Source: a virus
Lineage: Duplodnaviria; Heunggongvirae; Uroviricota; Caudoviricetes
IMG/VR virus record: IMGVR_UViG_2636415673_000006
Strand: one strand, 5' to 3'
DNA length: 44,007 nt
Shown: positions 1-44,007 of the stretch, one piece after another
Layout: each line of letters begins with the position of its first letter
How positions within the stretch are numbered: position 1 is the first letter of the stretch
Program-made: the position numbers and the translations under genes
The notes under the pieces: model-generated
What the model was told of the DNA's origin: nothing
What the model saw: the letters and a program-made list of their open reading frames with translations, nothing else
The model's database searches: none

Positions 1-525
1 TCACTAGATTCTGACGATTTCCAGAAGGGAGATTCAGCAGGCCAGCATCTGTAATCATTCAGATTTGCTGGCTTGCTGCTAAATATGGTTGCTAAGAAAA
101 ATAGCAGGCCAGTAATTTATTCAGATTACTGAATATAATAATTTTTCAGGAACGGTTATGCTGAAGGTAGTATGTTTAATCGACACAATTATTTGCTGAG
201 TCTAATATGAGGTGACATTTTTATGATCACTGACCAGCAAGACTGACCCGTATTGATTAGCCTGATTATTGGCAACTTATTGGGGTAGTCATTTTGACAT
301 CGAATGGGGGAGGTTTCCAGTTAAGTTCACGAATGCATGATGATTTGCGTTCACATATCGAAGTACTGGTTGACTATACTAAGGATTTTAAGATAACTCA
401 CTGATTGTAAGTGGGTTATTGCGAGGGGGATGATAAATGGTGTCCCCTGCAGACATCTACTTGAGGATGCAGGGGATTGATTGGAATGGTATTTTTGGTA
501 TGTGAAAAATATTTTACTCGCTATT

Positions 526-726
526 TTACCCATTGGCGCGGCTTAAGAGCTTATTTTTGAATTCACAATGGTCACGATATAACCATCTTGCTCGCCCGTG
601 GATAACTTTGGCTTTTGGCAGGTCGCCGGACTTAATCCGGTCGTAGATGAAGGTTTTACCGAAGCCAGTATCAGCCATGATGAATTTCAAATCAACCAGT
701 GAATCAGGTTGTAGTTCGTGTTGCAT
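526..726 (-). CDS. Excisionase-like / AlpA-family HTH DNA-binding protein (putative Xis)
   Basis: 66-aa ORF with HTH-like core (DLKFIMADTGFGKTFIYDRIKSGDLPKAKVIHGRARWLY) typical of AlpA/Xis-type excisionases; last gene of the leftward early operon; RBS GGAGA before the ATG. Confidence 0.55.
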   Translation of the reverse strand: MQHELQPDSLVDLKFIMADTGFGKTFIYDRIKSGDLPKAKVIHGRARWLYRDHCEFKNKLLSRANG

Positions 727-770
727 GAGTGCTATCTCCGAATAGGGAATCGAACCTGCAAATCAGGCAA

Positions 771-790
771 TAAAAAACCGCCATCAGGCG
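771..790 (-). terminator. Rho-independent terminator-like hairpin (leftward)
   Basis: Plus strand ccgcc-atca-ggcgg preceded by A6; on the minus strand this is a GC stem followed by a T-run. Confidence 0.35.
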
Positions 791-1008
791 GCTTGGTGTT
801 CTTTCAGTTCTTCAATTCGAATATTGGTTACGTCTGCATGTGCTATCTGCGCCCACAGCATCCAGTGGTCATAGCAGTCGTTGATGTTCTCTGCTTCGAT
901 AACTCTGTTGAATGGCTCTCCATTCCATTCACCAGTGACTCGGAAGTGCATTTATCATCTCCATAAAACAAAACCCGCCGTAGCGAGTTCAGATAAAAGA
1001 AATCCGCA

Positions 1009-1809
1009 TTAAGCGGCGTCGGTGAATTCAAATAAAAAACCGGCTTGCGCCGGCTCTCTCATCTTTCTGTCTACCCATGCTGATATCGATGGTGGGTGCA
1101 CCTTTTCAATAGCTGCGCGAAGTACAGATGTACGTGCCAGTTTGTCGGTAATCTCAGGAAATCGCTTCTCTGTCTTCGGTACGTTAACAGCAACATTAGT
1201 AGAATCCGCACTGGCGAACGGATACATACCAAGAACTCTCACGTCGAGCATTCGAAGACCATGAATTTTCACTTTCAAATTACGATTGATATAAAGCTCA
1301 GTGAAAACTTCATCCATTCTCTGTTCCCACCATTTAGAGCGTATGTGCCTGTGTGGGCCGCAGCATCCAATCGCCACCCATTCAAATTTGCCAGAAAGGC
1401 GTAAAAGACGATCAATTGATTCGTCGGTATGCCAGACCGGAACCGCTTTTGATTTTAGCCAATCAGGAACCAACTCAATCTGCTTGTCGTTTTCTGCCTC
1501 TGTCCCTTCGATAACGTCAGGTATAAGAAACCATTCAATTCTGCTGAACCACTTCCCAACAAAATCGTAGAATTTTGCTCGTCTCTTACTCCAGTCTACC
1601 GGAGTGCCTTTCTTTAATGCTTTCATCCAGTCGCTAAAAGCGCCGTTATCAAGGCGTATATCACAAGGGAACATGGCAATCTTTTTCATCTGCGCTGGTC
1701 TGGCAAATGAAACAAAAGCCCCACCATCACGGTAAAGGGCTTTAATCAGCATATCTGTAGGGGCATGCGCATCCCCCCATATTGGGCTGCCGTGAAAGTG
1801 GATGGTCAT
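1009..1809 (-). CDS. Conserved lambdoid early-left protein; candidate tRNA-guanine-transglycosylase-like (DpdA-like) DNA-modification enzyme
   Basis: 266-aa ORF. Motif RLDNGAFSDW resembles the TGT substrate-binding motif LTDSGGFQ, and the C-terminal half (FEWVAIG...HGLRML...FASADST) loosely parallels the TGT GGLAVGE...YLMGVG...MFDCV blocks. No PP-loop (SGGxDS), so not PAPS-reductase/DndC-like. The gene is confident; the function is tentative. Confidence 0.45.
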   Translation of the reverse strand: MTIHFHGSPIWGDAHAPTDMLIKALYRDGGAFVSFARPAQMKKIAMFPCDIRLDNGAFSDWMKALKKGTPVDWSKRRAKFYDFVGKWFSRIEWFLIPDVIEGTEAENDKQIELVPDWLKSKAVPVWHTDESIDRLLRLSGKFEWVAIGCCGPHRHIRSKWWEQRMDEVFTELYINRNLKVKIHGLRMLDVRVLGMYPFASADSTNVAVNVPKTEKRFPEITDKLARTSVLRAAIEKVHPPSISAWVDRKMREPAQAGFLFEFTDAA

Positions 1810-1867
1810 ATTATCCCCATATAAAAGAAATCCCCGCGAGTGCGAGGATAGTTACTTGTTCATATTA

Positions 1868-2167
1868 TTAATCGTCAATATATTTTGAGCATTGTGGGCA
1901 ATCATCAATCCCACAATACGATTCATATCCATCCTTTATTGCGTCGCGGGCTTCAGTAAGAGTATTGAATAAGTTGCAGCTATTATCTTTTTGATATAGG
2001 TAAGTTCCTAATTTATAAGCAGAAGAAGCATCATTTCCGCTGTCTAAAATTACATCGTTATGGATTCTGCACCTTGCAAGAACTCCTGATCCCATAAGGG
2101 TCTGCATAGCCCATTGCTCTTGATCTTCACACAAATCATGAATGCTCATTTCAACACCTCTCTTCAC
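1868..2167 (-). CDS. Hypothetical small Cys-rich protein (AT-rich moron-like gene)
   Basis: 99-aa ORF in a low-GC stretch; C-terminal CGIDDCPQC motif suggests metal binding. Confidence 0.45.
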   Translation of the reverse strand: MKRGVEMSIHDLCEDQEQWAMQTLMGSGVLARCRIHNDVILDSGNDASSAYKLGTYLYQKDNSCNLFNTLTEARDAIKDGYESYCGIDDCPQCSKYIDD

Positions 2168-2263
2168 GTTTCACACACGTTAAGATTAACAGTGTTTTTA
2201 CATGCTTTGGAAGATTTATTTTATAAAAACTCTTTTAATACAAATAGATATAATAGTTCACTA

Positions 2264-2920
2264 TTATAGCTCCTTTAATCGAGGCGGTTCTGGTAGAGGC
2301 ATCCAGTGGGTTACACCGCCAATTGGCTCATCGTCGTCGTACTCCAATGCGGCTATATAGAACCCGTCACGACGAGAATAAGAAATCCCTGACATTACAA
2401 TGCCATCCGAAACAACAATAATGTCACCCGTTTCTTCCGGCATTCGCTCACTACAGCTTATCCAACCATCCGGAATTACCGGAGAGTTGCCGCGTTCTTT
2501 AATGTGCAAGCGAGGCTCACCATCTTTTGGTTCAGGCCACTGGCGCTCCATGTTGATCTTCAATTTATCTTCCATAGCAGCGGTAATTTCAGCATCGCTG
2601 ATGCCAGCACGGCGCTGTGCATCCCACAACAGGAACTGCATATCAGCCCACTCGCTGAGATCGTCTGGTTCGGCTGCGGCTTCCAGAGCCTCTTTTGAGA
2701 GGTGTTTCAGTGGACCAATGGGGCCAACGCAGCCAAATGTGGAGTCAGACCATTTGGCATGCTCGTGGTGAATCTGTTCGCGTTCCAGTGAGGCGAAAGC
2801 GATTTTAAATGCTGTAAGCATGTGTGCTTGATCGTTGTCGAGTCCGAATGGCATTTCATCTCGTGCTGACTCAATACTGGTAATCGTATTTTGTAGCCAT
2901 TCTTTGGTAAAAGTGCTCAT
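2264..2920 (-). CDS. Lambdoid early protein with DUF551-like C-terminus (DUF550/DUF551 family)
   Basis: 218-aa ORF; C-terminal motif GVTHWMPLPEPP is characteristic of DUF551 proteins common in lambdoid prophages; stop overlaps the upstream gene start (coupling). Confidence 0.5.
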   Translation of the reverse strand: MSTFTKEWLQNTITSIESARDEMPFGLDNDQAHMLTAFKIAFASLEREQIHHEHAKWSDSTFGCVGPIGPLKHLSKEALEAAAEPDDLSEWADMQFLLWDAQRRAGISDAEITAAMEDKLKINMERQWPEPKDGEPRLHIKERGNSPVIPDGWISCSERMPEETGDIIVVSDGIVMSGISYSRRDGFYIAALEYDDDEPIGGVTHWMPLPEPPRLKEL

Positions 2921-3288
2921 CGTAAAATATCCTCTATACTGGTAAGTCCTTCATTATTTAGCCAGATCATGGCGTCATCCGGCAACTTGCTGTCTGGTTT
3001 GGCGTTTTTGAGAGAGGAACTCAGTCGCTTAATCCACATTGTCACCTCAGTAATGCGCCTGTCTTTGCCTTCCAGCTCAACACGCAGCTTCCCTACCGTT
3101 AGCGCAATATCCTCGTTCTCCTGGTCGCGGCGTTTGATGTATTGCTGGTTTCTTTCCCGTTCATCCAGCAGTTCCAGCACAATCGATGGTGTTACCAATT
3201 CATGGAAAAGGTCTGCGTCAAATCCCCAGTCGTCATGCATTGCCTGCTCTGCCGCTTCACGCAGTGCCTGAGAGTTAATTTCGCTCAC
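2917..3288 (-). CDS. Ead/Ea22-like early protein (coiled-coil)
   Basis: 123-aa acidic coiled-coil ORF in the ea22 position of lambdoid phages; overlapping start/stop with neighbours. Confidence 0.4.
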   Translation of the reverse strand: MSEINSQALREAAEQAMHDDWGFDADLFHELVTPSIVLELLDERERNQQYIKRRDQENEDIALTVGKLRVELEGKDRRITEVTMWIKRLSSSLKNAKPDSKLPDDAMIWLNNEGLTSIEDILR

Positions 3289-3506
3289 TTCGAACCTCTC
3301 TGTTTACTGATAAGCTCCAGATCTTCCTGGCAACTTGCACAAGTCCGACAACCCTGAACGGCCAGGCGTCTTCGTTCATCTATCGAATCGCCACACTCAC
3401 AAGAATGAGTGGCAGATATAGCCTGGTGGTTCAGACGACGCATTTTTATTGCTGTATTGCGCTGTAATTCTTCGATTTCTGATGCTGAATCAATGATGTC
3501 TGCCAT
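3285..3506 (-). CDS. TraR/DksA-family C4 zinc-finger protein
   Basis: 73-aa ORF with CECG...x17...CRTCASC four-cysteine zinc ribbon typical of phage TraR/DksA-like proteins. Confidence 0.7.
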   Translation of the reverse strand: MADIIDSASEIEELQRNTAIKMRRLNHQAISATHSCECGDSIDERRRLAVQGCRTCASCQEDLELISKQRGSK

Positions 3507-3559
3507 CTTCCATTAATCTCTGAATTGTTGGTTAATACGCTTGAGGGTGAATGCGAATA

Positions 3560-3582
3560 ATAAAAAAGGAGCCTGTAGCTCC
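3560..3582 (-). terminator. Rho-independent terminator (leftward) downstream of the DGQHR gene
   Basis: Plus strand A6-ggagc-ctgta-gctcc; on the minus strand a 5-bp GC stem followed by TTTTTTA. Confidence 0.45.
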
Positions 3583-3659
3583 ATGAAGATTTTGTTTTTC
3601 ATGCTCACCGTTCCTTAAAGACGCCGTACAGCATGCTGATATGAGACAATGTTGATTCA

Positions 3660-4724
3660 TTAAGTTGATTCCAGACTTCCTTTGGTAAAAGCTTGTATCA
3701 GTCTGTTTGCTGCTGCTTTCTGCGCTGCCACATTGGCAATAACAGATAGTTTTTCCTGGCTGGCTTTCGTGCAGATCCCCGCCCAGTTATCCATCAGAAA
3801 AAAATCCTCTCTTTCTGCAGAGCTGGTAGTTGCACATAGTTTTTCGATCATAGAAGTTATTTCTGCGATGGAATGATTAACCATCATCTGTTGAACCGCA
3901 AAACCGAAAGCGTTAATCATTACTCCATGGAACTGAATATAATCGCGCTTGTACGTAGCGTGGTGTACACCATGTCGGATTGAGTCAATCTGAGTTAGTG
4001 TAATCCATGCCTCCCAGACAGATTCTATATATCCCATTTCAAGTTGTTGATTGCCGTTCCTGGCGAACTTTGACGTTGCATCAGTGAGTGCCTTGAAACT
4101 CACCCACATATTACTTTTTAATGGCACTACGTTGTGTTCAAAATCGGTTATATCGGCAAATACAGTATGTTGGGTCAGGAAGGATATCATTCCCTGAGCA
4201 ATATCATCCCGGCCGTTATACGCCATATTGATGGTCGCTGATGGCTTAGAAACGTTGTTATTTATGTCCGAAAAGAACTGCTGCCGGGTTTTTAGCGGCA
4301 GATTCATTGTAAGCATCATGGGAACCATGAGCGTTGATGGGGAACTTCGGCAAAATATCTCAATGCCAGCTGCACGATGTTGACCATCAAAAAGTTTTAT
4401 TTCGGCGTCGAGGGGAATTCTGGCTATACCAACATTTGTGTTGCCAAACGGTACAAATTCTATATTCGAATCACAGTTACCTACGAGAGGGGGAATGATA
4501 AAAGGCTCATTTCTTGAGTCTGCGTTAGTGAGATAATTTAAAAATTTTCGTACTCGATTTGGATTAATTTCTCGCTGAGAGCGTTCCAGTGTATGGCCGT
4601 AATTATCTGAAGCGAGGAAACGAGCCAGCGATCTTCCTGGTATGGTAAGGAAGAGTGTAACAGTACCACCCTGTACACCTTGCGATGCCGGAAATTCGAA
4701 TGAATGATTACCAACCTGACTCAT
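3660..4724 (-). CDS. DGQHR-domain protein (DndB/DpdB-like, ParB-like fold)
   Basis: 354-aa ORF containing the exact DGQHR signature (KLFDGQHRAAGIE) about 120 residues from the N-terminus, as in DndB/DpdB family proteins. Confidence 0.75.
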   Translation of the reverse strand: MSQVGNHSFEFPASQGVQGGTVTLFLTIPGRSLARFLASDNYGHTLERSQREINPNRVRKFLNYLTNADSRNEPFIIPPLVGNCDSNIEFVPFGNTNVGIARIPLDAEIKLFDGQHRAAGIEIFCRSSPSTLMVPMMLTMNLPLKTRQQFFSDINNNVSKPSATINMAYNGRDDIAQGMISFLTQHTVFADITDFEHNVVPLKSNMWVSFKALTDATSKFARNGNQQLEMGYIESVWEAWITLTQIDSIRHGVHHATYKRDYIQFHGVMINAFGFAVQQMMVNHSIAEITSMIEKLCATTSSAEREDFFLMDNWAGICTKASQEKLSVIANVAAQKAAANRLIQAFTKGSLEST

Positions 4725-4885
4725 ATATCCTCCTGTTTATTATTTATCTTCTCAGCCAGCCCCTGTGCTTTCAGTGGATTTCTGATAACAGAAAGACCGG
4801 GAAATACCCAGCCTCGCTTTGTAATGGAGTAGACGAAAGTGATCGCGCCTACCCGGATATTATCGTGAGGATGCGTCATCGCCAT
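4721..4885 (-). CDS. Small hypothetical protein (54 aa) translationally coupled between exo and the DGQHR gene
   Basis: Hand-translated [57 protein letters not shown]; stop overlaps the DGQHR ATG as ATGA; start overlaps the exo 3' end. Below the 60-aa track cutoff. Confidence 0.3.
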
Positions 4886-5556
4886 TGCTCCCCAAATACA
4901 AAACCAATTTCAGCCAGTGCCTCGTCCATTTTTTCGATGAACTCCGGCACCATCTCGTCAAAACTCGCCATGTACTTTTCATCCCGCTCAACCACGACAT
5001 AATGCAGTCCTTCACGCTTCATACGCGGGTCATAGTTGGCAAAGTACCAGGCATCTTTTCGTGTCACCCACATGCTGTACTGCACCTGGGCCATGTAAGC
5101 CGACTTTATGGCCTCGAAACCACCGAGCCGGAACTTCATGAAATCCCGGGAGGTAAACGGGCATTTCAGCTCAAGGCCATTGCCGTCACTGCATAAACCA
5201 TCGGGAGAGCAGGCGGTGCGCATACTTTCGTCGCGATAGATGATCGGGGATTCGGTAACATTCACGCCGGAAGTGAATTCAAACAGAGTTCTGGCGTCGT
5301 TCTCGTACTGTTTTCCCCAGGCCAGCGCCTTAGCATTAACTTCCGGAGCCACACCGGTGCAAACCTCAGCCAGCAGGGTGTGGAAGTAGGACATTTTCAT
5401 GTCAGGCCACTTCTTTCCTGAGCGGGGCTTTGCTATCACGTTGTGAACTTCTGAAGCGGTGATGACGCCGAGCCGTAATTTGTGCCATGTATCATCCCCC
5501 TGTTCGACAGCTCTCACGTCGATCCCGGTACGCTGCACGATAATGTCCGGTGTCAT
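4876..5556 (-). CDS. exo: Lambda Exo (Red-alpha) 5'-3' exonuclease
   Basis: 226-aa ORF recognised as essentially identical to lambda Exo ([40 protein letters not shown]...). Confidence 0.95.
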
Positions 5557-6338
5557 GCTGCCACCTTCTGCTCAGTGGCTTTCTGTTTCAGGAATCCAAG
5601 AGCTTTCACTGCTTCGGCCTGTGTCAGTTCTGACGATGCGCGAATGTCGCGGCGAAATATCTGGGAACAGAGCGGCAATAAGTCGTCATCCCATGTTTTA
5701 TCCAGGGCGATCAGCAGAGTGTTAATCTCTTGCATGGTTTCATCGTTAACCGGAGTGATGTCGCGTTCTGGCTGACGTTCTGCAGTGTATGCAGTATTTT
5801 CGACAATGCGCTCGGCTTCATCCTTGTCATAGATACCAGCAAATCCGAAGGCCAGACGGGCACACTGAATCATGGCTTTATGCCGTAACATCCGTTTGGG
5901 ATGCGACTGCCACGGCCCCGTGATTTCTCTGCCTTCGCGAGTTTTGAATGGTTCGCGGCGGCATTCATCCATCCATTCGGTAACGCAGATCGGATGATTA
6001 CGGTCCTTGCGGTAAATCCGGCATGTACAGGATTCATTGTCCTGCTCAAAGTCCATGCCATCAAACTGCTGGTTTTCATTGATGATGCGGGACCAGCCAT
6101 CAACGCCCACCACCGGAACGATGCCGTTCTGCTTATCAGGGAAGGCGTAAATTTCTTTCGTCCACGGATTAAGGCCGTACTGGTTGGCGACGATCAACAA
6201 TGCGATGAACTGCGCATCGCTGGCATCACCTTTAAATGCCGTCTGGCGAAGAGTGGTGATCAGTTCCTGTGGGTCGACAGAATCCATGCCGACACGTTCA
6301 GCCAGCTTCCCTGCCAGCGTTGCGAGTGCTGTACTCAT
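5553..6338 (-). CDS. bet: Lambda Bet (Red-beta) single-strand annealing protein
   Basis: 261-aa ORF recognised as lambda Bet ([37 protein letters not shown]...); overlaps the exo start. Confidence 0.95.
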
Positions 6339-6343
6339 CCGTT

Positions 6344-6640
6344 TTATACCTCTGAATCAATATCAACCTGGTGGTGAGCAATGGTTTCAACCATGTACCG
6401 GATGTGTTCTGCCATGCGCTCCTGAAACTCAACATCGTCATCAAACGCACGGGTAATGGCTTTTTTGCTGGCCCCGTGGCGTTGCAAATGATCGATGCAT
6501 AGCGATTCAAACAGGTGCTGGGGCAGGCCTTTTTCCATGTCGTCTGCCAGTTCTGCCTCTTTCTCTTCACGGGCGATCTGCTGGTAGTGACGCGCCCAGC
6601 TCTGAGCCTCAAGACGATCCTGAATGTAATAAGCGTTCAT
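6344..6640 (-). CDS. gam: Lambda Gam (RecBCD inhibitor), GamS-length form
   Basis: 98-aa [24 protein letters not shown]... matches lambda Gam from its internal start; an in-frame stop lies upstream, so the long N-terminal form is not encoded. Confidence 0.9.
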
Positions 6641-6715
6641 GGCTGACCTCCTGAAAATGGCTGTGAAAATATCGCCCGCGAAATGCCAGGCTGATTAGGA
6701 AAACAGGAAAGGGGA

Positions 6716-7006
6716 TTAGTGATTCAGGCCGTTACCGCGTCCGTCGAGAAAAACTTCCACGAGCAAATCACGGGTATAAGTGCGCTCGATGCCGCGATGC
6801 AGATAAAGCCGTCCGCGTAAATTAGCTGATGCAGTCCAGGTACCATCTTTGTGTTTGACCAGCATTCCTGGCATGACCGCACCTCGATTAACGGTCTGCG
6901 TTCCATAATGTTGATGAACCATAAAAACTCCTGCCCGTAAGCTGGGCTGCTGAACATATAGAGACTTCTGCGCGTATTCAGGCGGTGGATGGCCGCCGGT
7001 TGTCAT
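6716..7006 (-). CDS. Early-left protein in the kil position (possible Kil-like host-division inhibitor)
   Basis: 96-aa ORF with RBS (gagg) before the ATG; first gene leftward of the putative OL/pL region. Function is by position only. Confidence 0.35.
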
Positions 7007-7195
7007 AACTAAGCCGCCTCGTTGAAGCGACTAAGGTATGAAATGTTGAGTTAATTTCAGCTGGTCACACCGACGTTCACGCGTCCGTTTCACCCCTCGC
7101 ACTCCCCGAAGCCTGCTGAAATTCAAACTGCGGATCTAAGCGGTCATCGCAACGGTGAATCAGGTAGTTGCCGTATCGTTGTGTTGTTGCGATGA

Positions 7196-7250
7196 ACTTA
7201 TTTAAAACTATAGTTGTTTTATCGTCAACAACAAAAGTTGTTTTATTGGC
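7196..7250. promoter_or_regulatory. Candidate OL operator cluster / pL region
   Basis: Clustered imperfect palindromes built on AACAAC/GTTGTT half-sites (aaaactatagttgtttt, caacaacaaaagttgtttt) that resemble the sites between cI and cro. Confidence 0.35.
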
Positions 7251-7373
7251 TGTTTTAGATATAACTGGTTGTATTTAGGATGGATTTATTTTGTGACTTG
7301 AATCGCATAGCGATAACTGAAGCGAGGTTATGGTGGTTTTTTTAACGGTGTGTGTGATGAGGGGAGGGCAAAA

Positions 7374-7402
7374 GAAAACCCGGCACGGTGACCGGGATTC
7401 TT
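7374..7402 (-). terminator. Rho-independent terminator downstream of the repressor gene
   Basis: Minus strand cccgg-tcaccgtg-ccggg followed by ttttctttt. Confidence 0.5.
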
Positions 7403-7517
7403 ACGCCGTTAGGTAAAGATATTATTGCGGTGGCTTAATATTACTACCTAGAGCAAAGATAGGAATTAGTTCTTTACTGAATGAGCACAATGCCCAGTTG
7501 ATAATTTTTAATTGGTA

Positions 7518-8207
7518 CTACCCATGCTTCCTATATGTCTGCGGCATGCTCCCAATAACCTTACCGAAGATGAACACCCGGTTCATCTCGTCTTTCTCGA
7601 TCGGGTCCCACGGTGAGTAGCTTTTGTTATCAGAGATGACCAGCAGCTTATCCTTCATCATTTGCAGGCGCTTTACATGGGCTGTGTCGTCGTACAGAAA
7701 CGCATAGATACCATCACCGTCGAAAGATTTAACTGTGATATCAACGAACAGCAGATCACCTGGTTCGATCGTTCCTGACATGCTGTCACCACGCACGTTA
7801 ATGATGCGGATATTTTCCGCCTTCCTACCATCGAACATGTGACGAGCATCGTCAAACGAGTACTCAACCGAGCGTAGAACTTCTACAAACTCACGGTTGA
7901 TGACTCCCGGCCCAGCACTGACTTCTATATCAAGAACGTCAATCTTGAAGTATTTGGAATGGCTGACAGTTGATTGTATTGGTTGCACTGTACTGTCTGA
8001 CATATTTCCAACGCCAGAAGATAACCATTCTGCGCGCACACCCAAAGCGTTCGCGATCTCCACGATTTTAGTTGTTTGATTAGCTTTCCCTGTTTCGATT
8101 TTCTGAATAGCAGCCTGGCTAACCCCGACCAAATCCCCAAGCGCCTTTTGTGTAAGGCCTCGCGCTAATCTGGCTTCTTTAAGTCTTTCTGAGAGTGTTG
8201 TTTTCAT
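7518..8207 (-). CDS. cI: CI-type prophage repressor (HTH_XRE + S24 LexA-like peptidase domain)
   Basis: N-terminal HTH (LSERLKEARLARGLTQKALGDLVGVSQAAIQKIETG) and C-terminal S24 motifs (GDSM...VKRL). Start placed at the internal Met (MKTTLSERL) at 8207; the track ORF extends to 8273. Confidence 0.85.
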   Translation of the reverse strand: MKTTLSERLKEARLARGLTQKALGDLVGVSQAAIQKIETGKANQTTKIVEIANALGVRAEWLSSGVGNMSDSTVQPIQSTVSHSKYFKIDVLDIEVSAGPGVINREFVEVLRSVEYSFDDARHMFDGRKAENIRIINVRGDSMSGTIEPGDLLFVDITVKSFDGDGIYAFLYDDTAHVKRLQMMKDKLLVISDNKSYSPWDPIEKDEMNRVFIFGKVIGSMPQTYRKHG

Positions 8208-8224
8208 AGTCCAAATGTACAACC

Positions 8225-8290
8225 AAGGTTTTATTCCATCAAACGAAAATGGTTGTTGACTAAAAACAACCATAGTTTTAATCTTGATTC
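8225..8290. promoter_or_regulatory. Candidate OR operators / divergent pRM-pR region
   Basis: Intergenic region between divergent cI and cro containing the palindrome atggttgtt-gactaaa-aacaaccat and a third half-site (acaaccaagg). Confidence 0.45.
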
Positions 8291-8311
8291 AAATTAACCA
8301 CGGAGGTTGTT

Positions 8312-8542
8312 ATGAACCCAGCTATCAAAACAGCGATCAATATCGTTGGTTCACAAAAGAAACTGGGCGCTGCTTGCGAAGTTTCACAGCAGGCCGTCTA
8401 TAAGTGGCTTCACAACAAAGCAAAGGTATCCCCTGAACATGTCGGCAGCATTGTTACGGCTACTGGTGGAGTAGTGAAGGCATACCAGATTCGCCCGGAT
8501 CTTCCGAAGTTGTTTCCACACACCGAAAAGAACGCAGCTTAA
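8312..8542 (+). CDS. cro: Cro-like HTH regulator (YdaS/Cro family)
   Basis: 76-aa ORF divergent from the repressor, RBS GGAGG, HTH-like core (GSQKKLGAACEVSQQAVYKWL). Confidence 0.7.
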   Translation: MNPAIKTAINIVGSQKKLGAACEVSQQAVYKWLHNKAKVSPEHVGSIVTATGGVVKAYQIRPDLPKLFPHTEKNAA

Positions 8543-8611
8543 ATTTCCATTTCACGCTCTTTAACAATAAGCAATCAACTTAACAGTCAATTCAAACTAA
8601 AGGAGTCAATT

Positions 8612-9151
8612 ATGCAACCACTTACATACCAACAGACTAGCGGATTTAGCCCGACTGCGGTGATAAATCGTTCTCAAACAAAACAGGTGCCAGGCCACGA
8701 AAAAATCCGTGATGCCGTCCGCGCCTGGTCGGCTGTAGATAATCAGGATGTCGTTGCCACACTCATTGTGAATGAGTATCGGGAGCAGGGCGGCGGCACC
8801 ATCGATTTCCCTGATGATGTCAGCCGTGCACGCCAGAAGCTGTTCCGCTTCCTCGATAACAAATTCGATTCTGAAAAATACCAAAATAACGTGCGTGAAC
8901 TGACCCCGGCAATTCTGGCGGTACTACCGCTGGAATATCGCGGTTACCTGGTTGAGCAGGATAGCTTCATGGCTCGGCTGGCTGAAATGGAAAAGGAACT
9001 CAGTGAGGCAAAGCAGGCGGTCATTCTCAACGCACCACGCCACCAGAAACTGAAGGAAATTAGTGAAGGTATTGTGTCGATGTTTCGTGTGGACCCAGAT
9101 CTGGCTGGTCCATTGATGGCGATGGTTACTACCATGCTGGGGGCGATATGA
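8612..9151 (+). CDS. YdaT-like protein in the cII position (putative regulatory protein)
   Basis: 179-aa ORF after cro with RBS AGGAG; positional analogue of cII. Family assignment by recollection only. Confidence 0.4.
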   Translation: MQPLTYQQTSGFSPTAVINRSQTKQVPGHEKIRDAVRAWSAVDNQDVVATLIVNEYREQGGGTIDFPDDVSRARQKLFRFLDNKFDSEKYQNNVRELTPAILAVLPLEYRGYLVEQDSFMARLAEMEKELSEAKQAVILNAPRHQKLKEISEGIVSMFRVDPDLAGPLMAMVTTMLGAI

Positions 9152-9237
9152 CAGGTTCAGAAATGGCGAAAGCCGGTCTGCTGGAACAGAACCGACTTTC
9201 AGGTGCAAATCGTAACACACTCATTGCGGGAGGAATT

Positions 9238-10167
9238 ATGGCAAACACTGCTGAGATATTCAATTTTCCAGTGCCGGATGCGGCACAAAAGGAGCCGCGC
9301 GTGGCAGATCTCGATGATGGTTATACGCGCATTGCAAATGAGTTGCTGGAAGCTGTGATGCTGACCGGATTAACACAGCACCAGCTTCTGGTCTTTCTGG
9401 CTGTCATGCGCAAAACATATGGCTTTAATAAAAGACTGGATTGGGTGAGCAACGAGCAACTTTCCGAATTGACCGGGATATTGCCGCACAAGTGTTCTGC
9501 TGCAAAAAGCGTTCTGGTAAAGCGTGGGATTCTTATTCAGAGCGGGCGGAATATCGGCATTAATAATGTGGTCAGTGAATGGTCAACATTACCCGAATCA
9601 GGTAAGAAAAATAAAGTTTACCTGAAAGAGGTAAATTTACCTGAATCAGGTAAGAAAAGTTTACCCAAATCAGGTAAAGGCGTTTACCCGAATCAGGTAA
9701 ACACAAAAGACAAACTAACAAAAGACAATATAAAACCTTTTTCGTCCGAGAATTCTGGCGAATCCTCTGACCAGCCAGAAAACGATCTTCCTGTGGTGAA
9801 ACCGGATGCTGCAATTCAGAGCGGCAGCAAGTGGGGGACAGCAGAAGACCTGACCGCCGCAGAGTGGATGTTTGACATGGTGAAGACTATCGCACCATCA
9901 GCCAGAAAACCGAATTTTGCTGGGTGGGCTAACGATATCCGCCTGATGCGTGAACGTGACGGACGTAACCACCGCGACATGTGCGTGCTGTTCCGCTGGG
10001 CATGCCAGGACAACTTCTGGTCCGGTAACGTGCTGAGCCCGGCCAAACTCCGCGATAAGTGGACCCAACTCGAAATCAACCGTAACAAGCAACAGGCAGG
10101 CGTGATAGCCAGCAAACCAAAACTCGACCTGACGAACACTGACTGGATTTACGGGGTGGAGCTATGA
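9238..10167 (+). CDS. O: Replication initiator O (lambda O family)
   Basis: N-terminus (ANTAEIFNF...VADLDDGYTRIANELLEA...KTYGFNK) parallels lambda O; contains the ori iterons internally. Start set at ATG 9238 with RBS gggagg; the track ORF begins at 9148. Confidence 0.85.
   Translation: MANTAEIFNFPVPDAAQKEPRVADLDDGYTRIANELLEAVMLTGLTQHQLLVFLAVMRKTYGFNKRLDWVSNEQLSELTGILPHKCSAAKSVLVKRGILIQSGRNIGINNVVSEWSTLPESGKKNKVYLKEVNLPESGKKSLPKSGKGVYPNQVNTKDKLTKDNIKPFSSENSGESSDQPENDLPVVKPDAAIQSGSKWGTAEDLTAAEWMFDMVKTIAPSARKPNFAGWANDIRLMRERDGRNHRDMCVLFRWACQDNFWSGNVLSPAKLRDKWTQLEINRNKQQAGVIASKPKLDLTNTDWIYGVEL
9589..9700. repeat. Origin iterons (ori-lambda type) inside the O gene
   Basis: Five ~19-bp direct repeats of consensus tttaccc(g/a)aatcaggtaa at about 23-bp spacing, followed by an A-rich tract (acacaaaagacaaactaacaaaagacaatataaaa). 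Confidence 0.8.
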
Positions 10168-10865
10168 AAAACATCGCCGCACAGATGGTTAACTTTGACC
10201 GTGAGCAGATGCGTCGGATCGCCAACAACATGCCGGAACAGTACGACGAAAAGCCGCAGGTACAACAGGTAGCGCAGATCATCAATGGTGTGTTCAGCCA
10301 GTTACTAGCAACTTTCCCGGCGAGCCTGGCTAACCGGGACCAGAACGAACTGAACGAAATCCGCCGCCAGTGGGTGCTGGCTTTCCGGGAAAACGGGATC
10401 ACCACAATGGAACAGGTTAACGCAGGAATGCGCGTAGCCCGTCGGCAGAATCGACCATTCCTGCCATCACCCGGGCAGTTTGTCGCCTGGTGCCGGGAAG
10501 AAGCATCCATTACCGCCGGGCTGCCAAACGCCAGCGAGCTGGTTGATATGGTTTACGAGTATTGCCGGAAGCGTGGCCTGTATCCGGACGCAGAGTCTTA
10601 TCCATGGAAATCGAACGCGCACTACTGGCTGGTTACCAACCTGTACCAGAACATGCGAGCCAATGCGCTGACTGACGCGGAATTACGGCGCAAGGCTGCC
10701 GATGAACTGACCTGTATGACAGCGCGAATTAACCGTGGTGAGGCTATACCTGAACCAGTAAAACAACTTCCTGTCATGGGCGGTAGACCTCTAAATCGTG
10801 CACAGGCTCTGGCGAAGATCGCAGAAATCAAAGCTAAGTTTGGGCTTAAAGGAGCAAGTGTATGA
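10164..10865 (+). CDS. P: Replication protein P (DnaB helicase loader)
   Basis: 233-aa ORF recognised as near-identical to lambda P (MKNIAAQMVNFDREQMRRIANNMPEQYDEKPQVQQ...). Confidence 0.95.
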   Translation: MKNIAAQMVNFDREQMRRIANNMPEQYDEKPQVQQVAQIINGVFSQLLATFPASLANRDQNELNEIRRQWVLAFRENGITTMEQVNAGMRVARRQNRPFLPSPGQFVAWCREEASITAGLPNASELVDMVYEYCRKRGLYPDAESYPWKSNAHYWLVTNLYQNMRANALTDAELRRKAADELTCMTARINRGEAIPEPVKQLPVMGGRPLNRAQALAKIAEIKAKFGLKGASV

Positions 10866-11164
10866 CGGGCAAAGAGGCAATTATTCATTACCTGGGGACT
10901 CATAAGAACTTCTGTGCGCAGGACGTTGCCGCGGTAACAGGCGCAACCGTAACCAGCATAAATCAGGCTGCGGCTAAAATGGCGCGGGCAGGAATCCTGG
11001 TCGTTGATGGTAAGGTCTGGCGAACGGTGTATTACCGGTTCGCTACCAGAGAAGAACGGGAAGGAAAGGTGAGCACGAATCTGATTTTTAAGGAGTGTCG
11101 CCAGAGTGCCGCGATGAAACGGGTATTGAGGGTATATAAAAGAACATCAATGGGTACACAATGA
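10862..11164 (+). CDS. ren: Ren exclusion protein
   Basis: MTGKEAIIHYLGTH...VTSINQAAAKMARAG matches lambda/DLP12 Ren; the C-terminus diverges where cargo follows. Confidence 0.85.
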   Translation: MTGKEAIIHYLGTHKNFCAQDVAAVTGATVTSINQAAAKMARAGILVVDGKVWRTVYYRFATREEREGKVSTNLIFKECRQSAAMKRVLRVYKRTSMGTQ

Positions 11165-11231
11165 TGAAACAGGTGAGTTGAGTTCAAACTGTAGTACAAT
11201 TCTCTCCAGTTTGAACAGGAAAGAATATGCT

Positions 11232-11564
11232 ATGAACCCTTATATTTATCTTGGTGGTGCAATACTTGCAGAGGTCATTGGTACAACCTTAATGAAGTTT
11301 TCAGAAGGTTTTACACGGTTATGGCCATCTGTTGGTACAATTATTTGTTATTGTGCATCATTCTGGTTATTAGCTCAGACGCTGGCTTATATTCCTACAG
11401 GGATTGCTTATGCTATCTGGTCAGGAGTCGGTATTGTCCTGATTAGCTTACTGTCATGGGGACTTTTCGGCCAACGGCTGGACCTGCCAGCCATTATAGG
11501 CATGATGTTGATTTGTGCCGGTGTGTTGGTTATTAATTTATTGTCACGAAGCACACCACATTAA
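11232..11564 (+). CDS. emrE: SMR-family multidrug efflux transporter EmrE
   Basis: 110-aa four-TM protein MNPYIYLGGAILAEVIGTTLMKFSEGFTRLW... recognised as E. coli EmrE. Start set at the internal ATG; the track ORF begins at 11178. Confidence 0.9.
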   Translation: MNPYIYLGGAILAEVIGTTLMKFSEGFTRLWPSVGTIICYCASFWLLAQTLAYIPTGIAYAIWSGVGIVLISLLSWGLFGQRLDLPAIIGMMLICAGVLVINLLSRSTPH

Positions 11565-11594
11565 AATAATTTGTTTCTAAACGACTAAAATATG

Positions 11595-11635
11595 GAGGCT
11601 CTTATATTTATATGAGCCTCGTTTTATGCTTTTTG
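11595..11635 (+). terminator. Rho-independent terminator after emrE
   Basis: gaggctc-ttatatttatat-gagcctc followed by gttttatgcttttt. Confidence 0.45.
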
Positions 11636-11818
11636 TTAATGTCTTTATTTTTTATGTATTCTTTTGTGCTTTCAAGATTATGGCGTAAGAAAATTGCAAT
11701 ACGATTATTGTTGTATATTCAAGATAATGTGACCTTAATTGTCTTTTTAAATAAAAATTAAACAAAAATTATATCCCACCACTAAGGTTTATAAAAGCAT
11801 ACGTTAGCAGGTGTCACC

Positions 11819-13345
11819 ATGAAAAAAGCCATAGCATATATGCGATTTTCATCACCAGGTCAGATATCTGGTGACTCATTAAACCGACAGAGAAGACTTA
11901 TTGCTGAATGGTTAAAGGTAAATAGTGATTATTATCTTGATACCATAACATATGAAGATTTAGGATTAAGTGCATTCAAAGGAAAGCATGCACAATCAGG
12001 AGCTTTTTCGGAATTTTTAGATGCTATAGAGCATGGTTATATATTGCCAGGAACTACATTGTTAGTTGAAAGTCTGGACAGACTTTCAAGAGAAAAAGTC
12101 GGTGAAGCGATTGAACGTCTGAAATTGATTTTGAATCACGGTATTGATGTTATAACTCTTTGCGACAATACAGTCTATAATATTGACTCTTTGAATGAGC
12201 CATATTCATTAATAAAAGCCATACTTATAGCACAAAGGGCAAATGAAGAAAGCGAGATAAAGTCAAGTCGGGTTAAATTATCATGGAAGAAAAAACGGCA
12301 GGATGCACTGGAATCAGGTACGATTATGACGGCGTCTTGTCCGAGATGGCTCTCATTGGATGACAAAAGAACGGCTTTTGTTCCAGACCCCGACAGGGTG
12401 AAAACTATTGAGCTAATTTTTAAACTCAGGATGGAAAGGCGCTCATTGAATGCAATAGCCAAGTATTTAAATGATCATGCTGTAAAGAATTTCTCAGGAA
12501 AAGAAAGTGCATGGGGACCTTCTGTAATTGAAAAATTATTAGCGAATAAAGCTCTGATAGGTATATGCGTACCTTCATATCGTGCAAGAGGGAAAGGGAT
12601 AAGTGAAATCGCTGGCTATTATCCCAGAGTCATATCAGATGATTTGTTTTACGCTGTACAGGAAATTCGGTTGGCACCTTTTGGTATTAGCAATAGTAGC
12701 AAGAATCCTATGCTAATAAATCTACTTCGAACAGTTATGAAGTGTGAGGCTTGTGGTAATACCATGATTGTTCATGCGGTATCTGGAAGTTTGCATGGCT
12801 ATTATGTTTGTCCGATGAGAAGATTACATCGATGTGACAGGCCATCAATAAAAAGAGATTTGGTTGATTATAATATCATTAATGAATTGCTTTTTAATTG
12901 TAGCAAAATTCAACCAGTTGAAAACAAGAAAGATGCTAATGAAACTTTAGAGTTAAAAATTATTGAGCTTCAGATGAAAATTAATAATTTAATTGCTGCA
13001 TTATCTGTTGCGCCTGAAGTTACCGCTATAGCAGAAAAAATCAGAGTATTAGATAAGGAATTACGAAGGGCTTCTGTATCATTAAAAACTTTGAAGAGTA
13101 AAGCGGTGAGCTCACTTGGTGATTTTCATGCTATTGACTTAACCAGTAAAAATGGGCGAGAGCTATGTCGTACACTTGCCTATAAAACATTCGAAAAAAT
13201 CATAATCAATACAGATAATAAAACCTGTGATATCTATTTTATGAATGGCATTGTTTTTAAACACTATCCTTTAATGAAAACAATATCCGCCCAGCAGGCG
13301 ATAAGTACTCTCAAATATATGGTTGATGGTGAGGTTTATTTTTGA
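11819..13345 (+). CDS. ybcK: Large serine recombinase (resolvase/invertase N-domain + recombinase domain + zinc ribbon), YbcK-like
   Basis: 508-aa ORF; N-terminal serine-recombinase motif (AIAYMRFSSPGQ...SLDRLSRE) and C-terminal Cys cluster (CEACGNTM...YYVCPMRRLHRC); AT-rich gene. Confidence 0.8.
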   Translation: MKKAIAYMRFSSPGQISGDSLNRQRRLIAEWLKVNSDYYLDTITYEDLGLSAFKGKHAQSGAFSEFLDAIEHGYILPGTTLLVESLDRLSREKVGEAIERLKLILNHGIDVITLCDNTVYNIDSLNEPYSLIKAILIAQRANEESEIKSSRVKLSWKKKRQDALESGTIMTASCPRWLSLDDKRTAFVPDPDRVKTIELIFKLRMERRSLNAIAKYLNDHAVKNFSGKESAWGPSVIEKLLANKALIGICVPSYRARGKGISEIAGYYPRVISDDLFYAVQEIRLAPFGISNSSKNPMLINLLRTVMKCEACGNTMIVHAVSGSLHGYYVCPMRRLHRCDRPSIKRDLVDYNIINELLFNCSKIQPVENKKDANETLELKIIELQMKINNLIAALSVAPEVTAIAEKIRVLDKELRRASVSLKTLKSKAVSSLGDFHAIDLTSKNGRELCRTLAYKTFEKIIINTDNKTCDIYFMNGIVFKHYPLMKTISAQQAISTLKYMVDGEVYF

Positions 13346-13456
13346 GTAATAATCACTTTTTCAACCGTGCTATAGTAAGAAAGTTAGGTAAGTACAATAA
13401 AATTATCTATCCTGAACGAAGCGTCCTGAGCTATGATTTTACTATAGGGACTGCCA

Positions 13457-13780
13457 ATGGATGCTGGCGTTCTCGTTCTAGCAGTTCAACAATCCCCAAT
13501 CACAAAACAATTCACTGATAACGAACTTTGCACACTCGCCTGGTTATGGCGAGCAGGGAATGTGATGTTAATTGCCTACCAGAACGTTACTCATCTTCTT
13601 CAGGATGCGGAGCATGGTGAAGCTGGTCACTTCACTTCCATCGAGCAAGAATATCCCCAGATACTCAACAGAGCGCGAGCAATCCTCGTCCGAGAAACGG
13701 CACATGTAAAACTTCAGCCGTGGCAGGATGATAAGTGGAGTCGAGTATTGCCGCATTTACCTCAGAATCTGTTTCAATAA
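13457..13780 (+). CDS. Hypothetical protein
   Basis: 107-aa ORF in the nin-region cargo; followed by a 10-bp perfect inverted repeat (cttccgtcat/atgacggaag) at 13799-13826. Confidence 0.4.
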   Translation: MDAGVLVLAVQQSPITKQFTDNELCTLAWLWRAGNVMLIAYQNVTHLLQDAEHGEAGHFTSIEQEYPQILNRARAILVRETAHVKLQPWQDDKWSRVLPHLPQNLFQ

Positions 13781-13954
13781 AGGCGCTAGTTAGTAAGGCT
13801 TCCGTCATTCTGCGATGACGGAAGTGCGGGCTGCGTACGGGAGAGCAATTGCATGAATAATATAAATATTCCGCTCACTCCATATAGCGATTTCTGATAC
13901 AAACTTATCTATTGTGGTAAAATTATAGAAACAAACTTATAGCGTACTAACCAT

Positions 13955-14737
13955 ATGGACAATATTAATAAACACGGGCTCTCAAGAAGAATACCTGAGA
14001 CAATAAAACGTCAGATAAGGCAAAGGTGCGGCTTTGGCTGTGTAATTTGTGGATTTGGATTTTATGATTATGAGCATTTTAAACCTGACTTCGTTGATGC
14101 CAAAGTACATGATCCGAATGGAATGACACTTCTTTGCTCCCAATGCAATCAAAAAAGAGCTCGTGGTAGACTTTCAGCACAGACAGTGGAAATAGCTGAC
14201 AGAAATCCCAAGTGCTTACAGGCTGGTTTTGCAAATGAAATGTTTGATTTTCATAATGAGCCTATAACAGTAAAATTTGCAGGAGTGACGTTTCATAACT
14301 GTCAAAATTTGATTGTAGTCAATGAACAACCCATTCTTTCTGTGAAACCTTCACCCATACCACATGGACCGATGCTTTTATCAGGAATTTTCTGTAATTC
14401 TATTGGTAAGGAGACTTTACTGATAGATGAAAATGAATGGAAAGCTAAATCAGACAATTGGGATGTGGAGTGTACCGGCCCGCGTATAACAATACGACGT
14501 GGGCCAGGAGAGTTTGCCCTCGTTCTAAAAATGGAACCTCCAACAGGATTGATTGTTGAGCGTCTTGATATGTTGTATGAAGGGGTCAGGATGAAAGGAG
14601 ATAAAGATCTGCTGGAAGTTTCGATTAATGGAGGTCCCTTGCACAGATGGCAATCATGCTCAATGTCAAATTGCCATACAGGGCTTGCGATTCAGGGCGG
14701 TATTAGAGCTGCTAATGATCCTTTGTATTGCGCCTAA
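13955..14737 (+). CDS. HNH-nuclease-domain protein with uncharacterised C-terminal domain
   Basis: 260-aa ORF; N-terminal HNH-like zinc-finger block (CGFGCVICG...YDYEH...NGMTLLCSQCNQKRARG); about 180 aa of unrecognised sequence follows. Confidence 0.55.
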   Translation: MDNINKHGLSRRIPETIKRQIRQRCGFGCVICGFGFYDYEHFKPDFVDAKVHDPNGMTLLCSQCNQKRARGRLSAQTVEIADRNPKCLQAGFANEMFDFHNEPITVKFAGVTFHNCQNLIVVNEQPILSVKPSPIPHGPMLLSGIFCNSIGKETLLIDENEWKAKSDNWDVECTGPRITIRRGPGEFALVLKMEPPTGLIVERLDMLYEGVRMKGDKDLLEVSINGGPLHRWQSCSMSNCHTGLAIQGGIRAANDPLYCA

Positions 14738-14929
14738 ATCCACTAAATTGATTTTCAACAATCAACTTGCCATAATTAAGTCACCGGAGTTTGAACTCCT
14801 CCGGTGACTTCTGCGCTAAACGGGGACGTTTATGCGCACATACAATCCAACCTCTCTTCTCCATTCTCAGATGCAGAAATGCACCTGCGATATTTTGCAT
14901 CCAGCGTTTGATCTCTGCGGAGGTGAAGC

Positions 14930-15385
14930 GTGAACCTCCCACAAGATGGTATCAAATTGCATCGCGGTAACTTCACCGCTATCGGTCGGCAGATCCAGCC
15001 TTATCTGGAGGACGGCAAATGCTTTCGCATGGTGCTTAAACCGTGGCGCGAGAGACGCAGTCTTTCCCAGAATGCACTCAGCCACATGTGGTACAGCGAA
15101 ATCAGTGAATACCTCATCAGCAAGGGTAAAACGTTCGCCACTCCAGCTTGGGTAAAAGATGCTCTCAAACACACATATCTCGGTTATGAAACCAAAGACC
15201 TGGTTGATGTCGTAACCGGTGATATCACCACTATCCAGTCGTTACGCCATACCTCCGATCTTGATACCGGAGAGATGTATGTCTTCCTGTGTAAGGTTGA
15301 AGCCTGGGCGGTGAATATTGGCTGCCACCTGACTATTCCGCAGAGCTGCGAGTTCCAGCTGCTCCGCGACAAGCAGGAGGCGTAA
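14930..15385 (+). CDS. ninB: NinB/Orf-family recombination protein (YbcN-like)
   Basis: 151-aa ORF with the NinB-type motif [17 protein letters not shown]; stop overlaps the ninE start (TAATG). Confidence 0.65.
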
Positions 15386-15555
15386 TGGCTACACCGCTTA
15401 TTCGTGTCATGAACGGACACATCTACAGAGTACCAAATCGTCGTAAGCGTAAACCTGAGCTGAAGCCATCCGAAATACCAACACTGCTCGGATATACCGC
15501 CAGCTTGGTTGATAAAAAATGGTTGCGACTGGCAGCAAGGAGGAGTCATGGCTGA
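15385..15555 (+). CDS. ninE: NinE-like small basic protein
   Basis: Hand-translated 56-aa [59 protein letters not shown] in the conserved ninB-ninE-ybcO-rusA arrangement. Confidence 0.6.
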   Translation: MATPLIRVMNGHIYRVPNRRKRKPELKPSEIPTLLGYTASLVDKKWLRLAARRSHG

Positions 15556-15838
15556 TTTGAGAAAAGCAGCGCGTGGTCGGGAATGCCAGGTAAGAATCCC
15601 TGGCGTATGTAATGGCAATTCTGAAACGTCTGTACTGGCACATATCCGGCTGGCTGGATTGTGCGGTACCGGTATCAAACCGCCAGACCTGATTGCCACC
15701 ATTGCATGTTCTGCCTGCCACGACGAAATCGACCGCCGCACACATTTTGTCGATGCTGCATATGCAAAAGAATGCGCGCTGGAAGGTATGGCGAGAACAC
15801 AGGTTATCTGGCTGAAAGAGGGGGTTATTAAGGCGTGA
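15548..15838 (+). CDS. ybcO: YbcO-like protein (DUF1364, putative nuclease)
   Basis: 96-aa Cys-rich ORF from [23 protein letters not shown]...; the track ORF starts upstream at 15509. Confidence 0.7.
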
Positions 15839-16197
15839 ATACCTACAGTATCACATTACCCTGGCCTCCGAGCAATAATCGCTATTACCGCCATAATCGC
15901 GGGCGCACGCACGTCAGTGCAGAGGGGCAGGCATACCGCGATAACGTCGCCCGAATCATTAAAAACGCAATGCTGGATATCGGCCTGGCTATGCCTGTGA
16001 AAATCCGCATTGAGTGCCACATGCCGGATTGCCGTAGCCGTGACCTGGATAATCTGCAAAAAGCCGCTTTTGACGCACTCACTAAAGCAGGTTTCTGGCT
16101 GGATGATGCTCAGGTCGTTGATTACCGCGTTGTGAAGATGCCTGTTACCAAAGGTGGGAGGCTGGAACTGACCATCACCGAAATGGGGAATGAATGA
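15835..16197 (+). CDS. rusA: Holliday-junction resolvase RusA
   Basis: 120-aa [27 protein letters not shown]... recognised as RusA. Confidence 0.9.
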
Positions 16198-16334
16198 TGT
16201 TTGAGTTTAATATGGCAGAACTTCTTCGCCACCGCTGGGGGCGTCTGCGCTTATATCGTTTCCCCGGCTCTGTTTTGACCGATTACCGAATACTGAAGAA
16301 TTACGCCAAAACACTGACAGGAGCAGGAGTATGA
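16194..16334 (+). CDS. ylcG: YlcG-like small protein
   Basis: Hand-translated 46-aa [49 protein letters not shown] overlapping the rusA stop. Confidence 0.5.
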
Positions 16335-16419
16335 AGTCAGAGATAACAATCAACTAATACTGTTTTGTTGATTTTTGCTTGTAATTGGCGTTCTGGTCTG
16401 AGTTTTGTGGAGTAAGTTG

Positions 16420-16797
16420 ATGCGTGATATTCAGATGGTTCTTGAGCGTTGGGGAGCGTGGGCGGCTAATAATCATGAAGATGTGACCTGGTCGTCCATT
16501 GCCGCCGGTTTTAAGGGATTAATTCCTTCAAAAGTAAAATCTCGCCCGCAATGTTGTGACGATGACGCGATGATCATTTGCGGGTGCATGGCCCGTCTGA
16601 AAAAGAACAACAGCGATTTGCATGATTTATTGGTGGACTATTATGTCGGCGGCATGACTTTTATGGCGCTTGCACGTAAGCATGGGCGATCTGATTGTTG
16701 GGTTGGCAGGATGCTCCAGAAAGCTGAGGGCGTAGTGGAGGGTATGCTGATGGTGTTGGATCTCCGATTGGAGATGGATGCTGATTGTTCGAAATAA
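16420..16797 (+). CDS. quuD: Late-gene antiterminator Q (phage-82/DLP12 QuuD type)
   Basis: [24 protein letters not shown]... with a Cys cluster ([12 protein letters not shown]); position immediately upstream of tR' and the lysis genes. The track ORF starts at 16405. Confidence 0.8.
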
Positions 16798-16896
16798 TTA
16801 AAGGAAAAGTTGCTGTCTGATTCTCATTAGTCTAACATTTTAAATGTTGGAATCGCAACGTAGTTATTATCATATAACAGCTTGTTTCCTGATTTA

Positions 16897-16925
16897 GCCA
16901 GCCTCCCCAAAGGCTGGTTTTTTTC
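16897..16925 (+). terminator. tR'-like rho-independent terminator (end of the short pR' transcript)
   Basis: ccagcc-tccccaaa-ggctgg followed by T7, about 100 bp downstream of Q. Confidence 0.6.
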
Positions 16926-16952
16926 TAATAAGTATTATTTCGGGTAGGGATT

Positions 16953-17477
16953 TTATTGTTTAACCCATAATAATTCATTGACATTGAATCCCAACTTTTG
17001 AGCGGTTCGCACATAGTCTGCTTTTACTTTATCTGGAATAGTTGGGGTCCTTGCCAGAATCCATAGGTATTCTCTGTTCGGACCACTGACAAGAGCATAC
17101 TTATACTCATCATCCAGTTTGATTACATTATAGCCACCATAGAAGGGGCCAAAAAACGAAACCTTCAACGCTGCAGTTTTAGTATCTCCAGTAAAGTATG
17201 CTTTACCTTCGCTCTCGCTCCATTTATTTTTCGTTGGATCGTATCCACGGTTAAGTACACGAATCCCTCCGTCGTTCCGTTTTCCATAGGTAGCGCTGAC
17301 CTGTTCCAGACCACGTTCGAACCGGTTCTCGAGGCGAGCTATTTCATACCATTTTCCGAGGTAGCGGTTGGCGTCAAAATTTGTAATCGGCTGCACACCT
17401 TTAGGTGGTGTCGGGGCCTTACATGCTATAAGAGTGAAAGAGAGTGCAATGCCAGTCAACACAGGCCATAACTTCAT
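16953..17477 (-). CDS. blc: Bacterial lipocalin Blc-like outer-membrane lipoprotein
   Basis: 174-aa ORF with lipobox (LIAC) and lipocalin signature (NFDANRYLGKWYEIARLENRFERG ... YLWILARTP), strongly resembling E. coli Blc. Confidence 0.85.
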   Translation of the reverse strand: MKLWPVLTGIALSFTLIACKAPTPPKGVQPITNFDANRYLGKWYEIARLENRFERGLEQVSATYGKRNDGGIRVLNRGYDPTKNKWSESEGKAYFTGDTKTAALKVSFFGPFYGGYNVIKLDDEYKYALVSGPNREYLWILARTPTIPDKVKADYVRTAQKLGFNVNELLWVKQ

Positions 17478-17669
17478 AATAAATCCTGTACTTTTGATAG
17501 TTGAGAGTAAGTATGAAAGATAGATGATTACGACCGATCACTTAAAGAACTTTCATACTATATTAGGAATAGTCTATAACAGAAAAATTGTCAGTGATGA
17601 CGCCAGAAAGGCAATTTATTCCGTGCACTACACAGTTTATGTGTTAATGAATTAGTCAAGGGGGAGAAT

Positions 17670-18629
17670 ATGATAAAAAAACCTGTGATTGGAATCAGCG
17701 GTTGTTTGGCCGGCTCTGCTGTTCGTTTTGATGGTGGTCACAAAAGAGCTGACTTTTTAATGGACAAATTAGTGGAATGGGTAACATTCAGACCAGTATG
17801 TCCGGAAATGGCTATAGGGCTGCCAGTTCCGCGTCCTGCTCTACGTCTTGTGCGCTCGACGCAAGGAAATATACGGATGTGTTTCAGCCACGACCAGAAT
17901 GAGGATGTGACAGAGAGAATGACAGAGTTTAGTCGTTCTTATATGGACAAATTAAAGGATGTATCGGGGTTTGTGGTTTGTGCTAAATCTCCCAGCTGTG
18001 GCATGGAGCGCGTGCGTGTCTATGATGAAAATGGTAATCGAGGTCGTAAAGATGGAGTGGGACTATTTACGAGCACTTTGATGGAAAAGTTTTCCTGGCT
18101 ACCGGTTGAAGAGGATGGGCGATTACATGATCCAGTGCTTCGTGAGAATTTTGTTGAAAGAGTTTTTGCTTTGCATGAGCTCAATCACCTTTACAAGGAG
18201 AAATTATCAAGAAGAGAGTTATTAGCTTTTCATAGTCGTTATAAGCTTCAGTTGTTGGCGCATAGTCAGGCAGGCTATAAAGATATGGGACCATTTGTGG
18301 CTGCAATACACGAGTGGGCGGACCTTGAATCATACTTTGAGGTGTATCGTGATAAGCTGATGGCGATTCTCAGAAAACCTGCATCACGTAAAAATCACAC
18401 GAATGTGCTGATGCATATACAGGGGTATTTTAGTAACTACTTAAGTACACGCCAGCGTAAAGAGTTGAGCGAGGTTATACTTAACTATCGTTCTGGCACA
18501 TTACCTCTTCTTGCGCCGTTGACTCTGCTGAAGCATTATCTGGGTGAGTATCCTAATGATTACTTGCTTACACAGAATTACTTCGCTCCCTATCCGGACG
18601 AACTGGCTCTAAGACTGATGGTAAATTAA
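17670..18629 (+). CDS. YbgA-like protein (DUF523/DUF1722 family)
   Basis: 319-aa ORF; N-terminus PVIGISGCLAGSAVRFDGGHK and domain organisation resemble E. coli YbgA; RBS GGGGGAG before the ATG. Confidence 0.6.
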   Translation: MIKKPVIGISGCLAGSAVRFDGGHKRADFLMDKLVEWVTFRPVCPEMAIGLPVPRPALRLVRSTQGNIRMCFSHDQNEDVTERMTEFSRSYMDKLKDVSGFVVCAKSPSCGMERVRVYDENGNRGRKDGVGLFTSTLMEKFSWLPVEEDGRLHDPVLRENFVERVFALHELNHLYKEKLSRRELLAFHSRYKLQLLAHSQAGYKDMGPFVAAIHEWADLESYFEVYRDKLMAILRKPASRKNHTNVLMHIQGYFSNYLSTRQRKELSEVILNYRSGTLPLLAPLTLLKHYLGEYPNDYLLTQNYFAPYPDELALRLMVN

Positions 18630-18971
18630 TTGTATGCGATATCATCCAAAAGGATGAGTTCCTGCATGCAAGATATTTACAATCGTAAAAACTACACTAT
18701 GATACCCAGAGTGTCAGTTTGTATAAAAACTCTGTTTACGCTGAAGAAACCATTGAGATGCAACTTAAAGTTGGTAAACATGCCAGTCAAAATATATAAT
18801 ATTATGATTCCACGCAGCTATATATAATATAACAGATTGGTTTAATAATTTGTCTTTGTGAGTTAAATACATAATTTTATACTTGTGATGCAATGAGATT
18901 TTCCTTATTGTTGAACTGGCGAATATTGATTTTCCACCTATACTTACCTGGTGTAACCCCAATGATATCAG

Positions 18972-19712
18972 GTGGATAATATGCCATACATATGTTCTAT
19001 CATTTTGGTGTTGAACTCGTTTGATGTCCGAATTGGTAAAGAAGATATTTTGTTTAAAAAAGGAAGTGCTGTTCTCATTGATTACAATTTAAAAGATTTT
19101 TTTTCATCAAATATAGATCATGTAATGATCGTAGATGTTGAAGAGAAAACAGTTAATGATTTCTTTAAAAGCAACACACTCTCACCTTTTTCTGTAAGAA
19201 GGTTTTATCCGGCATACTTGATGGTGGAATGTGAAGATTTTTCATTGTTAAAGAACTTGATTGCATGCTTGAATTGTGATGGCAGAACTGTGGATTTTGT
19301 TAGAAATCAAATATCACTTGCATGTCTTGCTATCTTATCTTCAGAGAAAATAGTGCAAAGTTTTTTATTTGGATGTCTTAATAGTTTAGGAAGTAAAGTT
19401 AAGGCTATTATTCACACGGATATATCTGCAGCATGGAGACTTTGTGATATATCTTCAAGACTGTATCTGAGTGAAAGTCTGTTAAAAAGAAAATTAAAGC
19501 ACGAAGGCTTATCATTTAGTAAGTTAATTCTTGAAGAGCGAATGGTGATGGCGGAAAGGTTATTAAGCTACAATTTATATTCTGTTGGAAAAGTTGCTGA
19601 GATATGCGGTTATGAAAACACGTCATATTTTGTAAGTGTTTTCAGAAGATATTTTGGTGTTCCTCCCCATCAATATTCATCAAGACTTTTTTTAGAAAAA
19701 GACATGATGTAA
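18972..19712 (+). CDS. AraC/XylS-family transcriptional regulator (AppY/EnvY/YbcM-like)
   Basis: 246-aa ORF with C-terminal AraC HTH (VGKVAEICGYENTSYFVSVFRRYFGVPPHQY); very AT-rich gene. Confidence 0.8.
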   Translation: MDNMPYICSIILVLNSFDVRIGKEDILFKKGSAVLIDYNLKDFFSSNIDHVMIVDVEEKTVNDFFKSNTLSPFSVRRFYPAYLMVECEDFSLLKNLIACLNCDGRTVDFVRNQISLACLAILSSEKIVQSFLFGCLNSLGSKVKAIIHTDISAAWRLCDISSRLYLSESLLKRKLKHEGLSFSKLILEERMVMAERLLSYNLYSVGKVAEICGYENTSYFVSVFRRYFGVPPHQYSSRLFLEKDMM

Positions 19713-19773
19713 CGTGATGCGTTTTAATGATTTTGTAATTTTCGTATTTAATAATTGTATGATGCTTTCAGCT

Positions 19774-19806
19774 ACGCCAGAATAATCGCTGGCGTTTTTC
19801 TTTTTG
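19774..19806 (+). terminator. Rho-independent terminator after the AraC-family gene
   Basis: cgccag-aataatc-gctggcg followed by tttttcttttt. Confidence 0.5.
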
Positions 19807-19900
19807 AATAGATGTTCAAGCCTTACGCTAATGTAACTTCTATACCTTTCCTCTTCGTTCCGAACCGTGTACACCATCCGTTATTTGCGGAGGTGAGGCT

Positions 19901-20116
19901 ATGAAATCCATGGATAAGTTAACAACGGGCATTGCCTACGGCACCTCCGCAGGCAGTGCTGGCTACTGGTTTTTACAGCTGCTCGATAAAGTCACGCCCT
20001 CACAGTGGGCAGCAATAGGTGTGCTGGGTAGCTTGGTATTTGGCTTGCTGACGTACCTGACAAACCTTTATTTCAAGATTAAAGAAGATAAGCGCAAGGC
20101 TGCGAGAGGTGAATAA
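19901..20116 (+). CDS. essD: Holin (phage-21 S-type pinholin, EssD-like) with dual-start motif
   Basis: 71-aa [29 protein letters not shown]... with two TM segments and a Met1/Met4 dual start. Confidence 0.85.
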
Positions 20117-20613
20117 TGCCTCCATCATTACGAAAAGCCGTTGCTGCTGCTATTGGTGGCGGAGCAATTGCTATAGCATCAGTGTTAATCACTGGCTCAA
20201 GTGGTAACGATGGTCTGGAGGGTGTCAGCTACATACCATACAAAGATATTGTTGGTGTATGGACTGTATGTCACGGGCATACAGGAAAAGACATCATGCT
20301 CGGTAAAACGTATACCAAAGCAGAATGCAAAGCCCTCCTGAATAAAGACCTTGCCACGGTCGCCAGACAAATTAACCCGTACATAAAAGTTGATATACCG
20401 GAAACAACGCGCGGCGCTCTTTACTCGTTCGTTTACAACGTGGGCGCTGGCAATTTCAGAACATCGACGCTTCTTCGCAAAATAAACCAGGGCGATATCA
20501 AAGGCGCATGTGATCAGCTACGTCGCTGGACATATGCTGGCGGTAAGCAATGGAAAGGTCTCATGACTCGTCGTGAGATTGAGCGTGAAATCTGTTTGTG
20601 GGGTCAGCAATGA
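20116..20613 (+). CDS. rrrD: SAR endolysin (T4-lysozyme-like glycoside hydrolase, phage-21 R type)
   Basis: 165-aa ORF with N-terminal signal-anchor-release segment ([26 protein letters not shown]) and lysozyme-like body. Confidence 0.85.
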
Positions 20614-21074
20614 ACAGAGTAACCGCGATTATCTCCGCTCTGGTTATCTGCATCATCGTCTGCCTGTCATGGGCTGTTAATCATTACCGCGATAACGCCA
20701 TTACCTACAAAGCCCAGCGCGACAAAAATGCCAGAGAACTGAAGCTGGCGAACTCGACAATTACTGACATGCAGGTGCGCCAGCGTGATGTTGCTGCGCT
20801 CGATGCAAAATACACGAAGGAGTTAGCTGATGCGAAAGCTGAAAATGATGCTCTGCGTGATGATGTTGCCGCTGGTCGTCGTCGGTTGCACATCAAAGCA
20901 GTCTGTCCGGACAAGCATAAAACCACCGCCGCCTCCGGCGTGGATGATGCTTCCAGCCCCAGACTTACTGACACCGCTCAACGGGATTATTTCGTTCTCA
21001 GAGAGCGCATCGAAACCATAACTAACCAATTGAATGGCCTGCAAGAATATGTGAGATCACAGTGTTCATATTAG
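20610..21074 (+). CDS. Rz: Rz i-spanin
   Basis: [47 protein letters not shown]... closely resembles lambda Rz; the track ORF starts at 20598. Confidence 0.85.
20830..21021 (+). CDS. Rz1: Rz1 o-spanin lipoprotein (embedded in Rz, +1 frame)
   Basis: [23 protein letters not shown]... with lipobox and proline-rich stretch (KPPPPPAW), nested within Rz as in lambda. Confidence 0.75.
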
Positions 21075-21112
21075 AAAAGTCTTATCATTAGATTTTTGTA
21101 TATGGATGCATT

Positions 21113-21487
21113 ATGTCTCAATACGCTCACGTTGCTTTAATCGCTTATCATTTGGTGGCTGATAGCTCAATGACTCCTCGTGATGCATGGGATGCAGCTG
21201 TCGCAGAGGTTACAGAAAGCGAATCGTCAAGAAAGAAGATATGCCCAAGGGCAACATTTCTCGCCCTGGCGGATAGCGGTTACCTCAAGAATGTAAAACC
21301 ACTGCATGGGGAGAAAAAGGGCGGTAAGTTGTACCAAAGGGCAATTGAAGTTGCGAATCTGATTCTTGATTTACCCGGAATCAGTAAAGCTGAATTGGTT
21401 GATAAAACTGGTTACAAAGACAGGCAAGGGTCTTATGACCTGATTCTCGCTCTGTATCATCATGAGCAACTCCAGCGATCGGAATAA
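21113..21487 (+). CDS. Hypothetical protein
   Basis: 124-aa ORF after the lysis cassette; no recognised motif. Confidence 0.45.
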   Translation: MSQYAHVALIAYHLVADSSMTPRDAWDAAVAEVTESESSRKKICPRATFLALADSGYLKNVKPLHGEKKGGKLYQRAIEVANLILDLPGISKAELVDKTGYKDRQGSYDLILALYHHEQLQRSE

Positions 21488-21604
21488 TTATCCCAGCATC
21501 AGTGTCAAAAATAGGCAGTGATACGCTATTTTCCTGAAAATACTTTACTAACATTTTATGAGAATTATCCTAGTGATGTGTTTATTTAAAAGGAGTTTGG
21601 GTTT

Positions 21605-21808
21605 ATGAAAATTCTCTGGGTCATCAGTCTTTTGTGTAGTGCTATTGGATTTATTGAAGGAATCCTCGGGGTTTTCGGTGCTCAGAGTGCTCCACAACAG
21701 GCTGCAGGTGCAGCAATGGGAGTAGCATGGGCAGTTATTCCATATTGTATTTGTCGTGCTATCCAACAATTGCGCCCTCGAGAAGTCATTATTAAAAAGG
21801 AAGAATGA
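21605..21808 (+). CDS. Small membrane protein (YbcW-like)
   Basis: 67-aa hydrophobic ORF; position matches DLP12 ybcW. Confidence 0.4.
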   Translation: MKILWVISLLCSAIGFIEGILGVFGAQSAPQQAAGAAMGVAWAVIPYCICRAIQQLRPREVIIKKEE

Positions 21809-21873
21809 CCAGATCTTATCCGGTGTTTTTTCTGTCTAAGCCTCGCGTCGCGGGGCTTTTTATTGGAGCCAGC

Positions 21874-22224
21874 ATGCCCCCACGAACCCCAAAAGCCTGC
21901 CGTGTTCGCGGCTGCCGCCATACCACCACTGACCCGTCAGGCTATTGCGAAAGCCACAAAAGCGAAGGCTGGAAGCAATACAAACCTGGACAATCCCGTC
22001 ATCAGCGCGGCTACGGTTCGAAGTGGGACAGTATCCGCGCGCGTGTCCTGAAGCGTGACAAAGGCCTGTGTCAGTTATGTCTGCGTTCTGGTGTGGTGCG
22101 TGAGGCGAAAACTGTTGACCACATCATCCCTAAAGCGCATGGCGGCACTGATGCTGACAGTAATCTGCAGAGTCTGTGCTGGCCGTGCCATAAGGCGAAG
22201 ACGGCCCGTGAACGGTTAAAGTGA
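21874..22224 (+). CDS. HNH endonuclease (terminase-associated)
   Basis: Cys/His zinc-binding and HNH motifs (CRVRGCRH...CESH ... CQLC...VDHIIPKAHGG...NLQSLCWPCHKAKT); immediately upstream of TerS as in HK97-like packaging modules. Start at the internal Met; track ORF starts at 21805. Confidence 0.8.
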   Translation: MPPRTPKACRVRGCRHTTTDPSGYCESHKSEGWKQYKPGQSRHQRGYGSKWDSIRARVLKRDKGLCQLCLRSGVVREAKTVDHIIPKAHGGTDADSNLQSLCWPCHKAKTARERLK

Positions 22225-22349
22225 TAATAATTCTCAACTGTCTGAGGGGAGGGGCGGGTCAAATCCCTGTGACCTGACGTCTTCCGGACTGCCCGCCCCA
22301 TCGTTTTTTTATACCCGCGAAAAATGAAATTTAACCAGGAGTGCCGCAT

Positions 22350-22844
22350 ATGGCTGGAACGGCGGGGCGTTCCGGGCGTCGCCCCAAGCCAACGGCGCGC
22401 AAGGCGCTGGCCGGAAACCCCGGCAAGCGAGCCCTGAATAAAGATGAACCTGTTTTTACGCCCATCAAAGGTGTTGAGCCACCGGAGTGGTTCGCTGAAG
22501 AAGATCTCCCTCTCGCTACGATCATGTGGCAACTGACAACTAAAGAACTCTGCGGTCAGGGCCTGCTGTGCGTGACTGACCTTGCGGTGCTTGAGCGGTG
22601 GTGCGTGGCCTACGAGTTCTGGCGACGTGCCGTGAAAAATATTGCCAGACAGGGCAACACCATCACCGGTGCAATGGGCGGTATGGTCAAAAATCCGGAG
22701 CTGACCGCCAAAAAAGAACAGGAGTCCGAGATGAGCAGTACGGGGGCAATGCTCGGACTCGACCCCAGCAGCCGCCAGCGTCTGATTGGCCTGGCGGGGA
22801 AGAAGAAAGCCACTAACCCGTTTCTGAAAATCATCGAATCATGA
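22350..22844 (+). CDS. Terminase small subunit (P27 family)
   Basis: [34 protein letters not shown]... typical of P27-family TerS; RBS AGGAG 8 nt upstream; stop overlaps the TerL ATG (ATGA). Confidence 0.8.
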
Positions 22845-24574
22845 GCCGGAAATCTTACCCCAACGTAAATGCTGCCAATCAGTATGCCCGGGATGTCGTG
22901 CGCGGAAAGATTGTGGCCTGCCAGTTTGTGATTCAGGCCTGCCAGCGCCATCTTGATGACCTGATGGCGGAAAAAAGTAAGTCGTTTAGTTACCGCTTCG
23001 ACAAGGACCTGGCTGAACGGGCCGCCAAATTTATTCAGCTGTTGCCGCACACCAAGGGTGAGTGGGCATTCAAGAGGATGCCCATCACGCTGGAGCCGTG
23101 GCAGCTCTTTGTGATCTGCTGCGCGTTTGGCTGGGTCAATAAAGGCTCCCGGCTGCGCCGCTTCCGGGAGGTGTATACCGAAATCCCCCGTAAGAACGGC
23201 AAATCAGCAATCTCTGCCGGTGTCGCCCTGTATTGTTTTGCCTGTGATAACGAGTTCGGCGCGGAAGTGTATTCCGGTGCCACGACGGAGAAACAGGCAT
23301 GGGAAGTCTTTCGTCCGGCAAGACTGATGTGTAAACGCACACCCATGCTGACGGAAGCGTTCGGGATTGAGGTTAACGCCTCAAACATGAACCGTCCGGA
23401 GGATGGCGCGCGGTTTGAACCGCTGATCGGTAACCCTGGTGATGGTTCATCACCCCACTGTGCGGTGGTGGATGAATATCACGAGCACGCCACCGATGCG
23501 CTTTATACCACAATGCTTACCGGGATGGGGGCGCGACGTCAGCCACTGATGTGGGCCATCACCACCGCCGGGTACAACATTGAGGGGCCGTGCTACGACA
23601 AGCGGCGGGAAGTTATCGAGATGCTCAACGGTTCGGTACCCAACGATGAACTGTTCGGGATCATCTATACCGTTGATGAAGGTGACGACTGGACCGACCC
23701 GCAGGTGCTGGAAAAAGCCAATCCAAATATTGGCGTGTCGGTTTATCGCGAATTTTTGTTAAGTCAGCAGCAGCGTGCGAAAAATAACGCCCGTCTGGCA
23801 AACGTCTTTAAAACAAAACACCTCAATATCTGGGTGTCGGCGCGTTCGGCGTATTTCAACCTGGTGAGCTGGCAGAGCTGCGAGGATAAATCACTGACCC
23901 TTGAGCAGTTCGAGGGGCAGCCGTGCATTCTGGCCTTTGACCTGGCGCGTAAGCTGGATATGAACAGCATGGCGCGACTTTATACCCGCGAGATTGACGG
24001 TAAAACGCATTACTACAGTGTGGCCCCGCGTTTCTGGGTACCGTATGACACGGTGTACAGCGTCGAGAAAAATGAAGATCGCCGGACAGCCGAACGCTTT
24101 CAGAAATGGGTGGAAATGGGCGTTCTGACCGTTACCGATGGTGCGGAGGTGGATTATCGCTACATCCTCGAGGAGGCCAAAGCGGCGAACAAAATCAGCC
24201 CGGTCAGTGAGTCACCCATCGACCCCTTCGGGGCGACCGGGTTGTCACATGACCTTGCTGATGAAGACCTGAACCCCATCACTATCATTCAGAACTACAC
24301 CAACATGTCCGACCCGATGAAAGAGCTGGAAGCGGCAATTGAATCGGGGCGCTTTCATCATGATGGCAATCCCATCATGACCTGGTGTATCGGCAACGTG
24401 GTCGGCAAAACCATTCCGGGTAACGATGATGTGGTGAAGCCCGTCAAAGAGCAGGCGGAAAACAAAATCGATGGTGCAGTTGCGCTGATTATGGCGGTTG
24501 GCAGAGCCATGCTGTACGAGAAAGAAGACACGCTGTCTGACCACATTGAGTCCTATGGGATCCGCTCGCTTTAA
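22841..24574 (+). CDS. Terminase large subunit
   Basis: 577-aa ORF directly after TerS; ATPase region ([10 protein letters not shown]...VVDEYHEH) and C-terminal nuclease region. Confidence 0.85.
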
Positions 24575-24585
24575 CTGAGGTAATT

Positions 24586-24768
24586 ATGATCATGCTGATT
24601 CTCGCGCCTCTGGTGGGCGTGCTGGGGGCGCTTTTGCTGGCGTATGGTGCCTGGCTGATTTATCCCCCGGCGGGGTTTGTTGTTGCCGGGGCGTTGTGCC
24701 TGTTCTGGTCGTGGCTGGTGGCGCGATATCTCGACCGTACACAGTCGTCTGTCGGCGGAGGTAAATAG
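24586..24768 (+). CDS. Small hydrophobic hypothetical protein
   Basis: 60-aa two-TM ORF between TerL and portal. Confidence 0.3.
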
Positions 24769-26009
24769 TGTTCTTTTCGGGATTATTTCAACGAAAAAGT
24801 GACGCACCGGTGACCACGCCAGCAGAGCTGGCGGATGCTATCGGGTTGTCCTACGACACCTATACCGGAAAGCAGGTCAGCAGCCAGCGGGCCATGCGAC
24901 TGACGGCGGTTTTTTCCTGTGTCAGGGTGCTGGCGGAGTCGGTCGGGATGTTGCCCTGCAACCTGTATCACCTGAACGGCAGCCTGAAGCAGAGAGCCAC
25001 TGGCGAACGTCTGCATAAGCTGATCTCCACGCATCCCAATGGCTATATGACGCCGCAGGAGTTCTGGGAGCTGGTGGTCACCTGTCTGTGCCTGCGGGGA
25101 AACTTTTACGCCTACAAAGTGAAAGCATTTGGCGAAGTGGCTGAACTGCTGCCCGTCGATCCCAGCTGTGTGGTACCGAAGCTTAACAGTAGCTGGGAGC
25201 CGGTCTATCAGGTCACATTCCCGGATGGCTCCACGGATGTACTGAGCCAGGAGGATATCTGGCATGTGCGCACGCTGACGCTGGACGGACTGGTGGGGCT
25301 GAATCCCATCGCCTATGCCCGCGAGGCAATATCGCTGGCGGCAGCGACCGAAGAGCACGGGGCCAGACTGTTCAGCAATGGCGCGGTGACGTCGGGTGTG
25401 TTGCGTACAGAGCAGACGCTGTCAGATCAGGCTTATGAGCGCCTGAAGAAAGATTTTGAGGAGCGTCACACCGGGCTTGGCAATGCTCACCGCCCGATGA
25501 TCCTTGAGATGGGACTGGACTGGAAGTCGATGGCGCTGAACGCCGAGGACAGCCAGTTCCTGGAAACCCGCAAGTTTCAGCTTGAAGAAATCTGTCGTCT
25601 GTTCCGGGTGCCGTTGCACATGGTGCAGAACACCGATCGCGCCACCTTCAACAATATCGAAGAGCTGGGGCTGGGATTTATCAACTATTCACTGGTGCCG
25701 TATCTGACCCGCATCGAACAGCGGATCAACACCGGACTGGTACGAAAAAGTAAGCAGGGCGTTTATTACGCCAAATTTAACGCCGGGGCGTTACTGCGCG
25801 GGGATATGAAGTCCCGTTTTGAAGCCTACGCCACCGGGATCAACTGGGGAATTTACTCTCCCAATGACTGCCGCGACCTGGAAGATATGAATCCACGACC
25901 CGGTGGTGATGTCTATCTCACACCGATGAACATGACCACGAAACCCTCCGATGGCAGTAAAGCCGGTAAGCAGAAGGATAACGCCAATGCAGACGAAACA
26001 ACGTCTTGA
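24768..26009 (+). CDS. Portal protein (HK97 family)
   Basis: 413-aa ORF in the canonical position; GTG start with RBS GGAGG. Confidence 0.8.
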   Translation: MFFSGLFQRKSDAPVTTPAELADAIGLSYDTYTGKQVSSQRAMRLTAVFSCVRVLAESVGMLPCNLYHLNGSLKQRATGERLHKLISTHPNGYMTPQEFWELVVTCLCLRGNFYAYKVKAFGEVAELLPVDPSCVVPKLNSSWEPVYQVTFPDGSTDVLSQEDIWHVRTLTLDGLVGLNPIAYAREAISLAAATEEHGARLFSNGAVTSGVLRTEQTLSDQAYERLKKDFEERHTGLGNAHRPMILEMGLDWKSMALNAEDSQFLETRKFQLEEICRLFRVPLHMVQNTDRATFNNIEELGLGFINYSLVPYLTRIEQRINTGLVRKSKQGVYYAKFNAGALLRGDMKSRFEAYATGINWGIYSPNDCRDLEDMNPRPGGDVYLTPMNMTTKPSDGSKAGKQKDNANADETTS

Positions 26010-26637
26010 TGTACCGCTGAGTCTGAAATCTGTCAGTGACTCCGGTGAGTTTGAAGGGTATGGCTCCGTCTTTGGTGTAAAGGACAGCCACGATGATGTG
26101 GTGATGTCCGGGGCATTTGCTGCTTCCCTGCGGGCGTGGAGTGACAGAAAAGCGTTACCTGCGCTGCTCTGGCAGCACCGCATGGATGAACCCATCGGTG
26201 TTTACACCGAAATGAAGGAAGACGATGTCGGGCTTTACGTCAGGGGACGGTTGCTTATTGATGATGATCCCCTCGCAAAACGCGCACATGCACACATGAA
26301 GGCCGGTTCGTTAACCGGCCTTTCTATTGGGTACGTCCTGAAAGACTGGGAATACGACCGGAGCAAAGAAGCCTTTCTGCTGAAAGAAATCGACCTCTGG
26401 GAAGTCAGCCTGGTGACGTTCCCGTCTAACGACGAGGCGCGGATCAGCGACGTCAAGAACGCACTGGCCCGCGGGGAAATCCCCGAACAGAAAAAAATCG
26501 AAAGAGTCCTGCGTGATGTCGGACTCTCCCGTACCCAGGCCAAAGCATTCATGGCCGGGGGCTATGGCGCACTGTCCCTGCGCGACGCTGAGGATGTGGG
26601 CTCTGCACTGAATGCACTGAAAAATCTGAACTTCTAA
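25951..26637 (+). CDS. Prohead maturation protease (HK97 family, S78/U35)
   Basis: 228-aa ORF between portal and capsid; alternative start at ATG 25987. Confidence 0.75.
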   Translation: MAVKPVSRRITPMQTKQRLDVPLSLKSVSDSGEFEGYGSVFGVKDSHDDVVMSGAFAASLRAWSDRKALPALLWQHRMDEPIGVYTEMKEDDVGLYVRGRLLIDDDPLAKRAHAHMKAGSLTGLSIGYVLKDWEYDRSKEAFLLKEIDLWEVSLVTFPSNDEARISDVKNALARGEIPEQKKIERVLRDVGLSRTQAKAFMAGGYGALSLRDAEDVGSALNALKNLNF

Positions 26638-26651
26638 TCAGGAGAAATACG

Positions 26652-27857
26652 ATGGCGGTTGATATTAAAGATGTCGAACAGGTCGCGCAGGAGCTGCAGC
26701 AGAAGTTTGACGACTTCAAAGCAAAGAACGACAAGCGCGTGGATGCGATTGAGCAGGAAAAAGGCAAGCTTGCCGGGCAGGTGGAAACCCTGAACGGGAA
26801 ACTCAGCGAGCTGGAAAATCTCAAAAGCGACCTTGAAAAAGAGCTGCTTGAGCTGAAACGTCCGGCAGGTGGAGCGCAAAATAAACTGGCCACCGAGCAT
26901 AAAGAGGCGTTTGTGGGCTTCCTGCGTAAAGGCCGTGAAGACGGTCTGCGCGATCTGGAGCGTAAGGCATTGCAGGTGGGTACCGATGAAGACGGTGGCT
27001 ACGCCGTGCCGGAAGAACTGGATCGCAACATTCTTAACCTGCTGAAAGATGAAGTGGTGATGCGTCAGGAAGCCACGGTGATCACCGTTGGCGGTTCCGA
27101 CTACAAAAAACTGGTGAATCTGGGCGGTACGGCTTCCGGATGGGTGGGGGAAACGGATACGCGATCCCAGACTGCCACCTCCAGACTGGAGCTGATTGAA
27201 CCTCTCATGGGGGAAATCTACGGCAACCCGCAGGCTACCCAGAAAATGCTGGACGATGCCTTCTTCAACGTGGAGGCCTGGATCAACAGCGAGCTGGCAA
27301 CCGAATTTGCCGAACAGGAAGAAATTGCCTTTACCTCAGGCAATGGCACCAAGAAGCCGAAAGGGTTCCTGGCGTATGAATCCACTGATGAAACCGACAA
27401 GGTCCGGGCGTTCGGCAAACTTCAGCATATTGTATCCGGCGAAGCGACCGCGGTGACCGCAGACGCCATTATCAAACTGATTTACACGCTGCGTAAGGCA
27501 CACCGCACTGGCGCGAAGTTCATGATGAACAACAACAGCCTGTTTGCCATACGTCTGCTGAAAGACACCGAGGGTAACTATCTGTGGCGTCCGGGGCTGG
27601 AACTGGGGCAGCCGTCCTCTCTGGCGGGTTACGGTATCGCTGAAAACGAACAGATGCCGGATATCGCCGCTGATGCGAAAGCCATTGCATTTGGTAACTT
27701 CAAACGGGGTTACACCATCGTTGACCGTATCGGCACCCGCATTCTGCGTGACCCGTACACCAATAAACCGTTTGTCGGTTTTTATACCACCAAGCGCACC
27801 GGCGGGATGCTGGTCGATTCGCAGGCCATCAAACTGCTGAAGATTGCAGCGGCGTAA
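26652..27857 (+). CDS. Major capsid protein (HK97 fold) with N-terminal coiled-coil delta/scaffold domain
   Basis: 401-aa ORF; N-terminal about 100 aa is a charged coiled coil (KFDDFKAKNDKRVDAIEQEKGKLAGQVETLNGKLSELENLK); RBS GGAGA. Confidence 0.8.
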   Translation: MAVDIKDVEQVAQELQQKFDDFKAKNDKRVDAIEQEKGKLAGQVETLNGKLSELENLKSDLEKELLELKRPAGGAQNKLATEHKEAFVGFLRKGREDGLRDLERKALQVGTDEDGGYAVPEELDRNILNLLKDEVVMRQEATVITVGGSDYKKLVNLGGTASGWVGETDTRSQTATSRLELIEPLMGEIYGNPQATQKMLDDAFFNVEAWINSELATEFAEQEEIAFTSGNGTKKPKGFLAYESTDETDKVRAFGKLQHIVSGEATAVTADAIIKLIYTLRKAHRTGAKFMMNNNSLFAIRLLKDTEGNYLWRPGLELGQPSSLAGYGIAENEQMPDIAADAKAIAFGNFKRGYTIVDRIGTRILRDPYTNKPFVGFYTTKRTGGMLVDSQAIKLLKIAAA

Positions 27858-27906
27858 TCATTCAGGGGGCGCAGAAGTGCGCCCCTGTTCTGACGGGTGA
27901 AGAATC

Positions 27907-28107
27907 ATGATCCTGAAACAAGATCTGAAATGGTCACCGGACGGTATGCGTGTTGAGGTCATTCGGGCCGGTGAGTATGACGACGGGGCGCTTCCTGCCC
28001 GGGTGCAGGAGATTGCACTTCAGGCCGGGTTAGCAGAGCGCGGAACCAGTGCAAAAAGCAGTAAAGCGACAAAAGAGAAAAAAGCCACGACCAGTAAAGA
28101 GGGCTGA
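27907..28107 (+). CDS. Hypothetical small head-module protein
   Basis: 66-aa ORF after the capsid gene with Lys/Ser-rich tail. Confidence 0.35.
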   Translation: MILKQDLKWSPDGMRVEVIRAGEYDDGALPARVQEIALQAGLAERGTSAKSSKATKEKKATTSKEG

Positions 28108-28109
28108 GT

Positions 28110-28433
28110 ATGCTTCTGACAATGGAAGAGATTAAAGCCCAACTCCGGCTGGATGAGGATTTCGATGCTGATGACCGCCATCTGCAACTGCTGGCCTGTG
28201 CGGCGCAAAAGCGGACGGAAACGTATCTGAACCGGAAGCTCTATGCACCGGATGAAACCATTCCGGACAGCGATCCGGACGGACTACACCTGCCGGATGA
28301 TATTCGTCTGGGGATGCTGATGCTTATCAGCCATTTTTACGAAAACCGCTCGTCGGTTACGGAAGTGGAGAAACTCGACATGCCGCAGAGTTTTGGCTGG
28401 CTTGTCAGCCCGTACAGGTACTTTCCGCAATGA
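28110..28433 (+). CDS. Head-tail connector protein (gp6-like)
   Basis: 107-aa ORF; position and size fit gp6-like connector proteins. Confidence 0.55.
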   Translation: MLLTMEEIKAQLRLDEDFDADDRHLQLLACAAQKRTETYLNRKLYAPDETIPDSDPDGLHLPDDIRLGMLMLISHFYENRSSVTEVEKLDMPQSFGWLVSPYRYFPQ

Positions 28434-28840
28434 AAATTCGTCAGGCGCAGACCAGCGCAACCTACATCCTGCCGGACCCCGGCGAACTGAATAAACGCGT
28501 CCTGATCCGCCAGCGGGTGGATATGCCCGCGGATAACTTTGGCGTGGAGCCTCAATACCCGGTTACGTTCCGGACATGGGCGAAGGTTATCCAGACCAGT
28601 GCCACCACCTGGCAGGAAACCGCGCAGACCGGGGACGCCATCACCCATTACATCACCATTCGTTACCGCCGGGGGATCACCGCTGATTATGAGGTGGTCT
28701 GCGGTGACAGTGTGTACCGGGTGAAACGTCAGCGCGATCTGAACGGGGTGCGGCGCTTTCTGCTGCTGGAGTGTACGGAGCTGGGCGAATGTAGGCAGAG
28801 TCACGGAGGCAACAATGACGACTTCCTTTTTGCACGTTGA
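28430..28840 (+). CDS. Head closure / head-tail adaptor protein
   Basis: 136-aa ORF overlapping neighbours in the head-tail joining module. Confidence 0.5.
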   Translation: MKIRQAQTSATYILPDPGELNKRVLIRQRVDMPADNFGVEPQYPVTFRTWAKVIQTSATTWQETAQTGDAITHYITIRYRRGITADYEVVCGDSVYRVKRQRDLNGVRRFLLLECTELGECRQSHGGNNDDFLFAR

Positions 28841-29321
28841 TTTTCAGCAGCCCGCGGAGATGCGCTTTAACCGCGCCCGTGTCAGGCGGGCGTTTGTCAC
28901 GATTGGTCAGCGTCATATGCGTGATGCCCGTCGGCTGGTGATGCGCCGTGCACGGTCGGCACCGGGTGAAAACCCCGGTTATCAGACCGGACGCCTGGCT
29001 CGTTCGATTGGTTACATGGTACCCAGAGCCAGTAAACATCGCCCTGGTTTTATGGCACGTATAGCCCCTAACCAGCGTAATGGAGAGGGAAACCGCCGTA
29101 TCAACGGTGATTTTTATCCGGCTTTTTTGTTCTATGGCGTGAGGCGAGGGGCAAAGCGTCGTCGCAGCCATCATCGTGGTGCATCCGGTGGCAGCGGCTG
29201 GCGACTGGCTCCACGTAATAACTTTATGGTGGAAACGCTTGAAAAGAACCGCAGCTGGACACGCTATTTTCTGGCGCGGGAATTGCGTAAATCACTGAAG
29301 CCGGAGCGACGACACAGATGA
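28815..29321 (+). CDS. HK97 gp10-like tail component
   Basis: 168-aa basic ORF in the head-tail joining module. Confidence 0.5.
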   Translation: MTTSFLHVDFQQPAEMRFNRARVRRAFVTIGQRHMRDARRLVMRRARSAPGENPGYQTGRLARSIGYMVPRASKHRPGFMARIAPNQRNGEGNRRINGDFYPAFLFYGVRRGAKRRRSHHRGASGGSGWRLAPRNNFMVETLEKNRSWTRYFLARELRKSLKPERRHR

Positions 29322-29878
29322 AACTGACGCCTGTTATTGCTGCGCTGCGTGCCCGCTGCCCGTATTTTGAAAACCGGGTGGCAGGCGCGGCACAGTTCAA
29401 AAATCTGCCGGAGGTCGGAAAGCTGAGACTCCCGGCGGCGTATGTGGTACCGGGTGATGACTCTCCGGGAGAAAACAAAAGCCAGACCGACTACTGGCAG
29501 GAGCTGAAAGAGGGCTTCTCCGTGGTTGTCATACTGAGTAACGGGCGTGATGAGCGCGGTCAGTTTGCCTCGTATGATGTGGTGGACGATGTCCGGCAGA
29601 TGCTCTTTAAGGCTCTGCTGGGCTGGAACCCGGAAGCGTGCGGTAACCCGATTACCTATGACGGCGGCACGCTGCTGGATCTGAATCGTCATGAGCTGAT
29701 TTATCAGTTCGATTTTTCGGTCATCAGCGAGCTGACCGAAGACGATACCCGCCAGCAGGATGACCTGAACAGTCTGGATGAACTGCGAACGCTGGCGATT
29801 GATGTTGATTATCTCGATCCCGGTAACGGGCCTGACGGCGATATCGAACATCACACCGAAATAACCCTTCCTTCCTGA
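29318..29878 (+). CDS. Tail completion / terminator-like protein
   Basis: 186-aa ORF immediately upstream of the sheath gene. Confidence 0.4.
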   Translation: MKLTPVIAALRARCPYFENRVAGAAQFKNLPEVGKLRLPAAYVVPGDDSPGENKSQTDYWQELKEGFSVVVILSNGRDERGQFASYDVVDDVRQMLFKALLGWNPEACGNPITYDGGTLLDLNRHELIYQFDFSVISELTEDDTRQQDDLNSLDELRTLAIDVDYLDPGNGPDGDIEHHTEITLPS

Positions 29879-29886
29879 GGATCCTC

Positions 29887-30057
29887 ATGTTTGTGAAACC
29901 TGTTAAAGGGCGGTCAGTGCCTGACCCTGCCCGCGGCGACCTTTTGCCCGCCGAAGGGCGAAATGTTGACGAGAACAACTACTGGCTGCGCCGTGAAGCA
30001 GCGGGTGATATCCGGCGCGTGAATAAAAAGGTGAATACCGATGACGATAAGCTTTAA
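29887..30057 (+). CDS. Small protein upstream of sheath (Mu-like tail-module small ORF)
   Basis: Hand-translated 56-aa ORF MFVKPVKGRSVPDPARGDLLPAEGRNVDENNYWLRREAAGDIRRVNKKVNTDDDKL overlapping the sheath start. Confidence 0.3.
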   Translation: MFVKPVKGRSVPDPARGDLLPAEGRNVDENNYWLRREAAGDIRRVNKKVNTDDDKL

Positions 30058-31537
30058 CACCATTCCGTCGAATACGCTGGTTCCGTTGTTTTATGCGGAA
30101 ATGGATAACCAGGCGGCGAATACTGCACAGGACAGCGGAGCATCGTTGCTGATTGGTCACGCCAATAACGGTGCAGAGATTGTTGCCAACAGTCTGGTGC
30201 TGATGCCGTCGGCAGACTATGCACGCCAGATTTGTGGTGCGGGAAGTCAGCTGGCGCGTATGGTCGAGGCTTATCGCCAGACCGACCCGTTTGGCGAGCT
30301 GTATGTGATTGCCGTTCCGGAAGCCGCAGGCGCGGCGGCAACGGTTACTCTGACGGTGACCGGGGCGGCAACCGAAACCGGCACGGTGAATGTGTATGTG
30401 GGACATACCCGCGTGCAGGCACCGGTGACCAACGGCGATAACGTCGCGACCATTGCCAGCAGTATCCAGGATGCTATCAATGCCGTTCCGGCCCTGCCGT
30501 TTACGGCCTCATTTTCGGCTGGCGTGGTCACACTGACCGCGCGTCATAAGGGACTTTGCGGGAATGAAATTCCTGTCAGCCTCAATTACTACGGCTTTGG
30601 TGGGGGCGAAGTGCTGCCAGCGGGTGTACAGATTGCTGTGGCGACGGGTACCGCCGGAACGGGCGCTCCTGTTCTCACCGGTGCGGTGGCTGCAATGGCG
30701 GATGAGCCGTTTGATTATATCGGTCTGCCGTTCAACGACACGGCCTCCGTTAACACGCTGGTGACCGAGATGAACGATACCAGCGGTCGCTGGAGCTATG
30801 CGCGTCAGCTGTATGGTCATGTGTATACGTCAAAGACCGGTACGCTGTCAGAACTGGTGACCGCAGGTGACCAGTTTAACCAGCAGCACATTACCCTGGC
30901 GGGGTACGAAAAAGAAACCCAGACACCTGCCGACGAGCTGGCGGCAAGCCGTACCGCCCGCGCAGCGGTGTTTATCCGCAACGATCCGGCACGTCCCACG
31001 CAGACCGGTGAGCTGGTGGGTATGCTGCCTGCGCCGAAGGGGAAACGGTTCACGATGACCGAGCAGCAGACCCTGCTGTCTCATGGCGTGGCAACGGCGT
31101 ATGTCGAAAGCGGGGTACTGCGCATTCAGCGTGATGTCACCACGTACAGGAAAAATGCTTACGGGGTTGCGGATAACAGCTACCTCGACAGCGAGACGCT
31201 GCATACCAGCGCGTATGTGCTGCGCAAACTGAAATCCGTCATTACCAGTAAGTACGGGCGTCACAAGCTTGCCAGTGACGGTACCCGCTTTGGTCCCGGT
31301 CAGGCGATTGTCACCCCGGCGGTGATCAAAGGGGAACTGCTGGCAACCTACCGTCAGCTTGAGCGTGCGGGGATCGTGGAAAACTACGAACTGTTTAAGC
31401 AGTACCTGGTTGTGGAGCGTGATGCCAGCGATCCGAACCGCCTGAACACGCTGTTCCCGCCTGACTATGTTAACCAGTTGCGTGTCTTTGCCGTGGTTAA
31501 CCAGTTCCGTCTTCAGTATTCAGAGGAGTCCGCATAA
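30041..31537 (+). CDS. Contractile tail sheath protein (Mu gpL-like)
   Basis: 498-aa ORF followed by a ~118-aa tube gene, a frameshifted chaperone pair and a tape measure: the Mu-like myovirus tail arrangement. Confidence 0.7.
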   Translation: MTISFNTIPSNTLVPLFYAEMDNQAANTAQDSGASLLIGHANNGAEIVANSLVLMPSADYARQICGAGSQLARMVEAYRQTDPFGELYVIAVPEAAGAAATVTLTVTGAATETGTVNVYVGHTRVQAPVTNGDNVATIASSIQDAINAVPALPFTASFSAGVVTLTARHKGLCGNEIPVSLNYYGFGGGEVLPAGVQIAVATGTAGTGAPVLTGAVAAMADEPFDYIGLPFNDTASVNTLVTEMNDTSGRWSYARQLYGHVYTSKTGTLSELVTAGDQFNQQHITLAGYEKETQTPADELAASRTARAAVFIRNDPARPTQTGELVGMLPAPKGKRFTMTEQQTLLSHGVATAYVESGVLRIQRDVTTYRKNAYGVADNSYLDSETLHTSAYVLRKLKSVITSKYGRHKLASDGTRFGPGQAIVTPAVIKGELLATYRQLERAGIVENYELFKQYLVVERDASDPNRLNTLFPPDYVNQLRVFAVVNQFRLQYSEESA

Positions 31538-31893
31538 TGGCCCGTATCGGGGGAACCTGTTATTTCAAAATTGACGGTCAGCAGCTATCGCTGACCGGCG
31601 GCATTGAGGTGCCCATGAACAGGACGGTCAATGATGACATCATCGGCCTGGACGGTTCAGTGGACCGCAAGGAAACTCACCGTGCGCCTTATGTCAAAGG
31701 GACCTTCAAGGTGCCGAAGAATTTTCCGGTGAGCAAAATCACCTCGTCTGATGAGATGACCATCACTGCCGAGCTGGCGAACGGTCAGGTCTATGTACTG
31801 TCGTCTGCCTGGCTGCACGGCGAAGCGAACCATAATGCCGAAGAAGGCACGGTCGATCTTGAGTTCCACGGTGAAGAAGGGGATTACCAGTAA
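31537..31893 (+). CDS. Tail tube protein (Mu gpM-like)
   Basis: 118-aa ORF directly after the sheath gene. Confidence 0.6.
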   Translation: MARIGGTCYFKIDGQQLSLTGGIEVPMNRTVNDDIIGLDGSVDRKETHRAPYVKGTFKVPKNFPVSKITSSDEMTITAELANGQVYVLSSAWLHGEANHNAEEGTVDLEFHGEEGDYQ

Positions 31894-32162
31894 TGAAAGA
31901 GCTTGAGTTAAAGAAACCGATTACCGCTCATGGCGAGACACTCTCCGTACTGGAGTTTGATGAGCCCACCGGGAAAGATGTCCGCGAGCTGGGGTATCCC
32001 TACCAGATGAATCAGGATGAGTCCGTCAGACTTCTGGCGCATGTGGTGTCGAAATACATTGTGCGGCTGGCGAAAGTGCCGCAAAGCTCTGTCGACCAGA
32101 TGTCTCCGGCAGACCTGAATGCAGCGGCGTGGCTTGTGGCTGGTTTTTTCCTCCAGGCCTGA
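31893..32162 (+). CDS. Tail assembly chaperone (upstream ORF of frameshift pair)
   Basis: 89-aa ORF between tube and tape measure; contains the slippery heptamer near its 3' end. Confidence 0.55.
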   Translation: MKELELKKPITAHGETLSVLEFDEPTGKDVRELGYPYQMNQDESVRLLAHVVSKYIVRLAKVPQSSVDQMSPADLNAAAWLVAGFFLQA

Positions 32163-32311
32163 CGGCTGAATACCTCACTGATCGCTTCTTTGACTGCGCC
32201 AGCTACTGGCGCATTAATCCCTTCGAATTGCTGAATATGCCGATCAGTGAAATTCCCTTGCTGGTCAGTCAGGCAAACAGGATAGAGCAGGAGAAACGCA
32301 CACATGGCTGA
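32129..32311 (+). CDS. Tail assembly chaperone frameshift extension (-1 frame)
   Basis: ORF in the -1 frame relative to 31893..32162, overlapping it and ending at the tape-measure start; predicted fusion about 139 aa. Confidence 0.5.
   Translation: MACGWFFPPGLTAEYLTDRFFDCASYWRINPFELLNMPISEIPLLVSQANRIEQEKRTHG
32144..32150 (+). other. Programmed -1 ribosomal frameshift slippery site (T TTT TTC)
   Basis: Heptamer TTTTTTC in the zero frame of the chaperone ORF, 10 nt before its stop; the -1 frame stays open to 32311. Confidence 0.5.
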
Positions 32312-34145
32312 ATTTGAGCTTAAGGCGTTGATCACCGGTGTCGACAGGCTTTCTCCCGCGCTGTCGAAAATGCAAAAGAAAATCCGGGGATTTAAACGCC
32401 AGGCGGAAGAAGCGTCACAGGGTGGGCTGGCGCTTGGTGGCGGACTGGCTGCGGGTCTGACGCTTTCCCTGAAATCTTATGCCGATCAGGAAAACGCCGC
32501 CACCGGGCTGAAAGTCGCCATGATGGATGCGAACGGCGAGGTTGGAAAGAGCTTTCAGGACATCAATAAACTGGCTATTGGTCTGGGTAACCAGCTACCC
32601 GGTACAACGGCTGATTTCCAGAACATGATGCAGATGCTGGTGCGTCAGGGGATCCCGGCAGAAAACATTCTGGGTGGTGTGGGTAAAGCGACAGCTTATC
32701 TTGCGGTACAACTGAAAAAAACACCGGAAGCGGCTGCTGAGTTTGCTGCAAAGATGCAGGATGCTACCGGAACGGCGTCAGAAGACATGATGGGGCTGTT
32801 CGACACTATCCAGAAGGCGTTTTATCTTGGCGTTGACGATACCAACATGTTGTCCTTCTTCACTAAAACCAGTTCTGTTCTGAAGATGGTGAACAAGGAC
32901 GGTCTTCAGGCTGCACAGAGCCTTGCCCCCATCAGCGTCATGATGGATCAGATGGGGATGAACGGGGAGTCGGCAGGTAATGCCCTGCGAAAAGTTATCC
33001 AGTCCGGATTAAGCGTTAAGAAAATCAGGGACGTCAATAAAGTCATGGCCCGCCAGAAACTCGGGGTACAGCTCGATTTTACTGACGGCAAAGGAAGTTT
33101 TGGCGGTCTTGATAACATGTTCAGGCAACTGGCAAAGCTGCGAAAACTGACCGACGTTAAGCGAACAGGTGTACTTAAGGCAATATTTGGTGATGATGCC
33201 GAAACCCTTCAGGTGGTCAATGCACTAATCGATAAAGGAAAGGATGGCTACGATCAGATCCAGCAGAAGATGAATAAACAGGCCAGCCTGAATAAACGTG
33301 TTCAGGCCCAGCTTGGTACGCTGTCCAACCTGTGGGAGGCAATGACGGGGACCGCAACTAACGGCCTTGCGGCTATTGGCGGCGCATTTTCTGGTGACGC
33401 CAAAAATATCACGCAATGGCTGGGGGAGTTAGGGGAAAAATTCACGAAGTTTGCGGATGAAAATCCCCGGGTTATTCGCGGCGTCGTCGGGCTTGCTGCC
33501 GGTCTTGCGATTCTGAAACTGGGATTGATGGGCGTTGGCGGGGCCATCAGTATTGTCAGCAGGATCATGTCGATGACGCCGATTGGAATGATTGCGACGG
33601 CGATAGCCCTGGCTGCGGGATTAATTATCACTAACTGGGATGTTGTCGGACCTTATTTCAAGAAGCTCTGGGAAACCATTGGTCCTTATTTTGAGGCTGG
33701 CTGGGAACTTCTGAAGAAGGTTTTTGCCTGGTCGCCGCTGGGGATGGTAATCAATAACTGGGGACCGGTTGTTAAGTGGTTTCAGGATATGTGGGACAAG
33801 CTGAAGCCAATTATTGAGTGGTTTACCGACAGTTCCGGTGACACGGTCGATGCCATTAACTCTGCGCAGTGGGGCGCGGGTGCTTATGATGCTTATGGGA
33901 CGGGATTCCCGGCGCGGGGATACACACCTTATCCGGCGATGGATCCGGCTCAGGCAAACAACGCCTCCGATGCCACAGGCCCGAATCCCTTCATGATTAA
34001 CAAAGCTTCTGCGCCAAAAGTTGACGGTGAGATCAAGGTCTCTTTTGTGAATTCGCCTCCGGGTATGCGGGTTATGGAAACGCGATCCAGCGGTATCGAC
34101 GTGAATCACGACGTTGGCTACACCCGATTTGGTATGGGGGGCTGA
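32304..34145 (+). CDS. Tail tape measure protein
   Basis: 613-aa ORF, alpha-helical and Ala/Gly-rich with internal TM-like segment (VVGLAAGLAILKLGLMGVGGAISIV). Confidence 0.75.
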   Translation: MAEFELKALITGVDRLSPALSKMQKKIRGFKRQAEEASQGGLALGGGLAAGLTLSLKSYADQENAATGLKVAMMDANGEVGKSFQDINKLAIGLGNQLPGTTADFQNMMQMLVRQGIPAENILGGVGKATAYLAVQLKKTPEAAAEFAAKMQDATGTASEDMMGLFDTIQKAFYLGVDDTNMLSFFTKTSSVLKMVNKDGLQAAQSLAPISVMMDQMGMNGESAGNALRKVIQSGLSVKKIRDVNKVMARQKLGVQLDFTDGKGSFGGLDNMFRQLAKLRKLTDVKRTGVLKAIFGDDAETLQVVNALIDKGKDGYDQIQQKMNKQASLNKRVQAQLGTLSNLWEAMTGTATNGLAAIGGAFSGDAKNITQWLGELGEKFTKFADENPRVIRGVVGLAAGLAILKLGLMGVGGAISIVSRIMSMTPIGMIATAIALAAGLIITNWDVVGPYFKKLWETIGPYFEAGWELLKKVFAWSPLGMVINNWGPVVKWFQDMWDKLKPIIEWFTDSSGDTVDAINSAQWGAGAYDAYGTGFPARGYTPYPAMDPAQANNASDATGPNPFMINKASAPKVDGEIKVSFVNSPPGMRVMETRSSGIDVNHDVGYTRFGMGG

Positions 34146-34226
34146 TACCCCGCTTAAACACGGGTTTTGTCGTTTAGCAGGTTCTTGGTAGGATTAGTCC
34201 GATACTTTAATGATGGGAATAGGGAT

Positions 34227-34904
34227 ATGAAAGTCTTAACAATTTATTCAGTTGTCGGCATGGCTCTTTTACTCGGGGGATGTACCTCTCCGAAGTACAA
34301 TTATTTACCAAAAACAGAAAATTATAGTGAACCTCCTGTAGGAAGCATTAATACAGCTTATGTCGGTGATTCAATGATTAAGCAGGGGGTGTCACAGAGG
34401 TTTGAAGGTCTGAAGGTTAATGCTCCTGCGAGAATTTCCTGGGCGTATACGATCACTCCGGGGATGCTGAAAAAGGTTGGTGAGGATAACAAGGCTGATT
34501 ATTACTTTCTCACAAACGGTGCTGATTCAGCCAATGTGGAAAAGGCAGCCCTTGCCGATATGTGGCAGGGCATCATGGTAGAAAAGAAAAAGAATGCCTT
34601 ATGTGTAATAACAGTTTTCGGTGTTACCAACTGTGAAACTAACATGCCTATCGAAAAGGTTACTCTGAATATCAGTGGTGATTCATCTTTCCAGCAAGCT
34701 CTGCTTTACAACGGAAGGGTCGGAAACAAAATCAACATTGGATATCGTGAATTTTCATCGAATACAGCACGCCCGGCCTTCAACAACGATGTTGAGTATG
34801 ATCTCGCGGAGTCTAAAACAATTGGCTATAAAGGGGCTAAATTCGAAGTACTTGATGCGAGTAACCAAAGCATAAGGTATCGGGTAATAAGTAACTTTAG
34901 ATAA
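34227..34904 (+). CDS. Lipoprotein of unknown function (moron inside tail module)
   Basis: Signal peptide plus lipobox (MKVLTIYSVVGMALLLGGCTSP); AT-rich relative to flanks; followed by its own terminator. Track ORF begins at 34167. Confidence 0.65.
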   Translation: MKVLTIYSVVGMALLLGGCTSPKYNYLPKTENYSEPPVGSINTAYVGDSMIKQGVSQRFEGLKVNAPARISWAYTITPGMLKKVGEDNKADYYFLTNGADSANVEKAALADMWQGIMVEKKKNALCVITVFGVTNCETNMPIEKVTLNISGDSSFQQALLYNGRVGNKINIGYREFSSNTARPAFNNDVEYDLAESKTIGYKGAKFEVLDASNQSIRYRVISNFR

Positions 34905-34918
34905 GCGATAATTTAATG

Positions 34919-34943
34919 AAACCCGCTTCGGCGGGTTTTTTTA
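34919..34943 (+). terminator. Rho-independent terminator after the lipoprotein moron
   Basis: aacccgc-ttcg-gcgggtt followed by T7. Confidence 0.7.
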
Positions 34944-34957
34944 TATCCGGAGTTTAT

Positions 34958-36286
34958 ATGACGTGGAAAGACAGACTTCAGGACGCGTCATTTCGCGGCG
35001 TGCCGTTTAAGGTTGAAGAAGAAAGTGCGGGAACCGGTCGTCGTGTGGAAACGCACGAATACCCGAACCGCGACAAACCCTATACCGAAGACCTGGGGAA
35101 AATCACTTTCCGCCCGTCCATCACGGCTTATGTGGTGGGAGATGACTGCTTTGACCAGCGCGATCGCCTGATTGACGCGCTGAATAAACCCGGTCCCGGC
35201 ACGCTTGTCCATCCGACTTACGGTGAGCTGAAAGTCTGTGTTGACGGAGAAGTTCGGGTCAGCACATCGAAGAGTGAAGGGCGTATTGTCCGCTTTGACC
35301 TGAAGTTTGTCGAAGCGGGAGAACTCTCTTACCCCACATCAGGTGCGGCGACGGCGCAGACGCTGATGTCATCCTGTTCTGCACTGGATGACTGCATCAG
35401 TGACAGTTTCAGTAGTTTCAGTATCGATGGCGTGGCAGATTTTGTGCAGAACGATGTCGTCGGTAATGCCAGCACAATGCTTGGGTATGTTTCTGATGCG
35501 ATGAAAGTGGTGGATTTTGCCGTATCGGATGCCGCCAGGCTGTTGCAGGGGGATATCTCGGTACTTCTGCCGCCGCCATCGTCAGGCAAAAATTTCGTTG
35601 AGCAGGTGCAGAAAATGTGGCGTACCGGGAAACGCCTTTATGGTAACGCCAGCGACCTGGTCACCATGATCAAAACGCTTTCCGGTGTCAGCCTCGGCAG
35701 CGATCTGCAACCGCGCGGCGTCTGGAAAACGGACAGTAAAACCACCGCCACGGCGACGCAGCAGCGTAACGTGGTTGCCAGCATCCTTCGTACGACCGCA
35801 ATCAGCGAAGCGGCGTATGCCGTCACCCGATTGCCTGCGCCAACAACTTCCGCGGTGATGCAGAATGCCGCAGTGGGGCAGGCAACAACACCCGCGCAGA
35901 GCTCCGGCTGGCCTGCCGTCACGCATCCGGTGCTGAACAATGCACCGGCGGTGAAAAACACGGTTGACCTGCCAACGTGGGAAGAACTGACCGACATTCG
36001 CGACACACTGAATATGGCAATTGATAAGGAGTTGTCCCGTACAACCAGTGATGCGCTGTTTCTGGCGCTGCGCCGGGTGAAAGCAGATCTGAATGCGGAT
36101 ATCAACACGCGCCTTGAACAGTCTGCTCGGATCATTCAGCGCACGCCGGATGAGGTTTTACCCGCGCTGGTGCTGGCGGCGGCCTGGTTTGATAACGCGG
36201 CGCGTGACGCGGACATTATCCGGCGTAATGCCATTACGCATCCCGGCTTTGTGCCGGTGATCCCTCTGAAGGTGCCAGTGCAATGA
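34958..36286 (+). CDS. Mu-like DNA circulation protein (gpN-like)
   Basis: Start placed at the internal ATG (MTWKDRLQDASFRGVPF) after the terminator, with RBS GGAG; the track ORF start at 34916 lies inside the terminator hairpin. Confidence 0.6.
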   Translation: MTWKDRLQDASFRGVPFKVEEESAGTGRRVETHEYPNRDKPYTEDLGKITFRPSITAYVVGDDCFDQRDRLIDALNKPGPGTLVHPTYGELKVCVDGEVRVSTSKSEGRIVRFDLKFVEAGELSYPTSGAATAQTLMSSCSALDDCISDSFSSFSIDGVADFVQNDVVGNASTMLGYVSDAMKVVDFAVSDAARLLQGDISVLLPPPSSGKNFVEQVQKMWRTGKRLYGNASDLVTMIKTLSGVSLGSDLQPRGVWKTDSKTTATATQQRNVVASILRTTAISEAAYAVTRLPAPTTSAVMQNAAVGQATTPAQSSGWPAVTHPVLNNAPAVKNTVDLPTWEELTDIRDTLNMAIDKELSRTTSDALFLALRRVKADLNADINTRLEQSARIIQRTPDEVLPALVLAAAWFDNAARDADIIRRNAITHPGFVPVIPLKVPVQ

Positions 36287-37362
36287 ACGACAATGTCACG
36301 CTACGGGTAAATGGCCGGGAGTGGAATGGCTGGACATCGGTGCGCATCGGTGCCGGTATTGAACGGCTGGCGCGGGATTTCAGTGTGGAGATCACCCGCC
36401 AGTGGCCGGGAGATGAGGGTATCACCACGCTTCAGCCGCGCATTAAAAACGGTTCAAAAGTGGAAGTGCTGATTGGTGATGAGCTGGTGATCACCGGCTG
36501 GGTGGAGGCGACTCCCGTTCGTTACGATGCCCGTTCGGTCAGCACCGGTATTGCCGGACGTAGTCTGACCGCTGACCTGATTGACTGTGCAGCCGAACCG
36601 ACACAGTTTAACGGACGATCGCTGGTACAGATTGCGCAGGCGCTTGCTGCGCCTTTCGGCATTGAGGTGGTGAACAACGGTGCACCGTCGGATGTTATTC
36701 CTGATGTCCAGCCTGATCACGGTGAAACGGTGATCGAGGTGATCAACAAAATACTCGGTCAGCAGCAGGCGCTGGCTTATGACGACCCGCACGGCAGGCT
36801 GGTGATTGGCGGTATTGGCTCAACGCGGGCACATACCGCGCTGGTACTTGGGGAAAACATCCTTTCCTGTGATACGGAGAAGAGTGTTCGGGAGCGTTTT
36901 TCAGTTTACCAGGTGGCGGGGCAGCGTGCCGGAAACGACGATGATTTCGGTGAGGCCACCACCACCGCGCTGCGGGCCCGCACAGAGGACGCATTTATTG
37001 CCCGTTACCGTCCGATGTATATCAGGCAGACAGGGCAGGCCACGGGGGCAGGCTGTATTGCCCGTGCTGACTTTGAAGCCCGGCAACGGGCGGCGCGGAC
37101 GGATGAAACCACCTATGTGGTGCAGGGCTGGCGACAGGGTAACGGTACGCTGTGGCAGCCCAACCAGCGGGTGATTGTCTTTGATCCGGTCTGTGGTTTC
37201 GACAATACCGAACTGCTTGTTTCGGAAGTCACGTTTACTCAGGACCAGAACGGCACCCTGACGGAAATCCGTGTCGGCCCGCCTGATGCTTATCTGCCTG
37301 AACCCGAAGCCCCCGGCGCGCGGAAAAAGAAAAAATCCAGAGTACAGGAGGACCCGTTCTGA
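36283..37362 (+). CDS. Mu gpP-like tail/baseplate hub protein
   Basis: 359-aa ORF in Mu-like order after the DNA circulation gene. Confidence 0.55.
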   Translation: MNDNVTLRVNGREWNGWTSVRIGAGIERLARDFSVEITRQWPGDEGITTLQPRIKNGSKVEVLIGDELVITGWVEATPVRYDARSVSTGIAGRSLTADLIDCAAEPTQFNGRSLVQIAQALAAPFGIEVVNNGAPSDVIPDVQPDHGETVIEVINKILGQQQALAYDDPHGRLVIGGIGSTRAHTALVLGENILSCDTEKSVRERFSVYQVAGQRAGNDDDFGEATTTALRARTEDAFIARYRPMYIRQTGQATGAGCIARADFEARQRAARTDETTYVVQGWRQGNGTLWQPNQRVIVFDPVCGFDNTELLVSEVTFTQDQNGTLTEIRVGPPDAYLPEPEAPGARKKKKSRVQEDPF

Positions 37363-37910
37363 TGAGGACGATTGAAGCCATGCAGCGACAACTCCTCGGC
37401 CTGATTGGGCGGGCCGTGGTGAAAAGCATCAGTGCCGCCACGAAATGTCAGACCGTGGATGTGTCCCTGATTGCCGGTGAACCCAAAGCCGGGGTTGAAC
37501 ATCTTGAACCCTACGGTTTTACCTCAAGGGCAAACAGCGGTGCGGAAGCGGTGGTGTTGTTTCCGGATGGCGACCGTTCTCATGCAGTGGTTGTTACGGT
37601 GTCGGACCGGCGCTACCGCCTGAAAGGGCTGCAGACGGGTGAGGTGGCTGTCTATGACGATCAGGGGCAGTCCGTGACGCTGACCCGGGAGGGGATCGTG
37701 GTGGACGGTGCAGGTAAAACGATCACGTTTCGCAATGCGCCTAAGGCACGTTTTGAAATGGACCTGGAAGTGACAGGACAGGTGAAAGACCTGTGCGACT
37801 CCGGCGGCACCACCATGTCAGCGATGCGGCTTGCCTATAACGGGCATCGTCACAGAGAGAACGGTCAGGGCAGTAACACCGACAAACCTGATAAAGCGAT
37901 GGAGGCATGA
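37362..37910 (+). CDS. Baseplate assembly protein V-like (spike, Mu gp45-like)
   Basis: 182-aa ORF in Mu-like order. Confidence 0.55.
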   Translation: MRTIEAMQRQLLGLIGRAVVKSISAATKCQTVDVSLIAGEPKAGVEHLEPYGFTSRANSGAEAVVLFPDGDRSHAVVVTVSDRRYRLKGLQTGEVAVYDDQGQSVTLTREGIVVDGAGKTITFRNAPKARFEMDLEVTGQVKDLCDSGGTTMSAMRLAYNGHRHRENGQGSNTDKPDKAMEA

Positions 37911-38335
37911 TGGAACTGTGGCTGACGGTGAACGGTAAACGCACCTGCGCCAGCGCACCGCTGGATCCGCTGACCCGCGCCGTGGTGATTTCCCTGTTTA
38001 CCTGGCGGCGGGCGGAGCCTGATGACAACGCCGACGTCCCGATGGGATGGTGGGGGGATACCTGGCCTGCGGTACAGAATGACCGTTACGGCTCCCGACT
38101 GTGGCTGCTTCAGCGCAGCAAACTGACCAATCAGCTGGTGCAGACGGTAAGGGGGTATATCCGCGAATGCCTGCAATGGATGATTGATGACGGCGTGGTG
38201 TCCCGTATTGATCTGGATATCCGCCGCACCGGGATTAATGAACTGGGTAACAGTATCACTCTCTGGCGTCGTGACGGACCGGTAATGATTTCTTTTGATG
38301 ATCTGTGGAGTGCGATAACGCATGGCGGACAGTGA
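37907..38335 (+). CDS. Baseplate protein (GPW/gp25-like, Mu gp46-like)
   Basis: 142-aa ORF in Mu-like order. Confidence 0.5.
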   Translation: MMELWLTVNGKRTCASAPLDPLTRAVVISLFTWRRAEPDDNADVPMGWWGDTWPAVQNDRYGSRLWLLQRSKLTNQLVQTVRGYIRECLQWMIDDGVVSRIDLDIRRTGINELGNSITLWRRDGPVMISFDDLWSAITHGGQ

Positions 38336-39380
38336 ATTTCAGCGCCCGACGCTGGCAGAAAATATCAGTATGCTCCGTAACGATTTATTCGCCAGGCTGG
38401 ACGTCAGCGACACGCTCCGGCGCATGGATGAAGACGTGCGGGCAAAGGTGTATGCGGCGGCGCTGCATACGGTTTACGGGTACATCGATTATCTGGCAAT
38501 GAACATGCTGCCTGACCTGTGCGATGAGTCCTGGCTGGCGCGACATGCTGCGATGAAACGGTGTCCGCGCAAGGGGGCCACGACTGCCAGCGGGTATATG
38601 CGCTGGGAAGGTGTCAGCGATGGCCTGAAGGTGACCGCCGGAAGTGTTATTCAGCGCGATGACCTGGTTCAGTACACGGCAACTGCCGATGCAACCAGCA
38701 CCGGTGGTGTCCTGAGCGTGCCGATCGCCTGCTCAAGTGCAGGCGCGGTCGGTAACGCTGACGACGGTACGTCATTAATCCTGGTCACGCCGGTTAATGG
38801 TCTGCCGTCTTCCGGCGAGGCAGATACCCTGACAGGTGGATTTGATATTGAAGAGCTGGAAACGTGGCGCGCCCGCGTCATTGAGCGGTATTACTGGACG
38901 CCTCAGGGCGGGGCTGACGGGGACTATGTCGTCTGGGCTAAAGAAGTGCCCGGCATTACCCGCGCATGGACATACCGACACTGGATGGGAACGGGGACTG
39001 TCGGTGTGATGATAGCCAGCAGTGACCTGATTAACCCCATTCCGGAAGAATCAACGGAAACGGCGGCAAGACAACATATCGAGCCACTGGCCCCGGTGGC
39101 AGGCTCTGATTTGTATGTGTTCAGGCCGGTGGCACATACGGTGGATTTTCATATCCGCGTGACGCCGGACACACCGGAAATACGGGCTGCCATCACCGCG
39201 GAGTTGCGTTCGTTCCTGCTGCGTGATGGTTATCCGCAGGGAGAACTGAAGGTATCGCGTATCAGTGAAGCGATTTCCGGTGCGAACGGGGAATACAGCC
39301 ATCAGTTGCTTGCACCGGCAGACAATATCTCCATTGCAAAAAATGAACTGGCGGTACTGGGGACGATTTCATGGACGTGA
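38322..39380 (+). CDS. Baseplate J-like protein (Mu gp47-like)
   Basis: 352-aa ORF in Mu-like order. Confidence 0.6.
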
Positions 39381-39955
39381 CAAACGATGATTACATCCGT
39401 CTGTTATCGGCACTGTTGCCCTCCGGTCCGGCGTGGTCAGCCAGCGATCCGGCGATTGCCGGTGCGGCACCGTCATTAACCCGCGTTCATCAGCGTGCGG
39501 ATGCCCTGATGCGGGAGCTGGATCCGCGCACCACCACTGAACTGATAAACCGCTGGGAGCGTCTGTGCGGCCTGCCGGATGAATGTATTCCGGCGGGAAC
39601 GCAGACCCTTCGCCAGCGTCAGCAACGGCTGGATGCGAAGGTTAATCTGGCGGGCGGCATCAATGAGGATTTTTACCTTGCACAGCTTGCTGCCCTGGGC
39701 AGACCAGATGCCAACATCACGCGATACGACAAAAGCACGTTCACCTGCTCATCGGTCTGTACTGACGCGGTGAATGCGCCGGAATGGCGGTATTACTGGC
39801 AGGTCAACATGCCAGCTGCCACCAACACCACCTGGATGACATGTGGCGATCCCTGTGATTCCGCACTGCGTATCTGGGGCGACACCGTTGTCGAGTGTGT
39901 GCTTAACAAACTCTGCCCGTCGCATACCTACGTAATTTTTAAATATCCGGAGTAA
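39371..39955 (+). CDS. Mu gp48-like tail protein (DUF2313-like)
   Basis: 194-aa ORF between baseplate J and tail fibre. Confidence 0.5.
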
Positions 39956-39958
39956 TTC

Positions 39959-40891
39959 ATGCATCGTATAGACACGAAAACCGCGCAGAAGGATAAGTTC
40001 GGCGCGGGTAAGAACGGTTTTACCCGTGGTAACCCCCAGACCGGCACGCCTGCCACCGATCTGGATGATGACTACTTTGACATGTTGCAGGAGGAGCTTT
40101 GCAGCGTGGTGGAGGCATCCGGTGCCAGCCTGGAGAAGGGGCGGCATGACCAGCTGCTTACAGCGCTTCGTGCGCTGCTGTTAAGCCGCAAGAATCCGTT
40201 TGGTGATATCAAATCGGATGGCACGGTGAAAACGGCTCTCGAAAACCTTGGTTTGGGAGATGGCTCGGGGCGTTACAGCAAAACTGTCGTTTTTTCATCG
40301 TCGGGTTCATATACGTGGCCAGCTGACGTAAAACGAATTGACGTTATTCTGACTGCGGCGGGCGGCGGTGGCGGTGGATGTAACGCGGAGAACGCAAATC
40401 AGACATTTTCAGGGGCTGGCGGAGGAGCCGGAGGTACTGTTTTTGCCACTATTTATGCGACAGACAACGATGCCGGGCCAGGGACCTATACAGTGACAAT
40501 TGGCAGCGGTGGTAGTGGTGCCAATGGGCCAGGGTCTGGAAATAATGGCGGTCATAGTTCGTTCATGACATTAACTGCGCTCGGCGGCCAGGGTGGGCAA
40601 TGGGGCGGCGCTACAAATACCGCTGGCGGGCTCGGTGGTGCAGGCTCTGGCGGTTATAAAACTGAACAAGGCGGAGACGGTTCAGACGGACAGGCGGGCC
40701 AGACGCTGTTAGTAGGCAATGGGGCATCGAGCTATTGGGGTGGCGGCGGCCGCGCTGGGCAACTGAGCGGTAATCCTGGAGCTTGCTCTGGCTCCGGCGG
40801 CGGGGGTGCATACGATAATAGCTATTCACACACGTCAGGACGTGGCGGGCACGGAGCTAATGGCGTGCTGGTAATTCGGGAGTACATGTAA
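39959..40891 (+). CDS. Tail fibre protein with glycine-rich C-terminal domain
   Basis: Conserved tail-fibre N-terminus ([51 protein letters not shown]) followed by about 200 aa of Gly-rich repeats ([28 protein letters not shown]). Confidence 0.7.
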
Positions 40892-41296
40892 ATGAATGAT
40901 ATCTATGCAGTTGTTGATAATAACGTTGTTATTAATGTCATTATCTGGGACGGAATTTCTGAATGGAAACCAGAGGCTGGTAATTTAGTTCCGTTAAACG
41001 GCGATGCTGGCATCGGTTGGTCATATTCAGACGGAGTATTTACCGCGCCACCTCCCCCAGAACGCTCTCACAACGCGTTAGTTGCGGAGGCTGAGCTGCA
41101 GAAATCAGCACTACTGACCGTAGCAAATAACACAATAGCACCGCTGCAGGATGCCGTTGATTTGGAAATGGCGACAGACGATGAACAGGCGTTACTGCTG
41201 GCGTGGAAAAAATACAGGGTGCTGCTGAACCGTGTTGATACCTCAGCGGCACCCGAAATAGAGTGGCCTACGCAACCGGGGGAGCGGGCCAGTTGA
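40892..41296 (+). CDS. Tail fibre assembly protein (Tfa)
   Basis: 134-aa ORF with the conserved Tfa C-terminus ([26 protein letters not shown]). Confidence 0.7.
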
Positions 41297-41520
41297 TATC
41301 AGGCGCAGCGTCAGCATCAACTGCTGTCACTGCGTCGATGTAGTCGAGTACCGCATTCAGCCGCGTTTTTTCATCATCAGTCAGTTTGCGGCCTGCACTT
41401 CTCCGTTGGCATCTTTGTTATATGGTACAACTGCGCAGAGGCCTGTCTCTTCAATTGTGCCAGTTGAATACTACGATACAACGCTCGGCCTTCCTGTTTG
41501 GTGGAACATAACCACATCCA
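41278..41520 (-). pseudogene. Remnant of a second, inverted tail-fibre assembly gene (5'-truncated and frameshifted)
   Basis: Minus-strand hand translation gives ...[46 protein letters not shown]-stop, with an upstream out-of-frame piece ...RALYRSIQLAQLKRQASAQL; both parallel the Tfa C-terminal consensus. No start codon; converges on and overlaps the plus-strand Tfa 3' end. Confidence 0.5.
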
Positions 41521-41554
41521 CATGGAAAAGAGCTGATGGTATAGATGTATAAAC

Positions 41555-41580
41555 TTAAAAAAGGCGCTTTTTAGCGCCTT
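41555..41580 (-). terminator. Rho-independent terminator downstream of the acyltransferase gene
   Basis: aggcgc-ttttta-gcgcct hairpin flanked by A/T runs on both sides; on the minus strand the stem is followed by tttttaagttt. Confidence 0.5.
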
Positions 41581-41584
41581 TAAA

Positions 41585-42709
41585 TTAAGATATTCTTTTA
41601 GCTATAGAATGACCTATATTTATAAACGGTTTTTCTATTACGTTATATATCAAGTAAGATAGGCTTATAGAAATTATGAGCGATGATATATAAATGGCAA
41701 ACGATCTATGTTCAGTGCTAACACCAATGCTGGAACCGTAAAACTCAATAAACTGTATAACAGGAACATGAATCAGATAAAGTGAATATGATATTCCACC
41801 AAGAGCAACAAGTGATTTATTGAATGAAATAACTTTATTATTTTCTAGAATAATAACACATAAAACAATCAGAAATGCAATATATGCAGATCGCGTCAAA
41901 CCATGTCCTTCAGACACCCCATTAAGCCAAAAAACAAACATCATTCCTAGAATGAAAACGCATAAACTATTTATAATAGCATTATTCATTCTTTTATGCC
42001 TAAGTAAAGGCATTGTCTCTGATATAATCATCCCTAAAATGAAATCATATACTATAGGGTTGCCTATGAATCCTATATGAGAAAACACTCCTGTTTTTGC
42101 AATATTGAATGATTGGGCGTCAATTACTACCGAGTGGTTAAAGTAAAGAGAAATAATTGTACTTACAGCAACTAGAAAACATGATGTGATTAATACCCTG
42201 TATTTTATACTTAATGACATGGATATTGCGAAAATAAAATAAAAATATATCTCGTACCCAAGTGACCATGAAACAATTAGCGTTCCCCACCCATAATATG
42301 GCGGTAGAGTTGAGCCATCTAAAGGGATGAGAAGAAATGATTTTATAATATTATTTATAGAAAAAACACCACCCCATGATACGCCTGTGTAAATATTGTG
42401 GTAAAAAAGAAAAACATAAACGCTTAATACTATTGCGTAAACAGGATAAATTCTAAAAAATCTCTTTACAAGAAATGAAGCGGTATTTCTTAAAGATGTT
42501 TTTGCTAAGTTTTTAGTTGAGTATGATATTATAAATCCGCTTATTATAAAAAACAATTCAACTCCAAATATAGCATTCGCGGTTATCTTGTCCATGAAAG
42601 AACCAGGATCTACTTGCCCGAAAAGACCTCTATTATGACCAATAGCTACAGCAAGAGCTGCAATTCCACGAAGCGCTTCTATTCCGTATAATTTATCTGT
42701 TTTCATCAA
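41585..42709 (-). CDS. Acyltransferase family 3 integral membrane protein (putative O-antigen/LPS O-acetyltransferase, lysogenic-conversion gene)
   Basis: 374-aa polytopic membrane ORF with the family N-terminus (LYGIEALRGIAALAVAIGHN); extremely AT-rich; located between tail fibre genes and integrase. Confidence 0.75.
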   Translation of the reverse strand: MMKTDKLYGIEALRGIAALAVAIGHNRGLFGQVDPGSFMDKITANAIFGVELFFIISGFIISYSTKNLAKTSLRNTASFLVKRFFRIYPVYAIVLSVYVFLFYHNIYTGVSWGGVFSINNIIKSFLLIPLDGSTLPPYYGWGTLIVSWSLGYEIYFYFIFAISMSLSIKYRVLITSCFLVAVSTIISLYFNHSVVIDAQSFNIAKTGVFSHIGFIGNPIVYDFILGMIISETMPLLRHKRMNNAIINSLCVFILGMMFVFWLNGVSEGHGLTRSAYIAFLIVLCVIILENNKVISFNKSLVALGGISYSLYLIHVPVIQFIEFYGSSIGVSTEHRSFAIYISSLIISISLSYLIYNVIEKPFINIGHSIAKRIS

Positions 42710-42849
42710 GTAATATAGTTAGTAGTTGATAAAATTGTTGCTGGAGTCTACCACCAAGAGCTTGGATGATCGACCAGTTAGCATCTCAAGCTGTATGCGT
42801 GAGACAAAAACGAGACACACAAAGCTTTGCAAGTCTTTGCGCTGTTTAC

Positions 42850-44007
42850 CTATGATACCTTCTCCTCAATCCAATCCGCCCACCACTGCATCATTTCTCT
42901 GCGCTTATCGAGATACTGAGCATGGTTGTAAATCCCGCGCACAGATCCGCCGTTGGCATGTGCCAGTTGCACTTCAATAGCATCAGCAGGCCATTCGTGC
43001 TCGTTCATAATCGTGCTGAATTCATGCCTGAATCCGTGACCGCTTTCCAGACCTTCATAGCCGATTTGTTTGATCACAAGCAGTACAGCGTTCTCGCAAA
43101 TTGGCTTCTTCTTATCGTTGCGCCCGGCAAAAACAAACTCTGATACTGGTTTGGTGATTGAACTTAGCGTAGTGAGAAGTTCAACTACCTGGTCTGACAT
43201 AGGAACCACATGAATTTTGCGTCCCTTCATCACACTGGCGTCGATGGTGATAATCCTGTTTTCAAAATCGACGTTCTTCCATAGCATGGAACGAAGCTCT
43301 TTTGTTCTGAGGGCAGTGTAGCGTAAAACTTTGGTCGCAATGAGCGATACGATACTTCCTGAAAATGTTGCCAGTGCTTTGTTGAATGCCGGGATCTGGT
43401 CTGCAGGAAGAAACGGGAAGTTCTTCTTGCGGTATCCTTTCATGGCGTCAGCAAGGTCAGGTGCCGGGTTATATTTAGCCCTGCCTGTGACAATAGCGTA
43501 ACGGAAAACCTCGCCGCATCTTCTGCGGGCTTTATTGGCTCGTTCCATTGCGCCGCGATCTTCAAATCTGCGGATTACTTCCAACAGTTGCATCGGCTCA
43601 ATATCCTGAATTTCAAGGCCGCCGATGATGGGTAAAATGTCGTCATCAAACATTTTTGCAAGTTCATTTGCATAGCCTACTGACCAGACTTGCTTCTTGT
43701 GCTCGTACCATTCCTTGTAAATGGCGCTAAAGGAGTTGTTGTTAGACGAAGCCTTTTTCGCTTTTACCGGATCGATGCCAACCGAGATGTCTTTCCTCGC
43801 AGTCCATGCTTTATCCCTTGCCTCCTGCAAAGTCATAAGCGGATATTTTCCTACGGTCAGTATTTTTTCCTTACCGTCAATCTTGTAGCGAAGCTGCCAT
43901 ACCTTTTTCCCGGATACAGGGACATAAAGGTACAGGCCATTACCATCGAGAAGGCGGTATGGTTTTTCTTTCGGCTTTGCTGCTTCAATCTGCTTAACGG
44001 TGAGCAT
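42850..44007 (-). CDS. int: Tyrosine integrase (P4/DLP12 IntD type)
   Basis: 385-aa ORF whose ATG is the last codon of the window (MLTVKQIEAAKPKEKPYRLLDGNGLYLYV...); C-terminal catalytic region HGFRHEFSTIMNE...AHANGGSVRGIYNHAQY contains the conserved R/H/R/Y residues. Confidence 0.9.
   Translation of the reverse strand: MLTVKQIEAAKPKEKPYRLLDGNGLYLYVPVSGKKVWQLRYKIDGKEKILTVGKYPLMTLQEARDKAWTARKDISVGIDPVKAKKASSNNNSFSAIYKEWYEHKKQVWSVGYANELAKMFDDDILPIIGGLEIQDIEPMQLLEVIRRFEDRGAMERANKARRRCGEVFRYAIVTGRAKYNPAPDLADAMKGYRKKNFPFLPADQIPAFNKALATFSGSIVSLIATKVLRYTALRTKELRSMLWKNVDFENRIITIDASVMKGRKIHVVPMSDQVVELLTTLSSITKPVSEFVFAGRNDKKKPICENAVLLVIKQIGYEGLESGHGFRHEFSTIMNEHEWPADAIEVQLAHANGGSVRGIYNHAQYLDKRREMMQWWADWIEEKVS

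What the first reader, a model, noticed from the sequence alone, without database searches (positions are those of the whole stretch)
34167..34943. Lipoprotein moron with its own terminator inserted inside the tail module
Between the tape measure and DNA circulation genes lies an AT-rich gene encoding a lipoprotein (lipobox LLGGC) of unknown function, followed by a strong hairpin plus T7 terminator. The terminator overlaps the first 14 codons of the track ORF for the downstream gene, so that gene likely starts at the internal ATG at 34958. Such lipoproteins often mediate superinfection exclusion or host envelope modification.
Basis: seen in the sequence. Interest (0 to 1): 0.55.

Follow-up and report, generated by a model that had tools for sequence, protein, structure and literature searches.

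The report
Prophage lipoprotein moron beside tape measure
An SfV-like E. coli prophage carries a foreign, self-contained gene for an outer-membrane lipoprotein of unknown function, placed at a cargo-swapping site between two tail genes; this is a textbook "moron", a good candidate for a phage-exclusion factor but not a new kind of element.

Summary
The gene is a 225-aa lipoprotein (ATG 34227 to stop 34904, not TTG 34167) with GC 0.42 against 0.53-0.54 in the flanks. A strong hairpin plus seven T follows at 34918-34942.

Comparative genomics confirms a moron. SfII, SfI and SfV match both flanks at about 97% identity but lack the gene. Of 1094 E. coli genomes with these flanks, only 53 carry it. 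At least four other cargos occupy the same junction, and all encode exported or membrane-anchored proteins.

"Its own terminator" is only partly right: the empty junction also has one, though copies of the gene elsewhere bring their own.

The protein belongs to a very large uncharacterised family (PHROG 1353; 3102 clusters at 50% identity, many phyla). It has no Pfam, PADLOC or structural relative. It occurs singly at accessory sites of unrelated phages, an ICE and genomic islands, often beside defence genes.

A promoter-like block with an RcsB-box-like palindrome travels with the gene in enterobacteria.

Function is untested. My best guess is envelope-level exclusion of incoming phages.

The parts
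32304..34145 (+). Tail tape measure gene (upstream backbone gene). Its last few codons already differ between cargo variants.
   Evidence: Pfam PhageMin_Tail 9.9e-27 and PHROG tape-measure families; C-terminal ends compared.
34148..34168 (+). Decayed hairpin plus T run (CCCCGCTTAAACACGGGTTTT) at the 5' edge of the cassette. It is homologous to an intact terminator at the same place in the Klebsiella aerogenes copy (ACCCGCTTAACTGCGGGTTTT).
   Evidence: Sequence; box-anchored upstream comparison of cassette copies. No significant fold in the window itself (z = +1.28).
34167..34194 (+). Promoter-like element: -35 TTGTCG (34167-34172), 16-nt spacer, -10 TAGGAT (34189-34194), 8 of 12 matches. This is below the scan threshold and is inferred from conservation only.
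   Evidence: A TTGxxx hexamer lies 15-16 nt upstream of TAGGAT in window, L006, L017, L018, L011 and L063. The consensus scan did not report it.
34189..34202 (+). Conserved pseudo-palindrome TAGGATTAGTCCGA, 38 nt upstream of the ATG. It fits the published RcsB-box consensus TN(G/A)GAN4TC(T/C)NA.
   Evidence: consensus from PMC7913699. Kept in 7 of the 12 enterobacterial copies scanned, in 3 sequence variants, and in 0 of 70 non-enterobacterial copies.
34227..34904 (+). Lipoprotein gene, 225 aa: signal peptide residues 1-18, lipobox LGGC, Cys19 (34281-34283), Thr at +2, family-conserved Cys126 and Cys136, all-beta mature part.
34918..34942 (+). Intrinsic terminator: 9-bp stem with a TTCG loop, then seven T.
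   Evidence: -16.4 kcal/mol, z = -3.05. Analogous terminators end the other + strand cargos and the empty site.
34949..34960 (+). RBS GGAG (34949-34952), 5-nt spacer and the true ATG (34958) of the DNA-circulation gene. This is the conserved 3' boundary of the cargo site.
   Evidence: GGAGT(T/G)TAT-ATGACGTGGAAAGA precedes the gene in the empty site and all + strand cargos; the ATG itself is shared by all variants. DNA_circ_N model position 2 aligns to residue 7 of the 442-aa form. RefSeq start in L006.
34958..36286 (+). Mu gp43-like DNA-circulation / baseplate hub gene (downstream backbone gene).
16405..16797 (+). Q-like antiterminator of the same prophage. It explains how late transcription can pass a terminator inside the tail operon.
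   Evidence: PHROG 79, anti-termination protein Q-like, 1.3e-51. Role of Q in SfV-type phages: PMC3851460.

Best explanation
The feature is a genuine moron: a horizontally acquired, insulated single-gene cassette. From 5' to 3' it has a terminator remnant, a weak sigma-70-like promoter overlapping a conserved palindromic operator, the lipoprotein gene and an intrinsic terminator. It sits at a cargo-exchange hot spot between the tape measure and gp43-like genes of an SfV-like, Q-regulated E. coli prophage.

Shown here:
- The gene is absent from most otherwise near-identical tail modules, so it is not a tail part.
- The junction carries alternative cargos.
- The product has a canonical lipoprotein signal.
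- The family is under strong purifying selection and travels as a single gene among unrelated phages, an ICE and genomic islands.

Inferred:
- The protein is lipidated at Cys19 and sorted to the outer membrane, because residue +2 is Thr and is never Asp in the 78 family signal peptides read. A disulphide (Cys126-Cys136) stabilises its all-beta domain in the periplasm.
- In the lysogen it is transcribed from its own promoter, possibly modulated by the Rcs envelope-stress regulator through the palindrome. The downstream terminator stops this transcription from entering the baseplate genes.
- During lytic growth, Q-modified polymerase reads through the terminator.

Most likely function: the protein protects the lysogen at the envelope, most probably by blocking a post-adsorption step of entry by superinfecting phages. 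Its target would be a component common to diderm envelopes rather than one particular receptor.

How likely: moron status about 0.9; outer-membrane lipoprotein about 0.8; phage/MGE exclusion as the specific function about 0.35.
For: Moron status:
- SfII, SfI and SfV match both flanks at 96.6-97.2% identity with the gene missing. The empty junction is 60 bp.
- 1094 of 5426 E. coli genomes have the flanks; 53 have the gene. The gene is found in 55 genomes. Both copies whose neighbourhood I inspected sit at this same junction, one of them on a 100-kb plasmid.
- Other cargos at the junction occur in 85, 178 and 79 genomes.
- GC is 0.42 against 0.53 in the flanks.

Cassette:
- A roughly 60-80 bp upstream block travels with the gene into different contexts: L017, L018, L011, L063.
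- A terminator follows the gene in L018, L063 and L099 as well.
- A Q antiterminator is present in the window.

Protein:
- All but a few (truncated or mis-started) of the 78 species-level copies read show a lipobox, and none has Asp at +2.
- Cys19, Cys126 and Cys136 are invariant in the 69-sequence alignment and at least 90% conserved in the 134-sequence alignment.
- dN/dS is 0.05-0.12.
- The AF2 model has pLDDT 91.9 and is all-beta.

Envelope or exclusion role:
- All four alternative cargos have N-terminal signal or anchor sequences.
- Homologues sit in the P2 gpA-portal (old/tin) defence hot spot of Fels-2 (hot spot described in 10.1101/2024.10.15.618418).
- Other homologues lie next to a retron-like RT in a Geobacter island, next to Shedu on an ICE, next to HicAB/Arc-Mnt and an AAA_15 ATPase directly after the tape measure gene in Providencia, and next to a DUF4258/HTH gene pair in an Acinetobacter phage.
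- Precedent: the HK97 gp15 moron, also adjacent to a tape measure gene, blocks DNA entry (PMC3594210).
Against: - No conserved partner gene in 80 species-level loci.
- Some copies lie in apparently ordinary chromosomal surroundings, for example Photobacterium.
- The promoter is weak (8 of 12) and was not called by the scan. The gene is co-oriented with the late operon and will also be made late in infection, so a lytic-cycle role is possible.
- The RcsB-box match is a degenerate consensus that is not enriched in the window as a whole (3 found, 2.15 expected). Its position overlapping the putative -10 would fit repression better than activation.
- Association with defence genes was read from a handful of loci. 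It is not a statistical enrichment.
Confidence: 0.45

Rival explanations
1. The lipoprotein benefits the lysogen in a way unrelated to phages. Examples are resistance to serum or complement (as lambda Bor and TraT do), to lysozyme or other envelope-attacking enzymes, to bacteriocins or type VI effectors (as an orphan immunity protein), or general envelope-stress tolerance under Rcs control.
For: The family spreads across very distant diderm phyla at 40-50% identity, which points to a universal envelope target rather than a phage receptor. Some copies lie outside recognisable mobile elements. The RcsB-box-like operator would fit an envelope-stress regulon, which includes lipoproteins such as osmB (PMC7913699). 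Outer-membrane lipoprotein morons with non-phage roles are known, for example Bor (cited in PMC3594210).
Against: No similarity to Bor, TraT or lysozyme-inhibitor families in Pfam or to any solved fold. No adjacent effector or toxin gene in 80 loci. Neighbours, where recognisable, are more often anti-phage genes.
Confidence: 0.3
2. The gene acts in the lytic cycle rather than in the lysogen. It would be transcribed with the tail genes from the Q-antiterminated late promoter. Its product could mask or inactivate a receptor or envelope component so that progeny are not wasted on cell debris (as phage T5 Llp does), or it could otherwise condition the envelope before lysis.
For: It has the same orientation as the late operon and lies only 81 nt after the tape measure gene. 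No canonical promoter was detected. The prophage has a Q antiterminator that would carry transcription through both hairpins. In several siphoviruses the gene also lies within the tail operon next to the tape measure gene.
Against: The cassette carries a conserved promoter-like and operator block and is bracketed by terminators, which only makes sense for expression independent of the operon. Homologues occur on an ICE, on islands and on chromosomes with no lytic cycle. In Fels-2 the gene sits in the early/accessory region, not among the late genes.
Confidence: 0.12
3. It is a structural or assembly component of the tail or baseplate that the first reader mistook for cargo.
For: Its position between the tape measure and baseplate hub genes, and its recurrent adjacency to tape measure genes in four phage lineages.
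Against: It is absent from the isolated, plaque-forming phages SfII, SfI and SfV, whose flanks are about 97% identical, and from about 95% of E. coli prophages with this module. Unrelated genes replace it. A lipoprotein signal peptide directs export from the cytoplasm, where tails assemble. Homologues occur outside phages.
Confidence: 0.02
4. It is a functionless passenger, or a decaying remnant of a transfer event.
For: No function can be assigned. It has low prevalence (55 of 5426 genomes).
Against: dN/dS is 0.05-0.12 between alleles. The ORF is intact in the copies examined. The family has 3102 clusters at 50% identity with near-invariant motifs. Regulatory flanks are conserved.
Confidence: 0.05

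Closest known systems
HK97 gp15 moron (the first element called a moron; a superinfection exclusion protein)
   Same: An extra gene inside a tail operon directly beside the tape measure gene, with GC content unlike its neighbours and its own expression signals. It encodes an envelope protein and has homologues outside phages (PMC3594210).
   Different: gp15 is a small inner-membrane protein of the YebO family and lies upstream of the tape measure gene. This protein is a 225-aa lipoprotein predicted for the outer membrane, is unrelated in sequence and lies downstream of the tape measure gene. The exclusion activity of gp15 is demonstrated; nothing is demonstrated here.
Receptor-blocking phage lipoproteins: T5 Llp and the Cor proteins of phi80/N15/HK022
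   Same: Phage-encoded lipoproteins exported to the outer membrane that act on the envelope of the producing cell. Cor is described in PMC3594210; Llp is from my own knowledge.
   Different: Those are small (about 60-80 residues mature), restricted to enterobacterial phages and specific for FhuA. This family is about 205 residues mature, spans many phyla and has no sequence (Pfam) or fold similarity to anything solved.
Lambda Bor / plasmid TraT outer-membrane lipoproteins
   Same: Lipoproteins encoded by mobile elements and expressed in the carrier cell. TraT is of similar size and mediates surface exclusion (own knowledge). Bor is an outer-membrane lipoprotein moron (cited in PMC3594210).
Cargo hot spots of temperate phages (P2 old/tin and Z/fun sites)
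   Same: A fixed junction between two conserved genes holds mutually exclusive, low-GC accessory genes. A homologue of this very lipoprotein sits in the P2-type gpA-portal hot spot of Fels-2 and Klebsiella P2-like phages.
   Different: The junction here (tape measure / gp43-like in SfV-like Mu-type tails) was not described as a hot spot in the papers I could search. Its cargos are all single small exported proteins rather than multi-gene cytoplasmic defence systems.
PHROG 1353 (phage protein family of unknown function)
   Same: Full-length profile match, E = 1.5e-98, residues 1-225 to profile positions 1-227 of 230. The protein is a member.
   Different: Nothing. The family has no annotation, so membership names the protein without explaining it.

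Membership tests
Moron (as defined by Juhala/Hendrix and summarised in PMC3594210) | Extra DNA present in one phage and absent at the same position in close relatives | tested here: met
   SfII, SfI and SfV match both flanks at about 97% identity without the 758 bp. 53 of 1094 E. coli genomes with the flanks carry the gene.
Moron | Base composition different from surrounding genes | tested here: met
   GC 0.416 against 0.53 and 0.54 in the flanks. The same holds for homologues in Fels-2, Klebsiella and Acinetobacter phages.
Moron | Own terminator | tested here: met
   Hairpin plus seven T at 34918-34942, -16.4 kcal/mol, z = -3.05. Copies in other contexts also end in a terminator. Caveat: the empty junction of SfII has one too.
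Moron | Own promoter | tested here: inconclusive
   No site passes the consensus scan. A conserved TTGxxx-N15/16-TAGGAT arrangement (8 of 12) travels with the gene in six copies.
Moron | Expressed from the repressed prophage | not testable with these tools
   Needs a lysogen transcriptome or a reporter fusion.
Bacterial lipoproteins (Lgt/LspA/Lnt substrates) | Signal peptide with a positively charged n-region, a hydrophobic core and a lipobox ending in Cys | tested here: met
   MKVLTIYSVVGMALLLGGC. The lipobox is readable in all but a few (truncated or mis-started) of 78 species-level homologues. Cys19 is invariant.
Bacterial lipoproteins | Actual acylation and globomycin-sensitive processing; outer-membrane localisation | not testable with these tools
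   Outer-membrane sorting is inferred only from the absence of Asp at +2 and the E. coli Lol-avoidance rule (own knowledge).
PHROG 1353 | Full-length match to the family profile | tested here: met
   E = 1.5e-98, residues 1-225 against profile positions 1-227 of 230.
Known exclusion or serum-resistance lipoproteins (Llp, Cor, Bor, TraT, Ltp) | Sequence or fold homology to the family | tested here: not met
Catalogued anti-phage defence systems (PADLOC-DB 2.0) | Match to a defence-protein model | tested here: not met
   0 families at E <= 1.
RcsB regulon | RcsB box TN(G/A)GAN4TC(T/C)NA in the regulatory region | tested here: met
   TAGGATTAGTCCGA at 34189-34202. Kept in three sequence variants in enterobacterial copies only. 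Consensus from PMC7913699. The motif is degenerate and not enriched window-wide.
RcsB regulon | RcsB binding and Rcs-dependent expression | not testable with these tools
   Needs EMSA or footprinting and reporter assays in rcsB and Rcs-activated backgrounds.
Tail structural or assembly proteins of Mu-type tails | Conserved presence and position in related tail modules | tested here: not met

The most novel reading that the evidence does not exclude
PHROG 1353 lipoproteins are a new, very widespread, single-gene, envelope-level barrier against incoming phages or other mobile DNA. They would act from the outer membrane on a component shared by all diderm bacteria. Phages, ICEs and islands would trade them as an insulated cassette. 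In enterobacteria the cassette would be wired to the Rcs envelope-stress relay through a conserved RcsB-type operator. The tape measure / gp43 junction of SfV-like prophages would then be a previously unrecognised hot spot dedicated to such exported exclusion factors.
Probability: 0.25. Interest if true: 0.7.

Novelty: new member of a known kind. Interest (0 to 1): 0.42.

Why it matters
On its own this is a textbook moron, and the protein family is already catalogued, though unannotated. The value lies in three follow-on points.

- **A well-defined cargo junction.** One fixed junction inside a common E. coli/Shigella prophage tail module occurs in about 20% of complete E. coli genomes. It swaps at least five states, and every cargo seen is a small exported protein. 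That gives a natural, ready-made panel for testing envelope-level superinfection exclusion.
- **A large unexplained family.** The lipoprotein family has 3102 clusters at 50% identity across many phyla, is highly conserved, and has no Pfam entry or structural relative. A phenotype found in E. coli would therefore annotate thousands of genes.
- **A testable regulatory link.** The conserved RcsB-box-like operator suggests a connection between host envelope-stress signalling and prophage accessory genes.

None of these points is established here.

Tried and rejected
Searches that found nothing for the lipoprotein:
- Pfam, NCBIfam and PADLOC scans. The only NCBIfam line (a prepilin-dependent pilin, 17 bits against a 138-bit cut-off) is noise.
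- Pfam scan of 134 diverse family members, looking for fused or cryptic domains. It returned only the generic lipid-attachment motif and single stray hits. One of these was a capsid fusion, probably a gene-calling artefact.
- PDB sequence-profile search.
- Rfam on the whole window: no family.
- Full-text searches for 'phrog_1353', 'STM2726' and SfV/SfII moron descriptions: no functional study of the family or of this junction.

Approaches that failed or were too weak:
- The AFDB Foldseek library was not available.
- Folding of the 5' intergenic region gave no significant structure (z = +1.28), so I dropped the idea of a 5' UTR riboregulator.
- Clustering all neighbours in 80 species-level loci to find a conserved partner gene found none. 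The best cluster, which looks like an integrase from its N-terminal sequence, is present in only 7 loci.
L017 and L018, both evident prophages, scored only 1. I do not quote a prophage fraction from it.

Ideas considered and rejected:
- A structural tail protein.
- A spanin; the prophage has its own Rz-like spanin at 20598-21074.
- A TTG start at 34167; no homologue extends upstream.
Full report
**What is there.** The window between about 28 and 41 kb is a Mu-type contractile tail module. Its genes are:
- sheath, 30041-31537
- tube, 31537-31893
- tape measure, 32304-34145 (Pfam PhageMin_Tail, 9.9e-27)
- a gp43-like DNA-circulation gene (DNA_circ_N, 6.3e-34)
- a gp44/P-like hub, 36283-37362
- further baseplate genes and a tail fibre

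The rest of the window is lambdoid. It has a CI-like repressor, a CII-like activator, an O-like initiator, NinB, RusA, a Q-like antiterminator at 16405-16797, an endolysin and an Rz-like spanin. An O-acetyltransferase and an integrase lie at the right end. The whole is an SfV/SfII-like serotype-converting type of prophage. A 1701-bp query spanning the gene (33700-35400) is 100% identical to E. coli strain LSC52.

**Checking the observation.**
- The ORF listed mechanically runs 34167-34904 from a TTG.
- The real start is ATG 34227. The product is 225 aa and begins MKVLTIYSVVGMALLLGGC. Every homologue and the PHROG profile align from that Met.
- The gene has GC 0.416, against 0.53 and 0.54 in the flanking 500 bp.
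- Fourteen nucleotides after the stop codon there is a 9-bp stem (core CCCGC-TTCG-GCGGG) followed by seven T (34918-34942). It folds at -16.4 kcal/mol, z = -3.05 against shuffles.
- So the lipobox, the AT-richness, the terminator and its overlap with the long ORF 34916-36286 are all real. Only the start coordinate needed correcting.

- Megablast of 33000-36500 against phage genomes finds SfII, SfI, SfV and vB_EcoM-689R6 at 96.6-97.2% identity on both sides, with 758 bp missing.
- In SfII the tape measure stop and the gp43 ATG are 60 bp apart.
- Among 5426 complete E. coli genomes, 1094 carry the flanks and only 53 carry the gene between them.
- The gene itself is found in 55 genomes. The two copies whose neighbourhood I inspected, one on a 100-kb plasmid, carry a 94.8%-identical allele at this same junction.
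- The junction has at least four other occupants. Their counts come from cargo-specific searches, and I did not verify the junction position copy by copy:
  - a 170-aa low-GC gene in phage SKA5, in 85 genomes
  - a 176-aa gene, in 178 genomes
  - two length variants of a minus-strand 'OB-fold protein', in 79 genomes
- The gene is therefore dispensable cargo at a hot spot, not a structural component.
- All four alternative cargos begin with a signal peptide or membrane anchor.

**The downstream start codon.**
- GGAGTTTAT-ATGACGTGGAAAGA precedes the gp43-like gene in the empty site and in all + strand cargos but one, which reads GGAGTGTAT. The ATG itself is shared by all variants.
- The 14-codon extension upstream is not conserved. 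SKA5 has six T instead of seven, which breaks the frame, and the OB-fold variants lack it altogether.
- Between the window and SfII the hairpin stem differs by paired changes (CCCGC/GCGGG against CCCAC/GTGGG). That is what an RNA stem does, not a peptide.
- The DNA_circ_N model starts at residue 7 of the 442-aa form, and RefSeq annotates that form.

**Whose terminator is it?**
- A hairpin plus T run sits immediately before the gp43 RBS in the empty junction (SfII, -18.7 kcal/mol), in SKA5 and in the 176-aa variant. A terminator is therefore a fixture of the site, and probably the place where cargos are exchanged.
- Copies of this lipoprotein gene in quite different contexts (Citrobacter L018, Pantoea L063, Providencia L099) also end in a terminator of the same type.
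- At its 5' edge the window cassette has a decayed hairpin plus T run (34148-34168). This is homologous to an intact terminator in the Klebsiella aerogenes copy.
- The unit is thus bracketed by terminators. The prophage's Q antiterminator (role described in PMC3851460) explains how late transcription can pass them.

**The 5' region.**
- The consensus scan reports no promoter.
- However, the last 60-80 bp before the ATG travel with the gene into unrelated flanks.
- In six copies a TTGxxx hexamer lies 15-16 nt upstream of TAGGAT. In the window this is TTGTCG at 34167-34172 and TAGGAT at 34189-34194, 8 of 12 matches.
- TAGGAT is the left half of a pseudo-palindrome, TAGGATTAGTCCGA (34189-34202). 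This fits the RcsB box TN(G/A)GAN4TC(T/C)NA defined structurally in PMC7913699.
- The box is retained in three sequence variants in 7 of the 12 enterobacterial copies scanned. It is found in none of 70 copies from other taxa, which lack the Rcs system.
- The motif is degenerate and not enriched in the window as a whole (3 sites, 2.15 expected).
- All three sites in the window lie just upstream of + strand accessory ORFs.
- I treat Rcs control as a lead, not a finding. The box overlaps the putative -10, which would suit repression better than activation.

**The protein.**
- It matches PHROG 1353 (unknown function) over its full length at 1.5e-98. It matches nothing in Pfam, NCBIfam or PADLOC.
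- The family is very large. There are 1067 hits at 90% clustering and 3102 representative clusters at 50% identity with E <= 1e-3.
- The family spans Alpha-, Beta-, Gamma- and Deltaproteobacteria, Nitrospirota, Planctomycetota, Omnitrophica, Gemmatimonadetes and Verrucomicrobia, at 40-50% identity to the E. coli protein.
- All but a few (truncated or mis-started) of the 78 species-level copies read show a lipobox, typically ...GC[AT][ST]P[KQ]Y, and none has Asp at +2. By the E. coli sorting rule (my own knowledge) this predicts an outer-membrane location.
- Cys126 and Cys136 are at least 90% conserved in both alignments, which suggests a periplasmic disulphide. The C-terminal 70 residues (FQQxLxYxG...GYREF...ARPAF...VEYDL...IGYKGA...) are nearly invariant.
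- dN/dS between alleles is 0.05-0.12.

**Where else the gene lives.**
- In Fels-2 and Klebsiella P2-like phages (27% identity, own lipobox, low GC) it sits between gpA/DinI and the portal gene. This is the classical P2 old/tin defence hot spot (10.1101/2024.10.15.618418).
- In Acinetobacter Vieuvirus phages, a Klebsiella aerogenes siphovirus prophage and Citrobacter it lies just upstream of the tape measure gene, among Arc/Mnt/antirepressor genes or a DUF4258/HTH gene pair.
- In Providencia it lies directly after the tape measure gene, next to HicAB, Arc/Mnt and an AAA_15 ATPase.
- In a Geobacter island it abuts the integrase, near a retron-like reverse transcriptase.
- In a gammaproteobacterial ICE it lies between the tra genes and a Shedu gene.
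- In Burkholderiales it lies in an island flanked by H-NS-like genes.
- In Photobacterium its surroundings look chromosomal.
- No neighbour recurs across 80 species-level loci, so it works as a single gene.

**Interpretation.**
- *Shown:* this is an insulated, horizontally mobile, single-gene cassette at a cargo hot spot, encoding a protein with a canonical lipoprotein signal. It is under strong constraint and has no known relative.
- *Inferred:* outer-membrane anchoring, a periplasmic disulphide, expression in the lysogen from its own weak and possibly Rcs-modulated promoter, insulation of the baseplate genes by the terminator, and Q-dependent read-through in lytic growth.
- *Function* can only be argued by analogy and association:
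  - the HK97 gp15 moron, also next to a tape measure gene, blocks DNA entry (PMC3594210)
  - every alternative cargo at this junction is exported
  - homologues keep company with defence genes and sit in a proven defence hot spot
- The very broad phyletic range argues against masking of one specific receptor. It favours a target common to diderm envelopes.
- I rate phage/MGE exclusion at about 0.35, another envelope benefit to the lysogen at about 0.3, a lytic-cycle role at about 0.12, a functionless passenger at about 0.05 and a structural role at about 0.02. The remainder is left for roles not listed.

**Novelty and verdict.** Morons in tail operons have been known since HK97 and HK022, and the family already exists as an unannotated PHROG. 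This is a new member of a known kind, of moderate interest. The more useful results are by-products:
- a well-populated cargo junction in a prophage tail module present in about one fifth of complete E. coli genomes
- a very large lipoprotein family with no Pfam entry and no detectable structural relative
- a conserved RcsB-type palindrome in front of it

All three are cheap to test experimentally.

Noticed in passing
window 34146-34957; L001 2641-2700; L002 2638-3321; L014 738-1420; L015 738-1183; L016 738-1325: The tape measure / gp43 junction of SfV-like prophages is a cargo hot spot with at least five states: empty, this lipoprotein, a 170-aa protein, a 176-aa protein, and a minus-strand OB-fold protein. 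Every cargo encodes a small protein with an N-terminal signal peptide or membrane anchor. The cargos occur in about 55, 85, 178 and 79 of 5426 complete E. coli genomes.
   Followed up: partly
window 21071-21084 and 21559-21572: The only two other matches to the RcsB-box consensus in the window also lie in intergenic DNA just upstream of + strand accessory ORFs. One is 42 nt before ORF 21113-21487 (PHROG 5039, unknown function). The other is 46 nt before an unlisted 67-aa small membrane-protein ORF at 21605-21808 (GC 0.44), between the lysis cassette and the HNH/terminase genes. The total count (3) is no more than chance; only the placement is suggestive.
   Followed up: partly
window 41585-42709 (-) and 42850-44007 (-): An O-antigen O-acetyltransferase-like gene (PHROG 3333, 7.8e-87) lies next to the integrase. 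This is the usual position of the serotype-conversion module in SfV/Sf6-type phages, so the prophage probably modifies its host's O-antigen.
   Followed up: no
window 11819-13345 (+): A 508-aa serine-recombinase-type 'integrase' (PHROG 95, 1.8e-119, with similarity to DNA invertases) sits in the early region, in addition to the tyrosine integrase at the right end. It may be a second mobile element or an inversion system inside the prophage.
   Followed up: no
L005 11475-12062 (Acinetobacter phage Ab1656-2): This phage carries the PHROG 1353 lipoprotein just upstream of its tape measure gene. It also has a second, different annotated lipoprotein gene immediately downstream of the tape measure gene, so both flanks of that gene hold lipoprotein cargo.
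   Followed up: no
H47, NZ_CM183448.1 1244238-1247287: In E. coli strain GCUET01 an IS4-like IS421 element has inserted in this region next to the lipoprotein gene, according to the annotation under the match.
   Followed up: no
window 34100-34145 compared with L001, L002, L014, L015: The last few codons of the tape measure gene differ with the cargo state (...GYTRFGMGG*, ...GYTRFGR*, ...GYTRFR*, ...GYTRFW*, ...GYTRFR*). The recombination boundary therefore lies inside the 3' end of the tape measure gene rather than at its stop codon.
   Followed up: partly
L008 9547-16213 (Photobacterium sp. TLY01): Next to the chromosomal copy of the lipoprotein gene lies a TelA / PLD-like / 1623-aa DUF3686-AAA gene trio that looks like a defence-type module. 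It was not examined.
   Followed up: no

Follow-up and report, generated by a model that had tools for sequence, protein, structure and literature searches.

Remnant of a second tail-fibre chaperone gene marks the scar of a Pin/Gin-type host-range segment, probably joined to a podovirus-type arm, in a tailed-phage genome

The window, i.e. the whole stretch of 44,007 nucleotides analysed here (IMG/VR record IMGVR_UViG_2636415673_000006), ends with a tail-fibre locus followed by a putative O-antigen-modification gene and an integrase gene (Table 1). The fibre protein combines a constant N-terminus, common to e14 StfP, SfV and SKA5, with a variable glycine-rich C-terminus (Pfam Gly_rich_2 at aa 114-307, E=8.8e-19) that corresponds to 'Sv'. 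The adjoining tail-fibre assembly (Tfa) gene is annotated as tail fiber assembly protein WP_000998154.1, so that one full set of fibre end and chaperone occupies 40262-41296. Two relics on opposite strands come next, the second being followed, 8 nt past its stop and as in Sf6, by a hairpin with a folding energy of -16.7 kcal/mol (z=-3.7). The acyltransferase-family gene beyond the hairpin is a candidate O-antigen-modification 'moron'.

Table 1. Positions and supporting evidence for the features at the tail-fibre locus of the window.
Feature	Position	Strand	Evidence or remarks
Intact tail-fibre gene	39959..40891	+	Continuous ORF, 310 codons
Pin/Gin/Cin-type 26-bp crossover site	40236..40261	+	CTCTCGAAAACCTTGGTTTGGGAGAT; constant/variable junction of fibre gene
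Intact tail-fibre assembly (chaperone) gene, 'U' equivalent, 134 aa	40892..41296	+	Caudo_TAP E=4.6e-33 (Pfam)
5'-truncated Tfa' relic (U'/TfaE type)	41268..41405	-	Caudo_TAP match, homology, PGAP partial CDS
Tailspike C-terminal tip relic, 48-codon open frame	41406..41552	+	tblastn, PDB match, protein relatives
GC-rich hairpin with T-run, terminator of acyltransferase gene	41560..41581	-	Terminator scan
Acyltransferase-family gene	41585..42709	-	ORF; PGAP product 'acyltransferase family protein'
IntS integrase	42850..44007	-	ORF; adjoins tRNA-Arg (argW) in identical genome

The minus-strand relic, termed Tfa' here, has 45 codons and a stop (41268-41270) and corresponds to residues 156-200 of a protein of 200 aa. 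When translated, 41271-41417 gives 49 aa that matched Caudo_TAP (PF02413) with E=6.1e-11 (43 bits; cut-off 22.1) over profile positions 94-130 of 131, that is, as a C-terminal fragment, and the Smith-Waterman score of the relic was 178, compared with 26 +/- 3.6 for shuffled sequences. Relic and intact Tfa gene are convergent, and their 3' ends share 29 nt (41268-41296). An earlier note, made from the letters alone, had proposed a minus-strand Tfa C-terminus in this arrangement, and the alignment statistics bear it out. Identity was 78% and 76% over 45 aa to the full-length Tfa' of a P1-like plasmid and a P2-like prophage, respectively, 64% to a third full-length or longer Tfa' gene, and 65% over 40 aa (60% in a second comparison) to the TfaS pseudogene of K-12; 42 residues could be aligned with residues 158-200 of K-12 TfaE.

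An in-frame stop (41418-41420) lies directly upstream of the Tfa' relic, which has no complete ORF with start codon and N-terminal part, and N-terminal homology was found in none of the frames. Comparison of the N-terminal 158 residues of Tfa' with every minus-strand frame of 41403-41584 gave nothing significant (p=0.05-0.14 versus shuffles), and a frameshifted extension into this interval reached at best a score of 29-33, against 25 +/- 3.7 for shuffles. The sole candidate, an 18.5-bit match, SIQLAQLKRQASAQL, is the reverse complement of a conserved tailspike motif, 'GTTAQRP', and falls in DNA for which a plus-strand reading is the far better explanation. The relic is cleanly 5'-truncated, without a frameshift; of its first description as 'truncated, frameshifted' the former part stands and the latter does not. 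Likewise, the extent first given, 41278-41584, holds for Tfa homology up to ~41405 only, the rest (41406-41552) being a plus-strand tailspike relic. In a 100% identical E. coli genome, PGAP (RefSeq) annotates 41268-41396 as 'tail fiber assembly protein, incomplete, missing N-terminus'. The relic is thus already known as a partial gene, and scars of this kind are commonplace among prophages of E. coli. Its distinct variants comprise seven nonsynonymous and one synonymous change, at ~2.6 times the density in intact Tfa (n=8 variants). Absence of constraint is suggested by these values without being statistically established, because the substitution counts are small (eight for this relic, five for the tailspike relic). 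Taken together, the minus-strand sequence is a pseudogene fragment, predicted to be nonfunctional, of a second tail-fibre chaperone gene, the counterpart of U' of Mu and TfaE of e14.

The adjoining plus-strand sequence is recognisable from its relatives as the outermost C-terminal tip of a receptor-binding protein of the beta-helix tailspike type. It matches the last 42 aa of CBA120 orf212 (tblastn against phages, E=2e-9) and residues 584-627, the terminal ~44, of CBA120 TSP3 (PDB 6NW9/5W6F; E=1.2e-11). Among 1.84 billion representative proteins, 210 matches with E<=1e-3 were obtained, in most cases at the extreme C-terminal end of long proteins, which carry Beta_helix, Tail_spike_N and T7-tail domains. 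The junction between tip and Tfa' relic falls at ~41403-41412. The plus-strand open frame extends over at most 96 codons, the upstream half being antisense to the Tfa' relic; a full-length beta-helix tailspike is absent here, and no Pfam domain was detected in this frame. The earlier note recorded neither this relic nor the crossover site at 40236-40261. Instead it had pointed to 41495-41520 as loosely resembling a Gin/Hin-type site, a proposal that does not hold: the best 26-mer there has mismatches at 11 of the 20 consensus positions, 3,670 other 26-mers of the window do as well (the candidate is no better than 4% of all 26-mers), the letters there code for 'GLPVWWN', a conserved part of the tip, and the real site is within the fibre gene, 1.2 kb further upstream.

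In a complete system of this type, the constant N-terminus of the fibre ends at a 26-bp site, and a second, inverted site bounds the segment. Between the sites lie two convergent sets of fibre end and chaperone, one per strand, with the chaperone genes overlapping by 29 nt. An adjacent serine invertase flips the segment, by which the N-terminus is fused to either receptor-binding end. The recombinational enhancer, bound by Fis, normally resides inside the invertase gene (Gin/Hin/Cin).

The window retains a single crossover site, the sole match to TTCTCNNAAACCNNGGTTTNNGAGAA with <=3 mismatches (0 in 100 shuffles). It deviates at 2 of the 20 specified positions, the next best 26-mer in the 44 kb deviating at 6, and it is identical to the left site of e14 (pixL) in 25 of 26 positions. 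It also contains 15 of the 16 nucleotides of the e14 P-segment repeat (PMC12529663). As positive controls, the same scan recovered the two sites of e14 and the two gix sites of Mu; it also found two sites in each of four further loci (L008, L009, L013 and L014), and detected the SKA5 pair as an inverted repeat. The site coincides with a border of homology: nucleotide identity of 96-97% to SfV, SfII, SKA5 and e14 runs up to 40260-40263, inside the site, with none beyond, and identity to SfIV stops at the same point. Correspondingly, the fibre protein equals that of SKA5 up to '..ALENLGLG' and then diverges.

The remaining parts of a switch are missing. No second crossover site was found in the window at <=5 mismatches. 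Neither the SKA5 invertase (E<=1) nor the SKA5 alternative fibre end gave a tblastn match in the whole 44 kb, in agreement with the earlier statement that an invertase and a Mu-type alternative fibre end are absent, and PGAP annotates no invertase between the fibre gene and intS. The invertase gene that would carry the enhancer is thereby also absent from the window by tblastn. Of the second convergent set, 45 of ~200 chaperone codons are left. Because a second site, an alternative fibre end and an invertase are all lacking, the switch is locked; the fibre is predicted to be fixed in one form, with no local inversion possible.

Relatives that keep a complete invertible segment at exactly this locus support what the earlier note had suggested, namely that the arrangement is the relic of an invertible tail-fibre host-range segment. 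SKA5 (OR670062) is 96.4% identical in gp48 and in the fibre N-terminus up to the crossover site, and its locus likewise ends the tail module. Unlike the window, it has a complete segment with two inverted sites 1,803 nt apart, a 187-aa DNA invertase, an alternative fibre end of 153 aa, and a convergent U' of 197 aa with the same 29-nt overlap. In element e14 of K-12, nucleotide identity is 96.5% over a stretch that starts at baseplate J, includes the fibre N-terminus and reaches to the site, and its tfaP and tfaE converge with a 29-nt overlap as in the window. However, tfaE is full-length in e14, which also retains the stfE end, the right site and pinE (order stfP-tfaP/tfaE-stfE-pinE), and its expressed fibre end and chaperone differ from those of the window, where the fibre end is glycine-rich. 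The P segment of e14 still inverts (PMC12529663). Functional Mu has the same gene order (gp46-gp47-gp48-S-U-U'-S'-gin) and a site inside the fibre gene at the constant/variable boundary, but its U and U' are 28 nt apart rather than overlapping and its sequences are distant. The 29-nt overlap further occurs in 720R4 and at loci L007 and L009, and the P1-like plasmid and the P2-like prophage in which it is found both carry recombinases. In all complete segments seen, the alternative fibre end S'v lies on the same strand as U'.

Between the complete segment of SKA5 and its full loss, the relatives form a decay series. Three E. coli prophages retain two sites together with a 123-nt invertase stub, and the length of U' still present declines from 525 nt in SfIV through 100 codons in K-12 tfaS to 45 in the window and none in SfV and SfII. 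In SfIV, ORF-22 is a convergent minus-strand Tfa' with a 29-nt overlap to Tfa, cut by ISEhe3, next to one crossover site and without an invertase. The published description (PMC3851460) presents it as a 'unique additional tail fiber assembly protein' with a possible effect on host range, and not as an inversion relic. The tfaS locus of CPS-53/KplE1 in K-12 has the same argW integration site and IntS as the window and the same order, i.e. moron, Tfa' relic convergent on yfdK (Tfa), and a fibre remnant with one site; yfdK and tfaS also overlap by 29 nt. Yet tfaS keeps 100 codons versus 45 here, the truncation points differ, and the DNA adjoining the Tfa' relic is ryeG/yodE in K-12 and the tailspike tip in the window. 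The two truncations look independent.

The junction of the window, which joins Tfa' residue 156 to the start of the tip, is identical in 29 further loci, which supports a single origin of the relic. At one of them (L020), homology begins at the core of the crossover site and stops at 41552, in a different baseplate backbone. Past 41552 the sequence varies with the type of moron, other copies of the cassette having gtrABC-type genes in place of the acyltransferase. Altogether the 30 copies fall into five downstream cassette types, each with its own allele of the last tip residues, and mosaic breakpoints are present inside the tip. Because of these cassette-linked alleles and breakpoints, the tip could be a conserved left homology arm for swaps of O-antigen cassettes (acyltransferase/gtrABC) between prophages, and the lone, near-perfect pix-type site in the expressed fibre gene might still be a substrate for Pin invertases acting in trans from e14, Rac or Qin prophages in the same host; we regard both proposals as rather doubtful.

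A search for the source of the tip yielded no donor. Megablast and blastn against phages returned only a 75-nt Tfa match, E. coli genomes searched in distant mode confined the tip to one family of 69 genomes, and a word-indexed protein search for a full-length version gave only three hypothetical proteins of 59-63 aa. A scan of GTDB genomes yielded no match, and in IMG/VR the same relic was found 24 times, besides one distant match. Henuyfy11N and AV104 bear the tip and are siphoviruses without the moron/integrase arm. In the collections searched, no full-length tailspike was found that ends in this tip, adjoins such a moron and has high DNA identity.

The DNA to the right of the tip resembles the corresponding arm of Sf6, a P22-like podovirus. 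IntS is 96.6% identical to the Sf6 integrase over 1,151 nt (98.4% at the amino-acid level), and the order and orientation of tailspike 3' end, hairpin, convergent acyltransferase and IntS are the same. Sf6 differs in that its tailspike is full-length, with an unrelated C-terminus, while the window keeps only the last 48 tailspike codons; the acyltransferase resembles Oac of Sf6 weakly (31% identity over 81 aa). According to PMC3636060, these phages have O-antigen-modification and int/xis modules homologous to those of P22-like phages.

These observations can be combined into a model for the origin of the locus. Half of the interval flagged by the earlier note is a tailspike tip on the other strand, which argues that the segment was lost by joining foreign DNA. 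Illegitimate recombination would have linked a P22-like 'tailspike-moron-integrase' arm with a myovirus tail module of the e14/SfV type, the breakpoints lying within U' and close to the tailspike 3' end, respectively. Such a graft into a decaying invertible segment, rather than a simple deletion, would account both for what is gone (codons 1-155 of the second chaperone gene together with the alternative fibre end, right site and invertase) and for what survives, namely the left site, the glycine-rich fibre end with its chaperone, and the last fifth, at the 3' end, of the second chaperone gene. The 29 nt overlapping intact Tfa would be retained because they encode the C-terminus of that protein, and the rest of the relic may persist as a neutral spacer. 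Later, the block 40245-41552, passengers included, would have moved as a unit onto at least one other phage backbone. The graft step draws on architecture and on the integrase, because the C-terminus of the Sf6 tailspike differs and Oac is weakly similar. As a whole, this explanation, comprising a dead second-chaperone relic of a Pin/Gin-type host-range segment, a locked fibre and a grafted podovirus arm, appears to us very probable.

That the Tfa' relic arose by chance or as an inverted partial duplication of the resident Tfa gene hardly deserves credence. The C-termini of Tfa proteins do share a short conserved motif (..APDIxWP..) from which short antisense matches could arise, and the relic is 46% identical to the resident Tfa over 35 aa. 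It is, however, closer to TfaE/U' proteins (78%, 76% and 60%, with E values down to 2e-19, versus E=2e-4 for the resident Tfa), scores ~40 standard deviations above shuffles, and sits in the exact 29-nt-overlap register of true U' genes; its TfaE-type affinity and the shuffle test refute this reading. Deletion in situ is a more serious contender, if still an unlikely one. By this account a single deletion in a once complete segment removed U' for the most part, along with S'v, its right site and the invertase, and the tip is an opposite-oriented end from a multi-segment system (p15B/Min-like). Exactly a Tfa' relic and a lone site would be left, and stepwise decay in situ does occur in relatives, as the IS-cut relic of SfIV and the invertase stubs illustrate. 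But S'v should then lie on the strand of U', as in complete segments, and the tip is on the plus strand. Moreover, its family is found on beta-helix tailspikes with T7-tail or Tail_spike_N N-termini and not on fibre ends of the Mu/P2/e14 type, the tip has no flanking crossover site, and it is followed by the Sf6-like hairpin-acyltransferase-IntS arm, all of which favours the graft.

We also considered whether the locus is expressed, either as a small protein or RNA from the 48-codon plus-strand frame or the 96-codon antisense frame (RyeG/YodE-like), or as an antisense or convergent-transcription element acting on Tfa. There is a precedent in K-12, where a sigma-70-transcribed RNA encoding a toxic 48-aa protein lies between yfdI and tfaS (PMC7498339), and small hypothetical proteins of 59-63 aa are called at the tip in some genomes. 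The tip frame is intact in 26 of 30 copies (the window and 29 further loci), and one 3' allele restores consensus residues; since the frame is open in most copies and consensus is regained in that allele, the tip may keep some residual role. The remaining four copies, however, are frameshifted by a 4-nt deletion, further copies show substitutions at motif residues (W to R, D to Y), and the tip variants (three nonsynonymous, two synonymous; n=5) occur at twice the density in intact Tfa. In addition, the frame would have to start with TTG, no Shine-Dalgarno sequence is evident by eye, a nearby promoter-like sequence matches at only 9 of 12 positions, and an Rfam scan of 40800-42000 gave no family at threshold. 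YodE, despite equal length and equal relative position, has no homology to the 48-aa frame. YodE has no significant phage homologue either. Expression of this kind is therefore very improbable, and the locus is best read as a locked remnant of an invertible segment joined to a podovirus-type arm.

The significance of the locus is limited and goes little past correct annotation. For the prophage, a fibre locked in one receptor-binding form means that host-range switching by inversion is not expected. The 'extra' Tfa-like ORFs that have been reported for SfV-like phages would be leftovers of e14/Mu-type segments rather than further host-range genes. The tip would represent the junction of a podovirus-type moron/integrase arm with a myovirus tail module, and a receptor-binding cassette of 1.3 kb, mobile between backbones, would be bounded on its left by the crossover site and on its right by the tip. 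The locus may thus provide a small, concrete case of how serotype-converting prophages are assembled from parts.

The minus strand immediately downstream of the intact tail-fibre chaperone gene (Tfa) carries the remnant of a second chaperone gene, Tfa' (TfaE in e14, U' in Mu). In a profile search it matched positions 94-130 of the 131-position Pfam family Caudo_TAP (E=6.1e-11; 43 bits, cut-off 22.1 bits), and its alignment score was 178, compared with 26 +/- 3.6 in shuffled DNA. It was 65% identical over 40 aa to the TfaS pseudogene of K-12, and it shared 78% and 76% of 45 aligned residues with full-length convergent Tfa genes from, respectively, a P1-like plasmid and a P2-like prophage. A Tfa C-terminus thus does converge on the intact gene and overlap its 3' end, by 29 nt, as the earlier note had proposed. 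The remnant does not, however, extend to 41584: homology stops at approximately 41405, corresponding to residue 156 of the 200-residue protein, with an in-frame stop codon (41418-41420) just upstream, and the remainder belongs to a plus-strand relic. The N-terminal 158 residues of full-length Tfa' relatives had no significant match in any of the minus-strand frames of 41403-41584 (p=0.05-0.14), so that the relic is truncated, as suspected, but not frameshifted. The weak signal of a frameshifted Tfa was the reverse complement of a GTTAQRP motif in the plus-strand relic. The observation of a Tfa' relic is correct but unremarkable: K-12 tfaS offers a direct parallel, and existing PGAP annotation already calls a partial Tfa lacking its N-terminus at the equivalent of 41268-41396.

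Features of the tail-fibre end and its right flank
Feature	Coordinates	Strand	Remark
Intact fibre gene	39959-40891	plus	one continuous 310-codon ORF
Intact Tfa gene	40892-41296	plus	
Tfa' relic	41268-41405	minus	45 codons; stop codon 41268-41270
Tailspike-tip relic	41406-41552	plus	48-codon frame LASLLYGTTAQRPVSSIVPVEYYDTTLGLPVWWNITTSTWKRADGIDV*
Hairpin	41560-41581		between tip and convergent acyltransferase
Acyltransferase gene	41585-42709	minus	right of Tfa' relic
intS	42850-44007	minus	right of acyltransferase gene

With 2.3 Gb searched, the plus-strand frame aligned to the C-terminal 42-46 residues of CBA120 orf212, a tailspike, and of proteins from the tailspike region of Kagunavirus (E about 1e-9); it also aligned to residues 584-627 in the solved structure of TSP3 (6NW9/5W6F; E=1.2e-11). 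An exhaustive search of 1.84 billion representatives yielded 210 matches at E<=1e-3, most of them at the very C-terminus of long proteins; those sampled carried Beta_helix, Tail_spike_N or T7-tail-fibre N-terminal domains. What lies in the second half of the flagged interval (41278-41584) is thus a separate relic, encoded on the opposite strand: the tip of a receptor-binding protein of the tailspike type. PGAP annotation of an identical genome has no feature there.

Scanning the 44 kb with the Din-family consensus TTCTCNNAAACCNNGGTTTNNGAGAA, which recovered both e14 sites and both Mu gix sites as positive controls, revealed exactly one crossover site, at 40236-40261 (CTCTCGAAAACCTTGGTTTGGGAGAT; 2 mismatches). 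None is expected in shuffled sequence, and the next-best 26-mer of the window had 6 mismatches. The site encodes ..ALENLGLG.. within the fibre gene, matches the left site in the P segment of e14 at 25/26 positions, and includes 15/16 of the repeat published for e14 (PMC12529663); this near-perfect e14-type (pix) site stands alone inside an intact gene. Identity with e14, SfV, SfII, SfIV and SKA5 ends exactly there, and all SfV-like elements examined (SfV, SfII, SfIV, 689R6, 720R4 and K-12 yfdL) had exactly one crossover site, this one. The stretch at 41495-41520, in which the earlier note had seen a loose resemblance to Gin/Hin-type sites, had to be abandoned as a crossover site: it had 11 mismatches in 20 specified consensus positions, 3,670 other 26-mers of the window were equally good, and the stretch encodes the conserved GLPVWWN of the tip. 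PGAP splits the fibre gene of identical genomes into an incomplete StfP pseudogene and a separate glycine-rich domain-containing protein, probably an annotation artefact arising from the mosaic junction at the crossover site. A full-length but sub-threshold match to Rfam IS009 inside the intact Tfa gene (41059-41247, plus strand; 48 bits, gathering score 117; E=1e-9) probably reflects Tfa-gene homology rather than an RNA.

The flagged region was found with 100% identity in a prophage that E. coli strain C4 carries at tRNA-Arg (argW). Its tail module (DNA circularisation protein, baseplate, gp45-like, gp46, gp47/J, YmfQ (gp48), fibre, Tfa) is of the Mu-like type of the serotype-converting phages SfV, SfI, SfII and SfIV and the cryptic prophage e14, with 96-97% nucleotide identity to SfV-type phages and e14 over gp48 and the fibre N-terminus, and is syntenic with gp46-gp47-gp48-S-U-U'-S'-gin of Mu. 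Complete segments occur in Escherichia phage SKA5 (fibre, Tfa, convergent Tfa' with a 29-nt overlap, alternative fibre end, right site, invertase; two crossover sites 1,803 nt apart) and in K-12 e14 (stfP-tfaP/tfaE-stfE-pinE, with the same 29-nt overlap as here), where inversion still occurs (PMC12529663). Since related phages carry a complete segment, the interpretation as a Mu G-segment or e14-type relic stands, and the Tfa' relic is a pseudogene scar of such a segment. As the earlier note had stated, the window lacks both an invertase and an alternative fibre end of the Mu/e14 type; it also lacks a second crossover site. Intermediate states of the segment are found in the window, in three E. 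coli prophages with both crossover sites and a 123-nt invertase stub, in K-12 CPS-53, whose tfaS keeps 100 codons compared with 45 here, and in SfIV, whose 525-nt Tfa' is cut by ISEhe3. The latter, ORF-22 (NC_022749 locus L015, 6635-7159, minus strand), was published (PMC3851460) as an additional, unique tail fiber assembly protein that might influence host range; it belongs to a decayed invertible segment, as its U'-type gene, and was truncated by ISEhe3. No Tfa' remnant was detectable in SfV or SfII. The SfV-like vB_EcoM-689R6 (locus L012, 7381-8870) has a short 172-aa fibre without Tfa, followed by McrA-like and DNA invertase genes in an e14-like right arm, with one detectable crossover site.

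The Tfa' relic adjoins the tailspike tip within a few bases, and the same junction was present in 29/29 further copies (5 E. coli genomes and 24 IMG/VR contigs), which suggests that the junction arose only once. The P22-like podovirus Sf6 has its tailspike, terminator, oac and int in the same order as tip, hairpin, convergent acyltransferase and IntS in the window, and its integrase is 96.6% (nucleotide) and 98.4% (amino acid) identical to intS; according to PMC3636060, SfV-like and P22-like phages have homologous O-antigen-modification and int/xis modules. The simplest account of segment loss would be that illegitimate recombination joined a podovirus tailspike-moron-integrase arm (the moron being a candidate O-antigen-modification cassette) to an e14/SfV-type tail module, replacing most of U', S'v, the right site and the invertase and leaving 48 tailspike codons; the tip relic would then mark the graft junction. 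We infer this joining step, because a donor of the tip and moron/integrase arm was not found among phages, E. coli genomes, word-indexed proteins, GTDB or IMG/VR.

Comparison of the copies gave no indication that either relic is active. The non-overlapping part of Tfa' had 7 nonsynonymous and 1 synonymous distinct variants (7.6% density) and the tip 3 and 2, all small counts, compared with 7 and 4 (2.9% density) in intact Tfa; the C-terminus of intact Tfa is encoded by the 29 overlapping bases, which keeps these under constraint. Some tip copies had a frameshifting 4-nt deletion, others substitutions at motif residues. There is a slight chance that the plus-strand frame nevertheless acts as a small protein: the equivalent position in K-12 holds the toxic 48-aa YodE encoded by RyeG (PMC7498339), but the frame showed no good start signals and, despite matching length and position, YodE had no sequence similarity to it or to any phage protein. 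In CPS-53, ryeG/yodE (NC_000913 locus L004, 6498-6644, minus strand) lies between the gtrC-like yfdI and tfaS and is transcribed.

In FDAARGOS_1288 (NZ_CP070007), the block 40245-41552, from the crossover-site core to the tip end, recurred (96.8% identical) on another baseplate backbone, one with a larger baseplate J and a DUF2612 protein; positions 1469-2785 of this locus (L020) correspond to 40236-41552, homology beginning at the site core. Hence the functional fibre end and its chaperone move between backbones as one cassette, which carries both relics along. Beyond 41552, the copies had one of five unrelated cassette types (an acyltransferase gene or one of various gtr sets); each type went with a particular allele of the tip's last residues (41485-41552; loci L002, L003 and L018-L045), and mosaic breakpoints fell within the tip relic. 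These patterns suggest, without proving it, that moron exchange may use the tip as a homology arm.

What the first reader, a model, noticed from the sequence alone, without database searches (positions are those of the whole stretch)
41585..42709. AT-rich family-3 acyltransferase next to the integrase: candidate serotype-converting gene
A polytopic membrane acyltransferase with much lower GC than the phage backbone, with its own terminator, lies between the tail fibre genes and the integrase. This is the position where serotype-converting phages carry O-antigen modification genes, and it would alter LPS and block re-adsorption.
Basis: partly seen in the sequence, partly recalled or inferred. 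Interest (0 to 1): 0.5.

Follow-up and report, generated by a model that had tools for sequence, protein, structure and literature searches.

The report
Prophage O-antigen acyltransferase replacing gtr genes
This is an intact membrane acyltransferase gene carried as a small AT-rich cassette in the exact slot where related E. coli/Shigella prophages carry their O-antigen glucosylation genes; it is found only in E. coli with the mannose-rich "O77-group" O-antigen, so it most likely O-acetylates that O-antigen. It is an ordinary kind of phage gene, but it predicts a modification not yet described for this serogroup family.

Summary
A 373-aa ORF (41585-42706, minus strand) is a full-length AT3 acyltransferase (PF01757, E 1.3e-28). 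It has 31.6% GC against about 55% in the tail genes, a hairpin terminator directly after its stop, and lies between tail-fibre genes and an IntS integrase.

The window is an SfV/SfII-type E. coli prophage at tRNA argW. Its integrase is 98% identical to that of phage Sf6.

The roughly 1.2-kb cassette sits between the same two junction sequences that flank gtrABC operons in sibling prophages (E. coli 042, strain 300081, K-12 CPS-53).

The same cassette, 86.5% identical in DNA with an identical hairpin stem-loop, lies at the tail-fibre end of an unrelated lambdoid prophage in Salmonella (cluster members named Carrau, O:6,14, and Beaudesert). dN/dS between the two is 0.10.

All five of 5,426 complete E. 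coli genomes that carry the gene have the O17/O44/O73/O77/O106 O-antigen cluster, which 94 of 5,426 genomes have.

All AT3 signature motifs are present, and the AlphaFold model has ten TM helices with an HGSNAT-like fold.

Best reading: an AT3-only O-antigen O-acyl (probably acetyl) transferase, serotype-converting in the manner of Sf6 Oac but not orthologous to Oac or OacD. It is a new member of a known kind. Activity, acceptor sugar and expression are untested.

The parts
41585..42706 (-). AT3-only acyltransferase CDS (373 aa; ATG at 42706; an in-frame TTG lies at 42709)
41560..41581 (-). Intrinsic-terminator-like hairpin immediately after the stop codon
   Evidence: 9-bp stem with 5 GC pairs, 4-nt loop, T-rich tail. 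The stem-loop is identical in the Salmonella copy of the cassette.
41530..42754 (-). AT-rich mobile cassette: 48 bp of upstream sequence, the ORF, the terminator and about 30 bp beyond
   Evidence: 86.5% DNA identity over 1,232 aligned bases to a Salmonella lambdoid prophage end (L004), with no homology outside this stretch. GC 0.28-0.36 across it.
42800..42831 (.). 32-bp junction patch between int and the cassette, also present upstream of gtrA in other prophages
   Evidence: 87.5% identical to the K-12 intS-yfdG spacer; 93.8% identical to the region upstream of gtrA in strain 300081.
41201..41552 (.). Conserved junction block between the tail-fibre assembly gene and the cargo. It contains a tail-fibre-assembly gene remnant (41268-41396, minus strand) and a 48-aa ORF (41406-41552, plus strand).
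   Evidence: 96-99.6% identical in many E. coli prophages. In E. coli 042 and strain 300081 the block is followed by gtrC-gtrB-gtrA instead of the acyltransferase; the remnant matches Caudo_TAP, E 5.6e-11.
42850..44007 (-). IntS tyrosine integrase, upstream of the cassette on the same strand
   Evidence: Phage_integrase, Phage_int_M and Arm-DNA-bind_3 domains; 98% aa identity to Sf6 Int; tRNA-Arg lies 160 bp beyond int in the host genomes.
40892..41296 (+). Tail-fibre assembly protein, convergent with the acyltransferase
   Evidence: Caudo_TAP, E 4.6e-33.
39959..40891 (+). Tail fibre with a glycine-rich C-terminal domain, the presumed receptor-binding protein. Homology to SfII/SfV ends at 40260, while homology to the E. 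coli 042 gtr prophage continues.
   Evidence: Gly_rich_2, E 8.8e-19; homology boundaries.

Best explanation
The gene encodes a stand-alone AT3 (acyltransferase-3) inner-membrane enzyme carried as a lysogenic-conversion cassette by an SfV/SfII-type temperate phage integrated at tRNA argW.

Proposed mechanism, by inference from the AT3 family: its ten transmembrane helices form a pore that admits cytoplasmic acyl-CoA, most likely acetyl-CoA. The acyl group is passed across the membrane, with the TM1 Arg-X10-His and TM3 RXXR motifs taking part. It is then esterified on the periplasmic face to a sugar hydroxyl of the O-antigen, with no SGNH partner domain.

The acceptor is most likely the ->6)Man(a1-2)Man(a1-2)Man(b1-3)GlcNAc(a1-> backbone of the E. 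coli O17/O44/O73/O77/O106 ('O77-group') O-antigen.

The expected result is an altered O-epitope. By analogy with Sf6 Oac and BTP1 OafB, it should also reduce recognition of the O-antigen by this phage and related phages.

The cassette is an alternative cargo to the gtrABC glucosylation operon at the same phage locus.

Shown here: family membership, intact motifs, fold, cassette boundaries, slot equivalence with gtr, purifying selection and host O-type association. Inferred: acetyl as the group transferred, O-antigen as the acceptor, the phenotype and expression.
For: **Family and fold**
- PF01757 matches full length.
- R13-X10-H24, VxxFFxISGF (49-58) and R82xxR85 are present. They are invariant or at least 90% conserved in a 67-sequence alignment. 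PMC9833829 and PMC9558356 name these as the functional motifs.
- The AlphaFold2 model has pLDDT 93.1 and pTM 0.92.

**Slot**
- K-12 CPS-53 has argW-intS-gtrA-gtrB-gtrS-tfa remnant-tfa.
- The window's tail module 34954-41552 is 97.9% identical to the E. coli 042 (O44) prophage. Beyond 41552, 042 continues into gtrC/B/A.
- The 32-bp patch at 42800-42831 also lies upstream of gtrA elsewhere.
- Sf6 has the same int-oac-terminator arrangement convergent with its tailspike gene, and an integrase 98% identical to this one.

**Mobility and selection**
- The cassette is 86.5% identical in a lambdoid Salmonella prophage.
- dN/dS between the two copies is 0.10.
- The gene is intact in strain 2018-05-2CC although the tail genes there are pseudogenes.

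**Context of relatives**
- Nine of nine further homologue contexts, at 35-89% identity, lie beside a tail-fibre or tailspike gene of a prophage or phage. Several are at the argW locus.

**Host association**
- Five of five complete E. coli genomes with the gene have the O17/O44/O73/O77/O106 wzy and wzx. Only 94 of 5,426 genomes have that wzy.
- The hypergeometric P is 1.4e-9 if the carriers are treated as independent.
- Named members of the 89% Salmonella homologue cluster come from serovars Carrau and Beaudesert. Carrau is O:6,14.
- The 50% homologue occurs in two E. coli assemblies that both carry the O176 Wzy, within a cluster of the same architecture. It also occurs in S. Cerro, whose Wzy is 52% identical to the O77-group Wzy.
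- The O77 group is already known to be diversified by prophage genes outside the O-antigen cluster (PMC7685785).
Against: - No experiment or expression data is available.
- No sigma-70-like promoter was found on the coding strand between int and the ATG, and there is no evident Shine-Dalgarno sequence. Transcription may depend on read-through from int or on a non-canonical promoter.
- Published descriptions of the O77 group mention only glucose side branches, not O-acetyl.
- The five E. coli carriers are not phylogenetically independent. Four share most housekeeping alleles near rfb and one is distinct, so the P value is optimistic.
- The AT3 family also acylates capsule, ECA, peptidoglycan, periplasmic glucans and other acceptors (PMC9558356), and sequence does not reveal the acceptor.
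- The protein is not detectably orthologous to any characterised O-antigen acetylase. It matches Sf6 Oac at 31% over 81 residues and SfII OacD at E 0.17.
Confidence: 0.75

Rival explanations
1. The enzyme acylates a different envelope glycan, not the O-antigen. Candidates are enterobacterial common antigen (as WecH does), colanic acid, LPS core, osmoregulated periplasmic glucans (as OpgC does) or peptidoglycan.
For: AT3 proteins have all these acceptor classes (PMC9558356, outline). Sequence alone does not fix the acceptor. RAST-type annotations of phage homologues call them 'exopolysaccharide production protein ExoZ'.
Against: These glycans are common to essentially all E. coli, yet the gene is confined to one O-antigen family (5 of 5 carriers; 94 of 5,426 background). 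Its relatives track related mannose-rich O-antigen clusters in Salmonella and E. coli O176. It also replaces the O-antigen glucosylation operon in the same slot.
Confidence: 0.1
2. The gene is a silent or decaying passenger, transcriptionally silenced AT-rich DNA with no phenotype in the lysogen.
For: No canonical promoter or Shine-Dalgarno sequence lies upstream. DNA at 31.6% GC in E. coli is a typical H-NS target (general knowledge). The gene is rare among complete genomes (5 of 5,426).
Against: dN/dS is 0.10 across genera. All catalytic motifs are intact. The exact protein is listed in 1,087 blocks of the assembly collection. It is kept intact where the surrounding prophage has decayed.
Confidence: 0.07
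3. It modifies the O-antigen but transfers an acyl group other than acetyl, such as succinyl or propionyl. Alternatively, it needs an unlinked periplasmic partner such as an SGNH-type esterase/transferase to complete transfer.
For: AT3 proteins transfer several acyl groups, and whether AT3-only enzymes need a partner is an open question (PMC9558356). No SGNH domain is present in the protein, and the cassette holds a single ORF.
Against: All characterised phage-borne AT3-only O-antigen enzymes (Oac/OacA, OacB, OacC, OacD, the phiV10 Oac homologue) are O-acetyltransferases acting without a known partner (PMC9558356). The cassette moves as a single gene between unrelated phages and genera, which argues that it is self-sufficient.
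Confidence: 0.08

Closest known systems
Oac (OacA) of Shigella phage Sf6
   Same: Both are AT3-only membrane proteins of similar size (333 and 373 aa). The gene order is the same: int, then the acyltransferase on the same strand, then a terminator, convergent with the receptor-binding protein gene. The integrase is 98% identical and, in the window's host genomes, lies next to tRNA-Arg argW. The R/K-X10-H, FFxISG and RXXR motifs are shared.
   Different: Only 31% identity over the first 81 residues, with nothing detectable beyond. tblastn at E 1e-3 does not retrieve Sf6. The phage backbone differs: a myovirus of SfV type rather than P22-like. The host O-antigen differs: mannose/GlcNAc rather than rhamnose/GlcNAc.
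OacD of Shigella phage SfII (with OacB and OacC)
   Same: It sits on the same phage lineage, with the structural module 97.9% identical. It is an AT3 gene with its own terminator, placed just after the tail-fibre assembly gene and convergent with it.
   Different: No significant pairwise similarity (E 0.17). SfII keeps gtrA/B/II as well, whereas here the acyltransferase is the only cargo between tfa and int.
gtrABC O-antigen glucosylation operons of CPS-53 (yfdG/H/I), the E. coli 042 prophage and SfV-type phages
   Same: They occupy the identical locus and flanking junction sequences. In 042 the host O-antigen family is the same O77 group. The presumed biological role is the same: post-assembly O-antigen modification encoded by a prophage.
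   Different: The chemistry and proteins are unrelated: three proteins add glucose through undecaprenyl-phosphate-glucose, against one acyl-CoA-dependent AT3.
OafA / OafB (GtrC family II) of Salmonella
   Same: They share an AT3 domain with the same TM1 and TM3 motifs, modify O-antigen, and OafB is prophage-borne (BTP1) (PMC9558356).
   Different: Those proteins have an eleventh TM helix and a periplasmic SGNH domain that is essential for their activity. This protein ends after TM10 and has no SGNH domain.
Uncharacterised AT3 genes of Salmonella P22-like phages SI8, SF6, SI5 and S.Inf 5-2
   Same: They are 46.5-47% identical over the full length and sit in the same integrase-side-to-tailspike slot. 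The corresponding protein cluster carries names from O:6,7 serovars Montevideo, Infantis and Braenderup.
   Different: They are only 47% identical, lie on a different phage type, and are also uncharacterised (annotated 'exopolysaccharide production protein ExoZ').

Membership tests
Acyltransferase-3 (AT3, PF01757 / TmAT superfamily) | Pfam PF01757 match above the gathering score over the whole domain | tested here: met
   100.5 bits against a cut-off of 31; residues 8-355; profile positions 2-325 of 326.
Acyltransferase-3 (AT3, PF01757 / TmAT superfamily) | R/K-X10-H motif in TM1 (Arg14/His25 in OafB) | tested here: met
   R13-X10-H24. Both residues are at least 90% conserved in 67 homologues. 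The motif is defined in PMC9833829.
Acyltransferase-3 (AT3, PF01757 / TmAT superfamily) | RXXR motif at the cytoplasmic end of TM3 | tested here: met
   R82-F-F-R85. R82 is invariant and R85 is at least 90% conserved.
Acyltransferase-3 (AT3, PF01757 / TmAT superfamily) | V-X-X-F-F-X-(I/V/L)-S-G-(F/W/Y) motif | tested here: met
   V49-E-L-F-F-I-I-S-G-F58. V49, F52, F53, I55, S56, G57 and F58 are invariant. The motif is cited in PMC9558356.
Acyltransferase-3 (AT3, PF01757 / TmAT superfamily) | Ten transmembrane helices with the fold shared with HGSNAT | tested here: met
Acyltransferase-3 (AT3, PF01757 / TmAT superfamily) | Acyl-CoA-dependent transfer of an acyl group to an extracytoplasmic carbohydrate | not testable with these tools
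   This needs biochemistry or LPS chemistry.
AT3-SGNH fused O-antigen acetyltransferases (OafA/OafB type) | Eleventh TM helix plus a C-terminal periplasmic SGNH domain | tested here: not met
   The protein ends at residue 373, directly after TM10. PF01757 is the only Pfam hit.
Lysogenic-conversion (serotype-converting) O-antigen modification module of temperate enterobacterial phages | Encoded on a temperate phage next to int/attP and the receptor-binding protein gene | tested here: met
   The organisation matches Sf6 and SfII.
Lysogenic-conversion (serotype-converting) O-antigen modification module of temperate enterobacterial phages | Interchangeable with known O-antigen modification genes at the same locus | tested here: met
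   gtrC/B/A follows the same junction at 41552 in E. coli 042 and strain 300081. gtrA/B/S follows intS in K-12.
Lysogenic-conversion (serotype-converting) O-antigen modification module of temperate enterobacterial phages | Occurrence restricted to hosts with a particular O-antigen backbone | tested here: met
   Five of five carriers have the O77-group wzy/wzx; the background is 94 of 5,426. The Salmonella homologue cluster has members named Carrau (O:6,14) and Beaudesert. The caveat is limited phylogenetic independence.
Lysogenic-conversion (serotype-converting) O-antigen modification module of temperate enterobacterial phages | Changes O-antigen structure or serotype and phage adsorption in the lysogen | not testable with these tools
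   This requires a comparison of lysogen and cured strain (NMR/MS, agglutination, adsorption).
Oac/OacA-OacD orthologous groups of Shigella flexneri phages | Full-length sequence similarity to Oac (Sf6) or OacD (SfII) | tested here: not met
   Oac: 31% over 81 aa only. OacD: E 0.17. No Shigella phage was retrieved by tblastn at 1e-3.

The most novel reading that the evidence does not exclude
The cassette may create an O-acylated form of the E. coli O77-group O-antigen that is not among the structures described for O17, O44, O73, O77 and O106, which differ only by glucose branches. That would be a hidden serological and phage-receptor variant that in-silico O-typing cannot see. Its 89% homologue in Salmonella group H could then be the genetic determinant of a bracketed minor O factor, for example O:24, which separates Carrau 6,14,[24] from Madelia 1,6,14,25. 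More broadly, this AT3 clade would have co-diversified with one family of mannose-rich O-units across E. coli (O77 group, O176), Salmonella (O:6,14, O:18, O:6,7) and Enterobacter, while hopping between unrelated phage backbones.
Probability: 0.3. Interest if true: 0.55.

Novelty: new member of a known kind. Interest (0 to 1): 0.35.

Why it matters
O17, O44, O73, O77 and O106 share one O-antigen gene cluster and cannot be told apart by genome-based typing. The group includes enteroaggregative strain 042 and the STEC O77g:H18 lineage behind a 2025 HUS outbreak (PMC13188871).

Their diversity is currently attributed only to prophage gtr glucosylation. A prophage acyltransferase specific to this group would add a second, unrecorded axis of O-antigen variation. 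That bears on serotyping, O-antigen vaccine design and the phage host range of these strains.

It would also supply a candidate gene for unexplained minor O factors in Salmonella group H.

For AT3 enzymology, a compact, single-gene, SGNH-less enzyme with a defined simple acceptor (Man3-GlcNAc) would be a convenient model. As a kind of genetic element, however, it is ordinary.

Tried and rejected
1. **Orthology to characterised phage O-acetylases.** Sf6 Oac shares only the N-terminal motif region. SfII OacD shows no significant similarity. tblastn at E 1e-3 retrieved no Shigella phage record, so any Shigella-phage acetylase in the collection is more distant than that threshold.
2. **Sequence search of the PDB.** No hit at E <= 1. 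NCBIfam gave only a spurious 17-bit partial hit to SucT. PADLOC gave no hit, so there is no support for a known defence-system protein.
3. **Own sigma-70 promoter.** The consensus scan found none on the coding strand between int and the ATG. A TATATT hexamer 5 nt upstream of the ATG could give a leaderless mRNA, but it is only partly conserved in the Salmonella copy (TATGTA). I do not claim a promoter.
4. **Dam/OxyR phase-variation signature as in Salmonella gtr operons.** There is a single GATC, at 42771-42768, so no such signature.
5. **The 48-aa ORF 41406-41552 as the remnant of the tail gene next to the Salmonella cassette.** No significant similarity and no Pfam hit. The Salmonella tail gene ends differently.
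6. **The S. Cerro homologue as the 'wfbX' acetyltransferase reported inside the rfb cluster (PMC6712391).** Rejected. It lies in a prophage remnant next to tail-fibre genes near icd.
7. **Wang et al. 2007, the paper defining the shared E. coli/Salmonella backbone.** It is not held. That Salmonella O:6,14 is the Salmonella member of that group rests on my own knowledge plus the paper's title as cited in PMC7685785.
8. **Whether individual Salmonella carriers have the O:6,14 wzy.** I could not check this directly. Only serovar names and a 70%-identical Salmonella Wzy cluster are available.
Full report
**1. Observation**

The ORF reported at 41585-42709 on the minus strand is real. The mechanical ORF starts at TTG 42709. 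The next codon, ATG at 42706, is the start used in RefSeq and gives a 373-aa protein.

The protein matches Pfam Acyl_transf_3 (PF01757) over the whole domain: E 1.3e-28, 100.5 bits against a gathering score of 31. It also matches PHROG 3333 'O-acetyltransferase' at E 7.8e-87.

The gene has 31.6% GC and a GC3 of 23%. The phage structural region 22200-41296 has 55%, and a neighbouring baseplate gene has a GC3 of 62%. The low-GC tract runs from about 41500 to 42750, so it covers just the gene and its immediate flanks.

A hairpin with a 9-bp stem and a T-rich tail lies at 41581-41560, 4 nt after the stop. It is the only terminator-like site between 41200 and 43000.

Upstream on the same strand is a tyrosine integrase (42850-44007). 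Downstream and convergent are a tail-fibre assembly gene (40892-41296) and a tail fibre with a glycine-rich C-terminal domain (39959-40891).

**2. What the surrounding element is**

The 1.6 kb around the gene is 99-100% identical to five complete E. coli chromosomes. In each it sits in a prophage whose integrase is followed, 160 bp on, by tRNA-Arg (argW), yfdC, mlaA and fadL.

The integrase is 98% identical in protein to Sf6 Int. From about 22.2 kb to 40,260 the window is 97-98% identical to the Shigella flexneri serotype-converting phages SfII, SfI, SfIV and SfV. These have an HK97-like head and a Mu-like contractile tail. The element is therefore a member of the classical serotype-converting phage lineage that has acquired an Sf6-type integrase.

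**3. The gene sits in the gtr slot, between the same junctions**

In K-12 the cryptic prophage CPS-53 has the order argW, intS, yfdG (gtrA), yfdH (gtrB), yfdI (gtrS), a tail-fibre-assembly remnant, then a tail-fibre assembly gene.

In E. coli 042 (O44) a sibling prophage is 97.9% identical to the window from 34954 to 41552. This stretch includes the whole tail fibre, the assembly gene and a remnant of a second assembly gene. Beyond that point 042 continues into gtrC, gtrB and gtrA, where the window has the acyltransferase. Strain 300081 shows the same junction on a lambdoid prophage.

On the other side, homology to K-12 intS ends at 42857. A 32-bp patch at 42800-42831 reappears upstream of gtrA in K-12 and in strain 300081.

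The acyltransferase cassette therefore replaces a gtr operon between conserved flanks. Sf6 has the equivalent arrangement: int, oac and a terminator, convergent with the tailspike gene. SfII carries the AT3 gene oacD immediately after its tail-fibre assembly gene, also with a terminator.

**4. The gene is a self-contained mobile cassette under selection**

A Salmonella enterica homologue is 89% identical in protein. It lies at the very end of an unrelated lambdoid prophage, next to its side tail-fibre gene and the chromosomal hut operon.

DNA homology between the two covers window 42754-41530 only: 86.5% over 1,232 aligned bases. That stretch comprises 48 bp upstream of the ATG, the ORF, a hairpin whose stem-loop is identical, and about 30 bp more.

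Nei-Gojobori dN/dS between the two copies is 0.10 (dS 0.52, dN 0.054).

In E. coli 2018-05-2CC several tail genes of the prophage are pseudogenes. The acyltransferase and intS remain intact there, with six amino-acid differences.

The exact protein is indexed in 1,087 blocks of the assembly collection, and every place read showed the same argW context. It also occurs on two IMG/VR viral contigs. These observations argue for a functional protein that is useful to the lysogen.

**5. The protein**

The sequence carries all three AT3 signature motifs:
- R13-X10-H24 in TM1.
- V49-E-L-F-F-I-I-S-G-F58.
- R82-F-F-R85.

PMC9833829 and PMC9558356 describe these as the conserved and experimentally essential AT3 motifs in OafA/OafB, Oac and Lag-1. 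All are invariant or at least 90% conserved in an alignment of 67 homologues.

An AlphaFold2 model built on that alignment is confident (pLDDT 93.1, pTM 0.92). It shows ten long helices and nothing after the last one. There is no SGNH domain, so this is an 'AT3-only' enzyme.

The mechanism I propose is the family mechanism and is not shown here. Acyl-CoA enters a central pore from the cytoplasm, held by the conserved arginines. The thioester reaches the TM1 histidine near the periplasmic face, and the acyl group is transferred to a sugar hydroxyl of the acceptor.

**6. What is the acceptor?**

Three independent lines point to the O-antigen, and to a particular one.

(a) Slot equivalence with gtr and oac genes (section 3).

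(b) Context of relatives. I examined nine further contexts of homologues at 35-89% identity. In each, the gene lies beside the receptor-binding protein gene of a prophage or phage.
- Lambdoid side tail fibre in Salmonella.
- T7-type beta-helix tailspike in Enterobacter.
- gp53-like fibre with an assembly gene, next to IntS at the argW locus, in E. coli.
- P22-type tailspikes next to an integrase at the same locus in Salmonella and E. coli, and in isolated Salmonella phage SI8.
- A tail-fibre/tailspike-like protein with a Peptidase_S74 domain.
- A prophage remnant in S. Cerro.

(c) Host O-type. All five complete E. coli genomes with the gene encode the 'O17/O44/O73/O77/O106 family' Wzy and Wzx. 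The cluster is galF, two glycosyltransferases, manC, manB, wzy, wzx, gnd. Only 94 of 5,426 complete genomes carry that wzy. The hypergeometric probability of 5 out of 5 is 1.4e-9 if the carriers are independent.

They are not fully independent. Four carriers share most nearby housekeeping alleles. The fifth (2018-05-2CC) has different alleles throughout, including wzy.

This 'O77 group' shares the backbone ->6)Man(a1-2)Man(a1-2)Man(b1-3)GlcNAc(a1->. It is the E. coli counterpart of S. flexneri: its serogroups differ only by side branches added by prophage genes outside the cluster (PMC7685785; PMC13188871; PMC10304059).

The pattern extends to relatives:
- Named members of the 89% Salmonella cluster come from serovars Carrau and Beaudesert. 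Carrau is 6,14,[24]:y:1,7.
- From my own knowledge, O:6,14 is the Salmonella member of the shared-backbone group of Wang et al. 2007. That paper is cited but is not held.
- A Salmonella Wzy cluster 70% identical to the O77-group Wzy exists.
- The 50% homologue sits at argW in two E. coli assemblies, GCA_966502365.1 and GCA_047853005.1. Both carry the O176 Wzy, which is 50% identical to the O77-group Wzy, in a cluster of the same architecture.
- The same 90% cluster is dominated by S. Cerro sequences. The Cerro Wzy is 52% identical to the O77-group Wzy.
- The 47% cluster carries names from Montevideo, Infantis and Braenderup. From my own knowledge these are O:6,7, another Man-rich/GlcNAc unit.
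- The 67% homologues are in Enterobacter hormaechei and E. roggenkampii. E. hormaechei has a Wzy 55% identical to the query. I did not show that the same strains carry both.

The simplest reading is that this AT3 clade acts on this family of mannose-rich O-units.

**7. Expression is unresolved**

No sigma-70-like promoter is detected on the coding strand between int and the ATG, and no terminator separates int from the gene. There is no clear Shine-Dalgarno sequence.

A TATATT hexamer ends 5 nt before the ATG and could support a leaderless transcript. It is TATGTA in the Salmonella copy.

There is only one GATC upstream, so there is no Dam/OxyR phase-variation signature of the gtr type.

Co-transcription with int, or a weak or non-canonical promoter within the 48-90 bp of cassette-specific upstream sequence, are both possible.

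**8. Comparison with what is known**

In function and organisation this gene works like Sf6 Oac and SfII OacD. Like them, it is a single AT3-only gene with its own terminator, carried by a temperate phage beside its receptor-binding genes. In those two phages the gene converts the host O-antigen.

It is not a member of their orthologous groups. Similarity to Oac is 31% over 81 residues, similarity to OacD is E 0.17, and no Shigella phage is retrieved by tblastn. It is not an OafA/OafB-type enzyme, because the SGNH domain is absent.

No paper in the searched library mentions the protein accession or an argW-borne O-acetyltransferase of E. coli other than neuO and Sf6-type genes. Public annotation is the generic 'acyltransferase family protein'.

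Descriptions of the O77 group mention glucose branches only.

**9. Verdict**

The thing is ordinary in kind: a new member of the well-known class of prophage O-antigen acyltransferases. It comes with a specific and readily testable prediction, namely an O-acylated variant of the O77-group (and Salmonella O:6,14) O-antigen.

I put 0.75 on 'O-antigen O-acyl, most likely acetyl, transferase acting on the O77-group backbone'. I put about 0.1 on another envelope glycan, and less on a silent gene or a non-acetyl or partner-dependent variant. Interest is 0.35.

Noticed in passing
window 41201-41552: A conserved junction block sits between the tail-fibre assembly gene and the cargo. It holds an inverted remnant of a second tail-fibre assembly gene (41268-41396, minus strand, Caudo_TAP E 5.6e-11) and an unannotated 48-aa ORF (41406-41552, plus strand, no Pfam hit). 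The last 23 bp (41530-41552) are shared by the E. coli acyltransferase prophage, the Salmonella copy of the cassette and gtr-carrying prophages. That overlap could be the recombination point for cargo exchange.
   Followed up: partly
window 42800-42831: A 32-bp patch just downstream of int recurs upstream of gtrA in K-12 CPS-53 and in strain 300081. It may be a shared regulatory or recombination element of the cargo slot. Its function is unknown.
   Followed up: partly
window 39959-40891: The tail-fibre gene is mosaic. The first roughly 300 bp match SfII/SfV at about 97%, and homology stops at 40260. The glycine-rich C-terminal part matches prophages of O77-group E. coli such as 042. RefSeq annotation splits the gene into an stfP pseudogene and a separate 'glycine-rich domain' CDS, although the window has one uninterrupted 310-aa ORF.
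   Followed up: partly
window 11000-14000: A second AT-rich island (GC 0.36-0.40) lies in the early region. It carries a 508-aa large serine recombinase (11819-13345: Resolvase, Recombinase and Zn_ribbon_recom domains) and a 260-aa ORF with no Pfam hit (13955-14737). It may be an inserted element or a second integration/inversion system.
   Followed up: no
window 16900-19800: A third AT-rich island (GC 0.35-0.39) holds non-phage-like cargo: a lipocalin (16953-17477, minus strand), a 2-thiouracil desulfurase/DUF1722 protein (17670-18629) and an AraC-type regulator (18972-19712).
   Followed up: no
window 3660-4724 (minus strand): A DndB-like protein (PF14072, E 3.8e-46) lies near the left end of the prophage. 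It could be part of a DNA-modification-linked or defence module.
   Followed up: no
L002 (E. coli 2018-05-2CC, NZ_AP027877.1 1388911-1406511): In this strain the same prophage is heavily decayed: the tail sheath, tail assembly and YmfQ genes are partial and much of the tail module is deleted. The acyltransferase and intS are still intact, which suggests the cargo is retained by selection on the host.
   Followed up: partly
L011/L012 and L044/L045 (assemblies GCA_966502365.1 and GCA_047853005.1): A 50%-identical acyltransferase occupies the same argW-intS slot in E. coli assemblies whose O-antigen cluster is the O176 type. That cluster has the same gene architecture as the O77 group and a Wzy 50% identical to the O77-group Wzy. 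This hints at parallel diversification of the AT3 clade and the O-unit family.
   Followed up: partly
window 44007: The window ends exactly on the first base of the integrase start codon. The attachment site and tRNA-Arg, which lie 160 bp further on in the host genomes, are therefore outside the window.
   Followed up: yes
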